Made by a program: the position numbers and the translations under genes. From IMG/VR virus record IMGVR_UViG_3300043409_000503, positions 1-54,928 of that record: a stretch of 54,928 nt of DNA. One strand, given 5' to 3'. The stretch comes from a virus. Lineage: Duplodnaviria > Caudoviricetes. The notes beneath the pieces were generated by a model that saw only the letters and a program-made list of their open reading frames with translations, did not search any database and was not told the DNA's origin. Every line of letters starts with the position of its first letter. Position 1 is the first letter of the stretch. Below, piece after piece: positions 1 through 54,928 of the stretch.

Positions 1-221
1 GCCTTTTCGTAGGTAGATGCGTTGTACATCTTATCAATGGACATCGGCTCACCGGTTTTTATCGTCAGCGGATTGCCTGCAAAATCTTTCCCATGTACCT
101 CAAAAAGCAAGGCTATCTTATGTTTGTATTTGGTTTCACCAACAGTAAACAAATCTAATTGCATACCGCAGTCGATAACCTGGTAGCAGCGTGCTAGGTG
201 CATGCCGACTGGCACTTCGAT
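1..221. repeat. Terminal direct repeat, left copy (circular overlap with 54708-54928)
   Basis: 221 bp identical to the window end except positions 96 (T vs C at 54803) and 105 (A vs C at 54812). Confidence 0.97.
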
Positions 222-266
222 GAACTTATTTTGTTTGTCTGGATTAGATGTAAGTGTAAGACCCAT
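1..266 (-). CDS. 5' part of SSB-like protein gene spanning the circular junction (MGLTLTSNPDKQNKFIEVPVGMHLARCY...)
   Basis: ATG at 266 with AAGGAAG RBS; reads in frame into the 54335-54922 ORF across the repeat; full protein 212 aa. Confidence 0.8.
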   Translation of the reverse strand, partial: MGLTLTSNPDKQNKFIEVPVGMHLARCYQVIDCGMQLDLFTVGETKYKHKIALLFEVHGKDFAGNPLTIKTGEPMSIDKMYNASTYEK

Positions 267-420
267 GATTTTCTTCCTTTAGGTTTGGTTTCTTTAAGCC
301 ACATTCGGCATAGATAATTTCCCAGTCTTCTTTTCCTGCGTACCCGTTCGTTGCTTTAGTTAGCGCCTCTTCGAGTCTTTCTTGCCGCTCTAGCATCATC
401 TGATGCATCTCTGCGTCCAT
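244..420 (-). CDS. Hypothetical protein, 58 aa (MDAEMHQMMLERQERLEEAL...)
   Basis: Manual translation; GGGAG RBS; first gene after leftward promoter. Confidence 0.7.
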   Translation of the reverse strand: MDAEMHQMMLERQERLEEALTKATNGYAGKEDWEIIYAECGLKKPNLKEENHGSYTYI

Positions 421-451
421 CACGTCTCCCTGGTCGGTGGTAAGAGATCGT

Positions 452-480
452 AATTTATCATGTTTAACTTAAAAGTACAA
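452..480 (-). promoter_or_regulatory. Leftward sigma70-like promoter
   Basis: Minus strand TTGTAC-17 bp-TAAATT with extended -10 TG. Confidence 0.55.
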
Positions 481-485
481 TACGC

Positions 486-515
486 TTGACCGATGAAAAT
501 AAACAGGTGTAATAT
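486..515 (+). promoter_or_regulatory. Rightward sigma70-like promoter
   Basis: TTGACC-18 bp-TAATAT upstream of AGGAG RBS and Cro-like gene. Confidence 0.55.
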
Positions 516-542
516 CGGCTTAAACAAACAAGGAGAACCCGC

Positions 543-743
543 ATGACGCTTGCAGAATACTTCCAAACTAAACCTAGAGGCTCAAAGGTTGCGATGGCCA
601 AGAAGCTTGGTATTAGTAAGAACTGGCTGAGCCAGATCATTAGCTGGGCTAAGCTTCCGAGCCCTGAGATCTCTGTGCAGATCGAGCACCTGACCGAGGG
701 TAGCGTGCAGCGCCACGAGTTACGTCCTGACCTGTTCCTATGA
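543..743 (+). CDS. Cro/YdaS-like HTH transcriptional regulator
   Basis: HTH (MAKKLGISKNWLSQ) and C-terminal ELRPDLF typical of Cro/YdaS family. Confidence 0.85.
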   Translation: MTLAEYFQTKPRGSKVAMAKKLGISKNWLSQIISWAKLPSPEISVQIEHLTEGSVQRHELRPDLFL

Positions 744-1354
744 ACACGTACAAGTTCCCAGTGCAGGCCTATCTGATTCAGACAGCCCGTCTACAGGGCG
801 CTGAGGATTTAACCTACCGTCGCCTGCTCGACGTGTATTACATGACGGAGAAGCCGTTGACCTTAGACGTTGACCTGCTGGCCGGTAAGGTCGGGATGGA
901 CCTTGACGTGGTCGAGATGGTCTTAGGCGAGTTCTTCACCAAGGAGGACGACGGCTACCACCACGCGGACTGCGATAAGCAGGTTGCTGGCTATAAGCAT
1001 CGGGTCAATATCAACCGAGCTGCTGCACCGCTGGGCGGTCTAGTAAGATCCGGCAAGGCACCCTTAAAGGCTAAACCTGTGGATAAGCCTGTGGATAAGA
1101 ACCCTTGTGAGCGCTTCCAGGACTTCTGGGATGCATGGCCACCGAACGACAGGAAGGTTGCCCGTAAGCAGTGCGAGGATAAGTGGAGGACGCATAACCT
1201 GGACCTGGAAGGTGCCAAGATTGTGAACCACGTCATACAGATGAAGAGCTCCGAGGATTGGGTGCGGGGATTTATACCGGCGCCGTTGGTTTACCTGAAT
1301 CAAAAGCGCTGGGAGGCTGCTGTTGTGATCGGCGCTAAGAGGCGCATCCTATGA
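740..1354 (+). CDS. Replication initiator, DUF1376/YdaU-like
   Basis: N-terminal YRRLLDVYYMTEKPL; C-terminal FQDFWDAWP...PLVYLNQKRWE; position after Cro. Confidence 0.8.
   Translation: MNTYKFPVQAYLIQTARLQGAEDLTYRRLLDVYYMTEKPLTLDVDLLAGKVGMDLDVVEMVLGEFFTKEDDGYHHADCDKQVAGYKHRVNINRAAAPLGGLVRSGKAPLKAKPVDKPVDKNPCERFQDFWDAWPPNDRKVARKQCEDKWRTHNLDLEGAKIVNHVIQMKSSEDWVRGFIPAPLVYLNQKRWEAAVVIGAKRRIL
1076..1099. promoter_or_regulatory. Tandem perfect DnaA boxes; candidate origin inside the initiator gene
   Basis: CCTGTGGATAAG x2; TGTGGATAA at 1078-1086 and 1090-1098 is the reverse complement of TTATCCACA. Confidence 0.6.
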
Positions 1355-1779
1355 GTAAGCTTGAGGCCTTACTAGGGCGCCTGGAGAAGGTCAAGGGGCG
1401 TAACGGTAGCTTCGTTGCCTGCTGCCCTCATCACGCCGATAAGAGCCCGTCCCTGGCCATTAAAGAGAACCCAGACGGTCGGATCCTTTTGCACTGCTTT
1501 GCCGGGTGCTCCGCGGCCGAGGTTGTTGGATCTATCGGGATGGAGCTCGGCGATCTGTTCCCTGAGGATGCGCAGCGGGAGCGGATCGGGCATCGTGGGC
1601 AGCCGACGAAACCTAGATTCTACGCAACAGATCTGTTGAAGATTATTAACTTTGAGGCGCTAGTTGTTTCTATTGCTGCTGCGGATATGTCTAAGGGCAA
1701 GCCCTTGTCTGACGTTGACAGGCAGCGGTTGTCTTTAGCTGCGGATCGGATTCGGGAGGCGGCTACCTATGCAGGATAG
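1351..1779 (+). CDS. Primase-type zinc-finger protein (no TOPRIM domain)
   Basis: CPHHADKSPSL...LLHCFAGC CHC2-like Zn-binding motif. Confidence 0.8.
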   Translation: MSKLEALLGRLEKVKGRNGSFVACCPHHADKSPSLAIKENPDGRILLHCFAGCSAAEVVGSIGMELGDLFPEDAQRERIGHRGQPTKPRFYATDLLKIINFEALVVSIAAADMSKGKPLSDVDRQRLSLAADRIREAATYAG

Positions 1780-2782
1780 TTCCTCGTCCCTGATGGCCCG
1801 TGCGGCTGCGTTTGATGACTTCAGGCGTAACCAGGTAATCCATTCAAGCCAGGTGGACGTAGAGAAGTACCTTGACGCGCCGGACCTGTCTACGCACGTT
1901 AAAACCGCCCAGGAGGTGATTGACGAGATCTGGGAAGAGGTACTGTCCCCGATACAGGTAGACCACAGCTACACGATGCCCTGGCTGAAGACGCATATGT
2001 CGTTCCGGTTCCGGCCAGGCGAGGTGACGCTTTACGCAGGGTCTAACGGTGGGGGTAAGTCTCTGATCACTGGCCAGATCGCTATGCATCTGATGAAGCA
2101 GAACCGAAAGATTTGTATTGCTTCGTTTGAGATGAAGCCGAAGCGAACTATCTACCGGATGCTGCGGCAGTTCGCCGGGGTCAACATTGACGAGCCTGGC
2201 TTCACAAGCCGTGACAAGGTAATAGCGAAGGTCCTAGAGCGTTACGAGTCCTTCGTTAAGGACCGGCTGTACTTGTACGATCAGCAGGGTACGACCACAG
2301 CCAAGCAGGTTATTGCGATGGCTAGATACTCGGTGACTGAGCTCGGCATTACAGACATTTTCGTGGATTCGCTCATGAAATGCGTTCCAGCGGAGGATGA
2401 CTATAACGCCCAGAAGTACTTCGTCGATAACCTGACGGCCTTAGCGCGGGACTTAAATGTGCATGTTCATTTGATCCACCATATTAAGAAGCTGCAGTCT
2501 GAGGAGGTTGCCCCGAACAAGTTTGACATCAAGGGCTCCGGCGCCATTGGGGACCAGGTGGATAACGTCCTGTTAGTGTTCCGCAATAAAAAGAAGGAGC
2601 ACAAGCGGCAGCAGGGTCTGCTTGTTGACGAGTCGGAGCATGACGTGCTGTTGATGTGCGAGAAGCAACGGAACGGGGAAGGGGAGGACTGGTTCGGCCT
2701 TCACTACCATAAGGCAAGCCAACAATTTGTGGAGGCGGCAGACAGCGTGCCGATGTCGTTTGATGACAAGGGAAATTTCTGA
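1769..2782 (+). CDS. DnaB/T7 gp4-like replicative helicase
   Basis: Walker A GSNGGGKS, SFEM, IFVDSL, IKGSGAI, KQRNG motifs. Confidence 0.9.
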   Translation: MQDSSSSLMARAAAFDDFRRNQVIHSSQVDVEKYLDAPDLSTHVKTAQEVIDEIWEEVLSPIQVDHSYTMPWLKTHMSFRFRPGEVTLYAGSNGGGKSLITGQIAMHLMKQNRKICIASFEMKPKRTIYRMLRQFAGVNIDEPGFTSRDKVIAKVLERYESFVKDRLYLYDQQGTTTAKQVIAMARYSVTELGITDIFVDSLMKCVPAEDDYNAQKYFVDNLTALARDLNVHVHLIHHIKKLQSEEVAPNKFDIKGSGAIGDQVDNVLLVFRNKKKEHKRQQGLLVDESEHDVLLMCEKQRNGEGEDWFGLHYHKASQQFVEAADSVPMSFDDKGNF

Positions 2783-2999
2783 GGAAGAGCACAAGTACCG
2801 GTGCCTAGTCCGCTGGGTCATCAAGTACCGAATGGAGAACCGGGACGCGGCGCACAAGTGGTTGCGTGGCGGGGTAGATGAAAAGAATATTTATCGCAAG
2901 GGTTGGATGGAGGTACGTCCTGATTCACCGCTAGAGAAGGACGTAATTAATCAATGGAAGTTAGGTAACCGAGGGGAATACGATCAATGGAAAGTTTAA
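2763..2999 (+). CDS. Hypothetical protein
   Basis: ORF overlapping helicase end; ATG 2763 more plausible than 2727. Confidence 0.6.
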   Translation: MTREISEEEHKYRCLVRWVIKYRMENRDAAHKWLRGGVDEKNIYRKGWMEVRPDSPLEKDVINQWKLGNRGEYDQWKV

Positions 3000-3283
3000 G
3001 AGATAAGGTACAACTTGCCGCAGAGGTTGCACTTGAAATTTACGAAGAAGTTATTGATCAACTGCCTGACTTATTGGGAGAGGTTCCGCAGGAAGTTTAT
3101 GATGGTTGTCTGTTACTAATTGGGCAGCGTTTGTCAGCGCATGCCGTAGCAGACGCAATAATAAATGCAGATATGAACGCTGCAATTTTAATACATAAGA
3201 TGTCATCGGATCAGGTGATGGAAATGGCACACGAAATGGCGGCTGAGTCGGTTATATCAAAGGCAATGGGAGAACAAGAATGA
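2987..3283 (+). CDS. Hypothetical protein
   Basis: Coupled ORF with GGGG RBS. Confidence 0.65.
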   Translation: MESLRDKVQLAAEVALEIYEEVIDQLPDLLGEVPQEVYDGCLLLIGQRLSAHAVADAIINADMNAAILIHKMSSDQVMEMAHEMAAESVISKAMGEQE

Positions 3284-3528
3284 GTGAGATGAGCGCGTTT
3301 CAACGTAGGTTTTTAAACCGGGCCGAGGCTGTTGATCTGTTCACGCAGGAGGAGTTCGATAAGGAGCTAGAGCTTGCTAAGCAAGAGATCTTGCAAATGG
3401 CCATCATCGTTACTGGAGAGGCGATTTCGATAGAGCGGGAGATCTGCGCAAAGATAGCTGAGAAGTTTGACCCAGCAGCCGCTGAAGCTATACGTAACCA
3501 TGTAGACAAGCCAGATGTTGAGCATTGA
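3280..3528 (+). CDS. Hypothetical protein (EREICAKIAE motif)
   Basis: ATGA overlap, GGGAG RBS. Confidence 0.7.
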   Translation: MSEMSAFQRRFLNRAEAVDLFTQEEFDKELELAKQEILQMAIIVTGEAISIEREICAKIAEKFDPAAAEAIRNHVDKPDVEH

Positions 3529-3862
3529 GCTGCCCTGGCCACCGTCGGTCAATAGTTACTGGCGAACCTTTCAGGGGCGCATGCTGATTAGCAAGGATGG
3601 CCGGAACTACCGTAAGGCGGTCCAAGACGCTGTGACCTTGAACCTGGCTAACAAGCACTGGGAGGGGCAGTTGAAGGTGACGGTGGAGGCGTTCAGGCCA
3701 GATAATCGTAAGAGGGACCTTGATAATCTGCTCAAGGCAATCTTAGATGGGCTGGCGCATGGCGGTGTTTACCTCGACGACTCGCAGATAGTAGACCTCA
3801 GGATTTACTGGGCGCCGGAAAAGGGTGGGAAAGTGATCGTATCAATTGAGGAAATCAAATGA
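3515..3862 (+). CDS. rusA: RusA family Holliday junction resolvase
   Basis: LPWPPSVNSYW, RDLDNLLKAILDGL, DDSQIV motifs. Confidence 0.93.
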   Translation: MLSIELPWPPSVNSYWRTFQGRMLISKDGRNYRKAVQDAVTLNLANKHWEGQLKVTVEAFRPDNRKRDLDNLLKAILDGLAHGGVYLDDSQIVDLRIYWAPEKGGKVIVSIEEIK

Positions 3863-4062
3863 AAAAGAAAGCATGGGGGCTCAAAACAAAGCATGGGTCC
3901 TTTATAAATAGACCGCCTACGCATCATTGGGAAGCCGAGCGGGTGCTGTTGTTTCGTACTCGCAAGCAGGCCAAGTCGTATTTAGAGAACGATCAGTACT
4001 GGGAAGGTAGGGCTGCACCGGTTCGGGTTACTTATGAAGTAATGGAGATAGAAGATGAATGA
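3859..4062 (+). CDS. Hypothetical protein
   Basis: ATGA overlap, GAGG RBS. Confidence 0.65.
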   Translation: MKKKAWGLKTKHGSFINRPPTHHWEAERVLLFRTRKQAKSYLENDQYWEGRAAPVRVTYEVMEIEDE

Positions 4063-4225
4063 TACTGACCTGCTTGATTTTTATGCTGGGCTTGCTCTGG
4101 TTGGGTTAATAACGAAGCACGGGTCAAACTTTGGCCAGACGTGGTTTGCAGAGGCTGCATTTTTACAGGCCTCAATGATGCTTGAAGAAAGAAAAAAACA
4201 TGTAGGTGTATCTGATGGCGATTAA
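4055..4225 (+). CDS. Hypothetical protein, 56 aa (MNDTDLLDFYAGLAL...)
   Basis: Manual translation; GGAG RBS; fills gap in operon. Confidence 0.65.
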   Translation: MNDTDLLDFYAGLALVGLITKHGSNFGQTWFAEAAFLQASMMLEERKKHVGVSDGD

Positions 4226-4240
4226 ACATAGGGGATAAAA

Positions 4241-4627
4241 ATGAAGCCGTTAACTAACGCTTGGGACGATGAGGAAGTGCCTGAAGACACGGACGATATG
4301 CTTAGTCGAGATCCGCACAAAATGGTGGACTTTATTTTCGTCAACCGAGGAAAGCTTGCAGAGGCTGTTGGAGCGCGTGGGTATCTTGAGAACTTCCTTA
4401 AATCAAAGAAGGCCTTGTTAATGAAAGCCAGCGGAGAATCGACCATTGGGGCACAAGAGAGGGAGGCCTATGCGCATCCTGATTACATTGCCCTATTTAA
4501 GGCGATTGAAGAGGCCAAGGTGCTTGAGGAGACGTTGCGGTGGGGGATGACTGGGGCTCAGATGCGGGTAGAGATCTGGCGCACTGAGCAGGCAAATTAC
4601 AGGGCTGAAGGCAAGATTACATTGTGA
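4241..4627 (+). CDS. Helical phage protein (REAYAHPDY motif)
   Basis: GGGG RBS; amphipathic helical sequence. Confidence 0.75.
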   Translation: MKPLTNAWDDEEVPEDTDDMLSRDPHKMVDFIFVNRGKLAEAVGARGYLENFLKSKKALLMKASGESTIGAQEREAYAHPDYIALFKAIEEAKVLEETLRWGMTGAQMRVEIWRTEQANYRAEGKITL

Positions 4628-4821
4628 TTAAACTTGGGGACTGGGTGATGATCTGTGAGACGGGTGACAAGGGAGTTGTCATTGCTGCGATGGATCAGAA
4701 CGAGCGGTTTGTCGTCCAGATTCCTCCAACAGCGAAGTGGTTGCACGTAAAGCAGGTCCATGTGGGCATTGAGAAGGTACGAAAGATCAAGCCGATCTTA
4801 CAGATGAAGTTATTTTTTTAA
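4624..4821 (+). CDS. Hypothetical protein (SH3/KOW-like)
   Basis: GTGA overlap; small beta-rich sequence. Confidence 0.6.
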   Translation: MIKLGDWVMICETGDKGVVIAAMDQNERFVVQIPPTAKWLHVKQVHVGIEKVRKIKPILQMKLFF

Positions 4822-4834
4822 TATTGGAGGTTTT

Positions 4835-5050
4835 ATGAAACGTGATCGTTTATCTATTGTTGCAGACATCCGGCCAGCACAACGTGCGGAAGACGAGTTT
4901 AAGACCACGTGGGGACGCGTCTGGACGCACGGCTCAGATGTGATGGGTACCTGGCGTAAACAGCTCGTCAACGGTAAGCCCTGGGTGCCGCCAAGCGAGG
5001 TGCGGGATGATTTCCTGTTTAAGCAGAACAGAGAGAAGCCAAGCAAATGA
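4835..5050 (+). CDS. Hypothetical protein
   Basis: GGAGG RBS. Confidence 0.7.
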   Translation: MKRDRLSIVADIRPAQRAEDEFKTTWGRVWTHGSDVMGTWRKQLVNGKPWVPPSEVRDDFLFKQNREKPSK

Positions 5051-5151
5051 CCTCACTATCCATTGTGTTGTTAGTTGCCGGGTTTTTTATCGGCGTGGCG
5101 GCAGCGGTTGCCGCGGTGGGCTTTGTTCTGTATTGCTTCAGTGAACAATAA
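5047..5151 (+). CDS. Small membrane peptide, 34 aa (MTSLSIVLLVAGFFIGVAAAVAAVGFVLYCFSEQ)
   Basis: Manual translation; ATGA overlap; single hydrophobic helix. Confidence 0.5.
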   Translation: MTSLSIVLLVAGFFIGVAAAVAAVGFVLYCFSEQ

Positions 5152-5425
5152 GCTCAACGCGGCAGAGCGCAGGCACCTGCAGCGGGTCAAGAGCCTACCT
5201 TGCTCCGTCTGTAATGCGCCGCCACCGAGCAGCGCTCATCACGTCAAGCAGGGGCTGCAGTACACGACTGTGGCCCTCTGCTACGACTGCCACCAGGGCT
5301 CTCTAATGGGCTGGCATGGGCAGAAGCGTGCCTGGGCAATCCGCAAGGTAGATCAGCTCGATGCGCTTAACGTTACCATTCAGAGGCTTATAGAGAACAC
5401 CTATCAGGTTGAGGATAGCAATTAA
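5141..5425 (+). CDS. Ref/DUF968-like HNH-type nuclease
   Basis: LPCSVC...AHH...ALCYDCH pattern; GTG start at 5141. Confidence 0.75.
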   Translation: MNNKLNAAERRHLQRVKSLPCSVCNAPPPSSAHHVKQGLQYTTVALCYDCHQGSLMGWHGQKRAWAIRKVDQLDALNVTIQRLIENTYQVEDSN

Positions 5426-5456
5426 AAAGAATTAGGTCGGTAGGTGTATAAATCTC

Positions 5457-5531
5457 TTGTGTGTTTGTTTAATTCCGAATTACACTACGTCTGTAGTCCA
5501 GTGATTCACAACCCACAGGAGACCGACCATG
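5457..5531 (+). promoter_or_regulatory. Repeated promoter/operator/RBS element, copy 1
   Basis: TTGTTTAATTC...TTACACTACGTCTGTAGT...ACAGGAGACCGACCATG; near copy at 6431-6493. Confidence 0.7.
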
Positions 5532-5825
5532 AACAATGACCTGAACACCAACAAAATTGACAAACTCGGCGCTTTGCTTGCAGAGATCGCTGACTTGACT
5601 GCCGAGGCGAACCTTATTAAAGAGGGCCTCAAGGACATAGCAACGGCCCCAGGCTCTACCGAAAAGGTATTTGAGGGTGCGCTGTTCAAAGCTACCTTTA
5701 GCGAGACTAACCGCGGCAACGTTAACTACAAGAAGCTTTTCACCGCCCTCGGCATCAGCTCTGAGGTTATTGCTAAGTATACGGAAACTACCGCTGTGTT
5801 TAGCATCAAGGTAGGGGCACGCTAA
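5529..5825 (+). CDS. Hypothetical protein
   Basis: AGGAG RBS, follows repeated promoter. Confidence 0.8.
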   Translation: MNNDLNTNKIDKLGALLAEIADLTAEANLIKEGLKDIATAPGSTEKVFEGALFKATFSETNRGNVNYKKLFTALGISSEVIAKYTETTAVFSIKVGAR

Positions 5826-6232
5826 TGAAATTCCAAGAAACTTTTTGCAGCCAGTGCGGTCAGGGCTTCGGCCCTGGCGACGGCGGCTACTCGTCGTGCA
5901 AGTCGCACGCCCCTAAGCATCAGCACAATTGGGCGGCCTACAGCCGTATGGCTCGTGGTGCCCTTGGTTTGTCCCAGGCTGAGGTAGCGCAGGCGTTAGG
6001 GGTTACCAGGGTTACGATTATTAGGCTGGAGACTGGGCGTAGTCCGGTTAAGGCTTTGTTAGTGAACACGCTCATTGATTTTTATACCTCACAGGGCGTT
6101 TCATCAAATATACAAAAGCACCCCTCCCTTTTGTCTGGACAATATGTCACGGTTGGTATCTATTTAAATTCAAAAGGTGGGGGGGTTTTTGTATCGCCAC
6201 TGAAAGCTAATCCATTAAGGGGGAAGAAATGA
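5825..6232 (+). CDS. XRE-family HTH protein with N-terminal Cys/His cluster
   Basis: LGLSQAEVAQALGVTRVTIIRLETG; CSQC...CKSH. Confidence 0.8.
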   Translation: MKFQETFCSQCGQGFGPGDGGYSSCKSHAPKHQHNWAAYSRMARGALGLSQAEVAQALGVTRVTIIRLETGRSPVKALLVNTLIDFYTSQGVSSNIQKHPSLLSGQYVTVGIYLNSKGGGVFVSPLKANPLRGKK

Positions 6233-6438
6233 AAGTCGGACAGCACGTCAAGTTCAACAAGAAGTTGCCACGCTTAGCCCACTGCCGGGGGTTTATCACA
6301 GCAATCGACGGCATGATCGTCAAGATGCACTGGTACGAAGGGGCCGAGGACGGTCCAATGCATACCCTACTGGAGCACTTAGAACTGGCAGGTAAAGCGC
6401 CTCAAAAAATAGTAAATAAAGATAGCCTAATTGTTTAA
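6229..6438 (+). CDS. Hypothetical protein
   Basis: ATGA overlap, AGGGG RBS. Confidence 0.65.
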   Translation: MKVGQHVKFNKKLPRLAHCRGFITAIDGMIVKMHWYEGAEDGPMHTLLEHLELAGKAPQKIVNKDSLIV

Positions 6439-6493
6439 TTCGATGTTACACTACGTATGTAGTACTTCATAACAGACAGGAGAACCGACCATG
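6431..6493 (+). promoter_or_regulatory. Repeated promoter/operator/RBS element, copy 2
   Basis: TTGTTTAATTC...TTACACTACGTATGTAGT...ACAGGAGAACCGACCATG. Confidence 0.7.
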
Positions 6494-6754
6494 AAACAGC
6501 ATCCTTACCTAGAGTACTTTGTCCGCGGCGCCTGGGGCGACATCGAGTGCTTAGTCAACGTTACCCACTTCCATCATCAACCTGCGGACCGTAGTTGCAC
6601 AGACAGCGACATGGACTACCGCGGCTTCACCGAAGTCGAATTCGGTTTGCTGCACCTTGATGGCACGCCGGCGCCTGAGCTGGAAGAGCTGATGGATATC
6701 AAGAAAGTTGCGGATATCGAAGAGATGATTATTGCTAACCTTTGGGAGAACTAA
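6491..6754 (+). CDS. Hypothetical protein
   Basis: AGGAG RBS. Confidence 0.75.
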   Translation: MKQHPYLEYFVRGAWGDIECLVNVTHFHHQPADRSCTDSDMDYRGFTEVEFGLLHLDGTPAPELEELMDIKKVADIEEMIIANLWEN

Positions 6755-6755
6755 G

Positions 6756-6953
6756 ATGCTGGCTTACTGCGATTACATTATTACTATCATTAAGACTAAC
6801 CTGCTGCCGCACGACGACCTGGCGCACATCGATACGGTTGGCCCGGTTAACTACGACCTGGGCCCGAACGGGGAGTTCCTGGGCACCGCTAAGACGCTGG
6901 AAGTGACGGACATGAACGGCAAACGTTACCTGATCACAGTGGAGGAGCTATGA
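6756..6953 (+). CDS. Hypothetical protein
   Basis: ATG 6756 with GGGAG RBS. Confidence 0.7.
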   Translation: MLAYCDYIITIIKTNLLPHDDLAHIDTVGPVNYDLGPNGEFLGTAKTLEVTDMNGKRYLITVEEL

Positions 6954-7135
6954 GCATTAGCCCGGACGATGTCTATAAGAAGGCTATACAGCTCGGCTTT
7001 AATCCAGAGACCGACGAGATCCGCTTAGGGCGCCTTCTAGCCCTTTCGCAGTCGTTCTATCACCAAGGGTTTATGGAGGGCGTAGAGAGCCTTAAAACGG
7101 CCTTAGAACACGCCAGGACAGGGGAGGCAGTATGA
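6950..7135 (+). CDS. Hypothetical protein
   Basis: ATGA overlap, GGAGG RBS. Confidence 0.7.
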   Translation: MSISPDDVYKKAIQLGFNPETDEIRLGRLLALSQSFYHQGFMEGVESLKTALEHARTGEAV

Positions 7136-7359
7136 AACGCGTAACGTTAGAGGACGCGCCTGCTGAGTACAGCCTAGAGCAGGCAACGATCTGGCTGGAG
7201 GCCTACAACCAGGGATTTGAGGTCGGTGTTGAGGTTGAGCGGGATGATTGTGCGCGGATGGCTGACCATTACTTTGACTACGCCCCGAGTAAGCAGATGC
7301 GCGTTGCTTACGGGAACCTTGCTGACGCCATTCGTGGGAGAGATCATGACAACCTGTAA
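7132..7359 (+). CDS. Hypothetical protein (ERDDCARMA motif)
   Basis: ATGA overlap, GGAGG RBS. Confidence 0.7.
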   Translation: MKRVTLEDAPAEYSLEQATIWLEAYNQGFEVGVEVERDDCARMADHYFDYAPSKQMRVAYGNLADAIRGRDHDNL

Positions 7360-7597
7360 CGATATGCACATCCGCGGTTTAGAGTTATTAATTGAATCGC
7401 TCGACAAACAAATTGAAGATGATTCCGAAAAAAACGGGGTGCATCACGACGCCATCCGAGTGGTATTACGGCATATTTATGATAAGGAAGGCATCGCCGT
7501 TATTAGAATGTTAAGCGATAAAATTCAGAAGGAAGTAGATAACGTCCCTTTTGCAGATTGGCTCATGCATTTTTTATATGACTTTGAATATGACTGA
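7346..7597 (+). CDS. Hypothetical protein
   Basis: ATG 7346 with GGGAG RBS. Confidence 0.65.
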   Translation: MTTCNDMHIRGLELLIESLDKQIEDDSEKNGVHHDAIRVVLRHIYDKEGIAVIRMLSDKIQKEVDNVPFADWLMHFLYDFEYD

Positions 7598-7760
7598 CAT
7601 TATCCAACTAGCAATTGATGCCAGCGTTAAAGCTGAGCGTGAGGCCTGCGCGAAGCTATGCGAGGCCCTAGCTAAATGGCATAGCGAGACGGTAGCGGCG
7701 GCCTTTGAGTCTGCTGCTGAGGCAATCAGAATGAGGGGGGATAAGAATGACGCGAAATAA
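7590..7760 (+). CDS. Hypothetical protein (AEREACAKLCE motif)
   Basis: Overlapping ORF; motif shared with 7747 ORF. Confidence 0.7.
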   Translation: MTDIIQLAIDASVKAEREACAKLCEALAKWHSETVAAAFESAAEAIRMRGDKNDAK

Positions 7761-8139
7761 TATTGTTAAGTGGGCCCAGGACGCTGGGGTTATGCCGCTA
7801 GGCTGCGACGCGACAGAGGATCAATGGCAATCACTAGAGTTGTTTACAGCGTTAGTCTTAACAGCAGAGCGCCGGCGTCAAGCTCATGGTGCGGCATATT
7901 GGACTGCTTATGAGTATGACGTTGCCGCAGAAGAGCGCGAGGAATGTGCGAAGTTGTGTTTTCAAATGTGGAACAAATGGTTGGACTCTGAAGATAAAAG
8001 TGATTTTAGGCCGCCCGATGCAGAGGATTGTGCCGCAGCTATCCGCGCAAGAGGGGTGGCCATGACGCAAGATGAGAAAGATGTTCTTCAGAATGCCCTT
8101 GACGAGGCTATGGTTGAGATAAGGGGAAGGAACTCATGA
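7747..8139 (+). CDS. Hypothetical protein (EEREECAKLC...AAAIRARG)
   Basis: GAGGGG RBS. Confidence 0.7.
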   Translation: MTRNNIVKWAQDAGVMPLGCDATEDQWQSLELFTALVLTAERRRQAHGAAYWTAYEYDVAAEEREECAKLCFQMWNKWLDSEDKSDFRPPDAEDCAAAIRARGVAMTQDEKDVLQNALDEAMVEIRGRNS

Positions 8140-8381
8140 CTGACAAAGAAGTAATGCAGGCAGCACTAGCGCAGCCTGAACGAGCAGAATGTGACGGCGG
8201 GCAGTGTGGTATTGGCGGGTATTGTAAGCAGTGTCCAAAGACGCAGCTTAAACGCGAATGGCAGGGGCTGACCGATGAGGAATACGAAGCAATGGCAGAG
8301 CAGTATGTAACTAACTGCTATTTCGATACATTGGAATACGCAAAAGCCATCGAAGCAAAGCTAAAGGAGAAGAACACATGA
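8136..8381 (+). CDS. Hypothetical cassette protein (WQGLTDEE...IEAKLKEKNT)
   Basis: ATGA overlap; shared C-terminal module. Confidence 0.75.
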   Translation: MTDKEVMQAALAQPERAECDGGQCGIGGYCKQCPKTQLKREWQGLTDEEYEAMAEQYVTNCYFDTLEYAKAIEAKLKEKNT

Positions 8382-8587
8382 CAATCGACATGAAAAAAAT
8401 ATGGTTTGTAGACGGACAAATAATTGAGGAACAAATACCTGAAGAAAAAATTTATTGGCAAAGCCTTACCAAAACAGATATTGACAAGGCATGGGAATGG
8501 GCACAAAAAAGCTCACCTTACGGGGTAACCCGTATCGAAACATTTGCCAGAGCTATCGAAGCCAAGCTAAAGGAGAAGAACACATGA
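8378..8587 (+). CDS. Hypothetical cassette protein (WQSLT...FARAIEAKLKEKNT)
   Basis: ATGA overlap; AAGGAG RBS inside repeat. Confidence 0.75.
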   Translation: MTIDMKKIWFVDGQIIEEQIPEEKIYWQSLTKTDIDKAWEWAQKSSPYGVTRIETFARAIEAKLKEKNT

Positions 8588-8745
8588 CAATGCACACTTA
8601 CCCGCTAAACGATTTGCGCGAACATGAAACTGATAAAGGTGCATTTTGCTGGTGCAGACCGGAGTACGACGAGGAGTATGACTTGTACGTACATAGAAGC
8701 ATGGATGGGCGCGAAGAATACGAAGAAGGAAGGAAGCCGACATGA
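8584..8745 (+). CDS. Small Cys/His protein (PLNDLREH...CWC), paralog of 9004-9204
   Basis: ATGA overlap; paralogy. Confidence 0.75.
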   Translation: MTMHTYPLNDLREHETDKGAFCWCRPEYDEEYDLYVHRSMDGREEYEEGRKPT

Positions 8746-8990
8746 ATGAACAAATTAAACAACTTGCTAAACAGGCAGGATTTTACAAGTACGGTGATGA
8801 TTTTGAAGACATAATAGAAAAATTCGCCGAGTTGATTGTGCTGGAATGTATGCGTATGTGTGAGGTTACGGAGATGAGTTTTGTGACTCATGGTTGTGAT
8901 GTTGAGGCATCGGGTGCAATTACGGTTAGAAAATTTATTGCTGAACATTTTGAAGTTGGAGATATACCCGAGCCATCGAAGCCAAATTAA
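8742..8990 (+). CDS. Hypothetical protein (MNEQIKQLAKQAG...EKFAELIV)
   Basis: ATGA overlap, AAGGA RBS. Confidence 0.75.
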   Translation: MNEQIKQLAKQAGFYKYGDDFEDIIEKFAELIVLECMRMCEVTEMSFVTHGCDVEASGAITVRKFIAEHFEVGDIPEPSKPN

Positions 8991-9003
8991 GGGAGAAGAA
9001 CAC

Positions 9004-9204
9004 ATGACATGGCAAGTATGGACAAACATAATGCAGAAGAACGGGGCTTCAACTCATGTGGTTCCGTTAAACGATCTTCGAGAACACGCAGAAGAAGCGA
9101 CGTGCTGGTGTAACCCGCGAGTTGACGAGGAGTTGAATTTAGTTACGCACAACAGCGCAGACAATAGAGAGGCGTTTGAAACAGGGGAAAGGAAGCCGAC
9201 ATGA
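9004..9204 (+). CDS. Small Cys/His protein (PLNDLREH...CWC), paralog of 8584-8745
   Basis: GGGAG RBS inside repeat; paralogy. Confidence 0.75.
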   Translation: MTWQVWTNIMQKNGASTHVVPLNDLREHAEEATCWCNPRVDEELNLVTHNSADNREAFETGERKPT

Positions 9205-9440
9205 ATTGCAAAGACGATGTTGAGGAAAAGTTTATAAAAGATTGGAACGAAGGCAAAGTGCGGCGCGTGTCTGACGGTAAAAGAATGGTTCCAGAGCGCG
9301 AATGGCAGGGGCTGACGGATGGTGAGAGAGAACAAATTGAAATAAAAGCTAACGACAAGAGTGAGATGACGGCTTGGGAATACGCACATCGTGTCGGTAA
9401 CTTTACAGAAGCCAAGCTAAAGGAGAAGAACAGTGGATAA
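9201..9440 (+). CDS. Hypothetical cassette protein (REWQGLTD...EAKLKEKN)
   Basis: ATGA overlap; shared modules. Confidence 0.75.
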   Translation: MNCKDDVEEKFIKDWNEGKVRRVSDGKRMVPEREWQGLTDGEREQIEIKANDKSEMTAWEYAHRVGNFTEAKLKEKNSG

Positions 9441-9690
9441 GAATATATGCGGCATCTGTCGGGACGGGCTTGTTTATGAAGTCACCAGAGTAAATGACGA
9501 GTACAAAGTCAAAACTGGAAAAGCGTTTGCAATAGACCTGACAAACCCGTTGAAGACTATAGATAGCACAGTCGGGGGGATGCACCGTAAGCAGTTGCAC
9601 GACTTGCTAGATGAGTGGATTGATAATGCGCTAAAAGATATGACGGGTACTAACGGCCTAGCCTCAGGCCGGTTTCCCTGTGACCACTAG
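9433..9690 (+). CDS. Hypothetical protein
   Basis: GTG start after AAGGAG in repeat. Confidence 0.65.
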   Translation: MDKNICGICRDGLVYEVTRVNDEYKVKTGKAFAIDLTNPLKTIDSTVGGMHRKQLHDLLDEWIDNALKDMTGTNGLASGRFPCDH

Positions 9691-9744
9691 GTAGCCAGAC
9701 CAATTAACTGCCTAGTAAATTAATTATACTGTAAGGAAAAAAAT

Positions 9745-10083
9745 ATGAGCGACTGGATGACTGAAGAGTACGGGTTCCCGCACAAGGATGGCAAGGTGAG
9801 ATGGTACGTAGTTGGCGCGGAGGAAGATGTTTATGGATACCTTGGCTGGTACGACATGACTGATTGGGACAAAGGGCTTGAAGAGGTTCTGTTTGATGCA
9901 AGGCAAATCGTACAAGTCGCAAACGGGGGGCTTGATTTTCAAGTCTTACGACATGATCAAATTATTACTTTAGCAAATAATGTTAAATGGGCATTAGAGG
10001 ATGCGTTAGTAGTTCCAGGAGAAACCACGTTTAATTATTGGTATAAGAGGAAAGAAGCATTAAAAGGGGATTCTCAAGAATGA
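9745..10083 (+). CDS. Hypothetical protein
   Basis: TAAGGA RBS. Confidence 0.75.
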   Translation: MSDWMTEEYGFPHKDGKVRWYVVGAEEDVYGYLGWYDMTDWDKGLEEVLFDARQIVQVANGGLDFQVLRHDQIITLANNVKWALEDALVVPGETTFNYWYKRKEALKGDSQE

Positions 10084-10316
10084 GACCGCATGCACTGCTG
10101 GACTATTTGATTGAGAACCGTTGGGCAGATGGTGACCGGGACTTAGTAGAGTTACTAGACATGCCACGCTCTACGATTAGCAAGATTAGGCACCGTAACG
10201 CAATTGTTAACCCAACCCACATCCTGAGTATTTATGACGCGACGAACTTGAGCATTGACGAAATTAGGGGGCTCATTGACAAGGCATCGAAGGAGACAAA
10301 TGATGAAGACGAGTGA
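10080..10316 (+). CDS. HTH DNA-binding protein
   Basis: DRDLVELLDMPRSTISKIRH HTH-like segment. Confidence 0.7.
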   Translation: MRPHALLDYLIENRWADGDRDLVELLDMPRSTISKIRHRNAIVNPTHILSIYDATNLSIDEIRGLIDKASKETNDEDE

Positions 10317-10398
10317 TACAATGAAACCTAAGCCGTGGGAGATTGTAGTGGCCACAGTATCAATTGTGCTGCTGTTCCTTTTGGCTGCATTACTTTAA
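10300..10398 (+). CDS. Small membrane peptide, 32 aa
   Basis: Manual translation; AAGGAG RBS; hydrophobic C-terminus. Confidence 0.5.
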   Translation: MMKTSDTMKPKPWEIVVATVSIVLLFLLAALL

Positions 10399-10431
10399 CC
10401 TTTAAGGCGTCCTATAAGGGGTCCTTGAAGG
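10399..10431. repeat. Three CCTnnAAGG near-palindromes at 12-bp period
   Basis: CCTTTAAGG 10399, CCTATAAGG 10411, CCTTGAAGG 10423. Confidence 0.7.
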
Positions 10432-10498
10432 CTACCGGTGGTCTGGAGTTTGCCTTGGTCGGTTTCGCTGGGCCTGACACCTCGGAAAGACGGGGGAC

Positions 10499-10527
10499 TT
10501 GACAGTATTAGTCTGGGCAATTAATAT
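10499..10527 (+). promoter_or_regulatory. Strong sigma70 promoter upstream of packaging/late operon
   Basis: TTGACA-17 bp-TAATAT. Confidence 0.8.
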
Positions 10528-10533
10528 TCACAT

Positions 10534-10900
10534 ATCCAATTGGGTGGTGCCGATTGGTAGTTTCCAACAACGAGAGAATGCCCTGATAAGGCAGGCTTCG
10601 TCAAAGCTTCGAGAATGTGGTTGGACACACTCTCATAAGCGGCCAACCAAGCCTAAAGCCTCCTTTTCAGGGCTTTTTTATTGGTGGCTGCCGATAGACA
10701 TGCGGTACGTCGGTGGTGTCTTGGTACTACTCTGCTACACGAGCAAGCCAGAGCAGAGACGGTGGGCGAATCCTAGAGCCGGGTGGTTGAGAATAGTCTG
10801 GGATGCTGTGCGACGGGGATGGCTCCGGGCGACAGAAAAGCGAGTCCGTTTCATTACGGTATGGGCTTGCTTTGCTCTAAGGATTCACCAAGCGACACCC
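10534..10900 (+). ncRNA. Candidate structured leader RNA (two multi-stem domains)
   Basis: Helices 10536-43:10550-57, 10580-98:10656-73, 10611-19:10626-34, 10715-25:10887-99, 10730-36:10752-58, 10768-79:10874-86, 10838-47:10863-72. Confidence 0.55.
10580..10679 (+). terminator. Terminator/attenuator-like long stem followed by U6
   Basis: GCCCTGATAAGGCAGGCTT pairs with AAGCCTCCTTTTCAGGGC, then TTTTTT. Confidence 0.5.
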
Positions 10901-10947
10901 TCAAAAAGCCTATAAGGCACAAACGACTACCTTCACAAGGGAAAGAG

Positions 10948-11112
10948 ATGAAACCACTTACAGAAGCCCAGATCCAAGAGCTATACGACATAGCCGCAAT
11001 GGAAGCCTGGAAGACCTTCGCAGCCTACCCGCCAGAAATATTCCCCATCATCTTCGCCAGAGCTATCGAGTCCTATCACGGGATAGAAGATAGACAAGCC
11101 CCAGAAGCGTAA
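10948..11112 (+). CDS. Hypothetical protein (KPLTEAQI...FARAIE), related to 8.1-9.4 kb cassette proteins
   Basis: AAGGGA RBS; GCCAGAGCTATCGA shared with the 8378-8587 gene. Confidence 0.65.
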   Translation: MKPLTEAQIQELYDIAAMEAWKTFAAYPPEIFPIIFARAIESYHGIEDRQAPEA

Positions 11113-11138
11113 GTACACTGCGACCAAAGGAGCACACT

Positions 11139-11621
11139 ATGGCCAAGATGGGAAGACCCAGCATATACAACGCTGAACTAGCTGCGAGTATCCTAATTAG
11201 GATCAGTAACGGCGAGTCGCTGCGTAGTATTACGAAGGACGAGGGGATGCCGACGCAAAGCTCGGTGTACCTGTGGTTGCTACAAAAGCCAGACTTCTCA
11301 GAGCAATATACGCGTGCACGGGAGGAGCAGGCTGATACTTTAGCTGACGAGATCCTAGCTATTGCTGATGAGACGCCCGACTCTGTGACTGACGAGAAGG
11401 GGATTAGCCGCACCGATTCTGGCTGGGTAACCTGGCAGCGGAACCGCGTTGACGCCAGGAAATGGGTAGCCAGCAAGCTCAAGCCGAAGAAGTATGGCGA
11501 GGCCCTCAAGGTCGGTGGTGACAAGGATAACCCATTAGCGGTGACGGTGGGGACTGAGGTCTTCGATAGCGTGCTAGAGAACCTAGCGCTGCAGAAGCAA
11601 CTGCAGAAGCCTAAAAAATGA
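11139..11621 (+). CDS. terS: Terminase small subunit (Sf6/P22-like)
   Basis: GRPSIY...GESLRSI...MP...QYTRARE...RKWVASKLKPKKYG; precedes TerL. Confidence 0.9.
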   Translation: MAKMGRPSIYNAELAASILIRISNGESLRSITKDEGMPTQSSVYLWLLQKPDFSEQYTRAREEQADTLADEILAIADETPDSVTDEKGISRTDSGWVTWQRNRVDARKWVASKLKPKKYGEALKVGGDKDNPLAVTVGTEVFDSVLENLALQKQLQKPKK

Positions 11622-13039
11622 GTGACCTGGCCGAGATACTGAAAGACGAGACGGTTCGTCGTCAGTTCATGGCAATGCCCCCGGCGCAACGGGCGGCTTA
11701 CGGCTGGAGGATGCAGTGGCTATCTAAAGCCCACAGGCATCAGATATTACCTAATGGGGACTGGTGGAGTGTTTGGCTTCTATTAGCGGGGAGAGGCGCC
11801 GGCAAGACCCGCACGGCGGCTGAGCAGCTGGCCTGGTGGGCCTGGACCGAGCCTAACACTAGATGGTTAGTCGGGGCGCCAACGAGCGCTGATGTGCGTG
11901 CTACCTGCTTCGAGGGGGATAGCGGCTTGATGTCAGTTATCCCGCCGATCCTAATTAAAGACTACAACCGCGCCTTCCACGAGATCACACTGATTAACGG
12001 TAGCCTGATCAAGGGCATCCCGGCGAGTGAGCCTGAGCGCTTCCGCGGTCCGCAGTTCCACGGCGGCTGGTGCGACGAGCTGGCGGCCTGGGATTACCTC
12101 GACGCCGCCTGGGACCAGATTAATTTTAGCGTCCGACTCGGTAAGCATACCAGGCTGATCTGCACAACGACCCCGCGGCCGAAGGACCTGATCATCGACC
12201 TCATTAGCCGTGACGGGGACGACGTTGTTGTTACAACGGCATCGACCTACGACAACATATCGAACCTGTCGAACAATTTCCAAAAACAAATCCTGCAATA
12301 CGAGGGCACCAAGCTTGGCAGGCAGGAGATCTACGCCGAGATCCTGGACCCTGAGGAATCTGGCATCGTCAAGCGGGAGATGTTCAAGCTCTGGCCTAAC
12401 GGCAAGGAGTTCCCCAAATTCGAGTACATCATCCAGAGCTACGACTGCGCCTATAGCGAGAAGACGGTCAACGACCCGACGGCATGCATCACGTTCGGCA
12501 TGTTTAAACCGCTGGACGGTCCAATGTCCGTGATGGTGATCGACGCTTGGCAGGACCGGCTGCAGTACCCAGACCTGCGCCCGAAGGTCATCGACGAGTA
12601 CGACACGATATTCGGTGAAGGTAAAGATAAGAAGCGGGTTGACCTAATCTTAGTTGAGGACAAGAGCGCCGGCATCAGTCTTATACAGGACCTGCAACGA
12701 GCCCACCTGCCTGTCCGTGCCTACAACCCTGGCCGCGCTGACAAGATGCAGCGGCTCAACATTGTCTCCAACATCATCGCCAGGGGCCGTGTCTGGATCC
12801 CTGAGAGCAGCATCCGCAAGGGCTACGTGCGAGACTGGGCAGAGGGCTTTGTTAGCCAGATCTGCAGCTTTCCTGAGGCCACGCACGATGACTTCGTGGA
12901 CGCGTGTACCCAGGCTTTACGCTACCTGCGTGACGCCGGCTGGCTAGAGATTGACGCGCCGCCGCGAGATGACTATGACGAAGAGGACCTGATCGACTCG
13001 GGCATGATGACCACGCGTGTTAACCCCTACGCCGTATAG
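11618..13039 (+). CDS. terL: Terminase large subunit
   Basis: Walker A AGRGAGKT, Walker B WCDE, TTTP, nuclease SYD...EDK...HDDFVDA. Confidence 0.96.
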   Translation: MSDLAEILKDETVRRQFMAMPPAQRAAYGWRMQWLSKAHRHQILPNGDWWSVWLLLAGRGAGKTRTAAEQLAWWAWTEPNTRWLVGAPTSADVRATCFEGDSGLMSVIPPILIKDYNRAFHEITLINGSLIKGIPASEPERFRGPQFHGGWCDELAAWDYLDAAWDQINFSVRLGKHTRLICTTTPRPKDLIIDLISRDGDDVVVTTASTYDNISNLSNNFQKQILQYEGTKLGRQEIYAEILDPEESGIVKREMFKLWPNGKEFPKFEYIIQSYDCAYSEKTVNDPTACITFGMFKPLDGPMSVMVIDAWQDRLQYPDLRPKVIDEYDTIFGEGKDKKRVDLILVEDKSAGISLIQDLQRAHLPVRAYNPGRADKMQRLNIVSNIIARGRVWIPESSIRKGYVRDWAEGFVSQICSFPEATHDDFVDACTQALRYLRDAGWLEIDAPPRDDYDEEDLIDSGMMTTRVNPYAV

Positions 13040-13099
13040 TCGGTAGACGGGTAACGGAGACCCCATGATAATTGACAGACTTACTATGTGGAGCTGACG

Positions 13100-15073
13100 A
13101 TGGACTTACGCGAATGGTATCAAGCCGGGAACCACCTGCCTAATATGGCCAAGGGCGGGAAAGCCAAGAAGGACATGCGCCGTGTATCTGACGGCCCTAT
13201 TGGTGACTCCCTAAGCGACCTTGAACTTGATGACTTCCTAAGCGATCGTGAACTTGATGAGTTACGTAAGCGCATGGCAGAGACAGACGCCAAGATTAAA
13301 GACCTAGAGCCGGTGCCGACAGAGGTTGAGACGGGCAGCGACCCGATGCTGCGAGATGTTTACCCGCGGCTCAAGCGTGAGATGGAAGCCAATCCGCACC
13401 TATATCAGTATGGGACAGCGGATAAAAAAGACCCGTCGTTCAGACGCCCGATGCTTCGTAAGCCTGCTGGCCGTCCAGACGACGTGATCCCAGATCGCCT
13501 CGACAACGATTGGCTTGAGTACCAACTACGTCCGCGTGGCCAGACCGACTTCTCAGATAAGCTCCCGCCAGGCATGGAGTTGCCAATCGGGAAGGTGCGC
13601 TCGGCCCTCGAAGACCCATCCGAATACTACGCCAAGGGCGGTGAGGTGTCTGGCCCGAAAGGGTTCGGACTCGCTGACGTAGCCCCGTTCGTGAGCCCAA
13701 TGAGCATGAAGACCGGTGGCCAGGCTCGGACACGGGCAGGCACCATCGCTAAGCCGACGTTCATTGACGAGCAACTAGGCCGGACATCGGAGCGCCTATC
13801 TAAGCTTGCTACGGACCCTGAGCAGGCTATGAGGGATATCGCCGCTCAGTACTTCCCGTCGCCCACAGAGAGCCCAGAAGAGCAGCAGCGCAAGCTCGAG
13901 GAACTAGCGTTAGGCTTCACTGGCAGCATCAAGTCTGTTAAAGGTGCGCCAGCGGTTAAAGCGGCTAAGGCTCCCAAGATTAAGCAGACGGTAACGGATC
14001 CTCAGCGGATCGCCTTCCCTGGTATTTATCAGCGCCCTGATGTGATCGCTGCCGAGGCCGCATCCCGTGTAGCGCCTGAGAGCCCAAACCTAAAGAACAT
14101 CTTCGGTGTGACCCGAGAGGACTTGTTCCAGATGGGCAAAGGCCGTGAAGGCAACCTGCCTGGTGAGTTACCCGGTGCAACAGCAAACCCCCGCGGCTCA
14201 AAGGCTGCTGCCGGAGTAATGAACAAGAAGAACGAGCAGCGCATTATTGACGCTATGGCTGAGGCTGAGAAGCATCCTGCGTTAGTCCAAGGCATGGACC
14301 CGTGGTACGTGATGGACCCTGTCTTCCAGCGCATGGTCAAGCTTCTGGGTAAAGACCGAGCGATTGTAGAGTACCAGCGACTGAACACGTTGATGGGCAT
14401 GGCTTCCCCAGGCAGTGAGGTATTGACTGAGATCCCCCGCGGGACTGCGGCCAACATGCTCTACAAGCAGGGCCGTTTCCCAGAGTTTGTTGAGCATCTT
14501 GGCAAGCCTGCGTCACAAAGGTCAACGGTGCCAAAGGATATCGTAAATGTCCCTGGCCATATGTACCACAAGACAGCGCAGGCTATCCCGATGGAGCAAT
14601 ATCTTCAGACAGGCGCGTTGCAGATGGATAGTCCTAAAGTTCCTATGTACATTGAGGCAAGCGGCGTCCCAGAGACTGGCTTCCAGACTCGGACTCCGGT
14701 AGGTGATGCGCACTGGAGCCGTGCCGTCGGATTAGCTGATACCCGAGGCGCTAGGATGCTCAAGGGCAAGCCTGTTATCCCTGGTGCCAGCGTGTCCACG
14801 CCTGAGATGCAAGCCTTAGCCCCGTGGTGGCAACAAAACATTGCCGCCCCACTAGGCCTTGAGTCTGTCCCTGCACAGGCAAGGGCATGGGGGACATTCT
14901 CTGGCCAGACCGGCGTAACAACACCTATTGGTGCCCCGAAGATTGAGCTCCTAGCTGACAAGATCGCTGAGACTTCGCGCCGACTGGGTATCTCACTAGA
15001 GCAAGCAAGAGACAGAGTCCTGATGGGTGAGGCCTATGCCGGCAAGAAAAAGGGCGGCTTAGCTCATATTTAA
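13100..15073 (+). CDS. Modular protein with [MY]xxGG linkers and C-terminal putative HhH-GPD-like (DUF7178-like) domain
   Basis: ATG 13100 with GGAG RBS (GTG 13088 alternative); WY...ASP...PKV...VGDAHW...QARAW pattern. Confidence 0.6.
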   Translation: MDLREWYQAGNHLPNMAKGGKAKKDMRRVSDGPIGDSLSDLELDDFLSDRELDELRKRMAETDAKIKDLEPVPTEVETGSDPMLRDVYPRLKREMEANPHLYQYGTADKKDPSFRRPMLRKPAGRPDDVIPDRLDNDWLEYQLRPRGQTDFSDKLPPGMELPIGKVRSALEDPSEYYAKGGEVSGPKGFGLADVAPFVSPMSMKTGGQARTRAGTIAKPTFIDEQLGRTSERLSKLATDPEQAMRDIAAQYFPSPTESPEEQQRKLEELALGFTGSIKSVKGAPAVKAAKAPKIKQTVTDPQRIAFPGIYQRPDVIAAEAASRVAPESPNLKNIFGVTREDLFQMGKGREGNLPGELPGATANPRGSKAAAGVMNKKNEQRIIDAMAEAEKHPALVQGMDPWYVMDPVFQRMVKLLGKDRAIVEYQRLNTLMGMASPGSEVLTEIPRGTAANMLYKQGRFPEFVEHLGKPASQRSTVPKDIVNVPGHMYHKTAQAIPMEQYLQTGALQMDSPKVPMYIEASGVPETGFQTRTPVGDAHWSRAVGLADTRGARMLKGKPVIPGASVSTPEMQALAPWWQQNIAAPLGLESVPAQARAWGTFSGQTGVTTPIGAPKIELLADKIAETSRRLGISLEQARDRVLMGEAYAGKKKGGLAHI

Positions 15074-15116
15074 GCTAACAGCGGCATTAACAAATTAACT
15101 ATTGTCTGGAACTGTT

Positions 15117-17669
15117 ATGGCACAAGAATTTCCAATCGACCCAGCGTTTGACCGATTCGTAGATCCTATGTCTGAGGCGCCAGAAGGCGAAGAGGATGAG
15201 GAAGGCGTTGAGGTTGAGCTTGATATTAACGATGAGGATATTGAGGAGCTCCCTGACGGATCCGTCATTGTTACGATGGACACAAAGGGTCCACGCGAGA
15301 ACGAGGACTTCTATCAGAACCTGTCAGATAGCGAAGACTTCGACTTTGACGTGTCCACGATGGCCATGCGCTACATCAAGCTTATCGATAACGATAAGGA
15401 AGCCCGTAAGAAGCGCGATGAGCAGTACGAGGAGGGCATCAAGCGCACCGGCTTAGGTAACGACGCCCCAGGTGGTGCGCAGTTCCAGGGCGCCTCTAAG
15501 GTTGTCCATCCTGTGATGGCTGAGGCCTGCGTTGACTTTGCCTCACGGGCAATTAAGGAGATGTTCCCGCCTGACGGCCCGACCCGGACTAAGATCCTCG
15601 GCGAGGTAGACAAGGAAAAGATAGAGATCGCTGAGCGTAAGCGCGACTTTATGAACTGGCAGCTCACGGAACAGATCGAGGAGTTCCGCGACGAAGAAGA
15701 GCAGCTCTGTACGCAGCTTCCGTTAGGCGGCTCCCAGTACCTGAAGATGTGGTACGACGAGAAGAAGCGCCGCCCATGCACCGAGTTCCTGCCAATCGAC
15801 AACGTCCTGCTGCCGTTTGCCGCGGCTAACTTCTACACCGCCCAGCGCGTAACCGAGATTCAAGACATTACGGAGATGGAGTTCAAGTCCCGTATCAAGT
15901 CTGGCCTGTACCGCGACATCGACTTTATCCGCGCCACCGCTGAGCCTGAGCCAACGAAGCCTAAGAAGGCCAACGACAAGGTTGAGGGTATTACTGCCGG
16001 CGACAATGAGGATGGCGTGCGCCGGGTTTACCACATCTATACCTGGTTAGAGCTCGAAGAGGACAAGTACTCGAAGGGCGAGAGCGCCCCGTACATCCTG
16101 ATGATCGACGAGTTCGACAATGAGGTCATCGGCCTGTACCGTAACTGGGAAGAGGGCGACGAGACCATGTCGAAGTTGGACTGGATCGTCGAGTTTAAGT
16201 TCATCCCCTGGCGTGGCGCCTATGCAATTGGCCTGCCGCACCTAATTGGTGGATTATCTGCAGCCTTGACGGGTGCCTTAAGGGCGCTTTTAGACACCGC
16301 ACATACCAATAATTCACTGACTGCGCTGAAACTGAAGGGCTCGAAGATCTCTGGCCAGTCGCAGAACATCGAAATCACGCAGGTAACGGAGATTGAGGCT
16401 GCCCCTGGTGTTGACGACATCCGTAAAGTGGCTATGCCGCTACCGTTTAACCCGCCAAGCCCGGTACTTTTCCAGCTTTTAGGTTGGCTTAACGATGCAG
16501 CGAAGGGTGTAGTGACCACGGCAGAGGAAAAGATCGCTGACGTTAACTCAAACACACCTGTTGGCACGACCCAGGCGTTAATTGAGCAGGGCGCGGTCGT
16601 ATTTTCGAGTATTCACGCCCGTATGCATACGTCTCAGGGCCGTGTCTTGCGGATTCTGTCCCGAATTAACCGCTGGTACCTCGACGATATGCGTCGTGGC
16701 GAGATGGTTGAAGATCTGGACATCAAGCGCGAGGACTTTGCCCGCATTACGGACGTTATCCCTGTCTCGGACCCGCATATCTTCAGCGAAACGCAGCGGA
16801 TGGCGCAGACGCAGGCGGTTATGGCGATCATGGAGAAGAATCCTGACCTGTTTAACCGCAAGGTGGTCATTGAGCGCTTCCTAAAGCAGATCAAGGTGCC
16901 TGGCGTTAACGAGCTGATGGTCGATACCCCGTCGCCGGTCAAGATTGACGCAGCTAACGAGAACGTGGCGATGGCAATTGGCCAGATGGCCGCGGCTTAC
17001 CCTGAGCAGGACCATCTTGGCCACATCCAGGCGCACTTGGACTTCGCAAAGAACCCGGTACTGGGCGCCAATCCGTTGATTGCCCCGACTTTCGTGCCTA
17101 AGGTCATGGAGCACGTCAAGCAGCACATCGTCCTCTGGTACCTGAACCGCATGAACGGCTATGTCGAGCAGTCGCTAGGCAAGAAGATGGCCGAGTACGA
17201 GCTCCTCAAGGACCCCAAGATGGTGGACAAGCTGTTTGGTGCCGCGTCTCAGCACGTAGACATGGATACGCAGCAGACCCTGTCGGGGATTATGCCGGTT
17301 ATCCAGCAGATCACCCAGATGGCCGAAAAGTACCGTCCTCAGCCGCCGATGTCGCCGGACACCAAGGTCCTTCTGGACACCTCTATGGCCGAGACGCAGC
17401 GTCGTGCAGAGCGGGACAAGGCAGAGATGTCGTTAGAGGCTCAGAAGGCCGCTACGAAGGCCCAGGAGACTATGGCGAAGATGAAGCAGGACTTCGATAT
17501 TGCGATAGAGGACCAGCAGTTGAAGTTGGCCATTGCGACCAACGACCAGGACATGAAAGAACGCATCGAGACGGCCCGTTTAACGCGGGATGCTGCCAAG
17601 CTCTCTCACGAGCAAGACAAGACCGTTTTATCTTTAATCCCCTCAGGAGGCAATTATGGCAACGAGTGA
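15117..17669 (+). CDS. Portal protein (P22-like)
   Basis: About 850 aa after terminase; HPVMAEACVDF...MNWQL, C-terminal coiled coil. Confidence 0.88.
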   Translation: MAQEFPIDPAFDRFVDPMSEAPEGEEDEEGVEVELDINDEDIEELPDGSVIVTMDTKGPRENEDFYQNLSDSEDFDFDVSTMAMRYIKLIDNDKEARKKRDEQYEEGIKRTGLGNDAPGGAQFQGASKVVHPVMAEACVDFASRAIKEMFPPDGPTRTKILGEVDKEKIEIAERKRDFMNWQLTEQIEEFRDEEEQLCTQLPLGGSQYLKMWYDEKKRRPCTEFLPIDNVLLPFAAANFYTAQRVTEIQDITEMEFKSRIKSGLYRDIDFIRATAEPEPTKPKKANDKVEGITAGDNEDGVRRVYHIYTWLELEEDKYSKGESAPYILMIDEFDNEVIGLYRNWEEGDETMSKLDWIVEFKFIPWRGAYAIGLPHLIGGLSAALTGALRALLDTAHTNNSLTALKLKGSKISGQSQNIEITQVTEIEAAPGVDDIRKVAMPLPFNPPSPVLFQLLGWLNDAAKGVVTTAEEKIADVNSNTPVGTTQALIEQGAVVFSSIHARMHTSQGRVLRILSRINRWYLDDMRRGEMVEDLDIKREDFARITDVIPVSDPHIFSETQRMAQTQAVMAIMEKNPDLFNRKVVIERFLKQIKVPGVNELMVDTPSPVKIDAANENVAMAIGQMAAAYPEQDHLGHIQAHLDFAKNPVLGANPLIAPTFVPKVMEHVKQHIVLWYLNRMNGYVEQSLGKKMAEYELLKDPKMVDKLFGAASQHVDMDTQQTLSGIMPVIQQITQMAEKYRPQPPMSPDTKVLLDTSMAETQRRAERDKAEMSLEAQKAATKAQETMAKMKQDFDIAIEDQQLKLAIATNDQDMKERIETARLTRDAAKLSHEQDKTVLSLIPSGGNYGNE

Positions 17670-17811
17670 TCAAGAGCAAAAAAGCATCAATGTACCGCAA
17701 CACAAGCGCATCGCAATGGGCGAGAAGCTTGATGGTACGTCCCTTCAACCAAAAGGCGGTAGCTCAGCCCAAAAATCCTCAGGAGGCCTGCCACAGACAA
17801 AAAGTAAATGA
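17656..17811 (+). CDS. Small basic protein, 51 aa (MATSDQEQKSINVPQHKRIAMG...)
   Basis: Manual translation; AGGAGG RBS; ATGA overlap with next gene. Confidence 0.65.
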   Translation: MATSDQEQKSINVPQHKRIAMGEKLDGTSLQPKGGSSAQKSSGGLPQTKSK

Positions 17812-17993
17812 ACACTATCTCTGACTTCATTGGTCTGATCGAGGCTAAACAGCAGGAAATTGCTGTGTCCCTCGCTGCTGGTAATGCAGTGAACTGGGAG
17901 TCTTATCAGAGAATGGTCGGGCAGAATCTAGGGTTGAGTGATGCCTTGAATATTCTTAACGATTTACTAAAGGAAGATAATGAAAATGAATGA
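17808..17993 (+). CDS. Small head-module protein
   Basis: WESYQRMVGQNLGL; sits directly upstream of the GroES-like gene. Confidence 0.75.
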   Translation: MNTISDFIGLIEAKQQEIAVSLAAGNAVNWESYQRMVGQNLGLSDALNILNDLLKEDNENE

Positions 17994-18417
17994 ACCGGTA
18001 GCGTGTAATAACGCTGAGTTAGCTTGGGCATTTCCGAGCGTTGATCCCGGTGCACAACCCCTTGGAGGCCGCATCTTAGTTCAATTGCGGCGCACACACA
18101 AAAAGGCGACGAGCGCGGGAATTATCCTAGTCGAAGAGACAAAGGAAACCGAAAAGTGGAACAACATGGTAGCGGTGGTGGTTGCATTAGGCCCATTGGC
18201 CTATAAGAACCGCGACACGATGGAGTACTGGCCTGAAGGCACTTGGATTCAGGTAGGTGACTACATCCGCGTCCCTAAATGGGGCGGCGACAGATGGGAA
18301 GTGAAGGTGCCTGGGGATGATGAGTATGAAGACCCTGCGCTTTTCATGATCCTTAACGACCATGAAGTTATCGCAAAGCTAACGGGCGACCCGATGGCTA
18401 TGCGTGCCTTTCTCTAA
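17980..18417 (+). CDS. groES: GroES-like co-chaperonin
   Basis: PLGGRILV...SAGIIL...VVALGP...VGDYI...ILNDHEVIAKL. Confidence 0.88.
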   Translation: MKMNEPVACNNAELAWAFPSVDPGAQPLGGRILVQLRRTHKKATSAGIILVEETKETEKWNNMVAVVVALGPLAYKNRDTMEYWPEGTWIQVGDYIRVPKWGGDRWEVKVPGDDEYEDPALFMILNDHEVIAKLTGDPMAMRAFL

Positions 18418-18426
18418 GGAGGAGCT

Positions 18427-19386
18427 ATGAGTACAGATAAAAAAGAAGCCGAGTTGGAATATCGGGAAGACAAGGACGGTGGCGTCGTTATCACTATGCC
18501 GGCCGATGAGGTTGATGATGATGACGACGAGCCGGTAAGTGCCGCGGCAGGCGGGGCACAAGAGGCAGACGACGACACGGATGACGAAAGCGCCGATGGC
18601 GACTACGACAGCCCAATACGGGAGGCACGCCGCGCCCGTCGGAAAGCCAAAAAAGAGTACATCAAGAAGACAAACGTAGAGAAGGACCAGCGCCTGCAGA
18701 TGCTTGACCGCGAGAATGCGGCCATGAAGGAGCGCCTAGCTGTCTTAGAGCGCAAATCCCAAGGCGCCGACTTAGCTCAGATTGACCGGGCTATTGGCGA
18801 TGAGGAGATGCGCCTACGCTATGCGCAGCAGAAGCTTGAGGAGGCTGTTAACAACTCGGACGGTCCTTTAAGTGTCCAGGCCCAAGACGCGGTCTATGAG
18901 GCTCGGCAGAAGGTTGAGCAGCTCAAACACTTAAAGCAACGGGCAAACCAGGCTACCCAGGAGGCTCCAGCTTACGATCCTCGGATCAAGCGGCACTCTG
19001 ATGCCTGGTTAGCGGAGAACGACTGGTACGACTCTGGCCTCAAGGATGAGGATAGTAAGATCGCCAAAGTGGTCGATTCTACGCTTCACGAGGAAGGTTG
19101 GGACCCTGCTATGCCGGATTATTGGCAGGAATTCAATAGACGGTTGCATAAGAAATTACCTCACCGTTATACTGATTCTGATGACGAAAGATCAAGTAGG
19201 CGTCCTCGGAGTGTAGTGACTGGATCTGGGCGGGAAACGATGTCAGAAGGTGGCAAAGTTAACGTCACAATTGAGCCAGAAAAAGTACGGGCAATGAAAG
19301 ATGCAGGATTGTGGGAGAACAAAGCTCTCCGCACGAAGATGCTGCAACGCTATGCCCGTGAATCACGCAAATACCCAAGGAGCTAA
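18427..19386 (+). CDS. Putative capsid scaffolding protein
   Basis: Acidic N-terminus, long coiled coil, upstream of capsid. Confidence 0.7.
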   Translation: MSTDKKEAELEYREDKDGGVVITMPADEVDDDDDEPVSAAAGGAQEADDDTDDESADGDYDSPIREARRARRKAKKEYIKKTNVEKDQRLQMLDRENAAMKERLAVLERKSQGADLAQIDRAIGDEEMRLRYAQQKLEEAVNNSDGPLSVQAQDAVYEARQKVEQLKHLKQRANQATQEAPAYDPRIKRHSDAWLAENDWYDSGLKDEDSKIAKVVDSTLHEEGWDPAMPDYWQEFNRRLHKKLPHRYTDSDDERSSRRPRSVVTGSGRETMSEGGKVNVTIEPEKVRAMKDAGLWENKALRTKMLQRYARESRKYPRS

Positions 19387-19388
19387 CT

Positions 19389-19925
19389 ATGGACGGACGT
19401 TTAAAGAAATCATTGAAGTCAGGTGGCCGTGAAGATCGCTCAAGCGAGGACACTAAAAGGGCGCCATCTGAAGAGAAGTTTGTGTCAACGCAGGAACGTC
19501 GGAAGATGTGGAGCGATGAATGGACACAGAGTGCGCTGCCCAATGCCCCGGATTTACCGGGATGGCACGTTTGCTGGTTATCGACAACCAATGGCTATGA
19601 CAGTATCGATAAGCGGGTTCGACTTGGCTATGTACCTGTGAAAGCAGAAGAGATAGACGGGTTTGAAAATCACCGCGTAAAGGCTGGAGAGCATGTTGGC
19701 TATATTGCGTGTAACGAGATGTTGTTGTTCAAGATCCCTGAAGATATTTATCAGGAGATCATGACTCACTTTCACCATGATCAGCCAATGGAAGAGGCTA
19801 ATAAGATCAAGGTGCAGGCTGAATCTCAGGTTGGACGTGATAGTTCGGGTCGCAAGCTCGGACAAGTCGAAGGCGAAGGCTTGGGCAATATTGATAAGCC
19901 GCTTTCTGCTCCGGTATTTGCCTGA
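19389..19925 (+). CDS. Head-module protein of unknown function
   Basis: AGGAG RBS; head-gene position. Confidence 0.7.
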   Translation: MDGRLKKSLKSGGREDRSSEDTKRAPSEEKFVSTQERRKMWSDEWTQSALPNAPDLPGWHVCWLSTTNGYDSIDKRVRLGYVPVKAEEIDGFENHRVKAGEHVGYIACNEMLLFKIPEDIYQEIMTHFHHDQPMEEANKIKVQAESQVGRDSSGRKLGQVEGEGLGNIDKPLSAPVFA

Positions 19926-19956
19926 GCGTAAGCTATAAACCAATTTAGGAGCTAAT

Positions 19957-20556
19957 ATGAGTACTATTGCTGCTCCGTTTGGCATGCGCCCCGCTTTCCA
20001 TCCATCCGGTCTGGATCGCGCTGTTGCACTTGCTGACGGCATTCAAGCTGTTTCCACATCTGGAAACGTATCCCTCGGCTACGCCGCGAACATTTTCAAG
20101 GGTTCGCCCGTGAAGATGAACACTGCTGGCTGGATCGAAAATAGTTCTGGTAGCGAAGCCATCCAAGGCGCGTTTGCTGGCGTTGAGTGGACTGATTCGA
20201 CAGGTCGTCGTCGTATCTCCCCATACTGGCCTGCTAACGAATCGTTCCAGACAGGTTCTTTGGTTGCGTACTACTACAGCGATCCAAATATTGTGTACGA
20301 GATGCAAGCCGCTGGCTCACTCGCGCAAAATTCGGTCGGTGATCAGTATGACATTACCAATCCAACTACTGGTTCGACTACTACTGGCCTGTCCTCCGCT
20401 TCCCTGGGAACGACCCCTGCCGGTACTAGCGCAACTAACGTGATGCGTGTCATCAACTTGGCCCCCTACCCAGATAATGCTTGGGGTGACGACTACACTA
20501 TCGTTCAAGTACAGATTGCTCTCAGTCAGTACGTTGCAGCGATTAACGCTATCTAA
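19957..20556 (+). CDS. Head decoration/cement-like protein
   Basis: APFGMRP...IFKGSPV...DPNIVYEMQ; immediately before capsid. Confidence 0.65.
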   Translation: MSTIAAPFGMRPAFHPSGLDRAVALADGIQAVSTSGNVSLGYAANIFKGSPVKMNTAGWIENSSGSEAIQGAFAGVEWTDSTGRRRISPYWPANESFQTGSLVAYYYSDPNIVYEMQAAGSLAQNSVGDQYDITNPTTGSTTTGLSSASLGTTPAGTSATNVMRVINLAPYPDNAWGDDYTIVQVQIALSQYVAAINAI

Positions 20557-20571
20557 AGGAGGGACTGAATT

Positions 20572-21486
20572 ATGGCAGCCCCGATGAGAAGTACAGACTT
20601 CCGTAGTATCGTTGAACCAATCATGAACGAATGCTTTGACGGCGTTTATGACCAACGTACTGACGAATGGTCCCGCGTTTTCCGTGAGCAAGACGGTATC
20701 CCACGTAACTACCACGAAGAGCCAGTTCTTTATGGTTTTGGTCTCGCCCCACAACTGCCAGACGGTACTCCGGTAACGTATCAGCAGGGCGGCGTGCTCT
20801 TCCTGCAGCGCTATGTTTACAACGTGTATGGCCTGGCCTTCGCGTTGACCAAAGTGCTGGTTGAAGACGGCGACCACATCCGTATTGGCTCGGTCTATGC
20901 TCGTCACCTCGCTCAGTCCTTGATTGAAACCAAGGAAACCCTGTGCGCGAACGTGCTGAACCGTGCGTTTAACTCGGCCTACCCAGGCGGCGATGGCGTT
21001 CAATTGAACTCCGCTTCGCATCCTATCGCTAACGGTACCTTCAGCAACCTGCTGACGACCGCCGCTAACCTGTCCCAGACCTCGCTTGAGCAGATGCTCA
21101 TCCAGATCCGTCAGGCTGTTGACAACAACCAGAAGAAAATCCGTCTGGTCCCACGTCAACTGGTGGTTGCCCCAGGCAATGTGTTCCAGGCTGAAGTTCT
21201 GCTGAAGTCGGTCCTGCGTTCCGGCAATGCAAACAACGACATCAACCCAGTCAAATCAATTGGCTTGCTTGATGAAGGTGCTGCAGTGCTGTCGCGTCTG
21301 ACTAACTCGAGCGCTTGGTGGGTTCAGACCGATGCTCCAGAAGGCACTAAGCTTCTGATGCGTCGTCGCCTTGAGAAGACGATGGAAGGTGATTTTGAGA
21401 CCGACACCATGCGTTACAAGGCAACTGAGCGTTATCAGGTGGGCTGGACTGATCCACGTACTTTGTACGGTACGCCAGGCATCTAA
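20572..21486 (+). CDS. Major capsid protein (HK97 fold, Mu gpT-like)
   Basis: 304 aa, highly biased codons, PRQLVVAP, GDFETDTMRYKATERY...WTDPR. Confidence 0.9.
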   Translation: MAAPMRSTDFRSIVEPIMNECFDGVYDQRTDEWSRVFREQDGIPRNYHEEPVLYGFGLAPQLPDGTPVTYQQGGVLFLQRYVYNVYGLAFALTKVLVEDGDHIRIGSVYARHLAQSLIETKETLCANVLNRAFNSAYPGGDGVQLNSASHPIANGTFSNLLTTAANLSQTSLEQMLIQIRQAVDNNQKKIRLVPRQLVVAPGNVFQAEVLLKSVLRSGNANNDINPVKSIGLLDEGAAVLSRLTNSSAWWVQTDAPEGTKLLMRRRLEKTMEGDFETDTMRYKATERYQVGWTDPRTLYGTPGI

Positions 21487-21493
21487 ACCAGAA

Positions 21494-21511
21494 GGGGGGC
21501 TTCGGCTCCCC
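21494..21511 (+). other. Stable cUUCGg hairpin after capsid gene (no U tract)
   Basis: GGGGGGC-TTCG-GCTCCCC. Confidence 0.6.
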
Positions 21512-21530
21512 TCGCTACAGGAGAAATTAA

Positions 21531-21980
21531 ATGGCTCAAACCTATATAGGTTCGACTCTCCGTACTGGTTCAGGTACCCTGACCGATACGGTTGATGGTG
21601 GATTTGTAGTCGTATCCCAGACTACAACCGTCACCACTGCTGCCGCAGGTACGGCAACAAGTGCATCTGTCACTATTCCAGCAAGTTCACAAATCATCAA
21701 CTTCTTCGTTGACGGCATTGTAGATGCAGTCGCTGGTGCTGGCACGGCTACTACGGTTCCTGTCACGATTGGCACTGCTGCTGCGGGTACACAGTACCTG
21801 TCGGCTACTAATGCTATCGCTGGCGGTCGTGTTGCTTTGGCCTTTACTACGGCTCAAGTGGCTGCAATGGATGATGTTGGTACAAGTACCGGCGTTTTCA
21901 TTACGGCGGACCCGAACGGCACCATCGTAACAACTCAGGGCGTTTACCGTCTGACAGTTGTTTATGCTCAAAAAGTTTAA
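21531..21980 (+). CDS. Virion structural/decoration protein
   Basis: Thr/Ala/Gly-rich beta protein directly after capsid. Confidence 0.7.
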   Translation: MAQTYIGSTLRTGSGTLTDTVDGGFVVVSQTTTVTTAAAGTATSASVTIPASSQIINFFVDGIVDAVAGAGTATTVPVTIGTAAAGTQYLSATNAIAGGRVALAFTTAQVAAMDDVGTSTGVFITADPNGTIVTTQGVYRLTVVYAQKV

Positions 21981-21991
21981 GGGGACACGTC

Positions 21992-23053
21992 ATGGGTCAA
22001 TTTAAACCAATGGTCAAGATGATGACCACGGAGCCTACCGTTGAGCTCAAGCTCAAAAAAGGTGGCTCGGTTGAGAAGAAGATGCAAATGGGTGGTACCC
22101 CTTCTGTGGACGCTCCTCGCATGCCTACCCGCGGCGGTTTGCCTTCGGGTGCGGCAATGCCTGGTGCGGCGCCGATGAAGCCTTCAATGGCTGCACGTCG
22201 TCGTGCGATGATGGCTCGACCAGGCGGTGCTGCTCCTGCAGCTCCAGTTGGTCGTGCTGCTGCCATGATGAAAAAAGGCGGCGAGGCTCATGAGGATGTT
22301 GCTCAGGACCGCGCAATGATCAAGAAGGCACTGGCCGGCAAGAAGTTTGCCACTGGCGGTGTTGTGATGGGTCAAGGCGGCTACGCTACCGGCGGTATCA
22401 TCAAGTCCGAAAAGGGCAAAACTAAGATGGTAACGGCTACTCCTAACCATTCGCCTGCAAAAACAGGTGAAGTAAAGTTGGGTAACGGCGGTGGCTACAA
22501 GGATGGCGGCAAAGTTAAAATGTACGCTAAGGGTGGCGGCGTTAACGGTAACGTTAGCACAACCCCTCCTGGCGTTTCTGGCACAACAACTGGTAGCGTC
22601 AAAAAAGGCAATGCTGGCGGCTACAAGACTGGTGGTGCCGCAAAAAAGTTTGCTGACGGTGGGGCTGTGCAGGATGATGGTCGTGCCGTCAAGATGCCAC
22701 AAGGTAATAAGCGCCCTTCGGCGCCTGTAAGCATTAACCAACTGTCCGGTACCTTTAAAAAGGGTGGCAGTGTTAAGAAGTTTTCTACAGGCGGCTTAGG
22801 CGAAACTGAGAAGCGCTTGCTTCGTGAGGCTCAAGAGGAGAAGCTAGATCGTAAAGGTCGTGAGGCATTTGAAAATGTGCCAAAGGTCCAGAAGGAACTC
22901 GACGAGGCGATGAATCCTATGAGTATGATGAGAGAGATGGCCGGTAAAGTTAAGAAGTTATTTACCGGTTCTGAATTACCTAAAGGTTCTGTTACTAAGA
23001 CTGAGAAGTCAGTAACGGTCGCCCCAGGTAAAAAGCGCGGCGGTGCTTGCTAA
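21992..23053 (+). CDS. Basic low-complexity protein with 11 or more [FYML]xxGG motifs
   Basis: LKKGG, MQMGG, MKKGG, FATGG, YATGG, YKDGG, YAKGG, YKTGG, FADGG, FKKGG, FSTGG. Confidence 0.8.
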   Translation: MGQFKPMVKMMTTEPTVELKLKKGGSVEKKMQMGGTPSVDAPRMPTRGGLPSGAAMPGAAPMKPSMAARRRAMMARPGGAAPAAPVGRAAAMMKKGGEAHEDVAQDRAMIKKALAGKKFATGGVVMGQGGYATGGIIKSEKGKTKMVTATPNHSPAKTGEVKLGNGGGYKDGGKVKMYAKGGGVNGNVSTTPPGVSGTTTGSVKKGNAGGYKTGGAAKKFADGGAVQDDGRAVKMPQGNKRPSAPVSINQLSGTFKKGGSVKKFSTGGLGETEKRLLREAQEEKLDRKGREAFENVPKVQKELDEAMNPMSMMREMAGKVKKLFTGSELPKGSVTKTEKSVTVAPGKKRGGAC

Positions 23054-23055
23054 AT

Positions 23056-23084
23056 AAGGTGGGGGCTTCGGCCCCTACTTTTCT
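23056..23084 (+). terminator. Rho-independent terminator
   Basis: AGGTGGGGGC-TTCG-GCCCCTACTT followed by TTCT. Confidence 0.7.
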
Positions 23085-23095
23085 AAGGAACGATC

Positions 23096-23398
23096 ATGAA
23101 GCTACAAACTGTTTCTAAGACTGGCACAGGGTCAAGCTCTGCGCTAGTAATGAACACGAATATCAGCCCATTTAATGTGGGCTTTGGCGTTATTGCCACT
23201 GGCACTGTAACTTATACGATACAGCATACATTTGATAACCCAGCGGTTGGATTTACTGTTTGGTATGCACATCCAACGATTGCTGCTAAGACTGACAATC
23301 AAGATGGTAACTATGCTTTCCCTGTTACTGGCATCAAAGTATTAGTAACAGCGGGTGATGGCACTGCAACGCTGAACCTGATTCAAGCGGGGATCTAA
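23096..23398 (+). CDS. Virion structural protein
   Basis: TAAGGA RBS; small beta-rich sequence. Confidence 0.75.
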   Translation: MKLQTVSKTGTGSSSALVMNTNISPFNVGFGVIATGTVTYTIQHTFDNPAVGFTVWYAHPTIAAKTDNQDGNYAFPVTGIKVLVTAGDGTATLNLIQAGI

Positions 23399-23640
23399 TG
23401 CCTTACGTTGGCTATACCGGCGTTGCTAATCAAGTTAATACGACTGATGGCTTTGGCTTAGGTGTTGGCGCGGCTAATGTTCCTGTGACTAATGGGGATG
23501 GAGAAAACGTAGGCGCTAACGGTGTAGTTGATTTGTATCACGATGGTGTAGTGCAAGTTAAGTATTACATAGCTGATGAAACATCCCCTGGTTACGTGCT
23601 GCAAGAAGATAGCAGCAAAATTGTATTGGAGTCTTCCTAA
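23398..23640 (+). CDS. Hypothetical structural protein
   Basis: TAATG coupling. Confidence 0.7.
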   Translation: MPYVGYTGVANQVNTTDGFGLGVGAANVPVTNGDGENVGANGVVDLYHDGVVQVKYYIADETSPGYVLQEDSSKIVLESS

Positions 23641-24239
23641 TGGCTGACCAAAAAATATCGGCAATGCCGAGTGCTACCGTACCTCTAACTGGCGCGGAGT
23701 TAATGCCTCTTGTTCAAGGCGGGGCAAATGTTCAATCTACCATTAGCGCGTATGGTGACTATGCCCGTACAAAGTATTTTAATCATGGCGCATGGCAGGA
23801 TACGACTACGCAGACTGGCTCAATTACTGCCGGTACTGCTTTTACGTTTAATACCGCAGACGTTACAGATGGCGTAACCCTTGTTGACAACTCAAAACTT
23901 ACGGTTCCTGTTACTGGTGTGTACAACATTCAGTGGTCTGGGCAATTCCAGAACGTAGAAAATGATATTGAGGGTGTGCATGTTTGGTTGCGCGTTGATG
24001 GCGTAGATGTTCCGGGTTCTGCTGGCGATATTAGTTTGGCCGCCCGTAAGTCAGCGACAATCTTTGCCCGCACAATTATTGGTTGGAATTACTTCCTATC
24101 ATTAACGGCTGGTCAGTATGTGCAGATCGTTTGGATTCCAAGCGTGGCAAGTATTACTTGCCCTGCTTACCCTGCCTCAGTAACACCGGCCTATCCATCA
24201 ACTGCTTCCGTAATCGTCACTGTTAACCAGGTGGGATAA
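23640..24239 (+). CDS. Head/tail fibre-like protein with C1q/TNF-like C-terminus
   Basis: MADQKISAMP...ELMPLVQGG N-terminus; GVYNIQWSGQF...LSLTAGQYV. Confidence 0.65.
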   Translation: MADQKISAMPSATVPLTGAELMPLVQGGANVQSTISAYGDYARTKYFNHGAWQDTTTQTGSITAGTAFTFNTADVTDGVTLVDNSKLTVPVTGVYNIQWSGQFQNVENDIEGVHVWLRVDGVDVPGSAGDISLAARKSATIFARTIIGWNYFLSLTAGQYVQIVWIPSVASITCPAYPASVTPAYPSTASVIVTVNQVG

Positions 24240-24787
24240 TGCCAGCTAAATCTAAATCACAGTTTCGGTTAATGCAGGCCGCTGCGCATAATCCTAAGAT
24301 TGCGACGAAAGTTGGCATCCCGGCCTCTACTGCCGCTGAATACGTCCAATCTAACGTGGGTAAGAAGGCCTATAGCAAGCTTCCAGAGGCTAAGGCTGCT
24401 GATGGTGGCTTGTACGCAAATATCCACGCCAAGAGGCAGAGAATCGCTGAGGGTTCTCATGAAAAGATGCGCAAGCCTGGTTCTGAGGGTGCCCCGACGG
24501 CTGGTGCGTTCAGGGAATCTGCTAAGACTGCGAAGATGGCTAAGGGTGGCGTTAGTTTAGCTGTTGGCCGTGGCGAGAAGATGCCTGTTGAGCGCGGCGC
24601 TGGCTTAACGCAAAAAGGCCGTGAAAAGTATAACCGCGAGACCGGCTCTGAGCTCAAGGCTCCGCAACCAGAGGGTGGGAAGCGTAGAGACTCATTCTGC
24701 GCGAGAATGGGTGCAGTAGCAGAAAAGAGCGAAAAAGGTAGTAGGTCCCGAGCTTCAATGAAGCGTTGGAATTGCCCCGGTTGGTGA
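24239..24787 (+). CDS. Basic tri-modular protein; C-terminal DUF6321-like module
   Basis: GLTQKGREKYN...RRDSFCARM...WNC; modules separated by AADGG and MAKGG. Confidence 0.7.
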   Translation: MPAKSKSQFRLMQAAAHNPKIATKVGIPASTAAEYVQSNVGKKAYSKLPEAKAADGGLYANIHAKRQRIAEGSHEKMRKPGSEGAPTAGAFRESAKTAKMAKGGVSLAVGRGEKMPVERGAGLTQKGREKYNRETGSELKAPQPEGGKRRDSFCARMGAVAEKSEKGSRSRASMKRWNCPGW

Positions 24788-24794
24788 GGAAATA

Positions 24795-25091
24795 ATGAAA
24801 AATATGAAAAAGATGGCTGATGGTGGCTTGACCGATATGGGCCCAGACATGGGCGCTAACGTGGCTACTGGTATTGGTAAAATATCTGAGGGTGCACAAG
24901 CGCTTGGCTCGTCTCTTAACCAGATCAACCAGGCAGTAGGTACATCTGAGCCGGGCTTTCAGGCTATGACCACCTTATCTCCGTCACCCGCGGGCAGCTT
25001 AGGCCGTCAGCTAGGGTACAAGAAGGGCGGCAGCATCAAATCAAAGGCAAGCACGGGCGAGTCTCGCTCAAAGAAATCACCTGGATGGTAA
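24795..25091 (+). CDS. Hypothetical protein with MADGG and YKKGG motifs
   Basis: GAGG RBS. Confidence 0.7.
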   Translation: MKNMKKMADGGLTDMGPDMGANVATGIGKISEGAQALGSSLNQINQAVGTSEPGFQAMTTLSPSPAGSLGRQLGYKKGGSIKSKASTGESRSKKSPGW

Positions 25092-25100
25092 AGGGTTGTC

Positions 25101-26174
25101 ATGGCATATTCAGGGTCAGTTGGCACTACAGTCATTAATATCCAAACGCTGATTGATCATGGCGCACGTCGCTGTGGGAAGTTAGCGGAGGAGTTGACCT
25201 CTGAGCAGTTACTGTCAGCGAGACAGTCATTGTTCTTTGCCCTTTCGCACATAGCAAACTTAGGTATTCAATACTGGGCGATTAACAAGAAGGTTATTGG
25301 CCTCAAGGCTGATCAATACATCTACGAGATGCCCCTTGGCACAATTGATGTACTTAACGTTCTTTATCGTCAGATGGAGCGCCCTGTTGGTAGCTACTCA
25401 AGCTCTGCCGGCGGAATAGTAGCAAATGTAGGCGATAGTGACATTAACACTTACTGTCAGCAGACTTCTGCGAATGGCAATATTCAGGTGAGCTATGGAA
25501 CTAATAATCCTATCTATGCTGGTAGCATTGGGATTCTTCCTTATGTTGCTGGTGGCGGGTCTTCTACTTGGTCCGTTATTTTTGAGTACTCCACTGATGG
25601 ATCTACTTGGAACACTCTTGACGACCTTGGGTCTGTTGTAGTCAGCGACAATCAGTGGATTTGGACTGACGTTGATCCTGGCCAGACGGTTGAATATTAC
25701 CGTGTCCGTGTTTATGGCGGCGCGACGATGGCGCTGCGTGAGTTTTACATAGGTAATAACTCGCGTGAGATCCAGATGTCCCGCTTAAACAGGGACGACT
25801 ACACGAACCTGCCAAATAAAAACTTTACTGCCAATCAACCGTACCAATTTTGGTTCAATCGGACAATCCCGCAGCCAGGCATTTACTTGTGGCCTGTTCC
25901 TAGCGATCCGTTTATCCAGATGACGACGTGGTATTCGCGTCAGATTATGGACGTTGGCGCCTTAACGGATGAGCTGGAAGTGCCGCAGCGCTGGTACGAG
26001 GCGGTTATTTTCATGCTGGCGCATCGGATGTCATTGGAATTGCCGGCTGTATCGGATAACCGCATCACATACCTTGAGAGAATGGCTGAAAAGTACTTCT
26101 TTGAAGCGGAGCAGGAAGAGCGCGATAAGTCGCCTATTTATCTGTCATCGAATATTTCGGTATACACATCTTAA
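25101..26174 (+). CDS. Head-tail adaptor with inserted discoidin-like domain
   Basis: LNRDDYTNLPNK...IYLWPVP...EVPQRWYEA; insert EYSTDGSTW...YYRVRV. Confidence 0.7.
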   Translation: MAYSGSVGTTVINIQTLIDHGARRCGKLAEELTSEQLLSARQSLFFALSHIANLGIQYWAINKKVIGLKADQYIYEMPLGTIDVLNVLYRQMERPVGSYSSSAGGIVANVGDSDINTYCQQTSANGNIQVSYGTNNPIYAGSIGILPYVAGGGSSTWSVIFEYSTDGSTWNTLDDLGSVVVSDNQWIWTDVDPGQTVEYYRVRVYGGATMALREFYIGNNSREIQMSRLNRDDYTNLPNKNFTANQPYQFWFNRTIPQPGIYLWPVPSDPFIQMTTWYSRQIMDVGALTDELEVPQRWYEAVIFMLAHRMSLELPAVSDNRITYLERMAEKYFFEAEQEERDKSPIYLSSNISVYTS

Positions 26175-26515
26175 TGCCGATATTCTTAGACACAACTGGC
26201 CTAACTAATCTTGCAATCGGTGTTTGTGATCGATGCAAGATGAAGCGCACGTTTGTCTCATTGCAGTCGGACCCTAACTTCCCTGGTTTGCGCGTATGCG
26301 ACCAGGGTTGTAAGGATCAGTTCGATCCGTATAGACTACCTGCTAGGAAGACGGAGCGCATTAATTTGAGATTTCCTCGCCCAGATACAAGCGTTGCAGT
26401 GGATCCAAACGCTATCGTAACGGGCGGTTATGGGGACTTTGAGTTATCGACGAACCAAAACACGCAGACCCCAGAAAATAATGGGAATCTTGACATCATT
26501 TCCCCGAGCGAATAA
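26174..26515 (+). CDS. Small Cys-rich neck-region protein
   Basis: CDRC...VCDQGC; TAATG coupling. Confidence 0.75.
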   Translation: MPIFLDTTGLTNLAIGVCDRCKMKRTFVSLQSDPNFPGLRVCDQGCKDQFDPYRLPARKTERINLRFPRPDTSVAVDPNAIVTGGYGDFELSTNQNTQTPENNGNLDIISPSE

Positions 26516-28416
26516 TGGCACAAGTTACGATTACCCAACTGCCGGCAGCGCAGCCGCTAACAGGCACTGAATCGGTTCCAATCAGTCAGAATGGCCAGAC
26601 GGTCCAGACGACAACGGGTGCGATTGCGAACTCGCCGACCCAGCAGCAGAGCTTTCTTACCGTAACGAACGAAGCTACGCTGCCTAACTCAAGACAATTA
26701 CAGGGCTCTACCGGTGTAGGGTTAACTGACACGGGCGCCCTTGGTACTTTGGCCGTTACATTGAACGGCGTATCAGGAAGCCTGGAGACGTGCACTGACG
26801 GGTTAATCTCAAAATCTAGCGGAACGGTAGTTGGCCGCACAATTACCGGCGGCAGCGGTGTTTCGGTTGCCAATGGCAATGGCGCAAGCGCTAACCCCGT
26901 AATCAGCTTAAATGGCACCATAGGGACGATTAACGGCCTCTCTGGTACTGGGATCATGGGATTGGTCAGCGGCTCGGCTGTGACCACCATGCAGATCATA
27001 GGGACGGCTAACCAGATATCGATTGTTAACGGATCTGGACCAGGCAATCCTACGGTAGCGATTGTTAGCAACCCAATTATTCCTGGCACTGGATCAATAA
27101 CGGTGCCTGTCGGAACCACAGCCGAGCGCCCTGGTGGTGTTAACGGCATGGTTCGCTACAACACGGATACTGCGTTGTTTGAGGGGTACATTAACGGCAC
27201 TTGGACAGCTTTTGCGTCAGGCTCTGGTGTTACCTCAATTGCGACCGGCACCGGGTTAACTGGTGGTCCGATAACCTCCACGGGCACGATCTCTCTTGCT
27301 AATACGGCGGTAACGCCTGGATCTTACACAAATGCGAATTTAACGGTTGACCAGCAGGGTCGGATTACTTTGGCCTCAAGTGGTGCCGCGGGTGGTGTAA
27401 CGACATTCAGCGCAGGCACCACGGGGTTCACGCCAAGCACTGCAACATCAGGTGCAATCACTTTAGCCGGCACTTTGGCAATTGCCAACGGTGGATCAGG
27501 CCAAACAACGGCTCAAACGGCAATGAACGCCTTTGCCGGGGCAGTTACAAGTGGATCGTACCTGCGAGGTAATGGCACGAATGTGGTGATGAACACCATC
27601 CAAGTTGCCGATGTTCCTACGCTTAACCAAAACACAACTGGCACTGCGGCTAATGTCACGGGCACTGTGGCGATTGCAAACGGCGGTACAGGCCAGACTA
27701 CAGCAGGCGCGGCGTTTAATGCTTTGTCGCCCATTACCACAGCCGGTGACTTGATCCTTGGTGACGGGGCAAATAGCGCTACTCGTTTGGGTATTGGTGC
27801 TAATGGTTACCTGCTGACATCTAACGGAACGACCGCGTCATGGGCTGCGGCTCCTGCTGGCGGTGTAACTACGTTTGCAGGCGGCACTACTGGGTTAACT
27901 CCGGCGTCTGCTACCTCTGGGGCAATATCTTTAGCTGGTACATTGGCTACTACCAATGGCGGCACTGGGTTGACTTCGTTTACAGCAAACGGCATTACTT
28001 ACGCTTCATCAACAAGCGCCTTGGCTACTGGCTCGGCGTTGACATTTGATGGTACAAACCTGTCAACAACTGGGCAGGTCATTTCCACTAAAACTGGAAG
28101 CCCAACAGATAACGCTGGTCAGGTTTACTTGAACGGCGCAACTAGCAATCGTGTTGAATGGAGCACAGCAGGTACAGGTGCGCCAGCGTTTACTACAAGA
28201 AGCGCCGGTACTAAATTGTTGATGTACCCCGCAATTTCTGGCAGCCAGGTTGACTATGCTATGGGTATTAATGCTGCAACAATGTGGTCTAGCGTCCCAG
28301 TTGCCTCATCTTCCTTTTATTTTAAATGGTTTGGTGGGGAAACAGAGGTTGCAAGTTTAGATGGAACAGGCGCATTTACCGCAGTTGGCGGCATTTCAGG
28401 CGGCACATTTAGTTAA
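26515..28416 (+). CDS. Tail fibre protein
   Basis: Gly/Thr-rich; GTLAIANGG-type repeats; duplicated GGVTTF...TSGAI.LAGTLA segment. Confidence 0.85.
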   Translation: MAQVTITQLPAAQPLTGTESVPISQNGQTVQTTTGAIANSPTQQQSFLTVTNEATLPNSRQLQGSTGVGLTDTGALGTLAVTLNGVSGSLETCTDGLISKSSGTVVGRTITGGSGVSVANGNGASANPVISLNGTIGTINGLSGTGIMGLVSGSAVTTMQIIGTANQISIVNGSGPGNPTVAIVSNPIIPGTGSITVPVGTTAERPGGVNGMVRYNTDTALFEGYINGTWTAFASGSGVTSIATGTGLTGGPITSTGTISLANTAVTPGSYTNANLTVDQQGRITLASSGAAGGVTTFSAGTTGFTPSTATSGAITLAGTLAIANGGSGQTTAQTAMNAFAGAVTSGSYLRGNGTNVVMNTIQVADVPTLNQNTTGTAANVTGTVAIANGGTGQTTAGAAFNALSPITTAGDLILGDGANSATRLGIGANGYLLTSNGTTASWAAAPAGGVTTFAGGTTGLTPASATSGAISLAGTLATTNGGTGLTSFTANGITYASSTSALATGSALTFDGTNLSTTGQVISTKTGSPTDNAGQVYLNGATSNRVEWSTAGTGAPAFTTRSAGTKLLMYPAISGSQVDYAMGINAATMWSSVPVASSSFYFKWFGGETEVASLDGTGAFTAVGGISGGTFS

Positions 28417-28427
28417 GGAAAATAGAT

Positions 28428-28922
28428 ATGGCACAAACAAACTACACGCCTATATCGTTGTATTACAGTACAACGGCGGCGGCTGTTCCTTCAAATACAA
28501 ACCTTGTCCCTGGTGAGCTTGCTCTCAATATTCAGGACATGAAGCTGTACTGCGAGAACGCAGCGGGGACAGTTACCTTACTAGCCTCTAATGCGAGTAG
28601 TACGGGCACCGTATCAACGGTTGGCTGGACTGGCGGCATTGTCTCAGTAGCTAACCCAACGACTACGCCTGCGCTAACAATTGCAGGCACCTCTGGCGGG
28701 GTCCCATATTTTAGTAGCGGGACAACCTGGGCATCTTCTGCTGCCTTGTCGCAGTACGGGGTTGTGTACGGCGGTGGTGCTGGTGCTGCGCCTGTTGCTA
28801 CAGCGGCAGGTACAACAGGGCAAGTCTTAACGGCCACAACGGGTGGAGCACCTACCTGGGCTACTCCCTCTGGCGCATCAAAAGGTCAAGCAATTGCCTT
28901 TTCAATTATTTTTGGCTTGTAA
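28428..28922 (+). CDS. Short tail fibre protein with Mtd-N/hyaluronidase-N-like N-terminus
   Basis: LVPGELALNIQDMKLY; GTTGQVLT...PTW. Confidence 0.7.
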   Translation: MAQTNYTPISLYYSTTAAAVPSNTNLVPGELALNIQDMKLYCENAAGTVTLLASNASSTGTVSTVGWTGGIVSVANPTTTPALTIAGTSGGVPYFSSGTTWASSAALSQYGVVYGGGAGAAPVATAAGTTGQVLTATTGGAPTWATPSGASKGQAIAFSIIFGL

Positions 28923-28931
28923 GGATAAATC

Positions 28932-29330
28932 ATGGCAAACCCGAACATTGTAAATGTAACAAGCATTCTTGGTACAACTACTTACCTCACGCCTTCCGCT
29001 ACTACTGCTGTTGTCTTGCTGCCTAACGCTGCGGCTTCTGGTCTGGTCTATAAGATCAACCAGATCGTATGCGCTAACGTGAACGGGGCAAGCGCGGTAA
29101 ATGCGACTGTGGCTATTTACACTAACGGCGCTGTGGCTCAAGGCTCGGCACCTAGCGGTGGCACTGCTTACCCGGTGATCTCTACGATCTCAGTGCCTGC
29201 TAGTGCATCTGTGATTGCGGTGGATAAGACGACTGCTATCTATTTGATGGAGGGATCCTCTATTACAGTAACAAGTGGCACGGCAAGCGGGATTACGTAC
29301 ACCATTAGCTACGAATCCATCGCAAGTTAA
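28932..29330 (+). CDS. Tail-associated structural protein
   Basis: MANPNIVNVTSILG...YLMEG...ISYESI; TAAGGA RBS. Confidence 0.75.
   Translation: MANPNIVNVTSILGTTTYLTPSATTAVVLLPNAAASGLVYKINQIVCANVNGASAVNATVAIYTNGAVAQGSAPSGGTAYPVISTISVPASASVIAVDKTTAIYLMEGSSITVTSGTASGITYTISYESIAS
29318..29330 (+). repeat. 13-bp direct repeat CATCGCAAGTTAA, left copy
   Basis: Exact second copy at 35701-35713. Confidence 0.85.
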
Positions 29331-29341
29331 GGGGTAGCCCC

Positions 29342-30481
29342 ATGAGCATTAGACAGTACAACTTAGGCAGCATTGTCAAGCCGGGGTTTAATCCGCTCGG
29401 GGTGCAGACGAGTGTAACTACTTACCAGCCATATTTATATAGTTGGGGCGTAAATACTTACGGGCAATTAGGTTTAAGTAATACAACAACTTATTCTTCG
29501 CCTAAGCAAGTAGGTTCTTTAACGGATTGGTTAAGTATTTCTTCTGGATCATATAATGTTGCCGCAATAAAATCTGACGGAACTTTGTGGTCTTGGGGGC
29601 GCAACAATCAGGGGCAATTAGGTTTAGAGGATACGGTTAGTAGATCATCTCCAGTACAAGTTGGTTCTTTAACTGGTTGGAGTAGCGTTGCAGGTGAAGT
29701 TACAAGCATTCTTGCCATTAAAACAAATGGCACTTTATGGGCGTGGGGTAATAGCGGAGATGGGCAATTAGGTCTTGGAAATACAGCTTCTTATTCATCA
29801 CCTAAACAAGTTGGCGCTCTTACTAATTGGAAACAAGTTTCTATAGGTACATCAACTCTAGCAATTAAAACAGATGGAACTTTGTGGTCTTGGGGTGGTA
29901 ATGGTCAAGGGCAGTTAGGACTTAATAGTGTAAATTTTTATTCTTCCCCTAAACAAGTTGGGTCACTGACTAATTGGGCTTATGTAAATATTAAAAATGA
30001 AAGTTCTCTCGCTATTAAGACTGATGGCACTTTATGGGCATGGGGATATAACATACAAGGAGTACTAGGGCTTGGTGACACTGTTAATCGTTCATCACCA
30101 GTTCAAATTGGCGCTCTTACTAATTGGTCAAAAGTTTATGGAATAAGAATTTTTTCATCTATTGCTGTTAAAACAGACGGCACATTGTGGACTTGGGGGT
30201 TTAATAATCAAGGGCAATTAGGGTTAGGGAATACGACTGCTTATTCCTCTCCCAAACAAGTTGGTTCTCTAACTAACTGGTTACTGCCTGCTGGTGGCGG
30301 CAGAACTGGGTTTTGCATTAAAACAAATGGCACTTTATGGGCGTGGGGACAAAATAATCTTGGTCAATTGGGATTGAACAGCAGCACTTATTATTTTTCC
30401 TCCCCTAACCAAGTTGGGTCATTAACAACATGGCTACAAGTTTCTGCTGGCTATCAATTTACTAGCGCCCTTCTTTATTAA
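29342..30481 (+). CDS. RCC1/BLIP-II repeat beta-propeller protein A (7 repeats)
   Basis: Seven ~50-aa repeats, consensus AIKTDGTLWxWGxNxxGQLGLG...SSPKQVG. Confidence 0.93.
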   Translation: MSIRQYNLGSIVKPGFNPLGVQTSVTTYQPYLYSWGVNTYGQLGLSNTTTYSSPKQVGSLTDWLSISSGSYNVAAIKSDGTLWSWGRNNQGQLGLEDTVSRSSPVQVGSLTGWSSVAGEVTSILAIKTNGTLWAWGNSGDGQLGLGNTASYSSPKQVGALTNWKQVSIGTSTLAIKTDGTLWSWGGNGQGQLGLNSVNFYSSPKQVGSLTNWAYVNIKNESSLAIKTDGTLWAWGYNIQGVLGLGDTVNRSSPVQIGALTNWSKVYGIRIFSSIAVKTDGTLWTWGFNNQGQLGLGNTTAYSSPKQVGSLTNWLLPAGGGRTGFCIKTNGTLWAWGQNNLGQLGLNSSTYYFSSPNQVGSLTTWLQVSAGYQFTSALLY

Positions 30482-30490
30482 AATAAAACT

Positions 30491-31642
30491 ATGCCATCAA
30501 CTACATTAGTATCAGGCGTCCAATACTCCGGCGTATGGACAATGCAACAGGTGAATGCCGCTGTAGCTGCGGGGACTTGGACGGGGTTCCCTCAGTTGTA
30601 TACTTGGGGAGGTAACGGCCAAGGTCAATTAGCTCTTGGAAATACTACAAATTATTCTTCACCTAAGCAAGTAGGCTCTTTGACTAATTGGGCTAAAGTA
30701 GGTGCGGCAAGGGGCGCAGCTTTTTCAATCAAAACTGATGGCACATTGTGGGCTTGGGGACAAAATGCTTTTGGGGTTTTAGGAATTGGCAATTCAACAT
30801 ATTATTCTTCGCCTAAACAAGTTGGGGCTTTAACCACTTGGTCAAATATAGGGAATGGAAGTTATCACACAATAGTAACAACAATAAGTGGGGAACTATG
30901 GGTTTGGGGCCGGAACAATGCTGGTCAACTAGGACTAGGCAACACAACAAATTATTCTTCACCTAAACAAGTAGGATCTTTAACTACTTGGTTAAATTCG
31001 TCTGGAGGGGCTGCGCATACTGTTGCTATTAAAACAGACGGCACTTTATGGTCTTGGGGACAAAATGCGTATGGACAATTAGGTTTAGGAAATATAACTT
31101 ATTATTCTTCCCCAAAGCAAGTTGGCTCTTTAACTACTTGGTTAAAAACTGCATGTGGTTTTTATTATACCGTTGCCCTTAAAACTGATGGGACATTGTG
31201 GGCTTGGGGGAATAATTCATATGGTCAACTTGGGCTAACAAATCTTACAGATTATTCTTCGCCTAAACAAGTTGGGTTATTAACAACGTGGGCTAATATA
31301 TCAATTAAAAGTTATACTACTATTGCAACCACAACAAGTGGCGCTCTTTATGCTTGGGGTAGAAATAACGCCGGTCAATTGGGTTTAGGCAATATAACTT
31401 ATTATTCTTCGCCTAAACAAGTAGGGGCTTTAACAAACTGGGCAAGCATTGCCGCCGCCAATTCAAATACTGTTTCTATTAAAACTGACGGCACTTTATG
31501 GGCTTGGGGACTTAACAATAATGGGCAATTAGGATTAAACAACACAACTGATTATTCTTCCCCGAAACAAGTTGGTTCTTTATCATCTTGGTCAAAAATA
31601 GCATGTGGTGATACTTCTAATAATACAATTAAAATATCATGA
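30491..31642 (+). CDS. RCC1/BLIP-II repeat beta-propeller protein B (7 repeats)
   Basis: Seven repeats; N-terminal SGVQYSGVW...GTWTGFPQ leader. Confidence 0.93.
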   Translation: MPSTTLVSGVQYSGVWTMQQVNAAVAAGTWTGFPQLYTWGGNGQGQLALGNTTNYSSPKQVGSLTNWAKVGAARGAAFSIKTDGTLWAWGQNAFGVLGIGNSTYYSSPKQVGALTTWSNIGNGSYHTIVTTISGELWVWGRNNAGQLGLGNTTNYSSPKQVGSLTTWLNSSGGAAHTVAIKTDGTLWSWGQNAYGQLGLGNITYYSSPKQVGSLTTWLKTACGFYYTVALKTDGTLWAWGNNSYGQLGLTNLTDYSSPKQVGLLTTWANISIKSYTTIATTTSGALYAWGRNNAGQLGLGNITYYSSPKQVGALTNWASIAAANSNTVSIKTDGTLWAWGLNNNGQLGLNNTTDYSSPKQVGSLSSWSKIACGDTSNNTIKIS

Positions 31643-33408
31643 AAAAAACACTCCATTTCCTCTCCGGCATTCCACGCTCAGGCTCAACCGTCTTGGCGGC
31701 TATTCTTAACCAGAACCCAATGACCCACGTATCTACTACGTCTGGTCTGGTTCATGCGTTGGATGGTCTGGCTAATACGTGGCATTCTGCCGGTCTGTTG
31801 AACGAGAATGACCCTGAGCGCAAGCTGTTAGCGCAGACTATGCGTGGTGCCATTGACGCCTTCTACGAGGACACAGAGGCCCCTGTCATCATTGATAAGT
31901 CCCGTGGCTGGCCTATCGCTCAGATCATGGCGGCTATGGGTCAGGTACTGAACCGCACCCCTAAGATTATTGCTACGGTCAGATCTGTCCCTGACTGCGC
32001 TGCTTCATTTATTCGTATCGCAAAGCCGGACGATCTTGACGAGTTTATGGCGACAGGCCAGCTAATGGATCATCTACGGGCTGCGTATATCTCTCTCCAG
32101 AACGGCTACGAGTTTGCGCCTGAGAATTTCCTGTTCGTTGAGTACGAAGACCTGCTGTCTGATCCAAAGGGTCAGCTAGAGCGCATCCATGCCTTCCTAG
32201 AGCTTCCTGCGTTTACCTACGACTTCAATAACATCGACGGCTCTACGGTTGCCGAGGATGACGAGAACCTGCACGGCACGAAGGGTATGCACGACGTTAA
32301 ACCTGTACTGGCTGCGCAGCATAAGCAAGACCCGAAAGACCTGCTGAAGCATCACTATTCGCAGTTCTGCCAGCCTGAGTTCTGGCTAGATAAGCCACGC
32401 ACAGCGCCTGAGTTGCACGACCTTGATCTACAGCTTGCCGCGTCAACGATTGGTGACTTCTCTGAGGGTTGGAGAATCTCGCAAAAGTTGGAAGCGGAAG
32501 AGCCGGGTAACCACCGTGCTGCCTACAATCGTGGCTGGTACTACTTGCGTCAGGGTCAGATCCAAAAGGGTTATAGCCTGATGGACAGGGGCCGTATCGT
32601 AGGCGTGTTCGGTAACAAGCGCCCTGACGTACCTACCCAGCAGTGGGATGGTAAGACTAAGGGTACGGTTCTGCTAAACCTTGAGGGTGGATTGGGCGAC
32701 CAGATACATCAAGTTCGTTACGCTAAGTACATCGCGGAGCGTGGTTGCAAGGTTATTGTGGCCTGCTCTGGTCAGCTTGCGTCCTTGTTTACTGGCGTAG
32801 AGGGCGTCTCTAGCGTCGTGCAGCATGAGGCTGTGTTCGGGGTCTATCACGACTTCTGGGTAGCTGGTATGTCTGCTCTGGTGCCGCTAGGGTTTGAGTT
32901 GAGTGATATTTCTGGTGCGCCTTACCTTGCCAAGCCGGTAGTGATCAAAGGCCGCAAGAAGCGCATTGGCTTGCGGTGGCAGGGTCAGTCTAAGTTTGAG
33001 CATGAGCATCACAAGAAATTCCCGTATGAGTTGATGTTTAGCGCGGTGAAGGATGCGGATGTAGAGTTTATTAGCCTGCAACGGGACGAGGGTGCTGATG
33101 CCTGTCCTGCGTGGGTGCGTCAGGTTCCATTGAATAGCTGGGAAGATACACGGGCTGCTGTGGCAAGCTGTGACCTTGTGATTAGCTCATGTACGAGTGT
33201 GAGTCACTTGGCTGCTGCGATGGGTGTAGAGACATGGGTAGTTATTCCGGTTATGGGATACTTCTTGTATGCGATGGACGGCGACAAGTGTGCGTACTAC
33301 GACAGCATGACGTTAGTTCGGCAAGAAGTGTTTGGTGACTGGCAGGCTCCCTTCGACCATATCAAAGATCGTTTAGGCACTAAGCCTGCTCTAAGGAGCG
33401 TTGCATGA
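31639..33408 (+). CDS. Sulfotransferase + TPR + GT9-like glycosyltransferase fusion
   Basis: PAPS loop GIPRSGST, IIDKS, YEDLLSDP; TPR-like helices; EGGLGDQI, FISLQ, CDLVISSCTSVSHLAAAMG. Confidence 0.85.
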   Translation: MKKTLHFLSGIPRSGSTVLAAILNQNPMTHVSTTSGLVHALDGLANTWHSAGLLNENDPERKLLAQTMRGAIDAFYEDTEAPVIIDKSRGWPIAQIMAAMGQVLNRTPKIIATVRSVPDCAASFIRIAKPDDLDEFMATGQLMDHLRAAYISLQNGYEFAPENFLFVEYEDLLSDPKGQLERIHAFLELPAFTYDFNNIDGSTVAEDDENLHGTKGMHDVKPVLAAQHKQDPKDLLKHHYSQFCQPEFWLDKPRTAPELHDLDLQLAASTIGDFSEGWRISQKLEAEEPGNHRAAYNRGWYYLRQGQIQKGYSLMDRGRIVGVFGNKRPDVPTQQWDGKTKGTVLLNLEGGLGDQIHQVRYAKYIAERGCKVIVACSGQLASLFTGVEGVSSVVQHEAVFGVYHDFWVAGMSALVPLGFELSDISGAPYLAKPVVIKGRKKRIGLRWQGQSKFEHEHHKKFPYELMFSAVKDADVEFISLQRDEGADACPAWVRQVPLNSWEDTRAAVASCDLVISSCTSVSHLAAAMGVETWVVIPVMGYFLYAMDGDKCAYYDSMTLVRQEVFGDWQAPFDHIKDRLGTKPALRSVA

Positions 33409-34526
33409 GCTTTAGATACGTATCAGGGATAAATAAGCCGGGGTTTAATCCTCTTGCGGCTCAGACGAGTACGCTTTTATATAACTTATATAGTTGGGGC
33501 GATAATACGCAAGGTCAGTTAGGCTTAGGAAATACAACTGCTTATTCCTCCCCTAAACAAGTAGGATTGTTAACTGCTTGGTCAAAAATATCATCTGGAA
33601 ATAATTACTCTATTTCAATTAAAACAGATGGATCTTTATGGTCTTGGGGAAGAAACGACCAAGGACAATTAGGTTTAGGAAACACAACATATTATTCCTT
33701 ACCAAAACAAGTTGGATCTTTATTAACATGGGCTAATATCCAAACCGGCACTTTCCATACCATAGCTACCAAAACTGATGGAACATTGTGGACTTGGGGA
33801 AATGGCGCTAATGGTAAGTTGGGTTTAGGTAATCTCACTTCTTATTCCTCTCCTAAGCAAGTTGGCGCACTAACTAATTGGTCTAAGGGGTTTGGTGGCA
33901 GAAATTTTACTGTTGCAATTAAAACAGATGGAACATTATGGTCTTGGGGGCAAAATGCTTTTGGAAATCTTGGTTTAGGAAACACAACATATTATTCTTC
34001 TCCAAAGCAAATTGGAGCATTAACTAATTGGCTTAATGTTGCTTGTGGATATGGTCATGTTGCTGCCACTAAAACTGATGGCACTCTTTGGACTTGGGGG
34101 TTTAATCCAAGGGGTCAGTTGGGTCTTGGAAATACAACTTATTACTCGTCTCCAAAACAGGTTGGCGCATTAACTACTTGGTTACGTGTTGCCGCTGGTT
34201 ATCCTTACACCATGGCTACCAAAACTGGCGGTACGTTATGGAGTTGGGGTCGCAATCAATTTGGTCAATTAGGCCTTAGTAATACAACTAGTTATTACTC
34301 TCCAAAACAGGTTGGTGCATTGACCACTTGGCTTGATGTATCTGTTAAAACTAATAGTACTATAGCGACTAAAACAGACGGGACTTTGTGGTCATGGGGT
34401 AGGAATGAGACGGGGCAATTAGGTTTAAATAATTTAACTTACTATTCCTCACCAAAACAAATTGGCTCGTCAACTACATGGTTAAGTATAGCAATTGGTG
34501 ACTTTACTACTTTAGCCATAGGATAA
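33405..34526 (+). CDS. RCC1/BLIP-II repeat beta-propeller protein A' (7 repeats)
   Basis: Seven repeats; KPGFNPL leader as in protein A. Confidence 0.93.
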   Translation: MSFRYVSGINKPGFNPLAAQTSTLLYNLYSWGDNTQGQLGLGNTTAYSSPKQVGLLTAWSKISSGNNYSISIKTDGSLWSWGRNDQGQLGLGNTTYYSLPKQVGSLLTWANIQTGTFHTIATKTDGTLWTWGNGANGKLGLGNLTSYSSPKQVGALTNWSKGFGGRNFTVAIKTDGTLWSWGQNAFGNLGLGNTTYYSSPKQIGALTNWLNVACGYGHVAATKTDGTLWTWGFNPRGQLGLGNTTYYSSPKQVGALTTWLRVAAGYPYTMATKTGGTLWSWGRNQFGQLGLSNTTSYYSPKQVGALTTWLDVSVKTNSTIATKTDGTLWSWGRNETGQLGLNNLTYYSSPKQIGSSTTWLSIAIGDFTTLAIG

Positions 34527-34529
34527 AAC

Positions 34530-35675
34530 ATGGCACAAACAATCGTATCAGGCGTTCAATACTCAGGCATCTGGAGCCTCGCGGGTCAAGCGAACGCTGT
34601 GGCGTTGGGGACGTGGACGGGGTTCCCTCAGTTATACACTTGGGGCGCGGGTGGTTTTGGCGCTTTAGGCCTTGGGAATTTAACTAACTATTCGTCTCCT
34701 AAACAAGTTGGGTTACTAACTAATTGGAAAAGTCTATCTGGTGGAAGATTGCAAGCAATTGCAACTAAAACTGACGGGACTCTTTGGGCTTGGGGATTTA
34801 ACGCTACAGGTCAATTAGGCTTAGGCGATACAACAACTAGATCATCCCCTGCCCAAGTTGGGTTACTAACTAATTGGTTAAATATTGCTGGTGGCTTTTA
34901 TAACACAGCCGCAACAACAACTAATGGCACTTTATATGCTTGGGGTGATAACACAAGAGGTCAATTGGGATTAGGCAACATAACTTCTTATTCATCCCCT
35001 AAACAAGTTGGAGCTTTAACTAATTGGCTTGAAATATCTGGTGGGTATAAAATTTTTGTTGCCATTAAAACTAATGGAACTTTGTGGAGTTGGGGGGCTA
35101 ATGCTTACGGACAACTAGGCTTAGGTGATGTAATTGACAGATCATCTCCAGTCCAAGTAGGTGCTTTGACTAATTGGTTAAAAGTTTCAGCAAAATATTT
35201 TTCTTGCGTAGCAATTAAAACAGACGGAACTCTTTGGTCATGGGGAATAAACACTGCTGGAGTATTGGGGTTAGGGGATACTACAAATAGATCATCTCCA
35301 GTACAAGTTGGCGCATTAACTACTTGGTCTAGCATATCAAGCAGTGGATTTTGCTCTGCAATTAAAACTGACGGAACATTATGGGTTTGGGGGAGTAATG
35401 GTTCTGGGCAATTAGGTTTAGGCGACACAACTGCTCGTTCATCTCCTGTTCAAGTTGGGTCGTTAACAAATTGGTCAAAAACATTTAATGCTTTAGAAAG
35501 TATTACATCTATTAAAACTGATGGAACTTTATGGGGATGGGGGCTAAACAATGTTGGCCAACTTGGTTTAGGAAGTGTAACTAATTATTCTTCACCTAAA
35601 CAAGTTGGTAATTTAACTTCATGGCTAAACATTGCTAACACTTATAACACTGGCATGGCTATAAAAACATCATGA
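34530..35675 (+). CDS. RCC1/BLIP-II repeat beta-propeller protein B' (7 repeats)
   Basis: Seven repeats; SGVQYSGIW...GTWTGFPQ leader as in protein B. Confidence 0.93.
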   Translation: MAQTIVSGVQYSGIWSLAGQANAVALGTWTGFPQLYTWGAGGFGALGLGNLTNYSSPKQVGLLTNWKSLSGGRLQAIATKTDGTLWAWGFNATGQLGLGDTTTRSSPAQVGLLTNWLNIAGGFYNTAATTTNGTLYAWGDNTRGQLGLGNITSYSSPKQVGALTNWLEISGGYKIFVAIKTNGTLWSWGANAYGQLGLGDVIDRSSPVQVGALTNWLKVSAKYFSCVAIKTDGTLWSWGINTAGVLGLGDTTNRSSPVQVGALTTWSSISSSGFCSAIKTDGTLWVWGSNGSGQLGLGDTTARSSPVQVGSLTNWSKTFNALESITSIKTDGTLWGWGLNNVGQLGLGSVTNYSSPKQVGNLTSWLNIANTYNTGMAIKTS

Positions 35676-35713
35676 ACAAAACACTCCACTTCCTCTTTGG
35701 CATCGCAAGTTAA
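35672..35713 (+). pseudogene. Truncated duplicate of sulfotransferase 5' end (MNKTLHFLFGIAS*)
   Basis: Matches MKKTLHFLSGI of 31639 with the same ATGA overlap; ends in the 13-bp repeat. Confidence 0.85.
35701..35713 (+). repeat. 13-bp direct repeat CATCGCAAGTTAA, right copy
   Basis: Exact copy of 29318-29330. Confidence 0.85.
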
Positions 35714-35741
35714 AATTACATTTTTTCACAAGGAGTCATAA

Positions 35742-36134
35742 ATGACACATTACGTTCAAGTAGTCGGAAACGAAGTTAAGCAGGTCTGGGACACCCCTCC
35801 CGCAGAAGGCGTAGGCAACAACGGCTGGAAGAATGCTGTTGAGGTGCGTCCTGCTATTACTGCTCACCGTCAAGGCTACACAGCCCACCGGTTTGATCTG
35901 GCGACGGATCCAGTCCAAATTATCTGGGACACCTACAACATCCCAGTTGCAGACCGCAAGGCAGGCATGATTGCTAACGCGAACATGGGCTTCCAGATGG
36001 AGATGCAACGTCAGGCGATGAACCCAGCTAATTATGACCCAGCAGCACTGGCCGCAGCACAGGCAGCTATTGCCCCAAAGGTTGCCGCTATTAACGCTGC
36101 AACAACGCATGACGATCTAGACGCACTGCTGTGA
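35742..36134 (+). CDS. Putative tail fibre assembly/chaperone-like protein
   Basis: AAGGAG RBS; C-terminal INAATTHDDLDAL resembles fibre chaperone ends. Confidence 0.55.
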   Translation: MTHYVQVVGNEVKQVWDTPPAEGVGNNGWKNAVEVRPAITAHRQGYTAHRFDLATDPVQIIWDTYNIPVADRKAGMIANANMGFQMEMQRQAMNPANYDPAALAAAQAAIAPKVAAINAATTHDDLDALL

Positions 36135-36562
36135 AGGTTCTGATCTGCGGACTGCCGGGGTCTGGTAAGACTACCCTAGCAGAAGCGTTAGCAAGGGAGC
36201 TTCAGTGCGTCCACTTTAACGCTGACGAGGTTCGTAAGGAGATCAACAAGGATCTCGGCTTCAGCGTTGAGGATAGGATTGAGCAGGCTAGGCGCATGGG
36301 GATACTGTGCGACATAGCAAGTCGGTGGGGGTCGGTGGTACTTGCAGACTTTGTATGTCCTACGCCGGAGACAAGGGAAGCCTTTGGTGCCGACTTCACG
36401 ATCTGGGTAGACCGGATCAAAGAGGGCAGGTTTGAGGATACGAACAAGCTGTTTGTTCCGCCGGAGCATTACGATGTGCGGATTACGGGTAAGTTTGATT
36501 CCTGTTTCCCTAGCCACCACGCAGACGACTTAGCGGCACGGATTAAGAAGATGCTGAAGTGA
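36131..36562 (+). CDS. cysC: Adenylylsulfate (APS) kinase-like protein
   Basis: GLPGSGKTT, ADEVR...DLGFSVEDRIEQARR. Confidence 0.8.
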   Translation: MKVLICGLPGSGKTTLAEALARELQCVHFNADEVRKEINKDLGFSVEDRIEQARRMGILCDIASRWGSVVLADFVCPTPETREAFGADFTIWVDRIKEGRFEDTNKLFVPPEHYDVRITGKFDSCFPSHHADDLAARIKKMLK

Positions 36563-36951
36563 TTGTCTTTACTAACGGCTGCTTTGATGTGCTTCACAGA
36601 GGCCACGTAGAGTACCTAGAGGCGTCCAAAAGGCTTGGGACAAGGTTAGTTATAGGTTTAAACTCAGACGCGTCTGTGAGGCGTTTAAAGCCCGATAGGC
36701 CGATTAACAGCCAAGGGGATCGGCAGGCGGTATTGCTGGCCTTGCGTTGCGTGGATGAGGTACTGATTTTTGATGAGGACACGCCCTACCAGCTAATCCA
36801 AAGGGTTAGGCCGGACATTCTCACAAAGGGCGGGGATTACAGAATTCATCAGGTTGTAGGACATGACTTGGTAAAGCAGACGATTATTGTGCCGTTTTTG
36901 GACGGGCATTCTTCTACTAGGATTATCAATGCGCTTGCACGGAACGGTTGA
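36559..36951 (+). CDS. hldC: Heptose-1-phosphate nucleotidyltransferase (HldE domain II / RfaE2-like)
   Basis: FTNGCFDVLHRGH, GLNSDASVRRLK, KGGDY, FLDGHSST. Confidence 0.85.
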   Translation: MIVFTNGCFDVLHRGHVEYLEASKRLGTRLVIGLNSDASVRRLKPDRPINSQGDRQAVLLALRCVDEVLIFDEDTPYQLIQRVRPDILTKGGDYRIHQVVGHDLVKQTIIVPFLDGHSSTRIINALARNG

Positions 36952-37282
36952 GAAGGGCTGGGGGTCAGAGCTAATCTGGGCTACTAACGACAAGTATTGC
37001 GGCAAGCTGATGACGTTTAATGAAGGTGCTAAGTTCTCGATGCATTTTCATGCGGTAAAAGAAGAGACTTGGTTGGTGCAGAGCGGTGTCTTTAAGGTTA
37101 TTACAATTGACACAACAGATGCTTCCCGCGAAGAGGTTATTTTGGCTGCTGGGGATACATGGCATAACCCGCCCTTGGTGCCGCATCAATTGATCTGCAT
37201 TGGTGCTGGGGTAATCCTAGAGGTATCAACGGCTGATTCAGTAGAAGATAACTACCGAGTAGAGAAGGGCGATAGCCAATGA
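36929..37282 (+). CDS. Cupin-fold sugar isomerase-like protein
   Basis: KGWGSE...SMHFHAVKEETW...PHQL...EVST; ATG 36929. Confidence 0.8.
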   Translation: MRLHGTVEKGWGSELIWATNDKYCGKLMTFNEGAKFSMHFHAVKEETWLVQSGVFKVITIDTTDASREEVILAAGDTWHNPPLVPHQLICIGAGVILEVSTADSVEDNYRVEKGDSQ

Positions 37283-37986
37283 ATATTCTAGTAATCGGCG
37301 ACGCCTGCATTGACGAGTACCGCTACGGGGTAATTACACGGATGAACCCTGAGTCTGCTGCCCCGTTGATGAGTTATGACGACAGCGAGGAACGGCTTGG
37401 GATGGCGCTTAATGTTGCCCAGAACCTAAAGTCCTTGGGTGCAGATGTGACGTTATCGACTAGCGAGGATATGTCCCGCAAGATCAGATACATTAACCGC
37501 AGGACTGGTGAGCAGTTACTGCGGGTAGATATAGACGTAGAGGCAGTCCCTTACGAGTTTTCCTATGATTACGACGAGTACGATGCGATTGTGATCTCTG
37601 ACTATAACAAGGGGTTTGTCACTGACGAGACGGTTAAGGTCTTGCGTAAGGAGTTTTCTGGCCCGATCTACATGGATACCAAGAAGACTAACCTAGGGGA
37701 CTTCCCCGGCATTTATTTCAAGATTAATGAGCGTGAAGAGCTTGCCTGCACCTCAACAACTGAAACCGTCATTGTGACGTATGGCGCACTTGGCTGTAGC
37801 TACATGGGGCATCTTTACCCTGCTAAGGCGGTTGATGTGGTGGACGTATGCGGCGCTGGTGATGTATTCCTAGCGGCTATGGTTGTGAAGCACCTAGAGA
37901 CTGACGACATGGACGTAGCGCTTAACTTTGCTAACGAGAAGGCCGCTTTATCCTGCCAGAGCTTAGGGACGGTATGCGTATCCTAA
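37279..37986 (+). CDS. hldA: PfkB-family heptose-7-phosphate kinase-like (HldE domain I / RfaE1-like)
   Basis: ILVIGDACIDEY...RMNPESAAP, ISDYNKG, DVCGAGDVF. Confidence 0.8.
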   Translation: MNILVIGDACIDEYRYGVITRMNPESAAPLMSYDDSEERLGMALNVAQNLKSLGADVTLSTSEDMSRKIRYINRRTGEQLLRVDIDVEAVPYEFSYDYDEYDAIVISDYNKGFVTDETVKVLRKEFSGPIYMDTKKTNLGDFPGIYFKINEREELACTSTTETVIVTYGALGCSYMGHLYPAKAVDVVDVCGAGDVFLAAMVVKHLETDDMDVALNFANEKAALSCQSLGTVCVS

Positions 37987-38750
37987 TCACAGGACATAAG
38001 GGCTTTATTGGCCAGAACATGGTTAAGGCACTGTCTGACCATGAGCTAAGCCTGTGTGAATGGGGGGATAATTATTCCCTTTATGGGATAGATCAAGTTA
38101 TTCATTTGGGTGCGATCTCAGACACGCAGTGTACTGATTGGGATGCGCTAAGAAGGCAGAATGTTGAGTTTTCGCTAACCTTGATTGAGCGGTGCCAGCA
38201 AAAGCGGATACCTATCCAGGTTGCGTCCTCTGCGGCTGTTTACGGGGCAAGCAATACGACCTTCTGTGAGACGGATAAAACCGCACCAGGTAACATGTAC
38301 GCGCTATCTAAGGAGATGGTTGAGCAATATCTGGGTAAGATTGCCCCAGTAGCGCCGGTACAGATTTTTAGGTACTTTAACGTGTACGGCCCTCACGAGG
38401 ATCATAAGGGTGAGCAGGCGTCACCGTTCCATAAGTTTAGGGAGCAGGCTAAGACTGGAACGATTAAGATATTTGAGGGCAGTGAGAACTTTAAGCGGGA
38501 CTTTATTCATGTTGGACGCGTGATTGAAGTCCATAAGAAGTTCTTTGAAATTGACAAGTCAGGCATTTGGAACGTTGGCACTGGCAGAACGATGTCGTTT
38601 TTAGATGTTGCTAAATTAGCCCGCGCAGAGTTTGGTGCGGAGATAGAAACGGTTCCAATGCCAGACCTGCCGGGTTATCAAAAGTTTACTCAAGCTAATG
38701 TATTAAAACTTAACGAAGACGCCATATATGGATCCCCAATTTTTAATTAA
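37974..38750 (+). CDS. hldD: ADP-L-glycero-D-manno-heptose 6-epimerase-like
   Basis: TGHKGFIG, HLGAISDT, ASSAAVYG, YALSK, FRYFNVYGPHEDHKGEQAS. Confidence 0.85.
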   Translation: MRILITGHKGFIGQNMVKALSDHELSLCEWGDNYSLYGIDQVIHLGAISDTQCTDWDALRRQNVEFSLTLIERCQQKRIPIQVASSAAVYGASNTTFCETDKTAPGNMYALSKEMVEQYLGKIAPVAPVQIFRYFNVYGPHEDHKGEQASPFHKFREQAKTGTIKIFEGSENFKRDFIHVGRVIEVHKKFFEIDKSGIWNVGTGRTMSFLDVAKLARAEFGAEIETVPMPDLPGYQKFTQANVLKLNEDAIYGSPIFN

Positions 38751-38949
38751 TGTTGGCTTTGCCGCTGCCGGTTTCTTTGGGGGTTGGCTCATTAACAGCA
38801 TGACCCGTTCCATTACGCGGCTTGAAGATAAGATGTCTGATCTTCCTTTGCTTTATGTCAACAAGGATGATTACAAGTCAGACATTACTGACATGAAAAA
38901 TATGCTGAGTAAGATATTTGACAAACTTGATGGGAAGGCCGACAAGTGA
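38728..38949 (+). CDS. Small membrane protein (holin/antiholin-like)
   Basis: N-terminal TM helix plus coiled coil; lysis cluster. Confidence 0.6.
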   Translation: MDPQFLINVGFAAAGFFGGWLINSMTRSITRLEDKMSDLPLLYVNKDDYKSDITDMKNMLSKIFDKLDGKADK

Positions 38950-38952
38950 AAT

Positions 38953-39486
38953 ATGGATCCGATTACGATTGGGGCGGCCTTCGCAGTCGCAAAGGCGGCA
39001 GTTGCTGGCGTAAAAGAGGCAATCGCCCTCGGTAAAGAGGTGCAGGAGTGTTACCACGACATTAGTGCCTTCTTTACGGCGCAGGGTGAGATACAGGCCG
39101 CGGTAGTCCAGCAGGAGCATGATAAGAAGTTAGGTAAACCAGTACAAAAAGACGCTACTGCTGAGGCGTTAGACGCAATGTTTGCCAGTAGGCAGATGTT
39201 CAAAATGGAAGTTGAGCTGCGTGAGGCTCTGATATACGGCTCTGGTAACGAGTCTGGGTTGTATGAAGAGATGTGCCAGCGGCGGGATGCCATCATTCAA
39301 GAGCGCAGGGACGCAATAGAGGAAGAGGCTAGGCTGGAGCGTATGCGCCTGCGGGAGATTGAGCGCAGGAAAGAGCAGCGTATCCAAAGCATTCAAGAAT
39401 GGCTGGCGGTAGTGTTTGGCGTGTCAATCAGCAGCTTTATCATGTACGCGGTGTGGTGGATGTTCAAAAACGGGGGCAAAGATTAA
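38953..39486 (+). CDS. Coiled-coil membrane protein of lysis cluster
   Basis: MDPITIG start, coiled coil, C-terminal TM helix. Confidence 0.7.
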   Translation: MDPITIGAAFAVAKAAVAGVKEAIALGKEVQECYHDISAFFTAQGEIQAAVVQQEHDKKLGKPVQKDATAEALDAMFASRQMFKMEVELREALIYGSGNESGLYEEMCQRRDAIIQERRDAIEEEARLERMRLREIERRKEQRIQSIQEWLAVVFGVSISSFIMYAVWWMFKNGGKD

Positions 39487-40001
39487 TGCTGACTCTTCTT
39501 TCAACTTTAGTAAGCTTCTTAATGGGTGGCTTGCCTAAAATCCTTGATTTTTTTCAGGACCGTGCAGATAAAGGCCATGAGATTAAGTTAGCCCAGATGC
39601 AAACAGAGCGTGAGCTACAACTAGCTGCCGCGGGTTTTGCTGCTCAGGCTAAGATTGAAGAGATCAAATTAGATGAGATTAAGGTCCAATCTTCCGCAGA
39701 TACCCAGCAAGCCTTAATGGGTGCCCAGGAGGCAGAAATGCAGGCCATCTATGCTCACGACATGAGCCTGAACGAGGGGACTAGCCAATGGATGAAGAAC
39801 CTTCGTGCTGGTGTGCGCCCGATTATCACGTTCGGCTTCTTTTTCCTGTTAGTGGCAATTGACGTGGGTTTGTACATTCACGGCATTAACAATAATGTAT
39901 CTTTCAACGTTCTTGCCGACCAGCTATGGGATGATGAGACTCAGGCCTTGTTCGCTTCAATTATTGCCTTCCATTTTGGGGGCCGGGCGTTTGGCAAATG
40001 A
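39486..40001 (+). CDS. Putative holin (multi-TM)
   Basis: TAATG coupling; VRPIITFGFF, IIAFHFGGR; precedes lysozyme. Confidence 0.7.
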   Translation: MLTLLSTLVSFLMGGLPKILDFFQDRADKGHEIKLAQMQTERELQLAAAGFAAQAKIEEIKLDEIKVQSSADTQQALMGAQEAEMQAIYAHDMSLNEGTSQWMKNLRAGVRPIITFGFFFLLVAIDVGLYIHGINNNVSFNVLADQLWDDETQALFASIIAFHFGGRAFGK

Positions 40002-40477
40002 AAGTCAGCCAGCAATGCTTAGCAATGATTCGGCACCACGAGGGTACCAGGCTGCGGCCTTATCGGTGCCCCGCTCTTTTGTGGACATGCCTTGTTGGAC
40101 ACGTATGCGACCCGAACCACGCAAGGATCCCGTTAGAGCAGAGGAAGTCTCTGCCGATACCGGAGGGGTGGAACAGACAATTTACGGTACAAGAAGCTGA
40201 TGCGGTACTTGCTAAAGACCTTGAGAGGTTTATCCGAGGCGTATCCAAGTATTGCCCTGGTCCTATTACTCAAGGTCAGTTGGATGCACTGGTCAGCTTT
40301 AGCTTTAACCTTGGGTTAGGCACCCTCCAGCGGAGCACTTTACGGCAGAAGCATAACCGGGGTGACTACGAGGGTGCCGCAAAGGAATTTTTAAAGTTTA
40401 CGAAGGCAGGCGGCAAGGTTCTTAGGGGACTTGTCGCTAGACGAAGTGACGAGCGGTTCCAATATTTGGCCAAATAA
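39998..40477 (+). CDS. Endolysin, GH24 phage lysozyme
   Basis: E-x8-C-x5-T catalytic triad, QLDALVSFSFNLG, GLVARRSDE. Confidence 0.92.
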   Translation: MKVSQQCLAMIRHHEGTRLRPYRCPALLWTCLVGHVCDPNHARIPLEQRKSLPIPEGWNRQFTVQEADAVLAKDLERFIRGVSKYCPGPITQGQLDALVSFSFNLGLGTLQRSTLRQKHNRGDYEGAAKEFLKFTKAGGKVLRGLVARRSDERFQYLAK

Positions 40478-40485
40478 ATACACGT

Positions 40486-40514
40486 TTTACATAGTTGCAA
40501 CATGACCTTAAAAT
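40486..40514 (+). promoter_or_regulatory. Putative sigma70 promoter for second tail operon
   Basis: TTTACA-17 bp-TAAAAT in intergenic gap. Confidence 0.5.
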
Positions 40515-40548
40515 GGCCGTAAGTCTATGAAAGTTTAAGGAAAGTACC

Positions 40549-41184
40549 ATGACAGCCGCCGTTGTGATGACCTATGACAGCCTAGTGGCTGACGTGATCT
40601 CCTACCTGGAGCGGACTGATACCGCCACGGTAGATAAGATTCCTACTTTTATTATGTTAGCTGAGCAGGTAATTGCCAGCCAGATCAAGTTTCTAGGCAA
40701 CCTGACGGTCCAGGAAAGCCAGATGGTTGCTACGCAGTCGGTGATTGATAAGCCTGCTCGGTGGCACAAGACGGTCTCCATGAACGTCACCGTGGCCAAC
40801 AACCGGTACCCGGTCCTGTTGCGCAAGCCTGAGTACCTGCGGGAGTACTGGCCAAATCCTAGCGAGACGGAAGTCCCAAAGTTTTACTCTGACTACGATT
40901 ACACTCATTGGTTAGTGGCGCCGACGCCTGACCTTGACTATAACTTCGAGGTTATCTACTACGAGCGGGTTCAGCCTTTGAGCTCAAGTAACCAGGTTAA
41001 TTGGTTTACAACCTATGCTCCGCAGGCTTTGCTGTATGGAACGTTACTGCAGTCGATGCCGTTCTTGAAGAACGATGACCGGATGCCTATGTGGCAGGCT
41101 CAGTACGACCTTATTATCAACACTCTGAAGGCCGAGGATGCGATGCGCATAGCCGACCGTCAGGCCGTCGCATTGGACTCCTAA
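40549..41184 (+). CDS. Tail/adaptor protein
   Basis: IPTFIMLAE...APTPD...NWFTTYAPQALLYGTL. Confidence 0.75.
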   Translation: MTAAVVMTYDSLVADVISYLERTDTATVDKIPTFIMLAEQVIASQIKFLGNLTVQESQMVATQSVIDKPARWHKTVSMNVTVANNRYPVLLRKPEYLREYWPNPSETEVPKFYSDYDYTHWLVAPTPDLDYNFEVIYYERVQPLSSSNQVNWFTTYAPQALLYGTLLQSMPFLKNDDRMPMWQAQYDLIINTLKAEDAMRIADRQAVALDS

Positions 41185-41186
41185 CT

Positions 41187-42407
41187 ATGTCATATAACAG
41201 CCCCTTCACAGGAAACGTAGTCCAGCCCACGGACGTTTCTTACCGCGAGATCAACTTAACTGCAGATTTGCAGCTTGAGTGGCCAATTAACGGGACTACG
41301 ACTGGCGATGCTGCTGCGCGAATTATGGACGTTTTGCCGGACCAGGCGGGCTGGAAGTTGTTCATGCCCCCGGCGAATCAGACATCGGTAGGTAACGATG
41401 CAATGATCCGCAACATTGGCGCCTTCACATTTACGGTTGTGGATTTTGATGGAAACACAATTATTGCGGTAGACGCCGGTGAGGCAAAGTACATCTACAT
41501 TACTGATAATGCTGACGAGGCAGGCACCTGGGGCGTCTTAGAGTTTGGAGCCGGGACATCCTCTGCAGACTCGGCAACTTTGGCTGGGTATGGCTTAAAG
41601 GCAATCTCAACAACGCTAAACCAGTCCCATAACACGACCGCATTTTCCTCGAACTACACTGCTGTAGCGTCAGACCGTGCATCTTGCTACGTCTGGACTG
41701 GTGGCGCCGGCGTCTTAACCTTGCCTACTGCCGCCTCGCTTGGGAATGATTGGTTTATCCTGGTCCGTAATGGCGGCACGGGGTCTTTGTCTATTACCCC
41801 TACTACATCAAATATTAACGATGTGGCGTCGATTAGCTTACAGCCGGCTGATTCTTGCTTTGTGTGCTGCTCTGGAACCGCGTACTTTACGGTCGGCTTA
41901 GGTAAAGTCTCGCAGTTTAATTTCACGCAACTAACAAAGTTAGTGACAAGCGGCACCTATACCTTAACCTCCGCAGAGGCCGCTAACGTTGTCCAGAAGT
42001 ACATTGGCACGTTAACTGGGGCGGTGACTGTTGAAGTCCCGCAGACGGTGCAGGTTTACTACATTGCGAATCAGACGACCGATCCTGGGCCTTATAACAT
42101 TACCTTTACCACCGGCGTGCCTGGTGCGAATACGGCCATAGTGCCTGCCGGTAACCAAGTTATCCTGCTATGCGACTCCGTCAACATTTACAACGCGACT
42201 ACAATCAGCGCAGGTGCTAGTGTCTCCTCATTATCCGACGGCACGGTAGTTAACCCTTCGCTTAACTTTGCCTCTGAGGCAAATACCGGCATGTACCGGC
42301 CTGGCACTGGCGAGATTGGCTGGTCTATTCTTGGGGTGAATGAGATGACCTTAGCGGCTTCAGGCTTAACCGTTCCTAGCGGTATCTCCGGCGGTATCTT
42401 CACATGA
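41187..42407 (+). CDS. Tail fibre/spike-like virion protein
   Basis: ATG 41187; LTLPTAASLGNDW; C-terminal PSLNFASEANTGMYRPG. Confidence 0.75.
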   Translation: MSYNSPFTGNVVQPTDVSYREINLTADLQLEWPINGTTTGDAAARIMDVLPDQAGWKLFMPPANQTSVGNDAMIRNIGAFTFTVVDFDGNTIIAVDAGEAKYIYITDNADEAGTWGVLEFGAGTSSADSATLAGYGLKAISTTLNQSHNTTAFSSNYTAVASDRASCYVWTGGAGVLTLPTAASLGNDWFILVRNGGTGSLSITPTTSNINDVASISLQPADSCFVCCSGTAYFTVGLGKVSQFNFTQLTKLVTSGTYTLTSAEAANVVQKYIGTLTGAVTVEVPQTVQVYYIANQTTDPGPYNITFTTGVPGANTAIVPAGNQVILLCDSVNIYNATTISAGASVSSLSDGTVVNPSLNFASEANTGMYRPGTGEIGWSILGVNEMTLAASGLTVPSGISGGIFT

Positions 42408-44638
42408 CACAAAAAGTCTTTGCGCTTGATACTGTTGCCGGCATTCAGCGGGACGGTACGTTATTTGATAAGGCCTACTATACCGACGGCAAGTGGGTTA
42501 GGTTCCAACGTAAGCGCCCTCGTAAGATGGGCGGGTATCGGGTTATCTCTAACCAGCTAACGGGACCGTCTAGGGGTATTTGGGTTAACCCAAGGAACGG
42601 CCTTACCTATATTTTTAGTGGATACAGTGACGGCCTGCAGACGCTAACAATTGACAGCAACGGTGTCGGCTCTGGCATTCAAGATTTTACGTTGAATAAC
42701 TTTACGCCATCAAATCTTAACCTTTGGCAATTTGACGGGTTCTATGATGTGTCAGGTTCTGGGCTATCAACAATTGTGGCTCATCCAGGTCAAAACTTGG
42801 CTGTAATTGATAACACTACGAACACGCCTGTTTTGATTGGCGATGTTATGGGCACGACCTTGTCCCAAATCGGAATTTTTACAGACAGCGTGACAACAAC
42901 AAATGGCCTGCCTACGGTTACCTTGGCAGCCATTAATACCTTAATTGGTGCCGGGCAGTCTGTGACAGGTGCTGGAATTCCTAGTGGGACGACGGTCTTG
43001 TCTGTTGTTAGCACGACGGTTACCTTGTCTGCTAACGCTACGGCAAGTGCGACGGTGACGGCTACCTTTAATAATAATGTCAGTGTTTCCGGTGGCGTTG
43101 TTGTCTTGCATCCTTACGTCTTTGTTTACGGTAACGACGGCGTAATTAGAAACTGCTCGGCTGGTAACGCGCAAGATTGGGTCTCGGCCGACGCTAACGA
43201 GGTCAACGTGGCCACTGGCAAGATTGTGCAGGGCTTAACGGTGCGTGGTGGCTCTAATAGCCCGTCAGGCCTGTTCTGGAGCTTAGACAGCCTTATACGC
43301 GTCTCTTATGCCCCTCAGTCGTTAGGCGTCGCTGGTACGCCAAACTTCTCCGCCCCGACCTTCTGGCGCTACGACATTATCTCTAGTCAAACTTCTATTA
43401 TGTCGTCGCAGTGCGTCATTGAATATGACGGCATCTATTACTGGATCGGCGTTGATCGATTCCTTCTGTACAACGGTACAGTGAAGGAAATTGAAAATAA
43501 CATGAACCAGAACTACTTTTTCGATAACCTGAACTATGACGCTAGAGAAAAAGTCTGGGTAACAAAAGTACCTCGATATGGTGAGATTTGGTGGTACTAC
43601 CCTCGTGGGGATTCCACTGAATGCAACGACGCCATTGTCTACAACGTTCGTGAACAAACCTGGTACGACGCTGGTGGAGCAATTGGAGCTCGACGCTCTG
43701 CTGGGTACTTCTCACAGGTGTTTGCTTTCCCTGTGGCCGCTGATTGGGTAACAACGGTATCGGAATCTGTTTTTGAAGCAAGTTTTGCCACTGTTAACGG
43801 CTCCCCTTACCTTAAAACGGCGACGTACTACCCAGACGCTATCGTAGGTCAGATTATTAACGGGACGGGGATTACTGTTGGCACCGAGGTGCAGACGGTC
43901 ACAACTAGCGGCATTAACGGTCTTGGGGCTATTACGGCCGGATCTGGGTATGTAAACGGTTCGTACCTAAATATTCCATTTATAACCGGCAGCGGCTTTA
44001 ACGGGACTGCTAATATTACTGTTGCCGGCAATGTTGTGACCGCTGTCGCAATCGTAAACCCTGGCGCTGTCTATGAGGTTGGTGACGTGCTTGAGGTTGA
44101 CGATGCTGACTTAGGTGGTGGCTCTGGATTCTCGATACCCATTACCTCTATTTGGACGATGGTTATCACGATGACGGCTAACGCTACGGCGACCGGTACA
44201 GAGCTGTTGACGTTTAGTACTCAGCCAGACCTGATTGAAATATTTCAGAACGAGTACGGTACTGACTATGTAAATGGCCAGAACGCGGTTGCTATTGAGA
44301 GCTACTTTGAGACCAACGACCTTGGTTGGGTTAGCGGCGGTCCTGCTGAGATGTCCCCGGCTGGAACTAACCGGTGGCTGCGCTTAGAGCGCGTTGAGCC
44401 TGACTTCATCATGACAGGTGAGATGAACCTTGTTGTAACCGGGCGTCCATTTGCACAGGGTGATGACCAGGAGTCTGCCCCGTATGTGTTTGACGCTAAC
44501 ATTGGCAAGATTGACATGAAAGAGCAGCGCCGGGAGTTACGCCTGCGGTTCATTTCAAACATTGTTGGTGGTAACTATCAATTAGGTAAGTTGCTGTTGA
44601 ATGCGGACCTTGGCGACGTTCGAGGTTTCGGATCATGA
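42404..44638 (+). CDS. Tail nozzle/stabilisation protein (P22 gp10 / T7 gp12-like)
   Basis: 744 aa; DGKWVRF, YGEIWWYYP, VYNVREQTWY; precedes ejection genes. Confidence 0.7.
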   Translation: MTQKVFALDTVAGIQRDGTLFDKAYYTDGKWVRFQRKRPRKMGGYRVISNQLTGPSRGIWVNPRNGLTYIFSGYSDGLQTLTIDSNGVGSGIQDFTLNNFTPSNLNLWQFDGFYDVSGSGLSTIVAHPGQNLAVIDNTTNTPVLIGDVMGTTLSQIGIFTDSVTTTNGLPTVTLAAINTLIGAGQSVTGAGIPSGTTVLSVVSTTVTLSANATASATVTATFNNNVSVSGGVVVLHPYVFVYGNDGVIRNCSAGNAQDWVSADANEVNVATGKIVQGLTVRGGSNSPSGLFWSLDSLIRVSYAPQSLGVAGTPNFSAPTFWRYDIISSQTSIMSSQCVIEYDGIYYWIGVDRFLLYNGTVKEIENNMNQNYFFDNLNYDAREKVWVTKVPRYGEIWWYYPRGDSTECNDAIVYNVREQTWYDAGGAIGARRSAGYFSQVFAFPVAADWVTTVSESVFEASFATVNGSPYLKTATYYPDAIVGQIINGTGITVGTEVQTVTTSGINGLGAITAGSGYVNGSYLNIPFITGSGFNGTANITVAGNVVTAVAIVNPGAVYEVGDVLEVDDADLGGGSGFSIPITSIWTMVITMTANATATGTELLTFSTQPDLIEIFQNEYGTDYVNGQNAVAIESYFETNDLGWVSGGPAEMSPAGTNRWLRLERVEPDFIMTGEMNLVVTGRPFAQGDDQESAPYVFDANIGKIDMKEQRRELRLRFISNIVGGNYQLGKLLLNADLGDVRGFGS

Positions 44639-44898
44639 TGAGCATTGGCGTCAGCCCTCCGCTTGTCTATGACCCTCGGTATCATACGTTTGATTCTTGG
44701 GCGTGCCTGATGGTCGAGCAATACGCGGCAAATCAACTTGCTATTCCTACGCCGGGCATGGACTGGACCGAGTGGGCTCGGGGGTTGAAGGCGATTGACG
44801 TGTTCACGAACGAAGGTATTCCGGGTCCCGTTGGGTTTGATAACTGGTTTGATTGGGCATCTGCATTGTTAGGCGCCATCAACCCTAGCGTGGCGTAA
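44635..44898 (+). CDS. Hypothetical protein
   Basis: ATGA overlap. Confidence 0.7.
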   Translation: MMSIGVSPPLVYDPRYHTFDSWACLMVEQYAANQLAIPTPGMDWTEWARGLKAIDVFTNEGIPGPVGFDNWFDWASALLGAINPSVA

Positions 44899-44907
44899 AG
44901 GTAAATT

Positions 44908-47900
44908 ATGGCTCTTACTTATGGCGAAAAACAGGCTCAGTTAACGAGCGAACTAGGACGCCCTCCAACTGCAAAAGAGATGAGCGCGGCAATTTCTCCA
45001 GCAAAGACGGTAGCAACTACTACCGGTGGTTTGCCTGCAGTTGAGGTTGGCGTGCAGCTTCCTAAAGATCTTATGGGCGGGGTAGGTGCTGCTACGGTAA
45101 GCGGGGTAACCGCGGCTCCTGCGGCAGGTGGCTTAACTGTGGCACCTACAACGTCTTTCGTTGGCCCTGCTGCCCCTGCTGGCTTAGATAAACCTGCGCC
45201 TACCATTGCCCCGTTAACGTACTCCCCGACGCCAATTACAGCAGCCCAGCAGCAGACTGTTACGGCCGCTGAGACTGCCGGCCCTGCTGCGCCTACTGGG
45301 TTAGGTCAGCCATCGCCAATAGTAAGCCCTATATCGATTTCTCCGACCCCAACCGGCGCCCCACTGGCTGCTGCTGATAAGTTAAGTACGCTATATGCCG
45401 ACGTTCTCGGTCGTGCAGACGCGAAATTAGCAGACCCAGAAGGTTTCCAATACTGGCTAAACACCATCGGCGCAGACAACGCGATTACGCCGGAAGAGGA
45501 AGAGATCTGGCGAAAGGCTGCTGAGCCTGAGTTAGAAAAGAAGACAATAGGTCAATACACCGGCACTGTTCCCGCTGAGGACGTTAAGAGCTACTTTGAT
45601 GCGAACCAAGAAAACCCAGGACTAGTTGCTGCATATGCAACAAGAAACAATATCCCACTAGAGCAGATGGCTGCGGCTACTGGCAAGACTGTGGACGAGT
45701 TGTCTAAGTTTTACGATACATTTTATACGCCTATTGATTACTCTAAAGTTGAGGATTACAGCAAAGACCCGACTACAGGTAAGACTCTGTTCGGCACCGG
45801 TGGGCAATTCGGTTATACGAAGGGCGTAGCAAACCTTGACGCTAACGCGGTAGATAAGTTTCTTGCTGAGCAAAGAGACAAGGCATCAATTCAGGTCATG
45901 GGCGGTACTACTACAAACCCTAATGTTATCTCTGGTGACCTTAAAGCCGCGGACAATAAGCTTGGGTGGTCACTTGACAGTTACTCAGGGAAGATTGCTC
46001 AGGGCCTTGATGCTTTAGGCGTTACCTATGACCAGCCTGGTCCGATGGGGTCAAAAGGCACTAAAGGCAATATTTGGGAGTTTGCTGAGAGGGCTGGCGT
46101 CAACAAAGACGACTTCTATAAAGAGACAACGACTCAATACGGCGCTAAGCAGAAGGTATTTGATGATGATGCCTTTAAGGCTGCCGTCAATGACAAATAC
46201 AAGGACTTCTATGCAGTTACCGGCTTAGTTGAGGGCGGTGAGCATAGCGCGTTTACTCCAGATTTAGTCTCACAGGCTAGATCTAAAGGCGCTAACCATG
46301 CCCAGGTACTTTATACAAAGGTCGGTGATAAGTTAGTTCCGATTAGTGATCCGCAGTTCTTTAAGGCTCAGCGTGAGGGGACCGGCTTTGCCGGGTTCGT
46401 TGCTGAGGTAGCCCCTTATGCGCTAATGATGTTCCCAGGCGTTGGGCAGGCAATTGGTTCAGCGGTTGGTTTAAGCGGGACTACTGCTGCGGTTGTTGGT
46501 AATGCTGCTCTGAGTGCTGGCCTTGCTGCGTTTACTGGCGGCGATGTCCTTAAATCTGCCCTTATAGGCGGTGCATTAGGCGGGCTTAGCTTTAACGCTA
46601 CGGATGTCGCAGGCAACATTATCGGCGGTGGTGATATTGGCTTAGGGTTTGACCGGATGAACGCATTAGCGTCACAGACTGGCCTAAGCTTCAATCAAAT
46701 ATCAAGCGCGGTAACTGGGGCTACTGGTAACGCTCTATCGGCTGCAGTTATTGGCGGTAAAAATGCCGCTGAGTCGTTTGTTACCTATCTGACTGCGTCG
46801 TTAGGTAGCTCTGCTGCTGGGAACACTATTGGGAATTTTGTAAAAGATATTAATCCTGGGCAGTTTGACAAGGCGGCTAAGTACGCAAGCAATGCTGCCT
46901 CTGCTGCTACCTCTGCCGCTATATCTGGTGGGGACATTTCTGCTGCTGCCGGTAGCGCATTAGTTTCTACTGCAGGCAGTGACATTAAAAAAAGCATCAC
47001 TAAGGGTGGCATTAAGACTGCAGAGGCTGATATAGGGCAGACAGATGAAGAGCTTGCGGCAATTATTGAGAGTGGTGAGAAAAGCAAAGATTATGGCAAA
47101 CAGGTAGGGCAACAATTAGCCGCATATACACCAGCGGGTAAAGAAGGGTACGAATTTATTCCGGCTACGGCAGAAGAAACAGATGTTGCTGGAACCCTTG
47201 CCCCCGTAGAAGTTATCGACAAACGAACTGCTGCAACTCTTGAAGAAACAAAAAAAGATATTTTAGGTACGATAACCGGCGACCAAAACATAGAGCCTTC
47301 AAAGGACACTGGTACTCCTATTAAAACCGAAACAAAAACAGAAGATACTGCTGGTGGGTTTGACGTAAACAAAGATATTGCAAACGCTGTTCTCGCAACA
47401 AATACTAAGGCCTCCGCTGATACTGCCGCGGCTAAGGCTACCGCTGACGCTAAAGTTGCCGCCGATGCTAAGGCTGCTGCAGACGCTAAGGCCGCTAGTG
47501 ACGCCTCTAACGCTAAGGCTGCTGCTGATGCCAAGGCTGCTGCAACGGCTAAGGCTGACGCCGATAACAAGGCTGCTAAGGCTACTGCTGACGCTAAAGA
47601 TGCTGCTGTCGCTAAGTCTGTTGCTGACGCGAAGCTTGTTAAAGCTTCCGAGCTAAAGGTTGAAGGTAAAGAAACAACTACAGGTCCGCTAAAAAAAGAG
47701 GAGACGCTTCCCCCGGTTGAAGTTATCGGGAAAAAGGAAGAGGGCACTCTGCCCCCAGTTGAAGTTATTGGGGAAAAAGAAGATGGCCCGCTTCTGCCGG
47801 GTCAAGTTATTACAGAGAAAGAGGAAGAAACGCTTCCTCCTGTTGAAGTTATTGGGAAAAAAGAAGAAGAAACTTTGCCCCCGGTTGAGGTTATAGGAAA

Positions 47901-48738
47901 AAAGGAAGAAGAGACGCTTCCTCCGGTTGAGGTAATTGGAGAAAAAGAACCTGAGCCTAAACCTGAACCTGAGCCTAAGCCGGAGGAAAAAGAAAAACCT
48001 GCAGTGGAAATTGAGCCTGTCGTCGTGCCAAAGGGGATATCTTTCTCCGACTTACTGAAGGGCGCCGGTGCTGCTGCTACTGCCGAAAATTATTACGCTA
48101 AATTTGGTAAGCGGTTTACTTCTGGCGACGCAGTACAAAAGCCGTTTGAGGGAGCTTTAGCTGATTTCTTTAAAGAGATGGAATTAGGTTCTTACGCCGA
48201 GTCAAAATTTGGCGAAGAGCCACAAGCAAACACAACTGGAGAACAACCCATGTCACAACAAGATGCCTACTTTAGTTATGGTAAGCCAACGGGGATTGAT
48301 GACATCCTCCGTGCCCAGACCACAGATGAATATCAGCGGTTTAATACAAACACGATGAAGGCAAAGGAGGGCGGGTTAGCTACGCCGCTGTTTGCTGCCG
48401 GCGGCACTACTCGGTACGGCTATAACTCTGGCGGCGCACTGCCTACGGTAGCGCATAGTGGCAAGGAGAGAGTAGACTTCCGTCAGGGAGACGCTGTTAC
48501 GGGACCTGGGGATGGGCAGTCGGATGACATCCCGGCGATGTTAGCTGACGGTGAGTTTGTGATCCCTGCCGACGTGGTCTCTGCCTTAGGTAACGGGTCT
48601 ACAAAGGCCGGCTCTGACAAGCTGTATGACATGATGCACAATATTCGACGTACACATAGGGCTGGGGATCATAAAGACCTGCCTACTCCGGCAAAGAAGT
48701 CCCCGCTGGATTACATTAAGACAAAGTCTAGGAGATAA
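44908..48738 (+). CDS. Large internal virion/ejection protein
   Basis: DUF4214-like motif, Gly/Ala hydrophobic hairpins, AKAAAD and TLPPVEVIG repeats, C-terminal GPGDGQSDDIPAMLADGEFV domain. Confidence 0.75.
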   Translation: MALTYGEKQAQLTSELGRPPTAKEMSAAISPAKTVATTTGGLPAVEVGVQLPKDLMGGVGAATVSGVTAAPAAGGLTVAPTTSFVGPAAPAGLDKPAPTIAPLTYSPTPITAAQQQTVTAAETAGPAAPTGLGQPSPIVSPISISPTPTGAPLAAADKLSTLYADVLGRADAKLADPEGFQYWLNTIGADNAITPEEEEIWRKAAEPELEKKTIGQYTGTVPAEDVKSYFDANQENPGLVAAYATRNNIPLEQMAAATGKTVDELSKFYDTFYTPIDYSKVEDYSKDPTTGKTLFGTGGQFGYTKGVANLDANAVDKFLAEQRDKASIQVMGGTTTNPNVISGDLKAADNKLGWSLDSYSGKIAQGLDALGVTYDQPGPMGSKGTKGNIWEFAERAGVNKDDFYKETTTQYGAKQKVFDDDAFKAAVNDKYKDFYAVTGLVEGGEHSAFTPDLVSQARSKGANHAQVLYTKVGDKLVPISDPQFFKAQREGTGFAGFVAEVAPYALMMFPGVGQAIGSAVGLSGTTAAVVGNAALSAGLAAFTGGDVLKSALIGGALGGLSFNATDVAGNIIGGGDIGLGFDRMNALASQTGLSFNQISSAVTGATGNALSAAVIGGKNAAESFVTYLTASLGSSAAGNTIGNFVKDINPGQFDKAAKYASNAASAATSAAISGGDISAAAGSALVSTAGSDIKKSITKGGIKTAEADIGQTDEELAAIIESGEKSKDYGKQVGQQLAAYTPAGKEGYEFIPATAEETDVAGTLAPVEVIDKRTAATLEETKKDILGTITGDQNIEPSKDTGTPIKTETKTEDTAGGFDVNKDIANAVLATNTKASADTAAAKATADAKVAADAKAAADAKAASDASNAKAAADAKAAATAKADADNKAAKATADAKDAAVAKSVADAKLVKASELKVEGKETTTGPLKKEETLPPVEVIGKKEEGTLPPVEVIGEKEDGPLLPGQVITEKEEETLPPVEVIGKKEEETLPPVEVIGKKEEETLPPVEVIGEKEPEPKPEPEPKPEEKEKPAVEIEPVVVPKGISFSDLLKGAGAAATAENYYAKFGKRFTSGDAVQKPFEGALADFFKEMELGSYAESKFGEEPQANTTGEQPMSQQDAYFSYGKPTGIDDILRAQTTDEYQRFNTNTMKAKEGGLATPLFAAGGTTRYGYNSGGALPTVAHSGKERVDFRQGDAVTGPGDGQSDDIPAMLADGEFVIPADVVSALGNGSTKAGSDKLYDMMHNIRRTHRAGDHKDLPTPAKKSPLDYIKTKSRR
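47698..47946 (+). repeat. Tandem ~42-bp coding repeats (EETLPPVEVIGKK)
   Basis: Five exact LPPVEVIG copies plus one degenerate copy; synonymous codon divergence. Confidence 0.9.
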
Positions 48739-48740
48739 AT

Positions 48741-49703
48741 ATGGGTTTTTTACAAGGAGCACCGTTACCGGACGTAACAGTCACTACTGGCAAGACGCAA
48801 GCCGCCCCTGAGTACTACACAGATTATCTAACCGACCTGTCTAAGGTTGGTACAGACGCGTTAAAGACGACCGCCGAAACGGGCGTTGCCGCTTACGACC
48901 CGATGCAGACCTTAGGCTACGGGAAGGTTGAGGATGCGGCTAAAGCTTACCTGCCTGGCATAACATCAGCCCAAACAACTGCCGGTAATCTAACTGCCGG
49001 GTTAGATCTAAACCGGATCTCTCAGTTCATGAACCCGTACCAGACGAACGTTGTTGACGAGATGGAGCGTCTCGCGCAGCAGAACATCCAGCGCAACGTA
49101 TTGCCATCCTTAAAGGGTGCCTTTGTGGGTTCCGGTGGGCTTGGTGGCCAGCGCTATGCTGGCGCCCTTGGGCAGAGCATGGCTGATATCCAGGCTAACT
49201 TAACTGGGCAGCAGACTGGCGCCTTACAGAAGGGCTATAGCGAGTCTTTAGTTGCCGCGCTACAGGAGGCTGGGTTGATGCGCCAGGCGGCTGACCTGCA
49301 GGCAGAGCTGGCTGGTAAAGCGCAGAACCTTGGTTTAACTGAGGCTGGTGCCTTAACGAAGGCCGGTGCTGAGCAGCAGGCTTATGAGCAGGCTCAACTT
49401 GACTTCCCGACGAAACGTGCGGCTGACATTGCTGCGCTGATGCGTGGCTATAACATCCCGATTAGCGAGACAGAGAAGCGCGTAGGGCCACTAGCGGGCT
49501 CTTATACTACCTCCGGCATGCAGGACATAACGACCTTGGCCTCACTGCTTGGTAGTGGTGCCCTTGGTAAGGCTGGCAGTAATATTGGTGATGTGATTGG
49601 CGGTTTAGGTGGATTCCTTAAAGGTCTTGGTTCTGGTAGCGGTACCACTGTTGAAGATTATGGTATTACGCAGCAGGACTGGGAAGATTATTACAACGGA
49701 TAA
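48741..49703 (+). CDS. DNA ejection/pilot protein
   Basis: QFMNPYQTNVV...GGLGGQR; Gln/Ala/Gly-rich. Confidence 0.7.
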   Translation: MGFLQGAPLPDVTVTTGKTQAAPEYYTDYLTDLSKVGTDALKTTAETGVAAYDPMQTLGYGKVEDAAKAYLPGITSAQTTAGNLTAGLDLNRISQFMNPYQTNVVDEMERLAQQNIQRNVLPSLKGAFVGSGGLGGQRYAGALGQSMADIQANLTGQQTGALQKGYSESLVAALQEAGLMRQAADLQAELAGKAQNLGLTEAGALTKAGAEQQAYEQAQLDFPTKRAADIAALMRGYNIPISETEKRVGPLAGSYTTSGMQDITTLASLLGSGALGKAGSNIGDVIGGLGGFLKGLGSGSGTTVEDYGITQQDWEDYYNG

Positions 49704-49712
49704 GGAATTATT

Positions 49713-51434
49713 GTGGCTGATAAACAATCAACGACCTATATTCCTGGCGGTGGTCCAGAGGCAGTATCGGCAAATCAGGCCTATGAGGATGCTTTGCAGC
49801 AGATGCTTGCGTCCCTTGACGCCCGTAAGAATAGGCTATTTGAGCCGACCCTCTTAGCGATTGCTGCTGGTAGCGCTAAGCCTACCCAAACAGGTGGTTG
49901 GGGCGAGTCTTTAGGTAACGTTGCCAAGTCCCTGCAGGAGAGCGAAGCGCAGCAGATGACAGAGGCCCAGAAGTACGCCGAGGCTAAGCTTGGCCTAGCA
50001 GGGCGTGGGTTAGAGCTTGAGCGCCAGAAAAGCCGTGAGAGGCAGTTCCAGTCAATAATTGGTGGGCCTCCTACAAAACCTCCCGGAGCGCTTCCTGGAG
50101 CCGTTAAAGCAGCCCCTGGGGCATTGCCTGACAGTACTGTCTTGCCAGGACGTGGGGACGTACAAGTTGGCAGCGTAGAAGGTTTGCCAACTGCGGCAGA
50201 TATGTTGGCTAGATCGCCTGGTCAAAGACCTCCTGAGCCACCGCAACCGGTTGCGCAACCCGTTGCGGTTGAAGTGCCACCTGGATTTGAGGCTGCGCAA
50301 GGCATTCAAGTTTCTAAGCCGTCTCCTGGCTTTATGGACCGCACTCAATACTTAGCGTTAGCAAGTATGGATCCTAATATTAGCCCTGCTGAGGCAATTA
50401 AAAATGCTCAGGAGATGGACGCTAAGCGGTACCAGACAAAAGAAAGTGGCGTCATTGATCTAGCGACTGGCATGTTCTATCCGTTCCCGAAAGGTGAGCA
50501 GGTTGATCGCCAAATCTTCGGCGAGGGTGGCGGCAATACTTACAAGGTGGATGCTCGTACTGCGGCGTTGCTTGACTTGTACGCGTCAACGAATGACCCG
50601 CGGTACTTTAAGGTGGCTGAGCGTGTCTTAAAAGGCCCAGAGCGTAAGGGGGAAGCTAAAGGCGAAGGTGAGCCGACTCAGGTGCTGTCTACGGAGCAAA
50701 GAGCGGCTCAGCAGAAGGCACAAGAAGTTTTCCAAACAAAGAGAGCAGAGTCTGCTGCGGCAAAAGAAGAGGATTTACAGAAGAAATCTAACACGGCATC
50801 GCGCATGTATTCAAGCGCATCCGATGTGCAGAAAAGACTAGCTGAGAGCGAATCCTTCTTTGGTTTATTTTCACGCCCAGGCCTGATGTCTTCTATTGGC
50901 AATCTAGTTAACGAGGCGATTGATGCTGGCAATACTAAAGTTAAATTAGGCGGCTTTGAGAAGAGTATTACCCAGCTCATGCCAGGCCTAGCGCAGACTG
51001 ACCTTGATAACGTCATGGCCGCTGCTGGCTCTTTAGCTGAGATTGAGCTTTTGTATACGCAGGAGCTGATGAACAAGCAAGGCCAAATTACGGAAGGTGA
51101 ACGAGCTATTGTTCGCCGTATTCCAGGCACAACAAGCTCAAGCCCAGCAGTGCTAAGAGACAAGATGGACTTGCTGAAGATGCACGCTCAACGAGACATT
51201 GATCTTGCTGATGCATACAAGCAGTTTAAGAAAGACAATAAAGGCAAGGCCGTTAACTACAACGACTTTGAAGATTCAAAAGAATACGAAAATATGAAGT
51301 TGGATTACGAAAAAGCTCTAGCTAAGCGGTTTAAGTTTGAGGAAGCAATTCCAACGCGCAAGAGGGAAGGCGCGGTACCTGGAGCCCCAAAGACTAGAGA
51401 CAATACCGGCGCTAAAACACGCCTTGACTATTAA
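49713..51434 (+). CDS. Internal virion/ejection protein
   Basis: GTG start with TAAGGA RBS; helical; GQITEGER. Confidence 0.7.
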   Translation: MADKQSTTYIPGGGPEAVSANQAYEDALQQMLASLDARKNRLFEPTLLAIAAGSAKPTQTGGWGESLGNVAKSLQESEAQQMTEAQKYAEAKLGLAGRGLELERQKSRERQFQSIIGGPPTKPPGALPGAVKAAPGALPDSTVLPGRGDVQVGSVEGLPTAADMLARSPGQRPPEPPQPVAQPVAVEVPPGFEAAQGIQVSKPSPGFMDRTQYLALASMDPNISPAEAIKNAQEMDAKRYQTKESGVIDLATGMFYPFPKGEQVDRQIFGEGGGNTYKVDARTAALLDLYASTNDPRYFKVAERVLKGPERKGEAKGEGEPTQVLSTEQRAAQQKAQEVFQTKRAESAAAKEEDLQKKSNTASRMYSSASDVQKRLAESESFFGLFSRPGLMSSIGNLVNEAIDAGNTKVKLGGFEKSITQLMPGLAQTDLDNVMAAAGSLAEIELLYTQELMNKQGQITEGERAIVRRIPGTTSSSPAVLRDKMDLLKMHAQRDIDLADAYKQFKKDNKGKAVNYNDFEDSKEYENMKLDYEKALAKRFKFEEAIPTRKREGAVPGAPKTRDNTGAKTRLDY

Positions 51435-51447
51435 ATGAGGAAGAATA

Positions 51448-52932
51448 ATGGCTGACCTCAAGTTCTCAAAGCCGCTGACAGAAGCGCAGCGTAAGTACGC
51501 TGAGATGATCATCAACGAAGCAAACAAGCAGGGCGTCCCACCTGAGCTTGCCCTTGGTATTGCCTTTAACGAGAGCGGGATTAACCCAAATGCCCCAGAC
51601 GGCTCGGCTGGTGAGATTGGCATCATGCAGGTTAAGCCAGGCACCGGTGTAGAGGTTGGGTTTAAGGCGCAAGACCTGCGGGATCCGGCTAAGAACATTC
51701 AAGCCGGCATCGCGTACCTGAAAAAGTCTTATGACCTATCAGACAAGGACCCTGAGCTTGCCGCGGCTGGTTACAACGCTGGTATTAATCACGCGTTCTT
51801 TACCGAAAAGGGCAAAGACCTCCCATCTGGCACGAAGGATTATCTGCGCAGGCTACGTGACTCCGGTGTCTTTGAGGCGATTAAGGCCCCAGCAGAAGCT
51901 CCCCCAGAAGCCCCACCGGCAGAAGCCGCTGCGGAGGCGCCTGCTGCGGCACAAGCTGCCCCGGCAGTAGCTGCTCCACCAGATGACATCAATGCTCGGA
52001 TGGCAGCAGCCCAAGCTGAGCAAGAGGAGCGCATGGGCCAGATCGCTGGCGGTATGGCAGGTCTAGGGTTAACAACAGCAAGGGTTGGCGCTAAGGGGGT
52101 ATCGTCTGCCGCGAGTTCTGCTGCGAATATTCTCGGTGAGGGCTTTGCGCGAGGGTTAGCTCGTAACGCTCCTCCCGCGGTTCTCCCTGGGGCACCGCCC
52201 TCTGCCCCGCCTGGTGCCCCGATTGCCCCGGCTGGTGCACGCCCTGGTGGCCTTCCGGCTGTCCAAGCGGGTGGGTCTGCAACATTTAACTATGGCAAGG
52301 CGTTTGGCTTACCTGATATTGAGGCTGCCCGTGCCTTGGACATGACGAAGCAAGCCGGCGGCGCTAATGAGCTGATCGCTAAACGTAGAGAGGCTATGCA
52401 GAAGGTACAGCAGATGTTCCCAGGCGAGTTCGTAGAGAACCCACGCTTTGGTGGTCTGATGACCCCAGACCCGTCTGTTGGCGCCGGTCCACGGGCACCG
52501 TATGCTGCAAACGTATTGGCTGGAGAGCAGCGCCCCCCTAACGTCATAGGACGTGCTAAACCGCCGCCTATCCCAATGACATCTAAGCCTGGGCTGGATG
52601 GTGTAGTGGACGACTTTAGGCGAATGGTTGGACCAGGCTCACCGGTTGGCAAGATCGTCGGTGGCGTGATGAAGTATGTTGCCCCGCCGTTAGCCTTAGC
52701 GCAGGCCGGTGGTGAGTTTGCTAATCTGTACGGCGAGTTCCAAAAGCCGAAGCCTGATGTCGGCGTAATGGCCCGTCGTGGCATTGGTGGCGTAGGCTCG
52801 GTCCTATCTGCGTTCCCAGGAACAGCCCCGATAGGCATCCCGATGGCAGTAGCGCCAGGGGCCTACGAGGCTTACCTTAGGAACAGGAAGAGCATGCCAG
52901 GCGTTGAGGCCTTAGAAGTGCCGATCCTTTAA
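51448..52932 (+). CDS. Ejection protein with N-terminal lytic transglycosylase (SLT) domain
   Basis: NESGINPNA...GIMQV...NIQAGIAYL...GYNAG. Confidence 0.85.
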   Translation: MADLKFSKPLTEAQRKYAEMIINEANKQGVPPELALGIAFNESGINPNAPDGSAGEIGIMQVKPGTGVEVGFKAQDLRDPAKNIQAGIAYLKKSYDLSDKDPELAAAGYNAGINHAFFTEKGKDLPSGTKDYLRRLRDSGVFEAIKAPAEAPPEAPPAEAAAEAPAAAQAAPAVAAPPDDINARMAAAQAEQEERMGQIAGGMAGLGLTTARVGAKGVSSAASSAANILGEGFARGLARNAPPAVLPGAPPSAPPGAPIAPAGARPGGLPAVQAGGSATFNYGKAFGLPDIEAARALDMTKQAGGANELIAKRREAMQKVQQMFPGEFVENPRFGGLMTPDPSVGAGPRAPYAANVLAGEQRPPNVIGRAKPPPIPMTSKPGLDGVVDDFRRMVGPGSPVGKIVGGVMKYVAPPLALAQAGGEFANLYGEFQKPKPDVGVMARRGIGGVGSVLSAFPGTAPIGIPMAVAPGAYEAYLRNRKSMPGVEALEVPIL

Positions 52933-52953
52933 ACTGTTTTTGCTGTGGCTCTT

Positions 52954-52984
52954 CCCCCCAGACTCTCCGCTGGGGGGTTTTTTT
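52954..52984 (+). terminator. Rho-independent terminator at convergence of late and early operons
   Basis: CCCCCCAG-8 nt-CTGGGGGG followed by T7. Confidence 0.85.
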
Positions 52985-53205
52985 CATTTAGGGACTTGCG
53001 TTAAGAGCCCCTTAGCGACTTCCCTGTTCATCTCCGCAACAATCTTAACGCAGCGCTCATGCTCAGCCTTACGGGCTTTGATAGAGACGACGGCCTCAAT
53101 CTTCTTTGCATACTCTAGGACATCTACCTCGTTTGCGTAGATGCCGTTTGGGTCTTCGCTAGTGACGTAAAAGAATATTTGCTTTACTTCCTCTTTGCTT
53201 AGCAT
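52984..53205 (-). CDS. Hypothetical protein
   Basis: GAGG RBS; last gene of leftward operon. Confidence 0.7.
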   Translation of the reverse strand: MLSKEEVKQIFFYVTSEDPNGIYANEVDVLEYAKKIEAVVSIKARKAEHERCVKIVAEMNREVAKGLLTQVPK

Positions 53206-53212
53206 TGCTTCC

Positions 53213-53995
53213 TCACTCGTGATTGTTTTTAATTTGCCAGAACTCTAGGAGACGTAGGAACATTGACCAGCCCCTTAGAATGTCCCCCTCTGCCCACTCA
53301 TGGATAACGACTAGGCCTGGGTTATCTCGGCTAATAAAGACGTTCGCACAACGCGCCTCCGGCACCCCTAGACCGATCCGGTAGGCGGCTAGTTGCATGG
53401 CATGTTCTTCGTATGCCTCAACCTTGCTGCCGTCAGAGAACTCTTTTGTCTTAATATCAACGACAAGGCCGCTGTGGCCATTGCCGGCAGGTACGTACAG
53501 GTCGCACTTGCCGCCATAGCCTAGCTCGTGGGAGAAGGCACGCTCCGCTATCCACTCATGCACCCCTAGCTTGTCGGTGATGATGCGGTCACAGGCGTCT
53601 ACATGCTTAGCGTGCACGGGGTCAAAGGACTTCCCCTCATAGAACGACTGGGCACTAGCATGAATAGCCGTGCCCGCGTCTGCTGCACGCCTTCCCTGCT
53701 CCTTAGAGTCGGTGACGATACGGGAGATGTAATCGTCCTCCGTCTCCCCATCGGCCTTCGTTAAAGTAAGGGCGGCCATGAGCAACTGCTTCATTTTCCA
53801 AACATCTAAGCCGGGCTTAGCCATCACGTTAATGATGGTCGTCACCGACGGGACAAGGTTAAGCTTACGGGCATCCCGCAGGGTTGTGTAACGTTCCTTC
53901 CCGTTAACCCCAGTGGTTGTGTAAGCCGGCACCCCATCCCTTGTATACCAATGCCCAGATTCTGCGGCCCAGGTCTTTGCTGTGAGTGACATCAT
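53213..53995 (-). CDS. PD-(D/E)XK (Cas4/RecB-like) exonuclease
   Basis: PSVTTI, GTAIH, YGGKCDL, VDIKT, QLAAY. Confidence 0.88.
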   Translation of the reverse strand: MMSLTAKTWAAESGHWYTRDGVPAYTTTGVNGKERYTTLRDARKLNLVPSVTTIINVMAKPGLDVWKMKQLLMAALTLTKADGETEDDYISRIVTDSKEQGRRAADAGTAIHASAQSFYEGKSFDPVHAKHVDACDRIITDKLGVHEWIAERAFSHELGYGGKCDLYVPAGNGHSGLVVDIKTKEFSDGSKVEAYEEHAMQLAAYRIGLGVPEARCANVFISRDNPGLVVIHEWAEGDILRGWSMFLRLLEFWQIKNNHE

Positions 53996-54351
53996 TGATC
54001 CTTTTTGACAACACGAAGGACGCGTTGGGACCGTTTAGTGCCCCCCTTGCGACGTTCCCCGGTGTCCTCGATGTAACCCTTACGGATTAGCGGGGCGTAG
54101 CGGGGCGAGATGGTCTGTACCCCATGCATGGGTAGGGCACGGCAGATTTCGTCGCTTGTGCAGCCGTTTGGGTGCCTTGCGATGACCTCATAGACTAGCG
54201 CCTCAAGCTTGCCGGCTGTGAGCTTCTCAGTAGCCTCGTGGCTCGTGTCTGGGTCCGAGTTACGCCGCATCATATGAATTGGCGTCCCGAAGGCGTTTAG
54301 GACTGGTCCAGAGTTATCCACAGTTTTTTTCTTATTAGAAAGGAATATCAT
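53992..54351 (-). CDS. Winged-HTH-like protein (RNSDPDTSHEA)
   Basis: GCTSDEI...ISPRYAPLIRKGYI; ATG 54351 more plausible than 54486. Confidence 0.7.
   Translation of the reverse strand: MIFLSNKKKTVDNSGPVLNAFGTPIHMMRRNSDPDTSHEATEKLTAGKLEALVYEVIARHPNGCTSDEICRALPMHGVQTISPRYAPLIRKGYIEDTGERRKGGTKRSQRVLRVVKKDQ
54314..54322 (+). promoter_or_regulatory. Perfect DnaA box TTATCCACA
   Basis: Exact consensus; about 1.5 kb from the pair at 1078-1098 on the circular map. Confidence 0.4.
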
Positions 54352-54928
54352 CTTCAGCCTCAAAATCTTTTGGTTTCGCTGGAGCCTCTCCAGTAAGGCC
54401 TTGATACTCTTGTGAAGATTGAATGACTTTTCTCCAATAGGGAGACAGGCTGTCAAATACTTCCTGATCTGGTTCGTCAAGGTCATAACATTTAAGCTCG
54501 TTAATGCCGGTTGGCAGCTTGCCTTTTAGCTCCGGCGGAACTGCTGAGATATCTGAAAGGACGTTCTTTGGCTCCCCATTTTTCTTAATGATGGTTTTAA
54601 CGGAGATCATTGCCCAGGCGCCAAGTACGTTCTTTACTTCAAACTTTCGCTTTTCTGCTTCCGTAAAAGGACGCCCACGCCAGTTCTGCAGGTCTATAAA
54701 GAACGGCGCCTTTTCGTAGGTAGATGCGTTGTACATCTTATCAATGGACATCGGCTCACCGGTTTTTATCGTCAGCGGATTGCCTGCAAAATCTTTCCCA
54801 TGCACCTCAAACAGCAAGGCTATCTTATGTTTGTATTTGGTTTCACCAACAGTAAACAAATCTAATTGCATACCGCAGTCGATAACCTGGTAGCAGCGTG
54901 CTAGGTGCATGCCGACTGGCACTTCGAT
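54335..54928 (-). CDS. 3' part of SSB-like protein
   Basis: Acidic C-terminal EDDIPF tail typical of SSBs; adjacent to exonuclease. Confidence 0.75.
   Translation of the reverse strand: MEVPVGMHLARCYQVIDCGMQLDLFTVGETKYKHKIALLFEVHGKDFAGNPLTIKTGEPMSIDKMYNASTYEKAPFFIDLQNWRGRPFTEAEKRKFEVKNVLGAWAMISVKTIIKKNGEPKNVLSDISAVPPELKGKLPTGINELKCYDLDEPDQEVFDSLSPYWRKVIQSSQEYQGLTGEAPAKPKDFEAEDDIPF
54708..54928. repeat. Terminal direct repeat, right copy
   Basis: Matches 1-221 with 2 mismatches. Confidence 0.97.

Follow-up and report, generated by a model that had tools for sequence, protein, structure and literature searches.

A conserved phage tail module linking RCC1 propellers to a fusion of sulfotransferase, TPR and GT9-like domains: a possible propeller modification system

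A 589-aa fusion of sulfotransferase, TPR and GT9-like glycosyltransferase (GT) parts is encoded among RCC1 propeller genes in the phage genome analyzed here (the window, the whole stretch of 54,928 nucleotides). The linkage between the fusion and the RCC1 genes, which is kept in related phages, is the strongest new result. Unrelated phages and predatory bacteria carry the same pair, which makes it probable that the propellers are decorated by this enzyme. The best reading of the locus is a system dedicated to the modification of tail-associated RCC1 propellers, with a presumed donor sugar and acceptor, and we give it about an even chance of being right.

Organization of the locus

The run at positions 29342-38750 (+ strand) encodes four seven-bladed RCC1 proteins, the fusion, an APS-kinase-like protein, HldC-, HldA- and HldD-like enzymes, and a cupin. 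The initial annotation had described a same-strand run with ATGA/GTGA overlaps between tail fibres and lysis genes, and all of the listed genes were found in place on the + strand. Five junctions have a 4-base overlap (ATGA or GTGA), and two others overlap by 13 and 23 bases.

Two tail-fibre-like genes lie upstream. The first (26515-28416, +) marks the upstream boundary and encodes a 633-aa, Gly/Thr/Ser-rich protein with a typical fibre N-terminus and only a weak PHROG match; similar repeats occur near RCC1 and GT genes in Bdellovibrionales loci. The second (g164; 28428-28922, +) encodes a small fibre-like protein, of which residues 7-65 match phrog_32294, "baseplate wedge subunit" (E 3e-7). 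The downstream boundary is a lysis block (38728-40477, +) of three small membrane or coiled-coil proteins (matches to phrog_462 and phrog_6637) and an endolysin (39998-40477; phrog_7, E 2e-42). Further virion genes are located beyond it. No integrase or resolvase was found in the genome, which is 98% complete; this argues against lysogenic conversion.

The first gene of the module, g132 (28932-29330, +), encodes a conserved jelly-roll protein; in most related loci, too, this gene precedes RCC1. Its predicted model is all-beta (pLDDT 86.2, pTM 0.82). The best fold matches are marginal: the cement protein of phage KHP40 (Z 9.3), an Ena appendage subunit (9.2), and virus turret proteins (8.7-9.0). 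The RCC1 block ends with the small conserved protein g130 (35742-36134, +), which accompanies the fusion in related loci. Searches of Pfam, PHROG and NCBIfam gave no match for g130; its nearest named protein-atlas clusters, Phage_tail_APC (0.89) and Caudo_TAP (0.88), serve as leads only. It is possibly a fibre-assembly chaperone.

Fusion enzyme

The fusion (31639-33408, +) was analyzed with Pfam, a family profile against the PDB, the protein atlas, hhalign, a structural model, Foldseek and VIA. It comprises a TPST-like sulfotransferase (residues 1-258), a TPR segment (about 259-320), and a GT9-like GT-B domain (about 340-588). Pfam identified Sulfotransfer_3 at residues 7-190 (E 1e-16). For the fusion alone, the matches to TPR_17 (E 0.029) and Glyco_transf_9 (E 0.32) are weak, the latter below the Pfam threshold. 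The TPR and GT9 assignments are clear from the predicted fold: the three parts proposed earlier are all seen in a confident model (pLDDT 93.7).

Structure comparison by VIA showed that residues 1-258 are most similar to TPST1, TPST2 and a tick TPST (Z 18.2-19.0, rmsd 3.5-3.9, 236-241 residues aligned); other sulfotransferases scored Z 16.4 or lower. The family profile also matched TPST among the PDB sequences (E 7e-11). Residues 342-588 matched WaaC (Z 16.3), WaaF (16.0), a Veillonella GT9 enzyme (15.6), and the protein heptosyltransferase TibC (15.5, 243 aligned). Aside from one unrelated chain at Z 12.8, the top 50 fold matches of this domain include no glycosyltransferase family but GT9. 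Alignment by hhalign against E. coli GT9 proteins gave E 2.5e-5 and a probability of 75%, compared with 0.14% for a GT4 control. Foldseek also matched the fusion to SPY (E 3.5e-5) and OGT (E 1.7e-4), which are protein glycosyltransferases with TPR and GT-B parts. The GT domain matches the GT9 donor-binding motif, and together with the fold this agrees with the GT-B/GT9-like character that had been suggested. The Asp of this motif that is invariant in GT9 is replaced by an invariant Cys in the fusion family, so ADP-heptose is a presumed donor and the true donor may differ.

RCC1 propellers

The four RCC1 proteins are RCC1a (29342-30481, +; 379 aa; E 8e-70, and WD40_RLD E 1e-90), RCC1b (30491-31642, +; 383 aa; E 3e-77), RCC1c (33405-34526, +; 373 aa; E 1e-81), and RCC1d (34530-35675, +; 381 aa; E 1e-67). 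Each has seven Pfam RCC1 repeats (E 1e-67 to 1e-81), as had been counted before, and chance is not an issue for matches of this strength. A scan of the whole record found 28 repeats, seven per ORF. RCC1a shares 52-58% identity with its paralogues. The Ser/Thr/Tyr-rich motif noted in the initial annotation is real: S-S-P occurs in 27 of the 28 blades, and position -3 is Tyr in 21 and Arg in 6. The S/T-rich loop presumably corresponds largely to the ordinary loop of bacterial RCC1 proteins. No virion-attachment domain was recognisable in the phage RCC1 proteins. RCC1 genes also occur without such a GT, namely in the tail-fibre region of Gram-positive phages.

Linkage of the fusion and RCC1 genes

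Scans for related phages gave 96 distinct contigs, of which 84 carry a full-length fusion and 10 a fusion cut by the contig end. In all 58 related loci with both flanking markers, the fusion is located among one to nine RCC1 genes (one in 4 loci, two in 8, three in 22, four in 23, and nine in 1). The sole locus that appeared to have no RCC1 contains a short RCC1 gene. The expected co-occurrence in related phages thus holds for RCC1 and the fusion (58/58), but the hld genes (10/45) and the cysC-like gene (55/71) are not fixed.

Outside this clade, TPR-GT9-like genes adjoin RCC1 genes in T4-like cyanophages, a single-cell marine virus, and a Bdellovibrio chromosome. The gene order is long tail fibre, RCC1, RCC1, TPR-GT, and further on RCC1 and sulfotransferase in S-SRM01; tail fibre, chaperone-like gene, double RCC1, and TPR-GT in BUCT-ZZ01; and three RCC1, TPR-GT, sulfotransferase, HldC, HldA, and cupin in AG-345-E08. 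On the chromosome of Bdellovibrio bacteriovorus Bd16, the genes for two RCC1 proteins come after TPR-GT; these proteins are ~1080 aa long and bear Tat-type SRRAFL signals. RCC1 lies within 3 kb of the GT gene in 24 of 31 genome loci (GT domain identity of 34% or more, both flanks at least 3 kb); many of these "genome" loci are MAG contigs and may be phage DNA themselves. The other seven fully flanked loci have no RCC1 inside 3 kb, and one of them is the complete chromosome of Bdellovibrio sp. HCB337.

Substrate and partner are not separable by adjacency alone, and the gene order would be compatible as well with RCC1 as a partner or lectin. The fusion might modify another virion protein (the 26515-28416 fibre, g164 or g132) or make a sulfated glycan, and the propellers would then cooperate with the product as lectin-like units for receptor binding or scaffolding. 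The variable RCC1 copy number (1-9) is as expected of exchangeable binding modules, and g132 and the fibre-like proteins are likewise conserved neighbours. However, the RCC1-GT pair persists where the fibre genes are different or absent, as in Planctomycetota loci L207 and L223, where RCC1 is immediately 5' of the GT gene. Dedicated protein glycosyltransferases also usually adjoin their repetitive substrate, like TibC and TibA. The TPR domains of such enzymes bind the protein substrate, as described for FlmG (PMC7591256). We consider RCC1 proteins as partners unlikely, though the most credible of the alternatives.

Genes for donor supply

The APS-kinase-like P-loop protein (36131-36562, +; 143 aa) is shortened: APS_kinase matches residues 3-84 only (E 1.6e-16), and the TIGR00455 score is 59 bits (cut-off 138.7). 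Its best 18 PDB matches are all APS kinases or APS-kinase domains (best 1e-9), spanning residues 3-82 only. The HldC-like heptose-1-phosphate adenylyltransferase (36559-36951, +; 130 aa) matches TIGR02199 (E 8e-51; 171.7 bits, cut-off 181.5). The shortened HldA-like heptose-7-phosphate kinase (37279-37986, +; 235 aa) matches TIGR02198 (E 7e-32; 110.8 bits, cut-off 345) and has a PfkB C-terminal motif (E 2e-16). The HldD-like ADP-heptose 6-epimerase (37974-38750, +; 258 aa), also shortened, matches TIGR02197 (E 8e-60; 202.7 bits, cut-off 274.6). It shares 39% identity with E. coli RfaD (E 5e-55). The alignment has a ~40-residue gap toward the N-terminus; the motifs SSAA, YxxxK and HKG line up and are preserved. 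All three Hld-like matches are thus under the NCBIfam equivalog cut-offs. The small metal-type cupin (36929-37282, +) matches Cupin_2 (E 3e-9) and MannoseP_isomer (mannose-6-P isomerase C-terminal; E 1.7e-6). TTG at 36887 gives its longest ORF, and ATG at 36929 is the likelier start. In AG-345-E08, as in related loci, the cupin accompanies HldC and HldA.

No GmhA- or GmhB-like gene was found in the 98%-complete genome, and the heptose pathway is incomplete. The claim that steps toward both donors are encoded stands for the presence of APS-kinase-, HldC-, HldA- and HldD-like genes, but these are shortened or under cut-offs, and GmhA and GmhB are missing. Of 71 related loci, 55 have the APS-kinase-like gene and 16 lack it. 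For the Hld cassette, 45 relatives were testable: 10 have it and 35 do not, with at least four gains or losses. These supply genes are accessory, not fixed parts of the system. Hld genes also recur beside the fusion-type GT family in divergent contexts (loci L145, L154, L167 and L213).

Such turnover, with shortened proteins under family cut-offs, would also be seen if the tail genes were simply flanked by a loose set of auxiliary metabolic genes, in which RCC1, fusion, APS kinase and Hld do not cooperate. This is very improbable: 4-base overlaps tie the fusion to the RCC1 genes on either side, RCC1 adjoins the GT gene in 58/58 clade loci and 24/31 distant genome loci, and of 14 well-known genomes in a control search only one matched RCC1.

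Another alternative is host-envelope remodelling: the target of the GT9-like domain and the Hld enzymes would be the LPS core or a different host glycan, which the sulfotransferase would sulfate, and this would block superinfection or keep progeny from sticking to debris. The GT9 enzymes that are characterised best (WaaC and WaaF; Z 16) are heptosyltransferases of the LPS core, HldA, HldC and HldD are LPS-precursor enzymes, and there is a weak NoeE-like match (E 0.006). However, the fusion has a TPR, its sulfotransferase domain is nearest to protein-tyrosine enzymes, and it is linked to RCC1 genes across phyla. It lies within a late structural run of a genome without integrase or resolvase, and the Hld cassette is optional. 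Envelope remodelling seems doubtful, slightly more so than a partner role of RCC1. The folds, the tyrosine-type sulfotransferase and the RCC1 pairing favour RCC1 proteins over host LPS as the target. The initial proposal of sulfation and heptosylation is consistent with the TPST-like and GT9 folds and the RCC1 pairing, but fixed supply genes, a complete heptose pathway and the GT9 Asp (Cys here) are lacking.

Proposed mechanism

In the modification system favoured here, the block from g132 to g130 would be an adsorption-apparatus module. The RCC1 propellers would be tail-associated proteins and the substrates of the fusion encoded among them; we infer both the acceptor role and the virion location. 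The TPR segment may grip the folded propeller. The GT9-like domain would glycosylate the [Y/R]-S-S-P loop of each blade, with heptose (from ADP-heptose) as the most likely sugar, and the TPST-like domain might transfer sulfate from PAPS to the loop Tyr or to the sugar. Heptose and the modified residue are both putative. PAPS supply may be raised by the APS-kinase-like gene, ADP-heptose supply by the optional HldC-cupin-HldA-HldD cassette, and absent pathway steps would be supplied by the hosts.

Comparison with known systems

In the TibC/AAH autotransporter heptosyltransferases (adhesins TibA and AIDA-I), as here, a cytoplasmic enzyme with a heptosyltransferase fold is encoded beside a highly repetitive, beta-rich protein. 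TibC is encoded beside its repetitive substrate TibA, which is usual for dedicated protein glycosyltransferases, and is among the best structural matches of the fusion (Z 15.5, 243 residues; Foldseek E 1e-4). An ADP-heptose donor is plausible in the phage module because the hld genes travel with it. The presumed phage substrate is an RCC1 propeller, whereas theirs is a beta-helix autotransporter. The phage enzyme also has TPR and sulfotransferase domains, and its setting is a phage tail module.

TPST1 and TPST2 are closest to the N-terminal domain by profile (E 7e-11) and fold (Z 18-19), although sequence identity is only 14-17%. A TPST-like domain would need PAPS, and the APS-kinase-like gene lies 2.7 kb downstream. 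TPSTs prefer Tyr in an acidic context; the conserved blade Tyr lacks a context of this kind. A bacterial protein-tyrosine sulfotransferase is RaxST.

LPS inner-core heptosylation (WaaC and WaaF with GmhA, HldE, GmhB and HldD) shares the GT9 fold (Z 16) and enzymes of the HldC, HldA and HldD kinds. However, the phage has no GmhA or GmhB, and the donor-motif Asp is Cys. Its enzyme is soluble, TPR-bearing and fused to a sulfotransferase, and has RCC1 neighbours instead of LPS genes.

In FlmG (Caulobacter), OGT and SPINDLY, a TPR substrate-binding part is followed by a GT-B catalytic part, as in the fusion, although the catalytic domain of the fusion best matches GT9, not GT41. FlmG is likened by description, which gives it a TPR N-terminal and a GT-B C-terminal domain and flagellins as its target (PMC7591256).

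The present module, as proposed here, also resembles mycobacteriophage virion glycosylation. There, phage-encoded glycosyltransferases are thought to decorate the structural proteins of the phage itself. The enzyme family, target fold and host group are different, and the module described here adds putative sulfation and donor-supply genes.

Organization of the gene run and the RCC1 propellers

As the initial annotation had described, a single run on the plus strand holds four RCC1 proteins, a two-transferase fusion enzyme, an APS-kinase-like gene, Hld-like genes and a cupin. The run opens with g132 (28932-29330), a conserved protein with a predicted jelly-roll fold, whose best structural matches are marginal and comprise phage cement, turret, and appendage proteins (Z 8.7-9.3). 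RCC1a (29342-30481) and RCC1b (30491-31642) precede the 589-aa fusion (31639-33408); RCC1c (33405-34526) and RCC1d (34530-35675) follow it. The RCC1 block is closed by a small conserved protein, g130 (35742-36134), which gave weak leads only, to tail-assembly chaperones, and showed no similarity to the chaperone-like neighbours of RCC1 in phages S-SRM01 and BUCT-ZZ01. Then come the APS-kinase-like (36131-36562), HldC-like (36559-36951), cupin (36887 or 36929-37282), HldA-like (37279-37986), and HldD-like (37974-38750) genes, and the lysis genes start from 38728, also on the plus strand. Five gene junctions in the run are 4-base overlaps.

An RCC1 propeller was defined by seven tandem repeats of about 50 residues each, scoring above the Pfam threshold. 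All four RCC1 proteins contain seven tandem Pfam RCC1 repeats (225-269 bits against a cut-off of 21.7), and the whole record contains 28 such repeats. The blades share a loop motif: S-S-P is found in 27 of the 28 blades, and relative to it Tyr stands at position -3 in 21 blades and Arg in 6, Thr at -5 in 22, and Asn at -7 in 19.

Conservation of the module among related phages

The fusion has many relatives: of 8000 candidates scored in one search, 1158 were relatives, and scans of IMG/VR gave 213, later at least 589, matching stretches. The 134 loci kept correspond to 96 distinct contigs, where the fusion is full-length in 84, cut by the contig end in 10, and represented by other cases in 2. 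The expected co-occurrence of RCC1 genes with the fusion across related phages was found in 58 of 58 loci in which g132 and g130 are both present. These loci have one (4 loci), two (8), three (22), four (23) or nine (1) RCC1 ORFs, and none has zero; in the single locus that had seemed to be without RCC1, a short RCC1 gene lies immediately upstream of the fusion. The nine RCC1 ORFs around the fusion in one IMG/VR relative (L058, 454-17249), against one to four elsewhere, look like an expansion of the propeller genes.

The cysC-like and hld genes had been proposed as partners of the same kind, and here the linkage is looser. Among the 71 loci that extend 700 bases or more beyond g130, 55 have the APS-kinase-like gene. 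Of the 45 loci where 3.2 kb or more of room is available, 10 have the complete HldC-cupin-HldA-HldD cassette and 35 do not. A tree of 38 fusion proteins was reconstructed from these 45 loci, after 8 with incomplete or interrupted fusion matches were dropped and the window was added; at least four changes are needed to account for the presence of the Hld genes on it. The Hld cassette is a mobile accessory, and the supply genes are optional. An IMG/VR scan with an alignment of the glycosyltransferase (GT) domain returned only close relatives (70-95%), and hence no distant phage contexts.

Linkage of RCC1 and TPR-GT genes outside the phage clade

The main new result is that RCC1 genes are also linked, outside this phage clade, to relatives of the TPR and GT9-like part of the fusion (TPR-GT). 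The T4-like cyanophage S-SRM01 (Synechococcus) encodes a long-tail-fibre gene, RCC1, a DUF4376 protein, RCC1, a TPR-GT relative, and a 2OG oxygenase, and further on four hypothetical genes, RCC1, a sulfotransferase, a hypothetical gene, and a glycosyltransferase. In phage BUCT-ZZ01 the adjoining genes are a tail fibre, a tail-assembly-chaperone-like protein, a double RCC1 protein of 700 aa, and a TPR-GT relative. S-SRM01 and BUCT-ZZ01 are both cultured phages; the clade of the window has no known cultured member. The single-cell marine virus AG-345-E08 (L145, 158-19256) combines in one run three RCC1 genes, TPR-GT, a sulfotransferase, a GT25 enzyme, 2OG oxygenases, an SDR, HldC, HldA, and a cupin of the kind found in the window. 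Its GT25, 2OG oxygenase, and SDR genes hint at further protein modifications. Three genes of this run are of the 2OG-Fe(II)-oxygenase type, one of them prolyl-hydroxylase-like, and a 2OG oxygenase after the TPR-GT is common to the S-SRM01 and AG-345-E08 runs.

A scan of bacteria and archaea, with one genome per prokaryotic species, gave 80 loci, many of them MAG contigs, some of which may be phage DNA. At 65 loci the GT domain has at least 34% identity to that of the fusion, and RCC1 lies within 3 kb in 40 of them (24 of 31 where both flanks reach 3 kb or more). For the 15 loci below 34% identity, the corresponding numbers are 5 of 15, and 2 of 9 with full flanks. For comparison, only 1 of 14 genomes used as controls gave a match to the RCC1 family. 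One of the loci with RCC1 is on the complete Bdellovibrio bacteriovorus Bd16 chromosome (L166, 6842-18261), where a 336-aa TPR-GT gene is followed by a small methyltransferase-like ORF and then by two RCC1 genes, whose products measure 1091 and 1073 aa; each of these proteins has three propellers and a Tat-type SRRAFL motif at the N-terminus. A 1038-aa protein with a signal-like N-terminus is encoded upstream of this TPR-GT. Exceptions without RCC1 within 3 kb exist, for example on the complete chromosome of Bdellovibrio sp. HCB337.

Relatives in Kordiimonas, Ruegeria, Azospirillum, and Halieaceae (L216-L226), with 27-32% identity in the GT domain, mostly have no RCC1 gene nearby, and a sulfotransferase gene adjoins none of them; they are probably a separate subfamily with a different target. 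The TPR-GT9-like module also occurs as three to six tandem copies in giant proteins of 1300-3100 aa (P0130, P0136, P0141, P0145, and others). A Planctomycetota MAG (L213, 10001-19881) has five such copies in a row beside an HldD-like gene, and no RCC1 was found in this stretch.

Two other phages, LIBA2945 of Clostridioides and Jenst of Brevibacillus, also encode large RCC1 proteins between tail-fibre/adhesion genes and lysis genes; the regions retrieved from the two genomes have no annotated GT of this type. This arrangement supports a function of phage RCC1 propellers in the adsorption apparatus.

Fold and family of the fusion enzyme

The fusion was modelled with AlphaFold2 (mean pLDDT 93.7, pTM 0.83), and its family alignment comprises 42 diverse relatives, drawn from 1.84 billion representatives searched. 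For residues 1-258 the best superpositions are with TPST1, TPST2, and a tick TPST (Z 18.2-19.0; rmsd 3.5-3.9; 236-241 residues), followed by polyketide sulfotransferases (Z 16.3-16.4) and then heparan-sulfate enzymes (about 14). When the family profile was compared with PDB sequences, TPST ranked first among the sulfotransferases (E 7e-11). In the model, the N-terminal domain is a sulfotransferase fold closest to the protein-tyrosine sulfotransferases; tyrosine sulfation itself is putative. Residues from about 259 to 320 form TPR helices.

The C-terminal domain (residues 342-588) superposes on WaaC (Z 16.3, rmsd 3.2, 230 aligned), and also on WaaF (Z 16.0) and a Veillonella GT9 protein (15.6). 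The protein heptosyltransferase TibC, compared with residues 329-588, gives Z 15.5, a tie with the LPS enzymes; in Foldseek it tops the GT9 matches of this domain (E 1e-4), and the fusion is also matched to the TPR-plus-GT-B enzymes SPY and OGT. At the sequence level, the fusion is below the threshold of Pfam Glyco_transf_9 (E 0.32; 10.7 bits against a cut-off of 22), and 6 of the 42 family members match it at E up to 0.01. With hhalign, a profile built from 23 stand-alone relatives aligned with E. coli WaaC/WaaF/WaaQ/WaaU (E 2.5e-5, probability 75%) over 60 columns only, which span the donor-binding motif. The same profile gave no alignment with the GT4 enzymes WaaG and WaaB (probability 0.14%). 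The GT9 donor motif D-[TS]-G-x-x-H (WaaC D261) is aligned with S-C-T-S-x-x-H, in which Cys, Thr, and His are invariant in the 23 family members. The motif Asp, invariant in the four E. coli GT9 proteins, is thus replaced by Cys in the fusion family.

The GT9-like character first assigned to this domain therefore holds for fold and donor motif, but the domain is a divergent branch. ADP-heptose would be the favoured donor, because the best fold matches are all GT9 enzymes, mostly characterised heptosyltransferases, and because hld genes turn up together with this GT in four divergent contexts (L145, L154, L167, and L213). The Asp-to-Cys change and the absence of the Hld cassette from most relatives make this choice of donor tentative.

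Supply genes for the putative donors

All four supply enzymes score under their NCBIfam equivalog cut-offs, and three of them (APS-kinase-like, HldA-like, and HldD-like) do not reach the length of the family profiles, with key motifs retained. The APS-kinase-like protein reaches 59 bits against TIGR00455 (cut-off 138.7); its match to APS kinases is confined to residues 3-84 (3-82 for the human and bacterial enzymes), short of the full length and the C-terminal lid, and includes a conserved P-loop and DLGFS..DR..RR stretch. The HldC-like protein is narrowly under its cut-off (171.7 against 181.5 bits) and covers profile positions 13-142 of 144. The HldA-like protein (110.8 bits; cut-off 345) has 235 aa against a profile of 315 positions, matched in three stretches. 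The HldD-like protein (202.7 bits; cut-off 274.6) shares 39% identity with E. coli RfaD, with SSAA, YxxxK, and HKG aligned, and misses about 40 residues of the N-terminal nucleotide-binding part.

Neither a GmhA isomerase nor a GmhB phosphatase was found in the record (no SIS_2 and no TIGR00213 match), whose completeness is estimated at 98%. The cupin always accompanies HldC and HldA in the loci compared and resembles the mannose-6-phosphate isomerase cupin; a search of PDB sequences gave generic metal cupins only. It has the HxH...E...H pattern of metal cupins; its longest ORF uses a TTG start 65 bases inside the HldC gene, and the ATG at 36929 is the likelier start. One idea is that the cupin might isomerise sedoheptulose 7-phosphate, replacing GmhA. 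The earlier proposal that steps toward both donors are encoded together was overstated in that the donor pathways are optional and incomplete.

The phage genome and its setting

The window, which takes in an entire IMG/VR virus record (54,928 bases), encodes a terminase, a portal, capsid-protease-like and tail-fibre-like proteins, large internal or virion proteins, one of which has an SLT domain, and an endolysin. No tRNA was found by a tRNA scan, and no tyrosine or serine recombinase was found in the window. The phage looks like a lytic tailed phage. After the lysis genes (40549-52932) there are more large virion-type genes, including a 1276-aa ORF and the 494-aa protein with the SLT transglycosylase domain, which resembles the ejection proteins of short-tailed phages. 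Two adjoining ORFs of 182 and 98 aa (24239-25091) are rich in Lys/Arg/Ala/Gly and both end in P-G-W. A promoter and terminator scan of 23000-41500 gave fewer sites than in shuffles.

The terminase has 68% identity to that of an uncultured phage, its nearest relative, and then 41% to Caulobacter phages; a megablast of the region against GenBank phages gave no match. The MAG bins of the nearest contigs are mutually inconsistent (Caulobacter, Acidithiobacillus, Nitrosomonadales, Saccharibacteria, and Bacteroidetes), and therefore no host was assigned.

Biological significance and relation to known systems

Little is known of what RCC1 proteins do in prokaryotes and phages. Phage phAPEC6 has eleven RCC1 genes with no known role (PMC7247149), and phage sulfotransferases are called functionally unclear (PMC10580990). 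In the openly readable literature on phage RCC1, phage sulfotransferase or heptose genes, TPR heptosyltransferases, Bdellovibrio RCC1, or glycosylated virions, no description of the module was found; several occurrences of 'RCC1' there were names of algal strains or gene loci and did not refer to the domain. The conserved enzyme-propeller pair gives RCC1 proteins and phage sulfotransferases a testable function. If the modification is real, sulfation and heptosylation would join the few known modifications of phage particles, and any effect that it has on adsorption would matter for the host range of phages in natural waters. In Bdellovibrio, the RCC1 proteins linked to this GT and bearing Tat-type signals suggest that the same chemistry may serve predator-prey contact.

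The initial idea of one enzyme carrying both transferase domains and tied to the propellers was borne out as the core of the interpretation. The favoured reading is that the fusion would be a dedicated modification enzyme for the neighbouring RCC1 propellers, because it combines a TPR domain, a sulfotransferase domain closest to protein-directed enzymes, and a heptosyltransferase fold common to TibC. The obvious candidate acceptor would be the S-S-P loop recurring in each blade, and the Tat signals of Bdellovibrio would fit a cytoplasmic modification of the folded protein before export. A broader scheme, of a widespread protein-modification system not described before, is offered tentatively, as one that may well prove wrong: a TPR-GT9-like transferase, often with a TPST-like sulfotransferase, would decorate each RCC1 blade, and the propellers would be cell-contact proteins of phages, Bdellovibrio-like predators, and possibly episymbiotic bacteria. 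This phage would have fused both transferases and added a supply of PAPS and ADP-heptose, with the cupin maybe standing in for GmhA.

The genes of known dedicated protein glycosyltransferases usually lie next to those of their repetitive substrates, as in TibC-TibA and AAH-AIDA-I. FlmG acts on flagellins (PMC7591256). TibC, of the BAHT family, which is also marked by an iron-binding site and dodecameric assembly, has its fold in common with the GT domain of the fusion, but matches it no better than the LPS enzymes do. A dedicated protein-modification enzyme encoded with its substrate genes is a general kind already known, and the modification that we infer here would be a further case of it.
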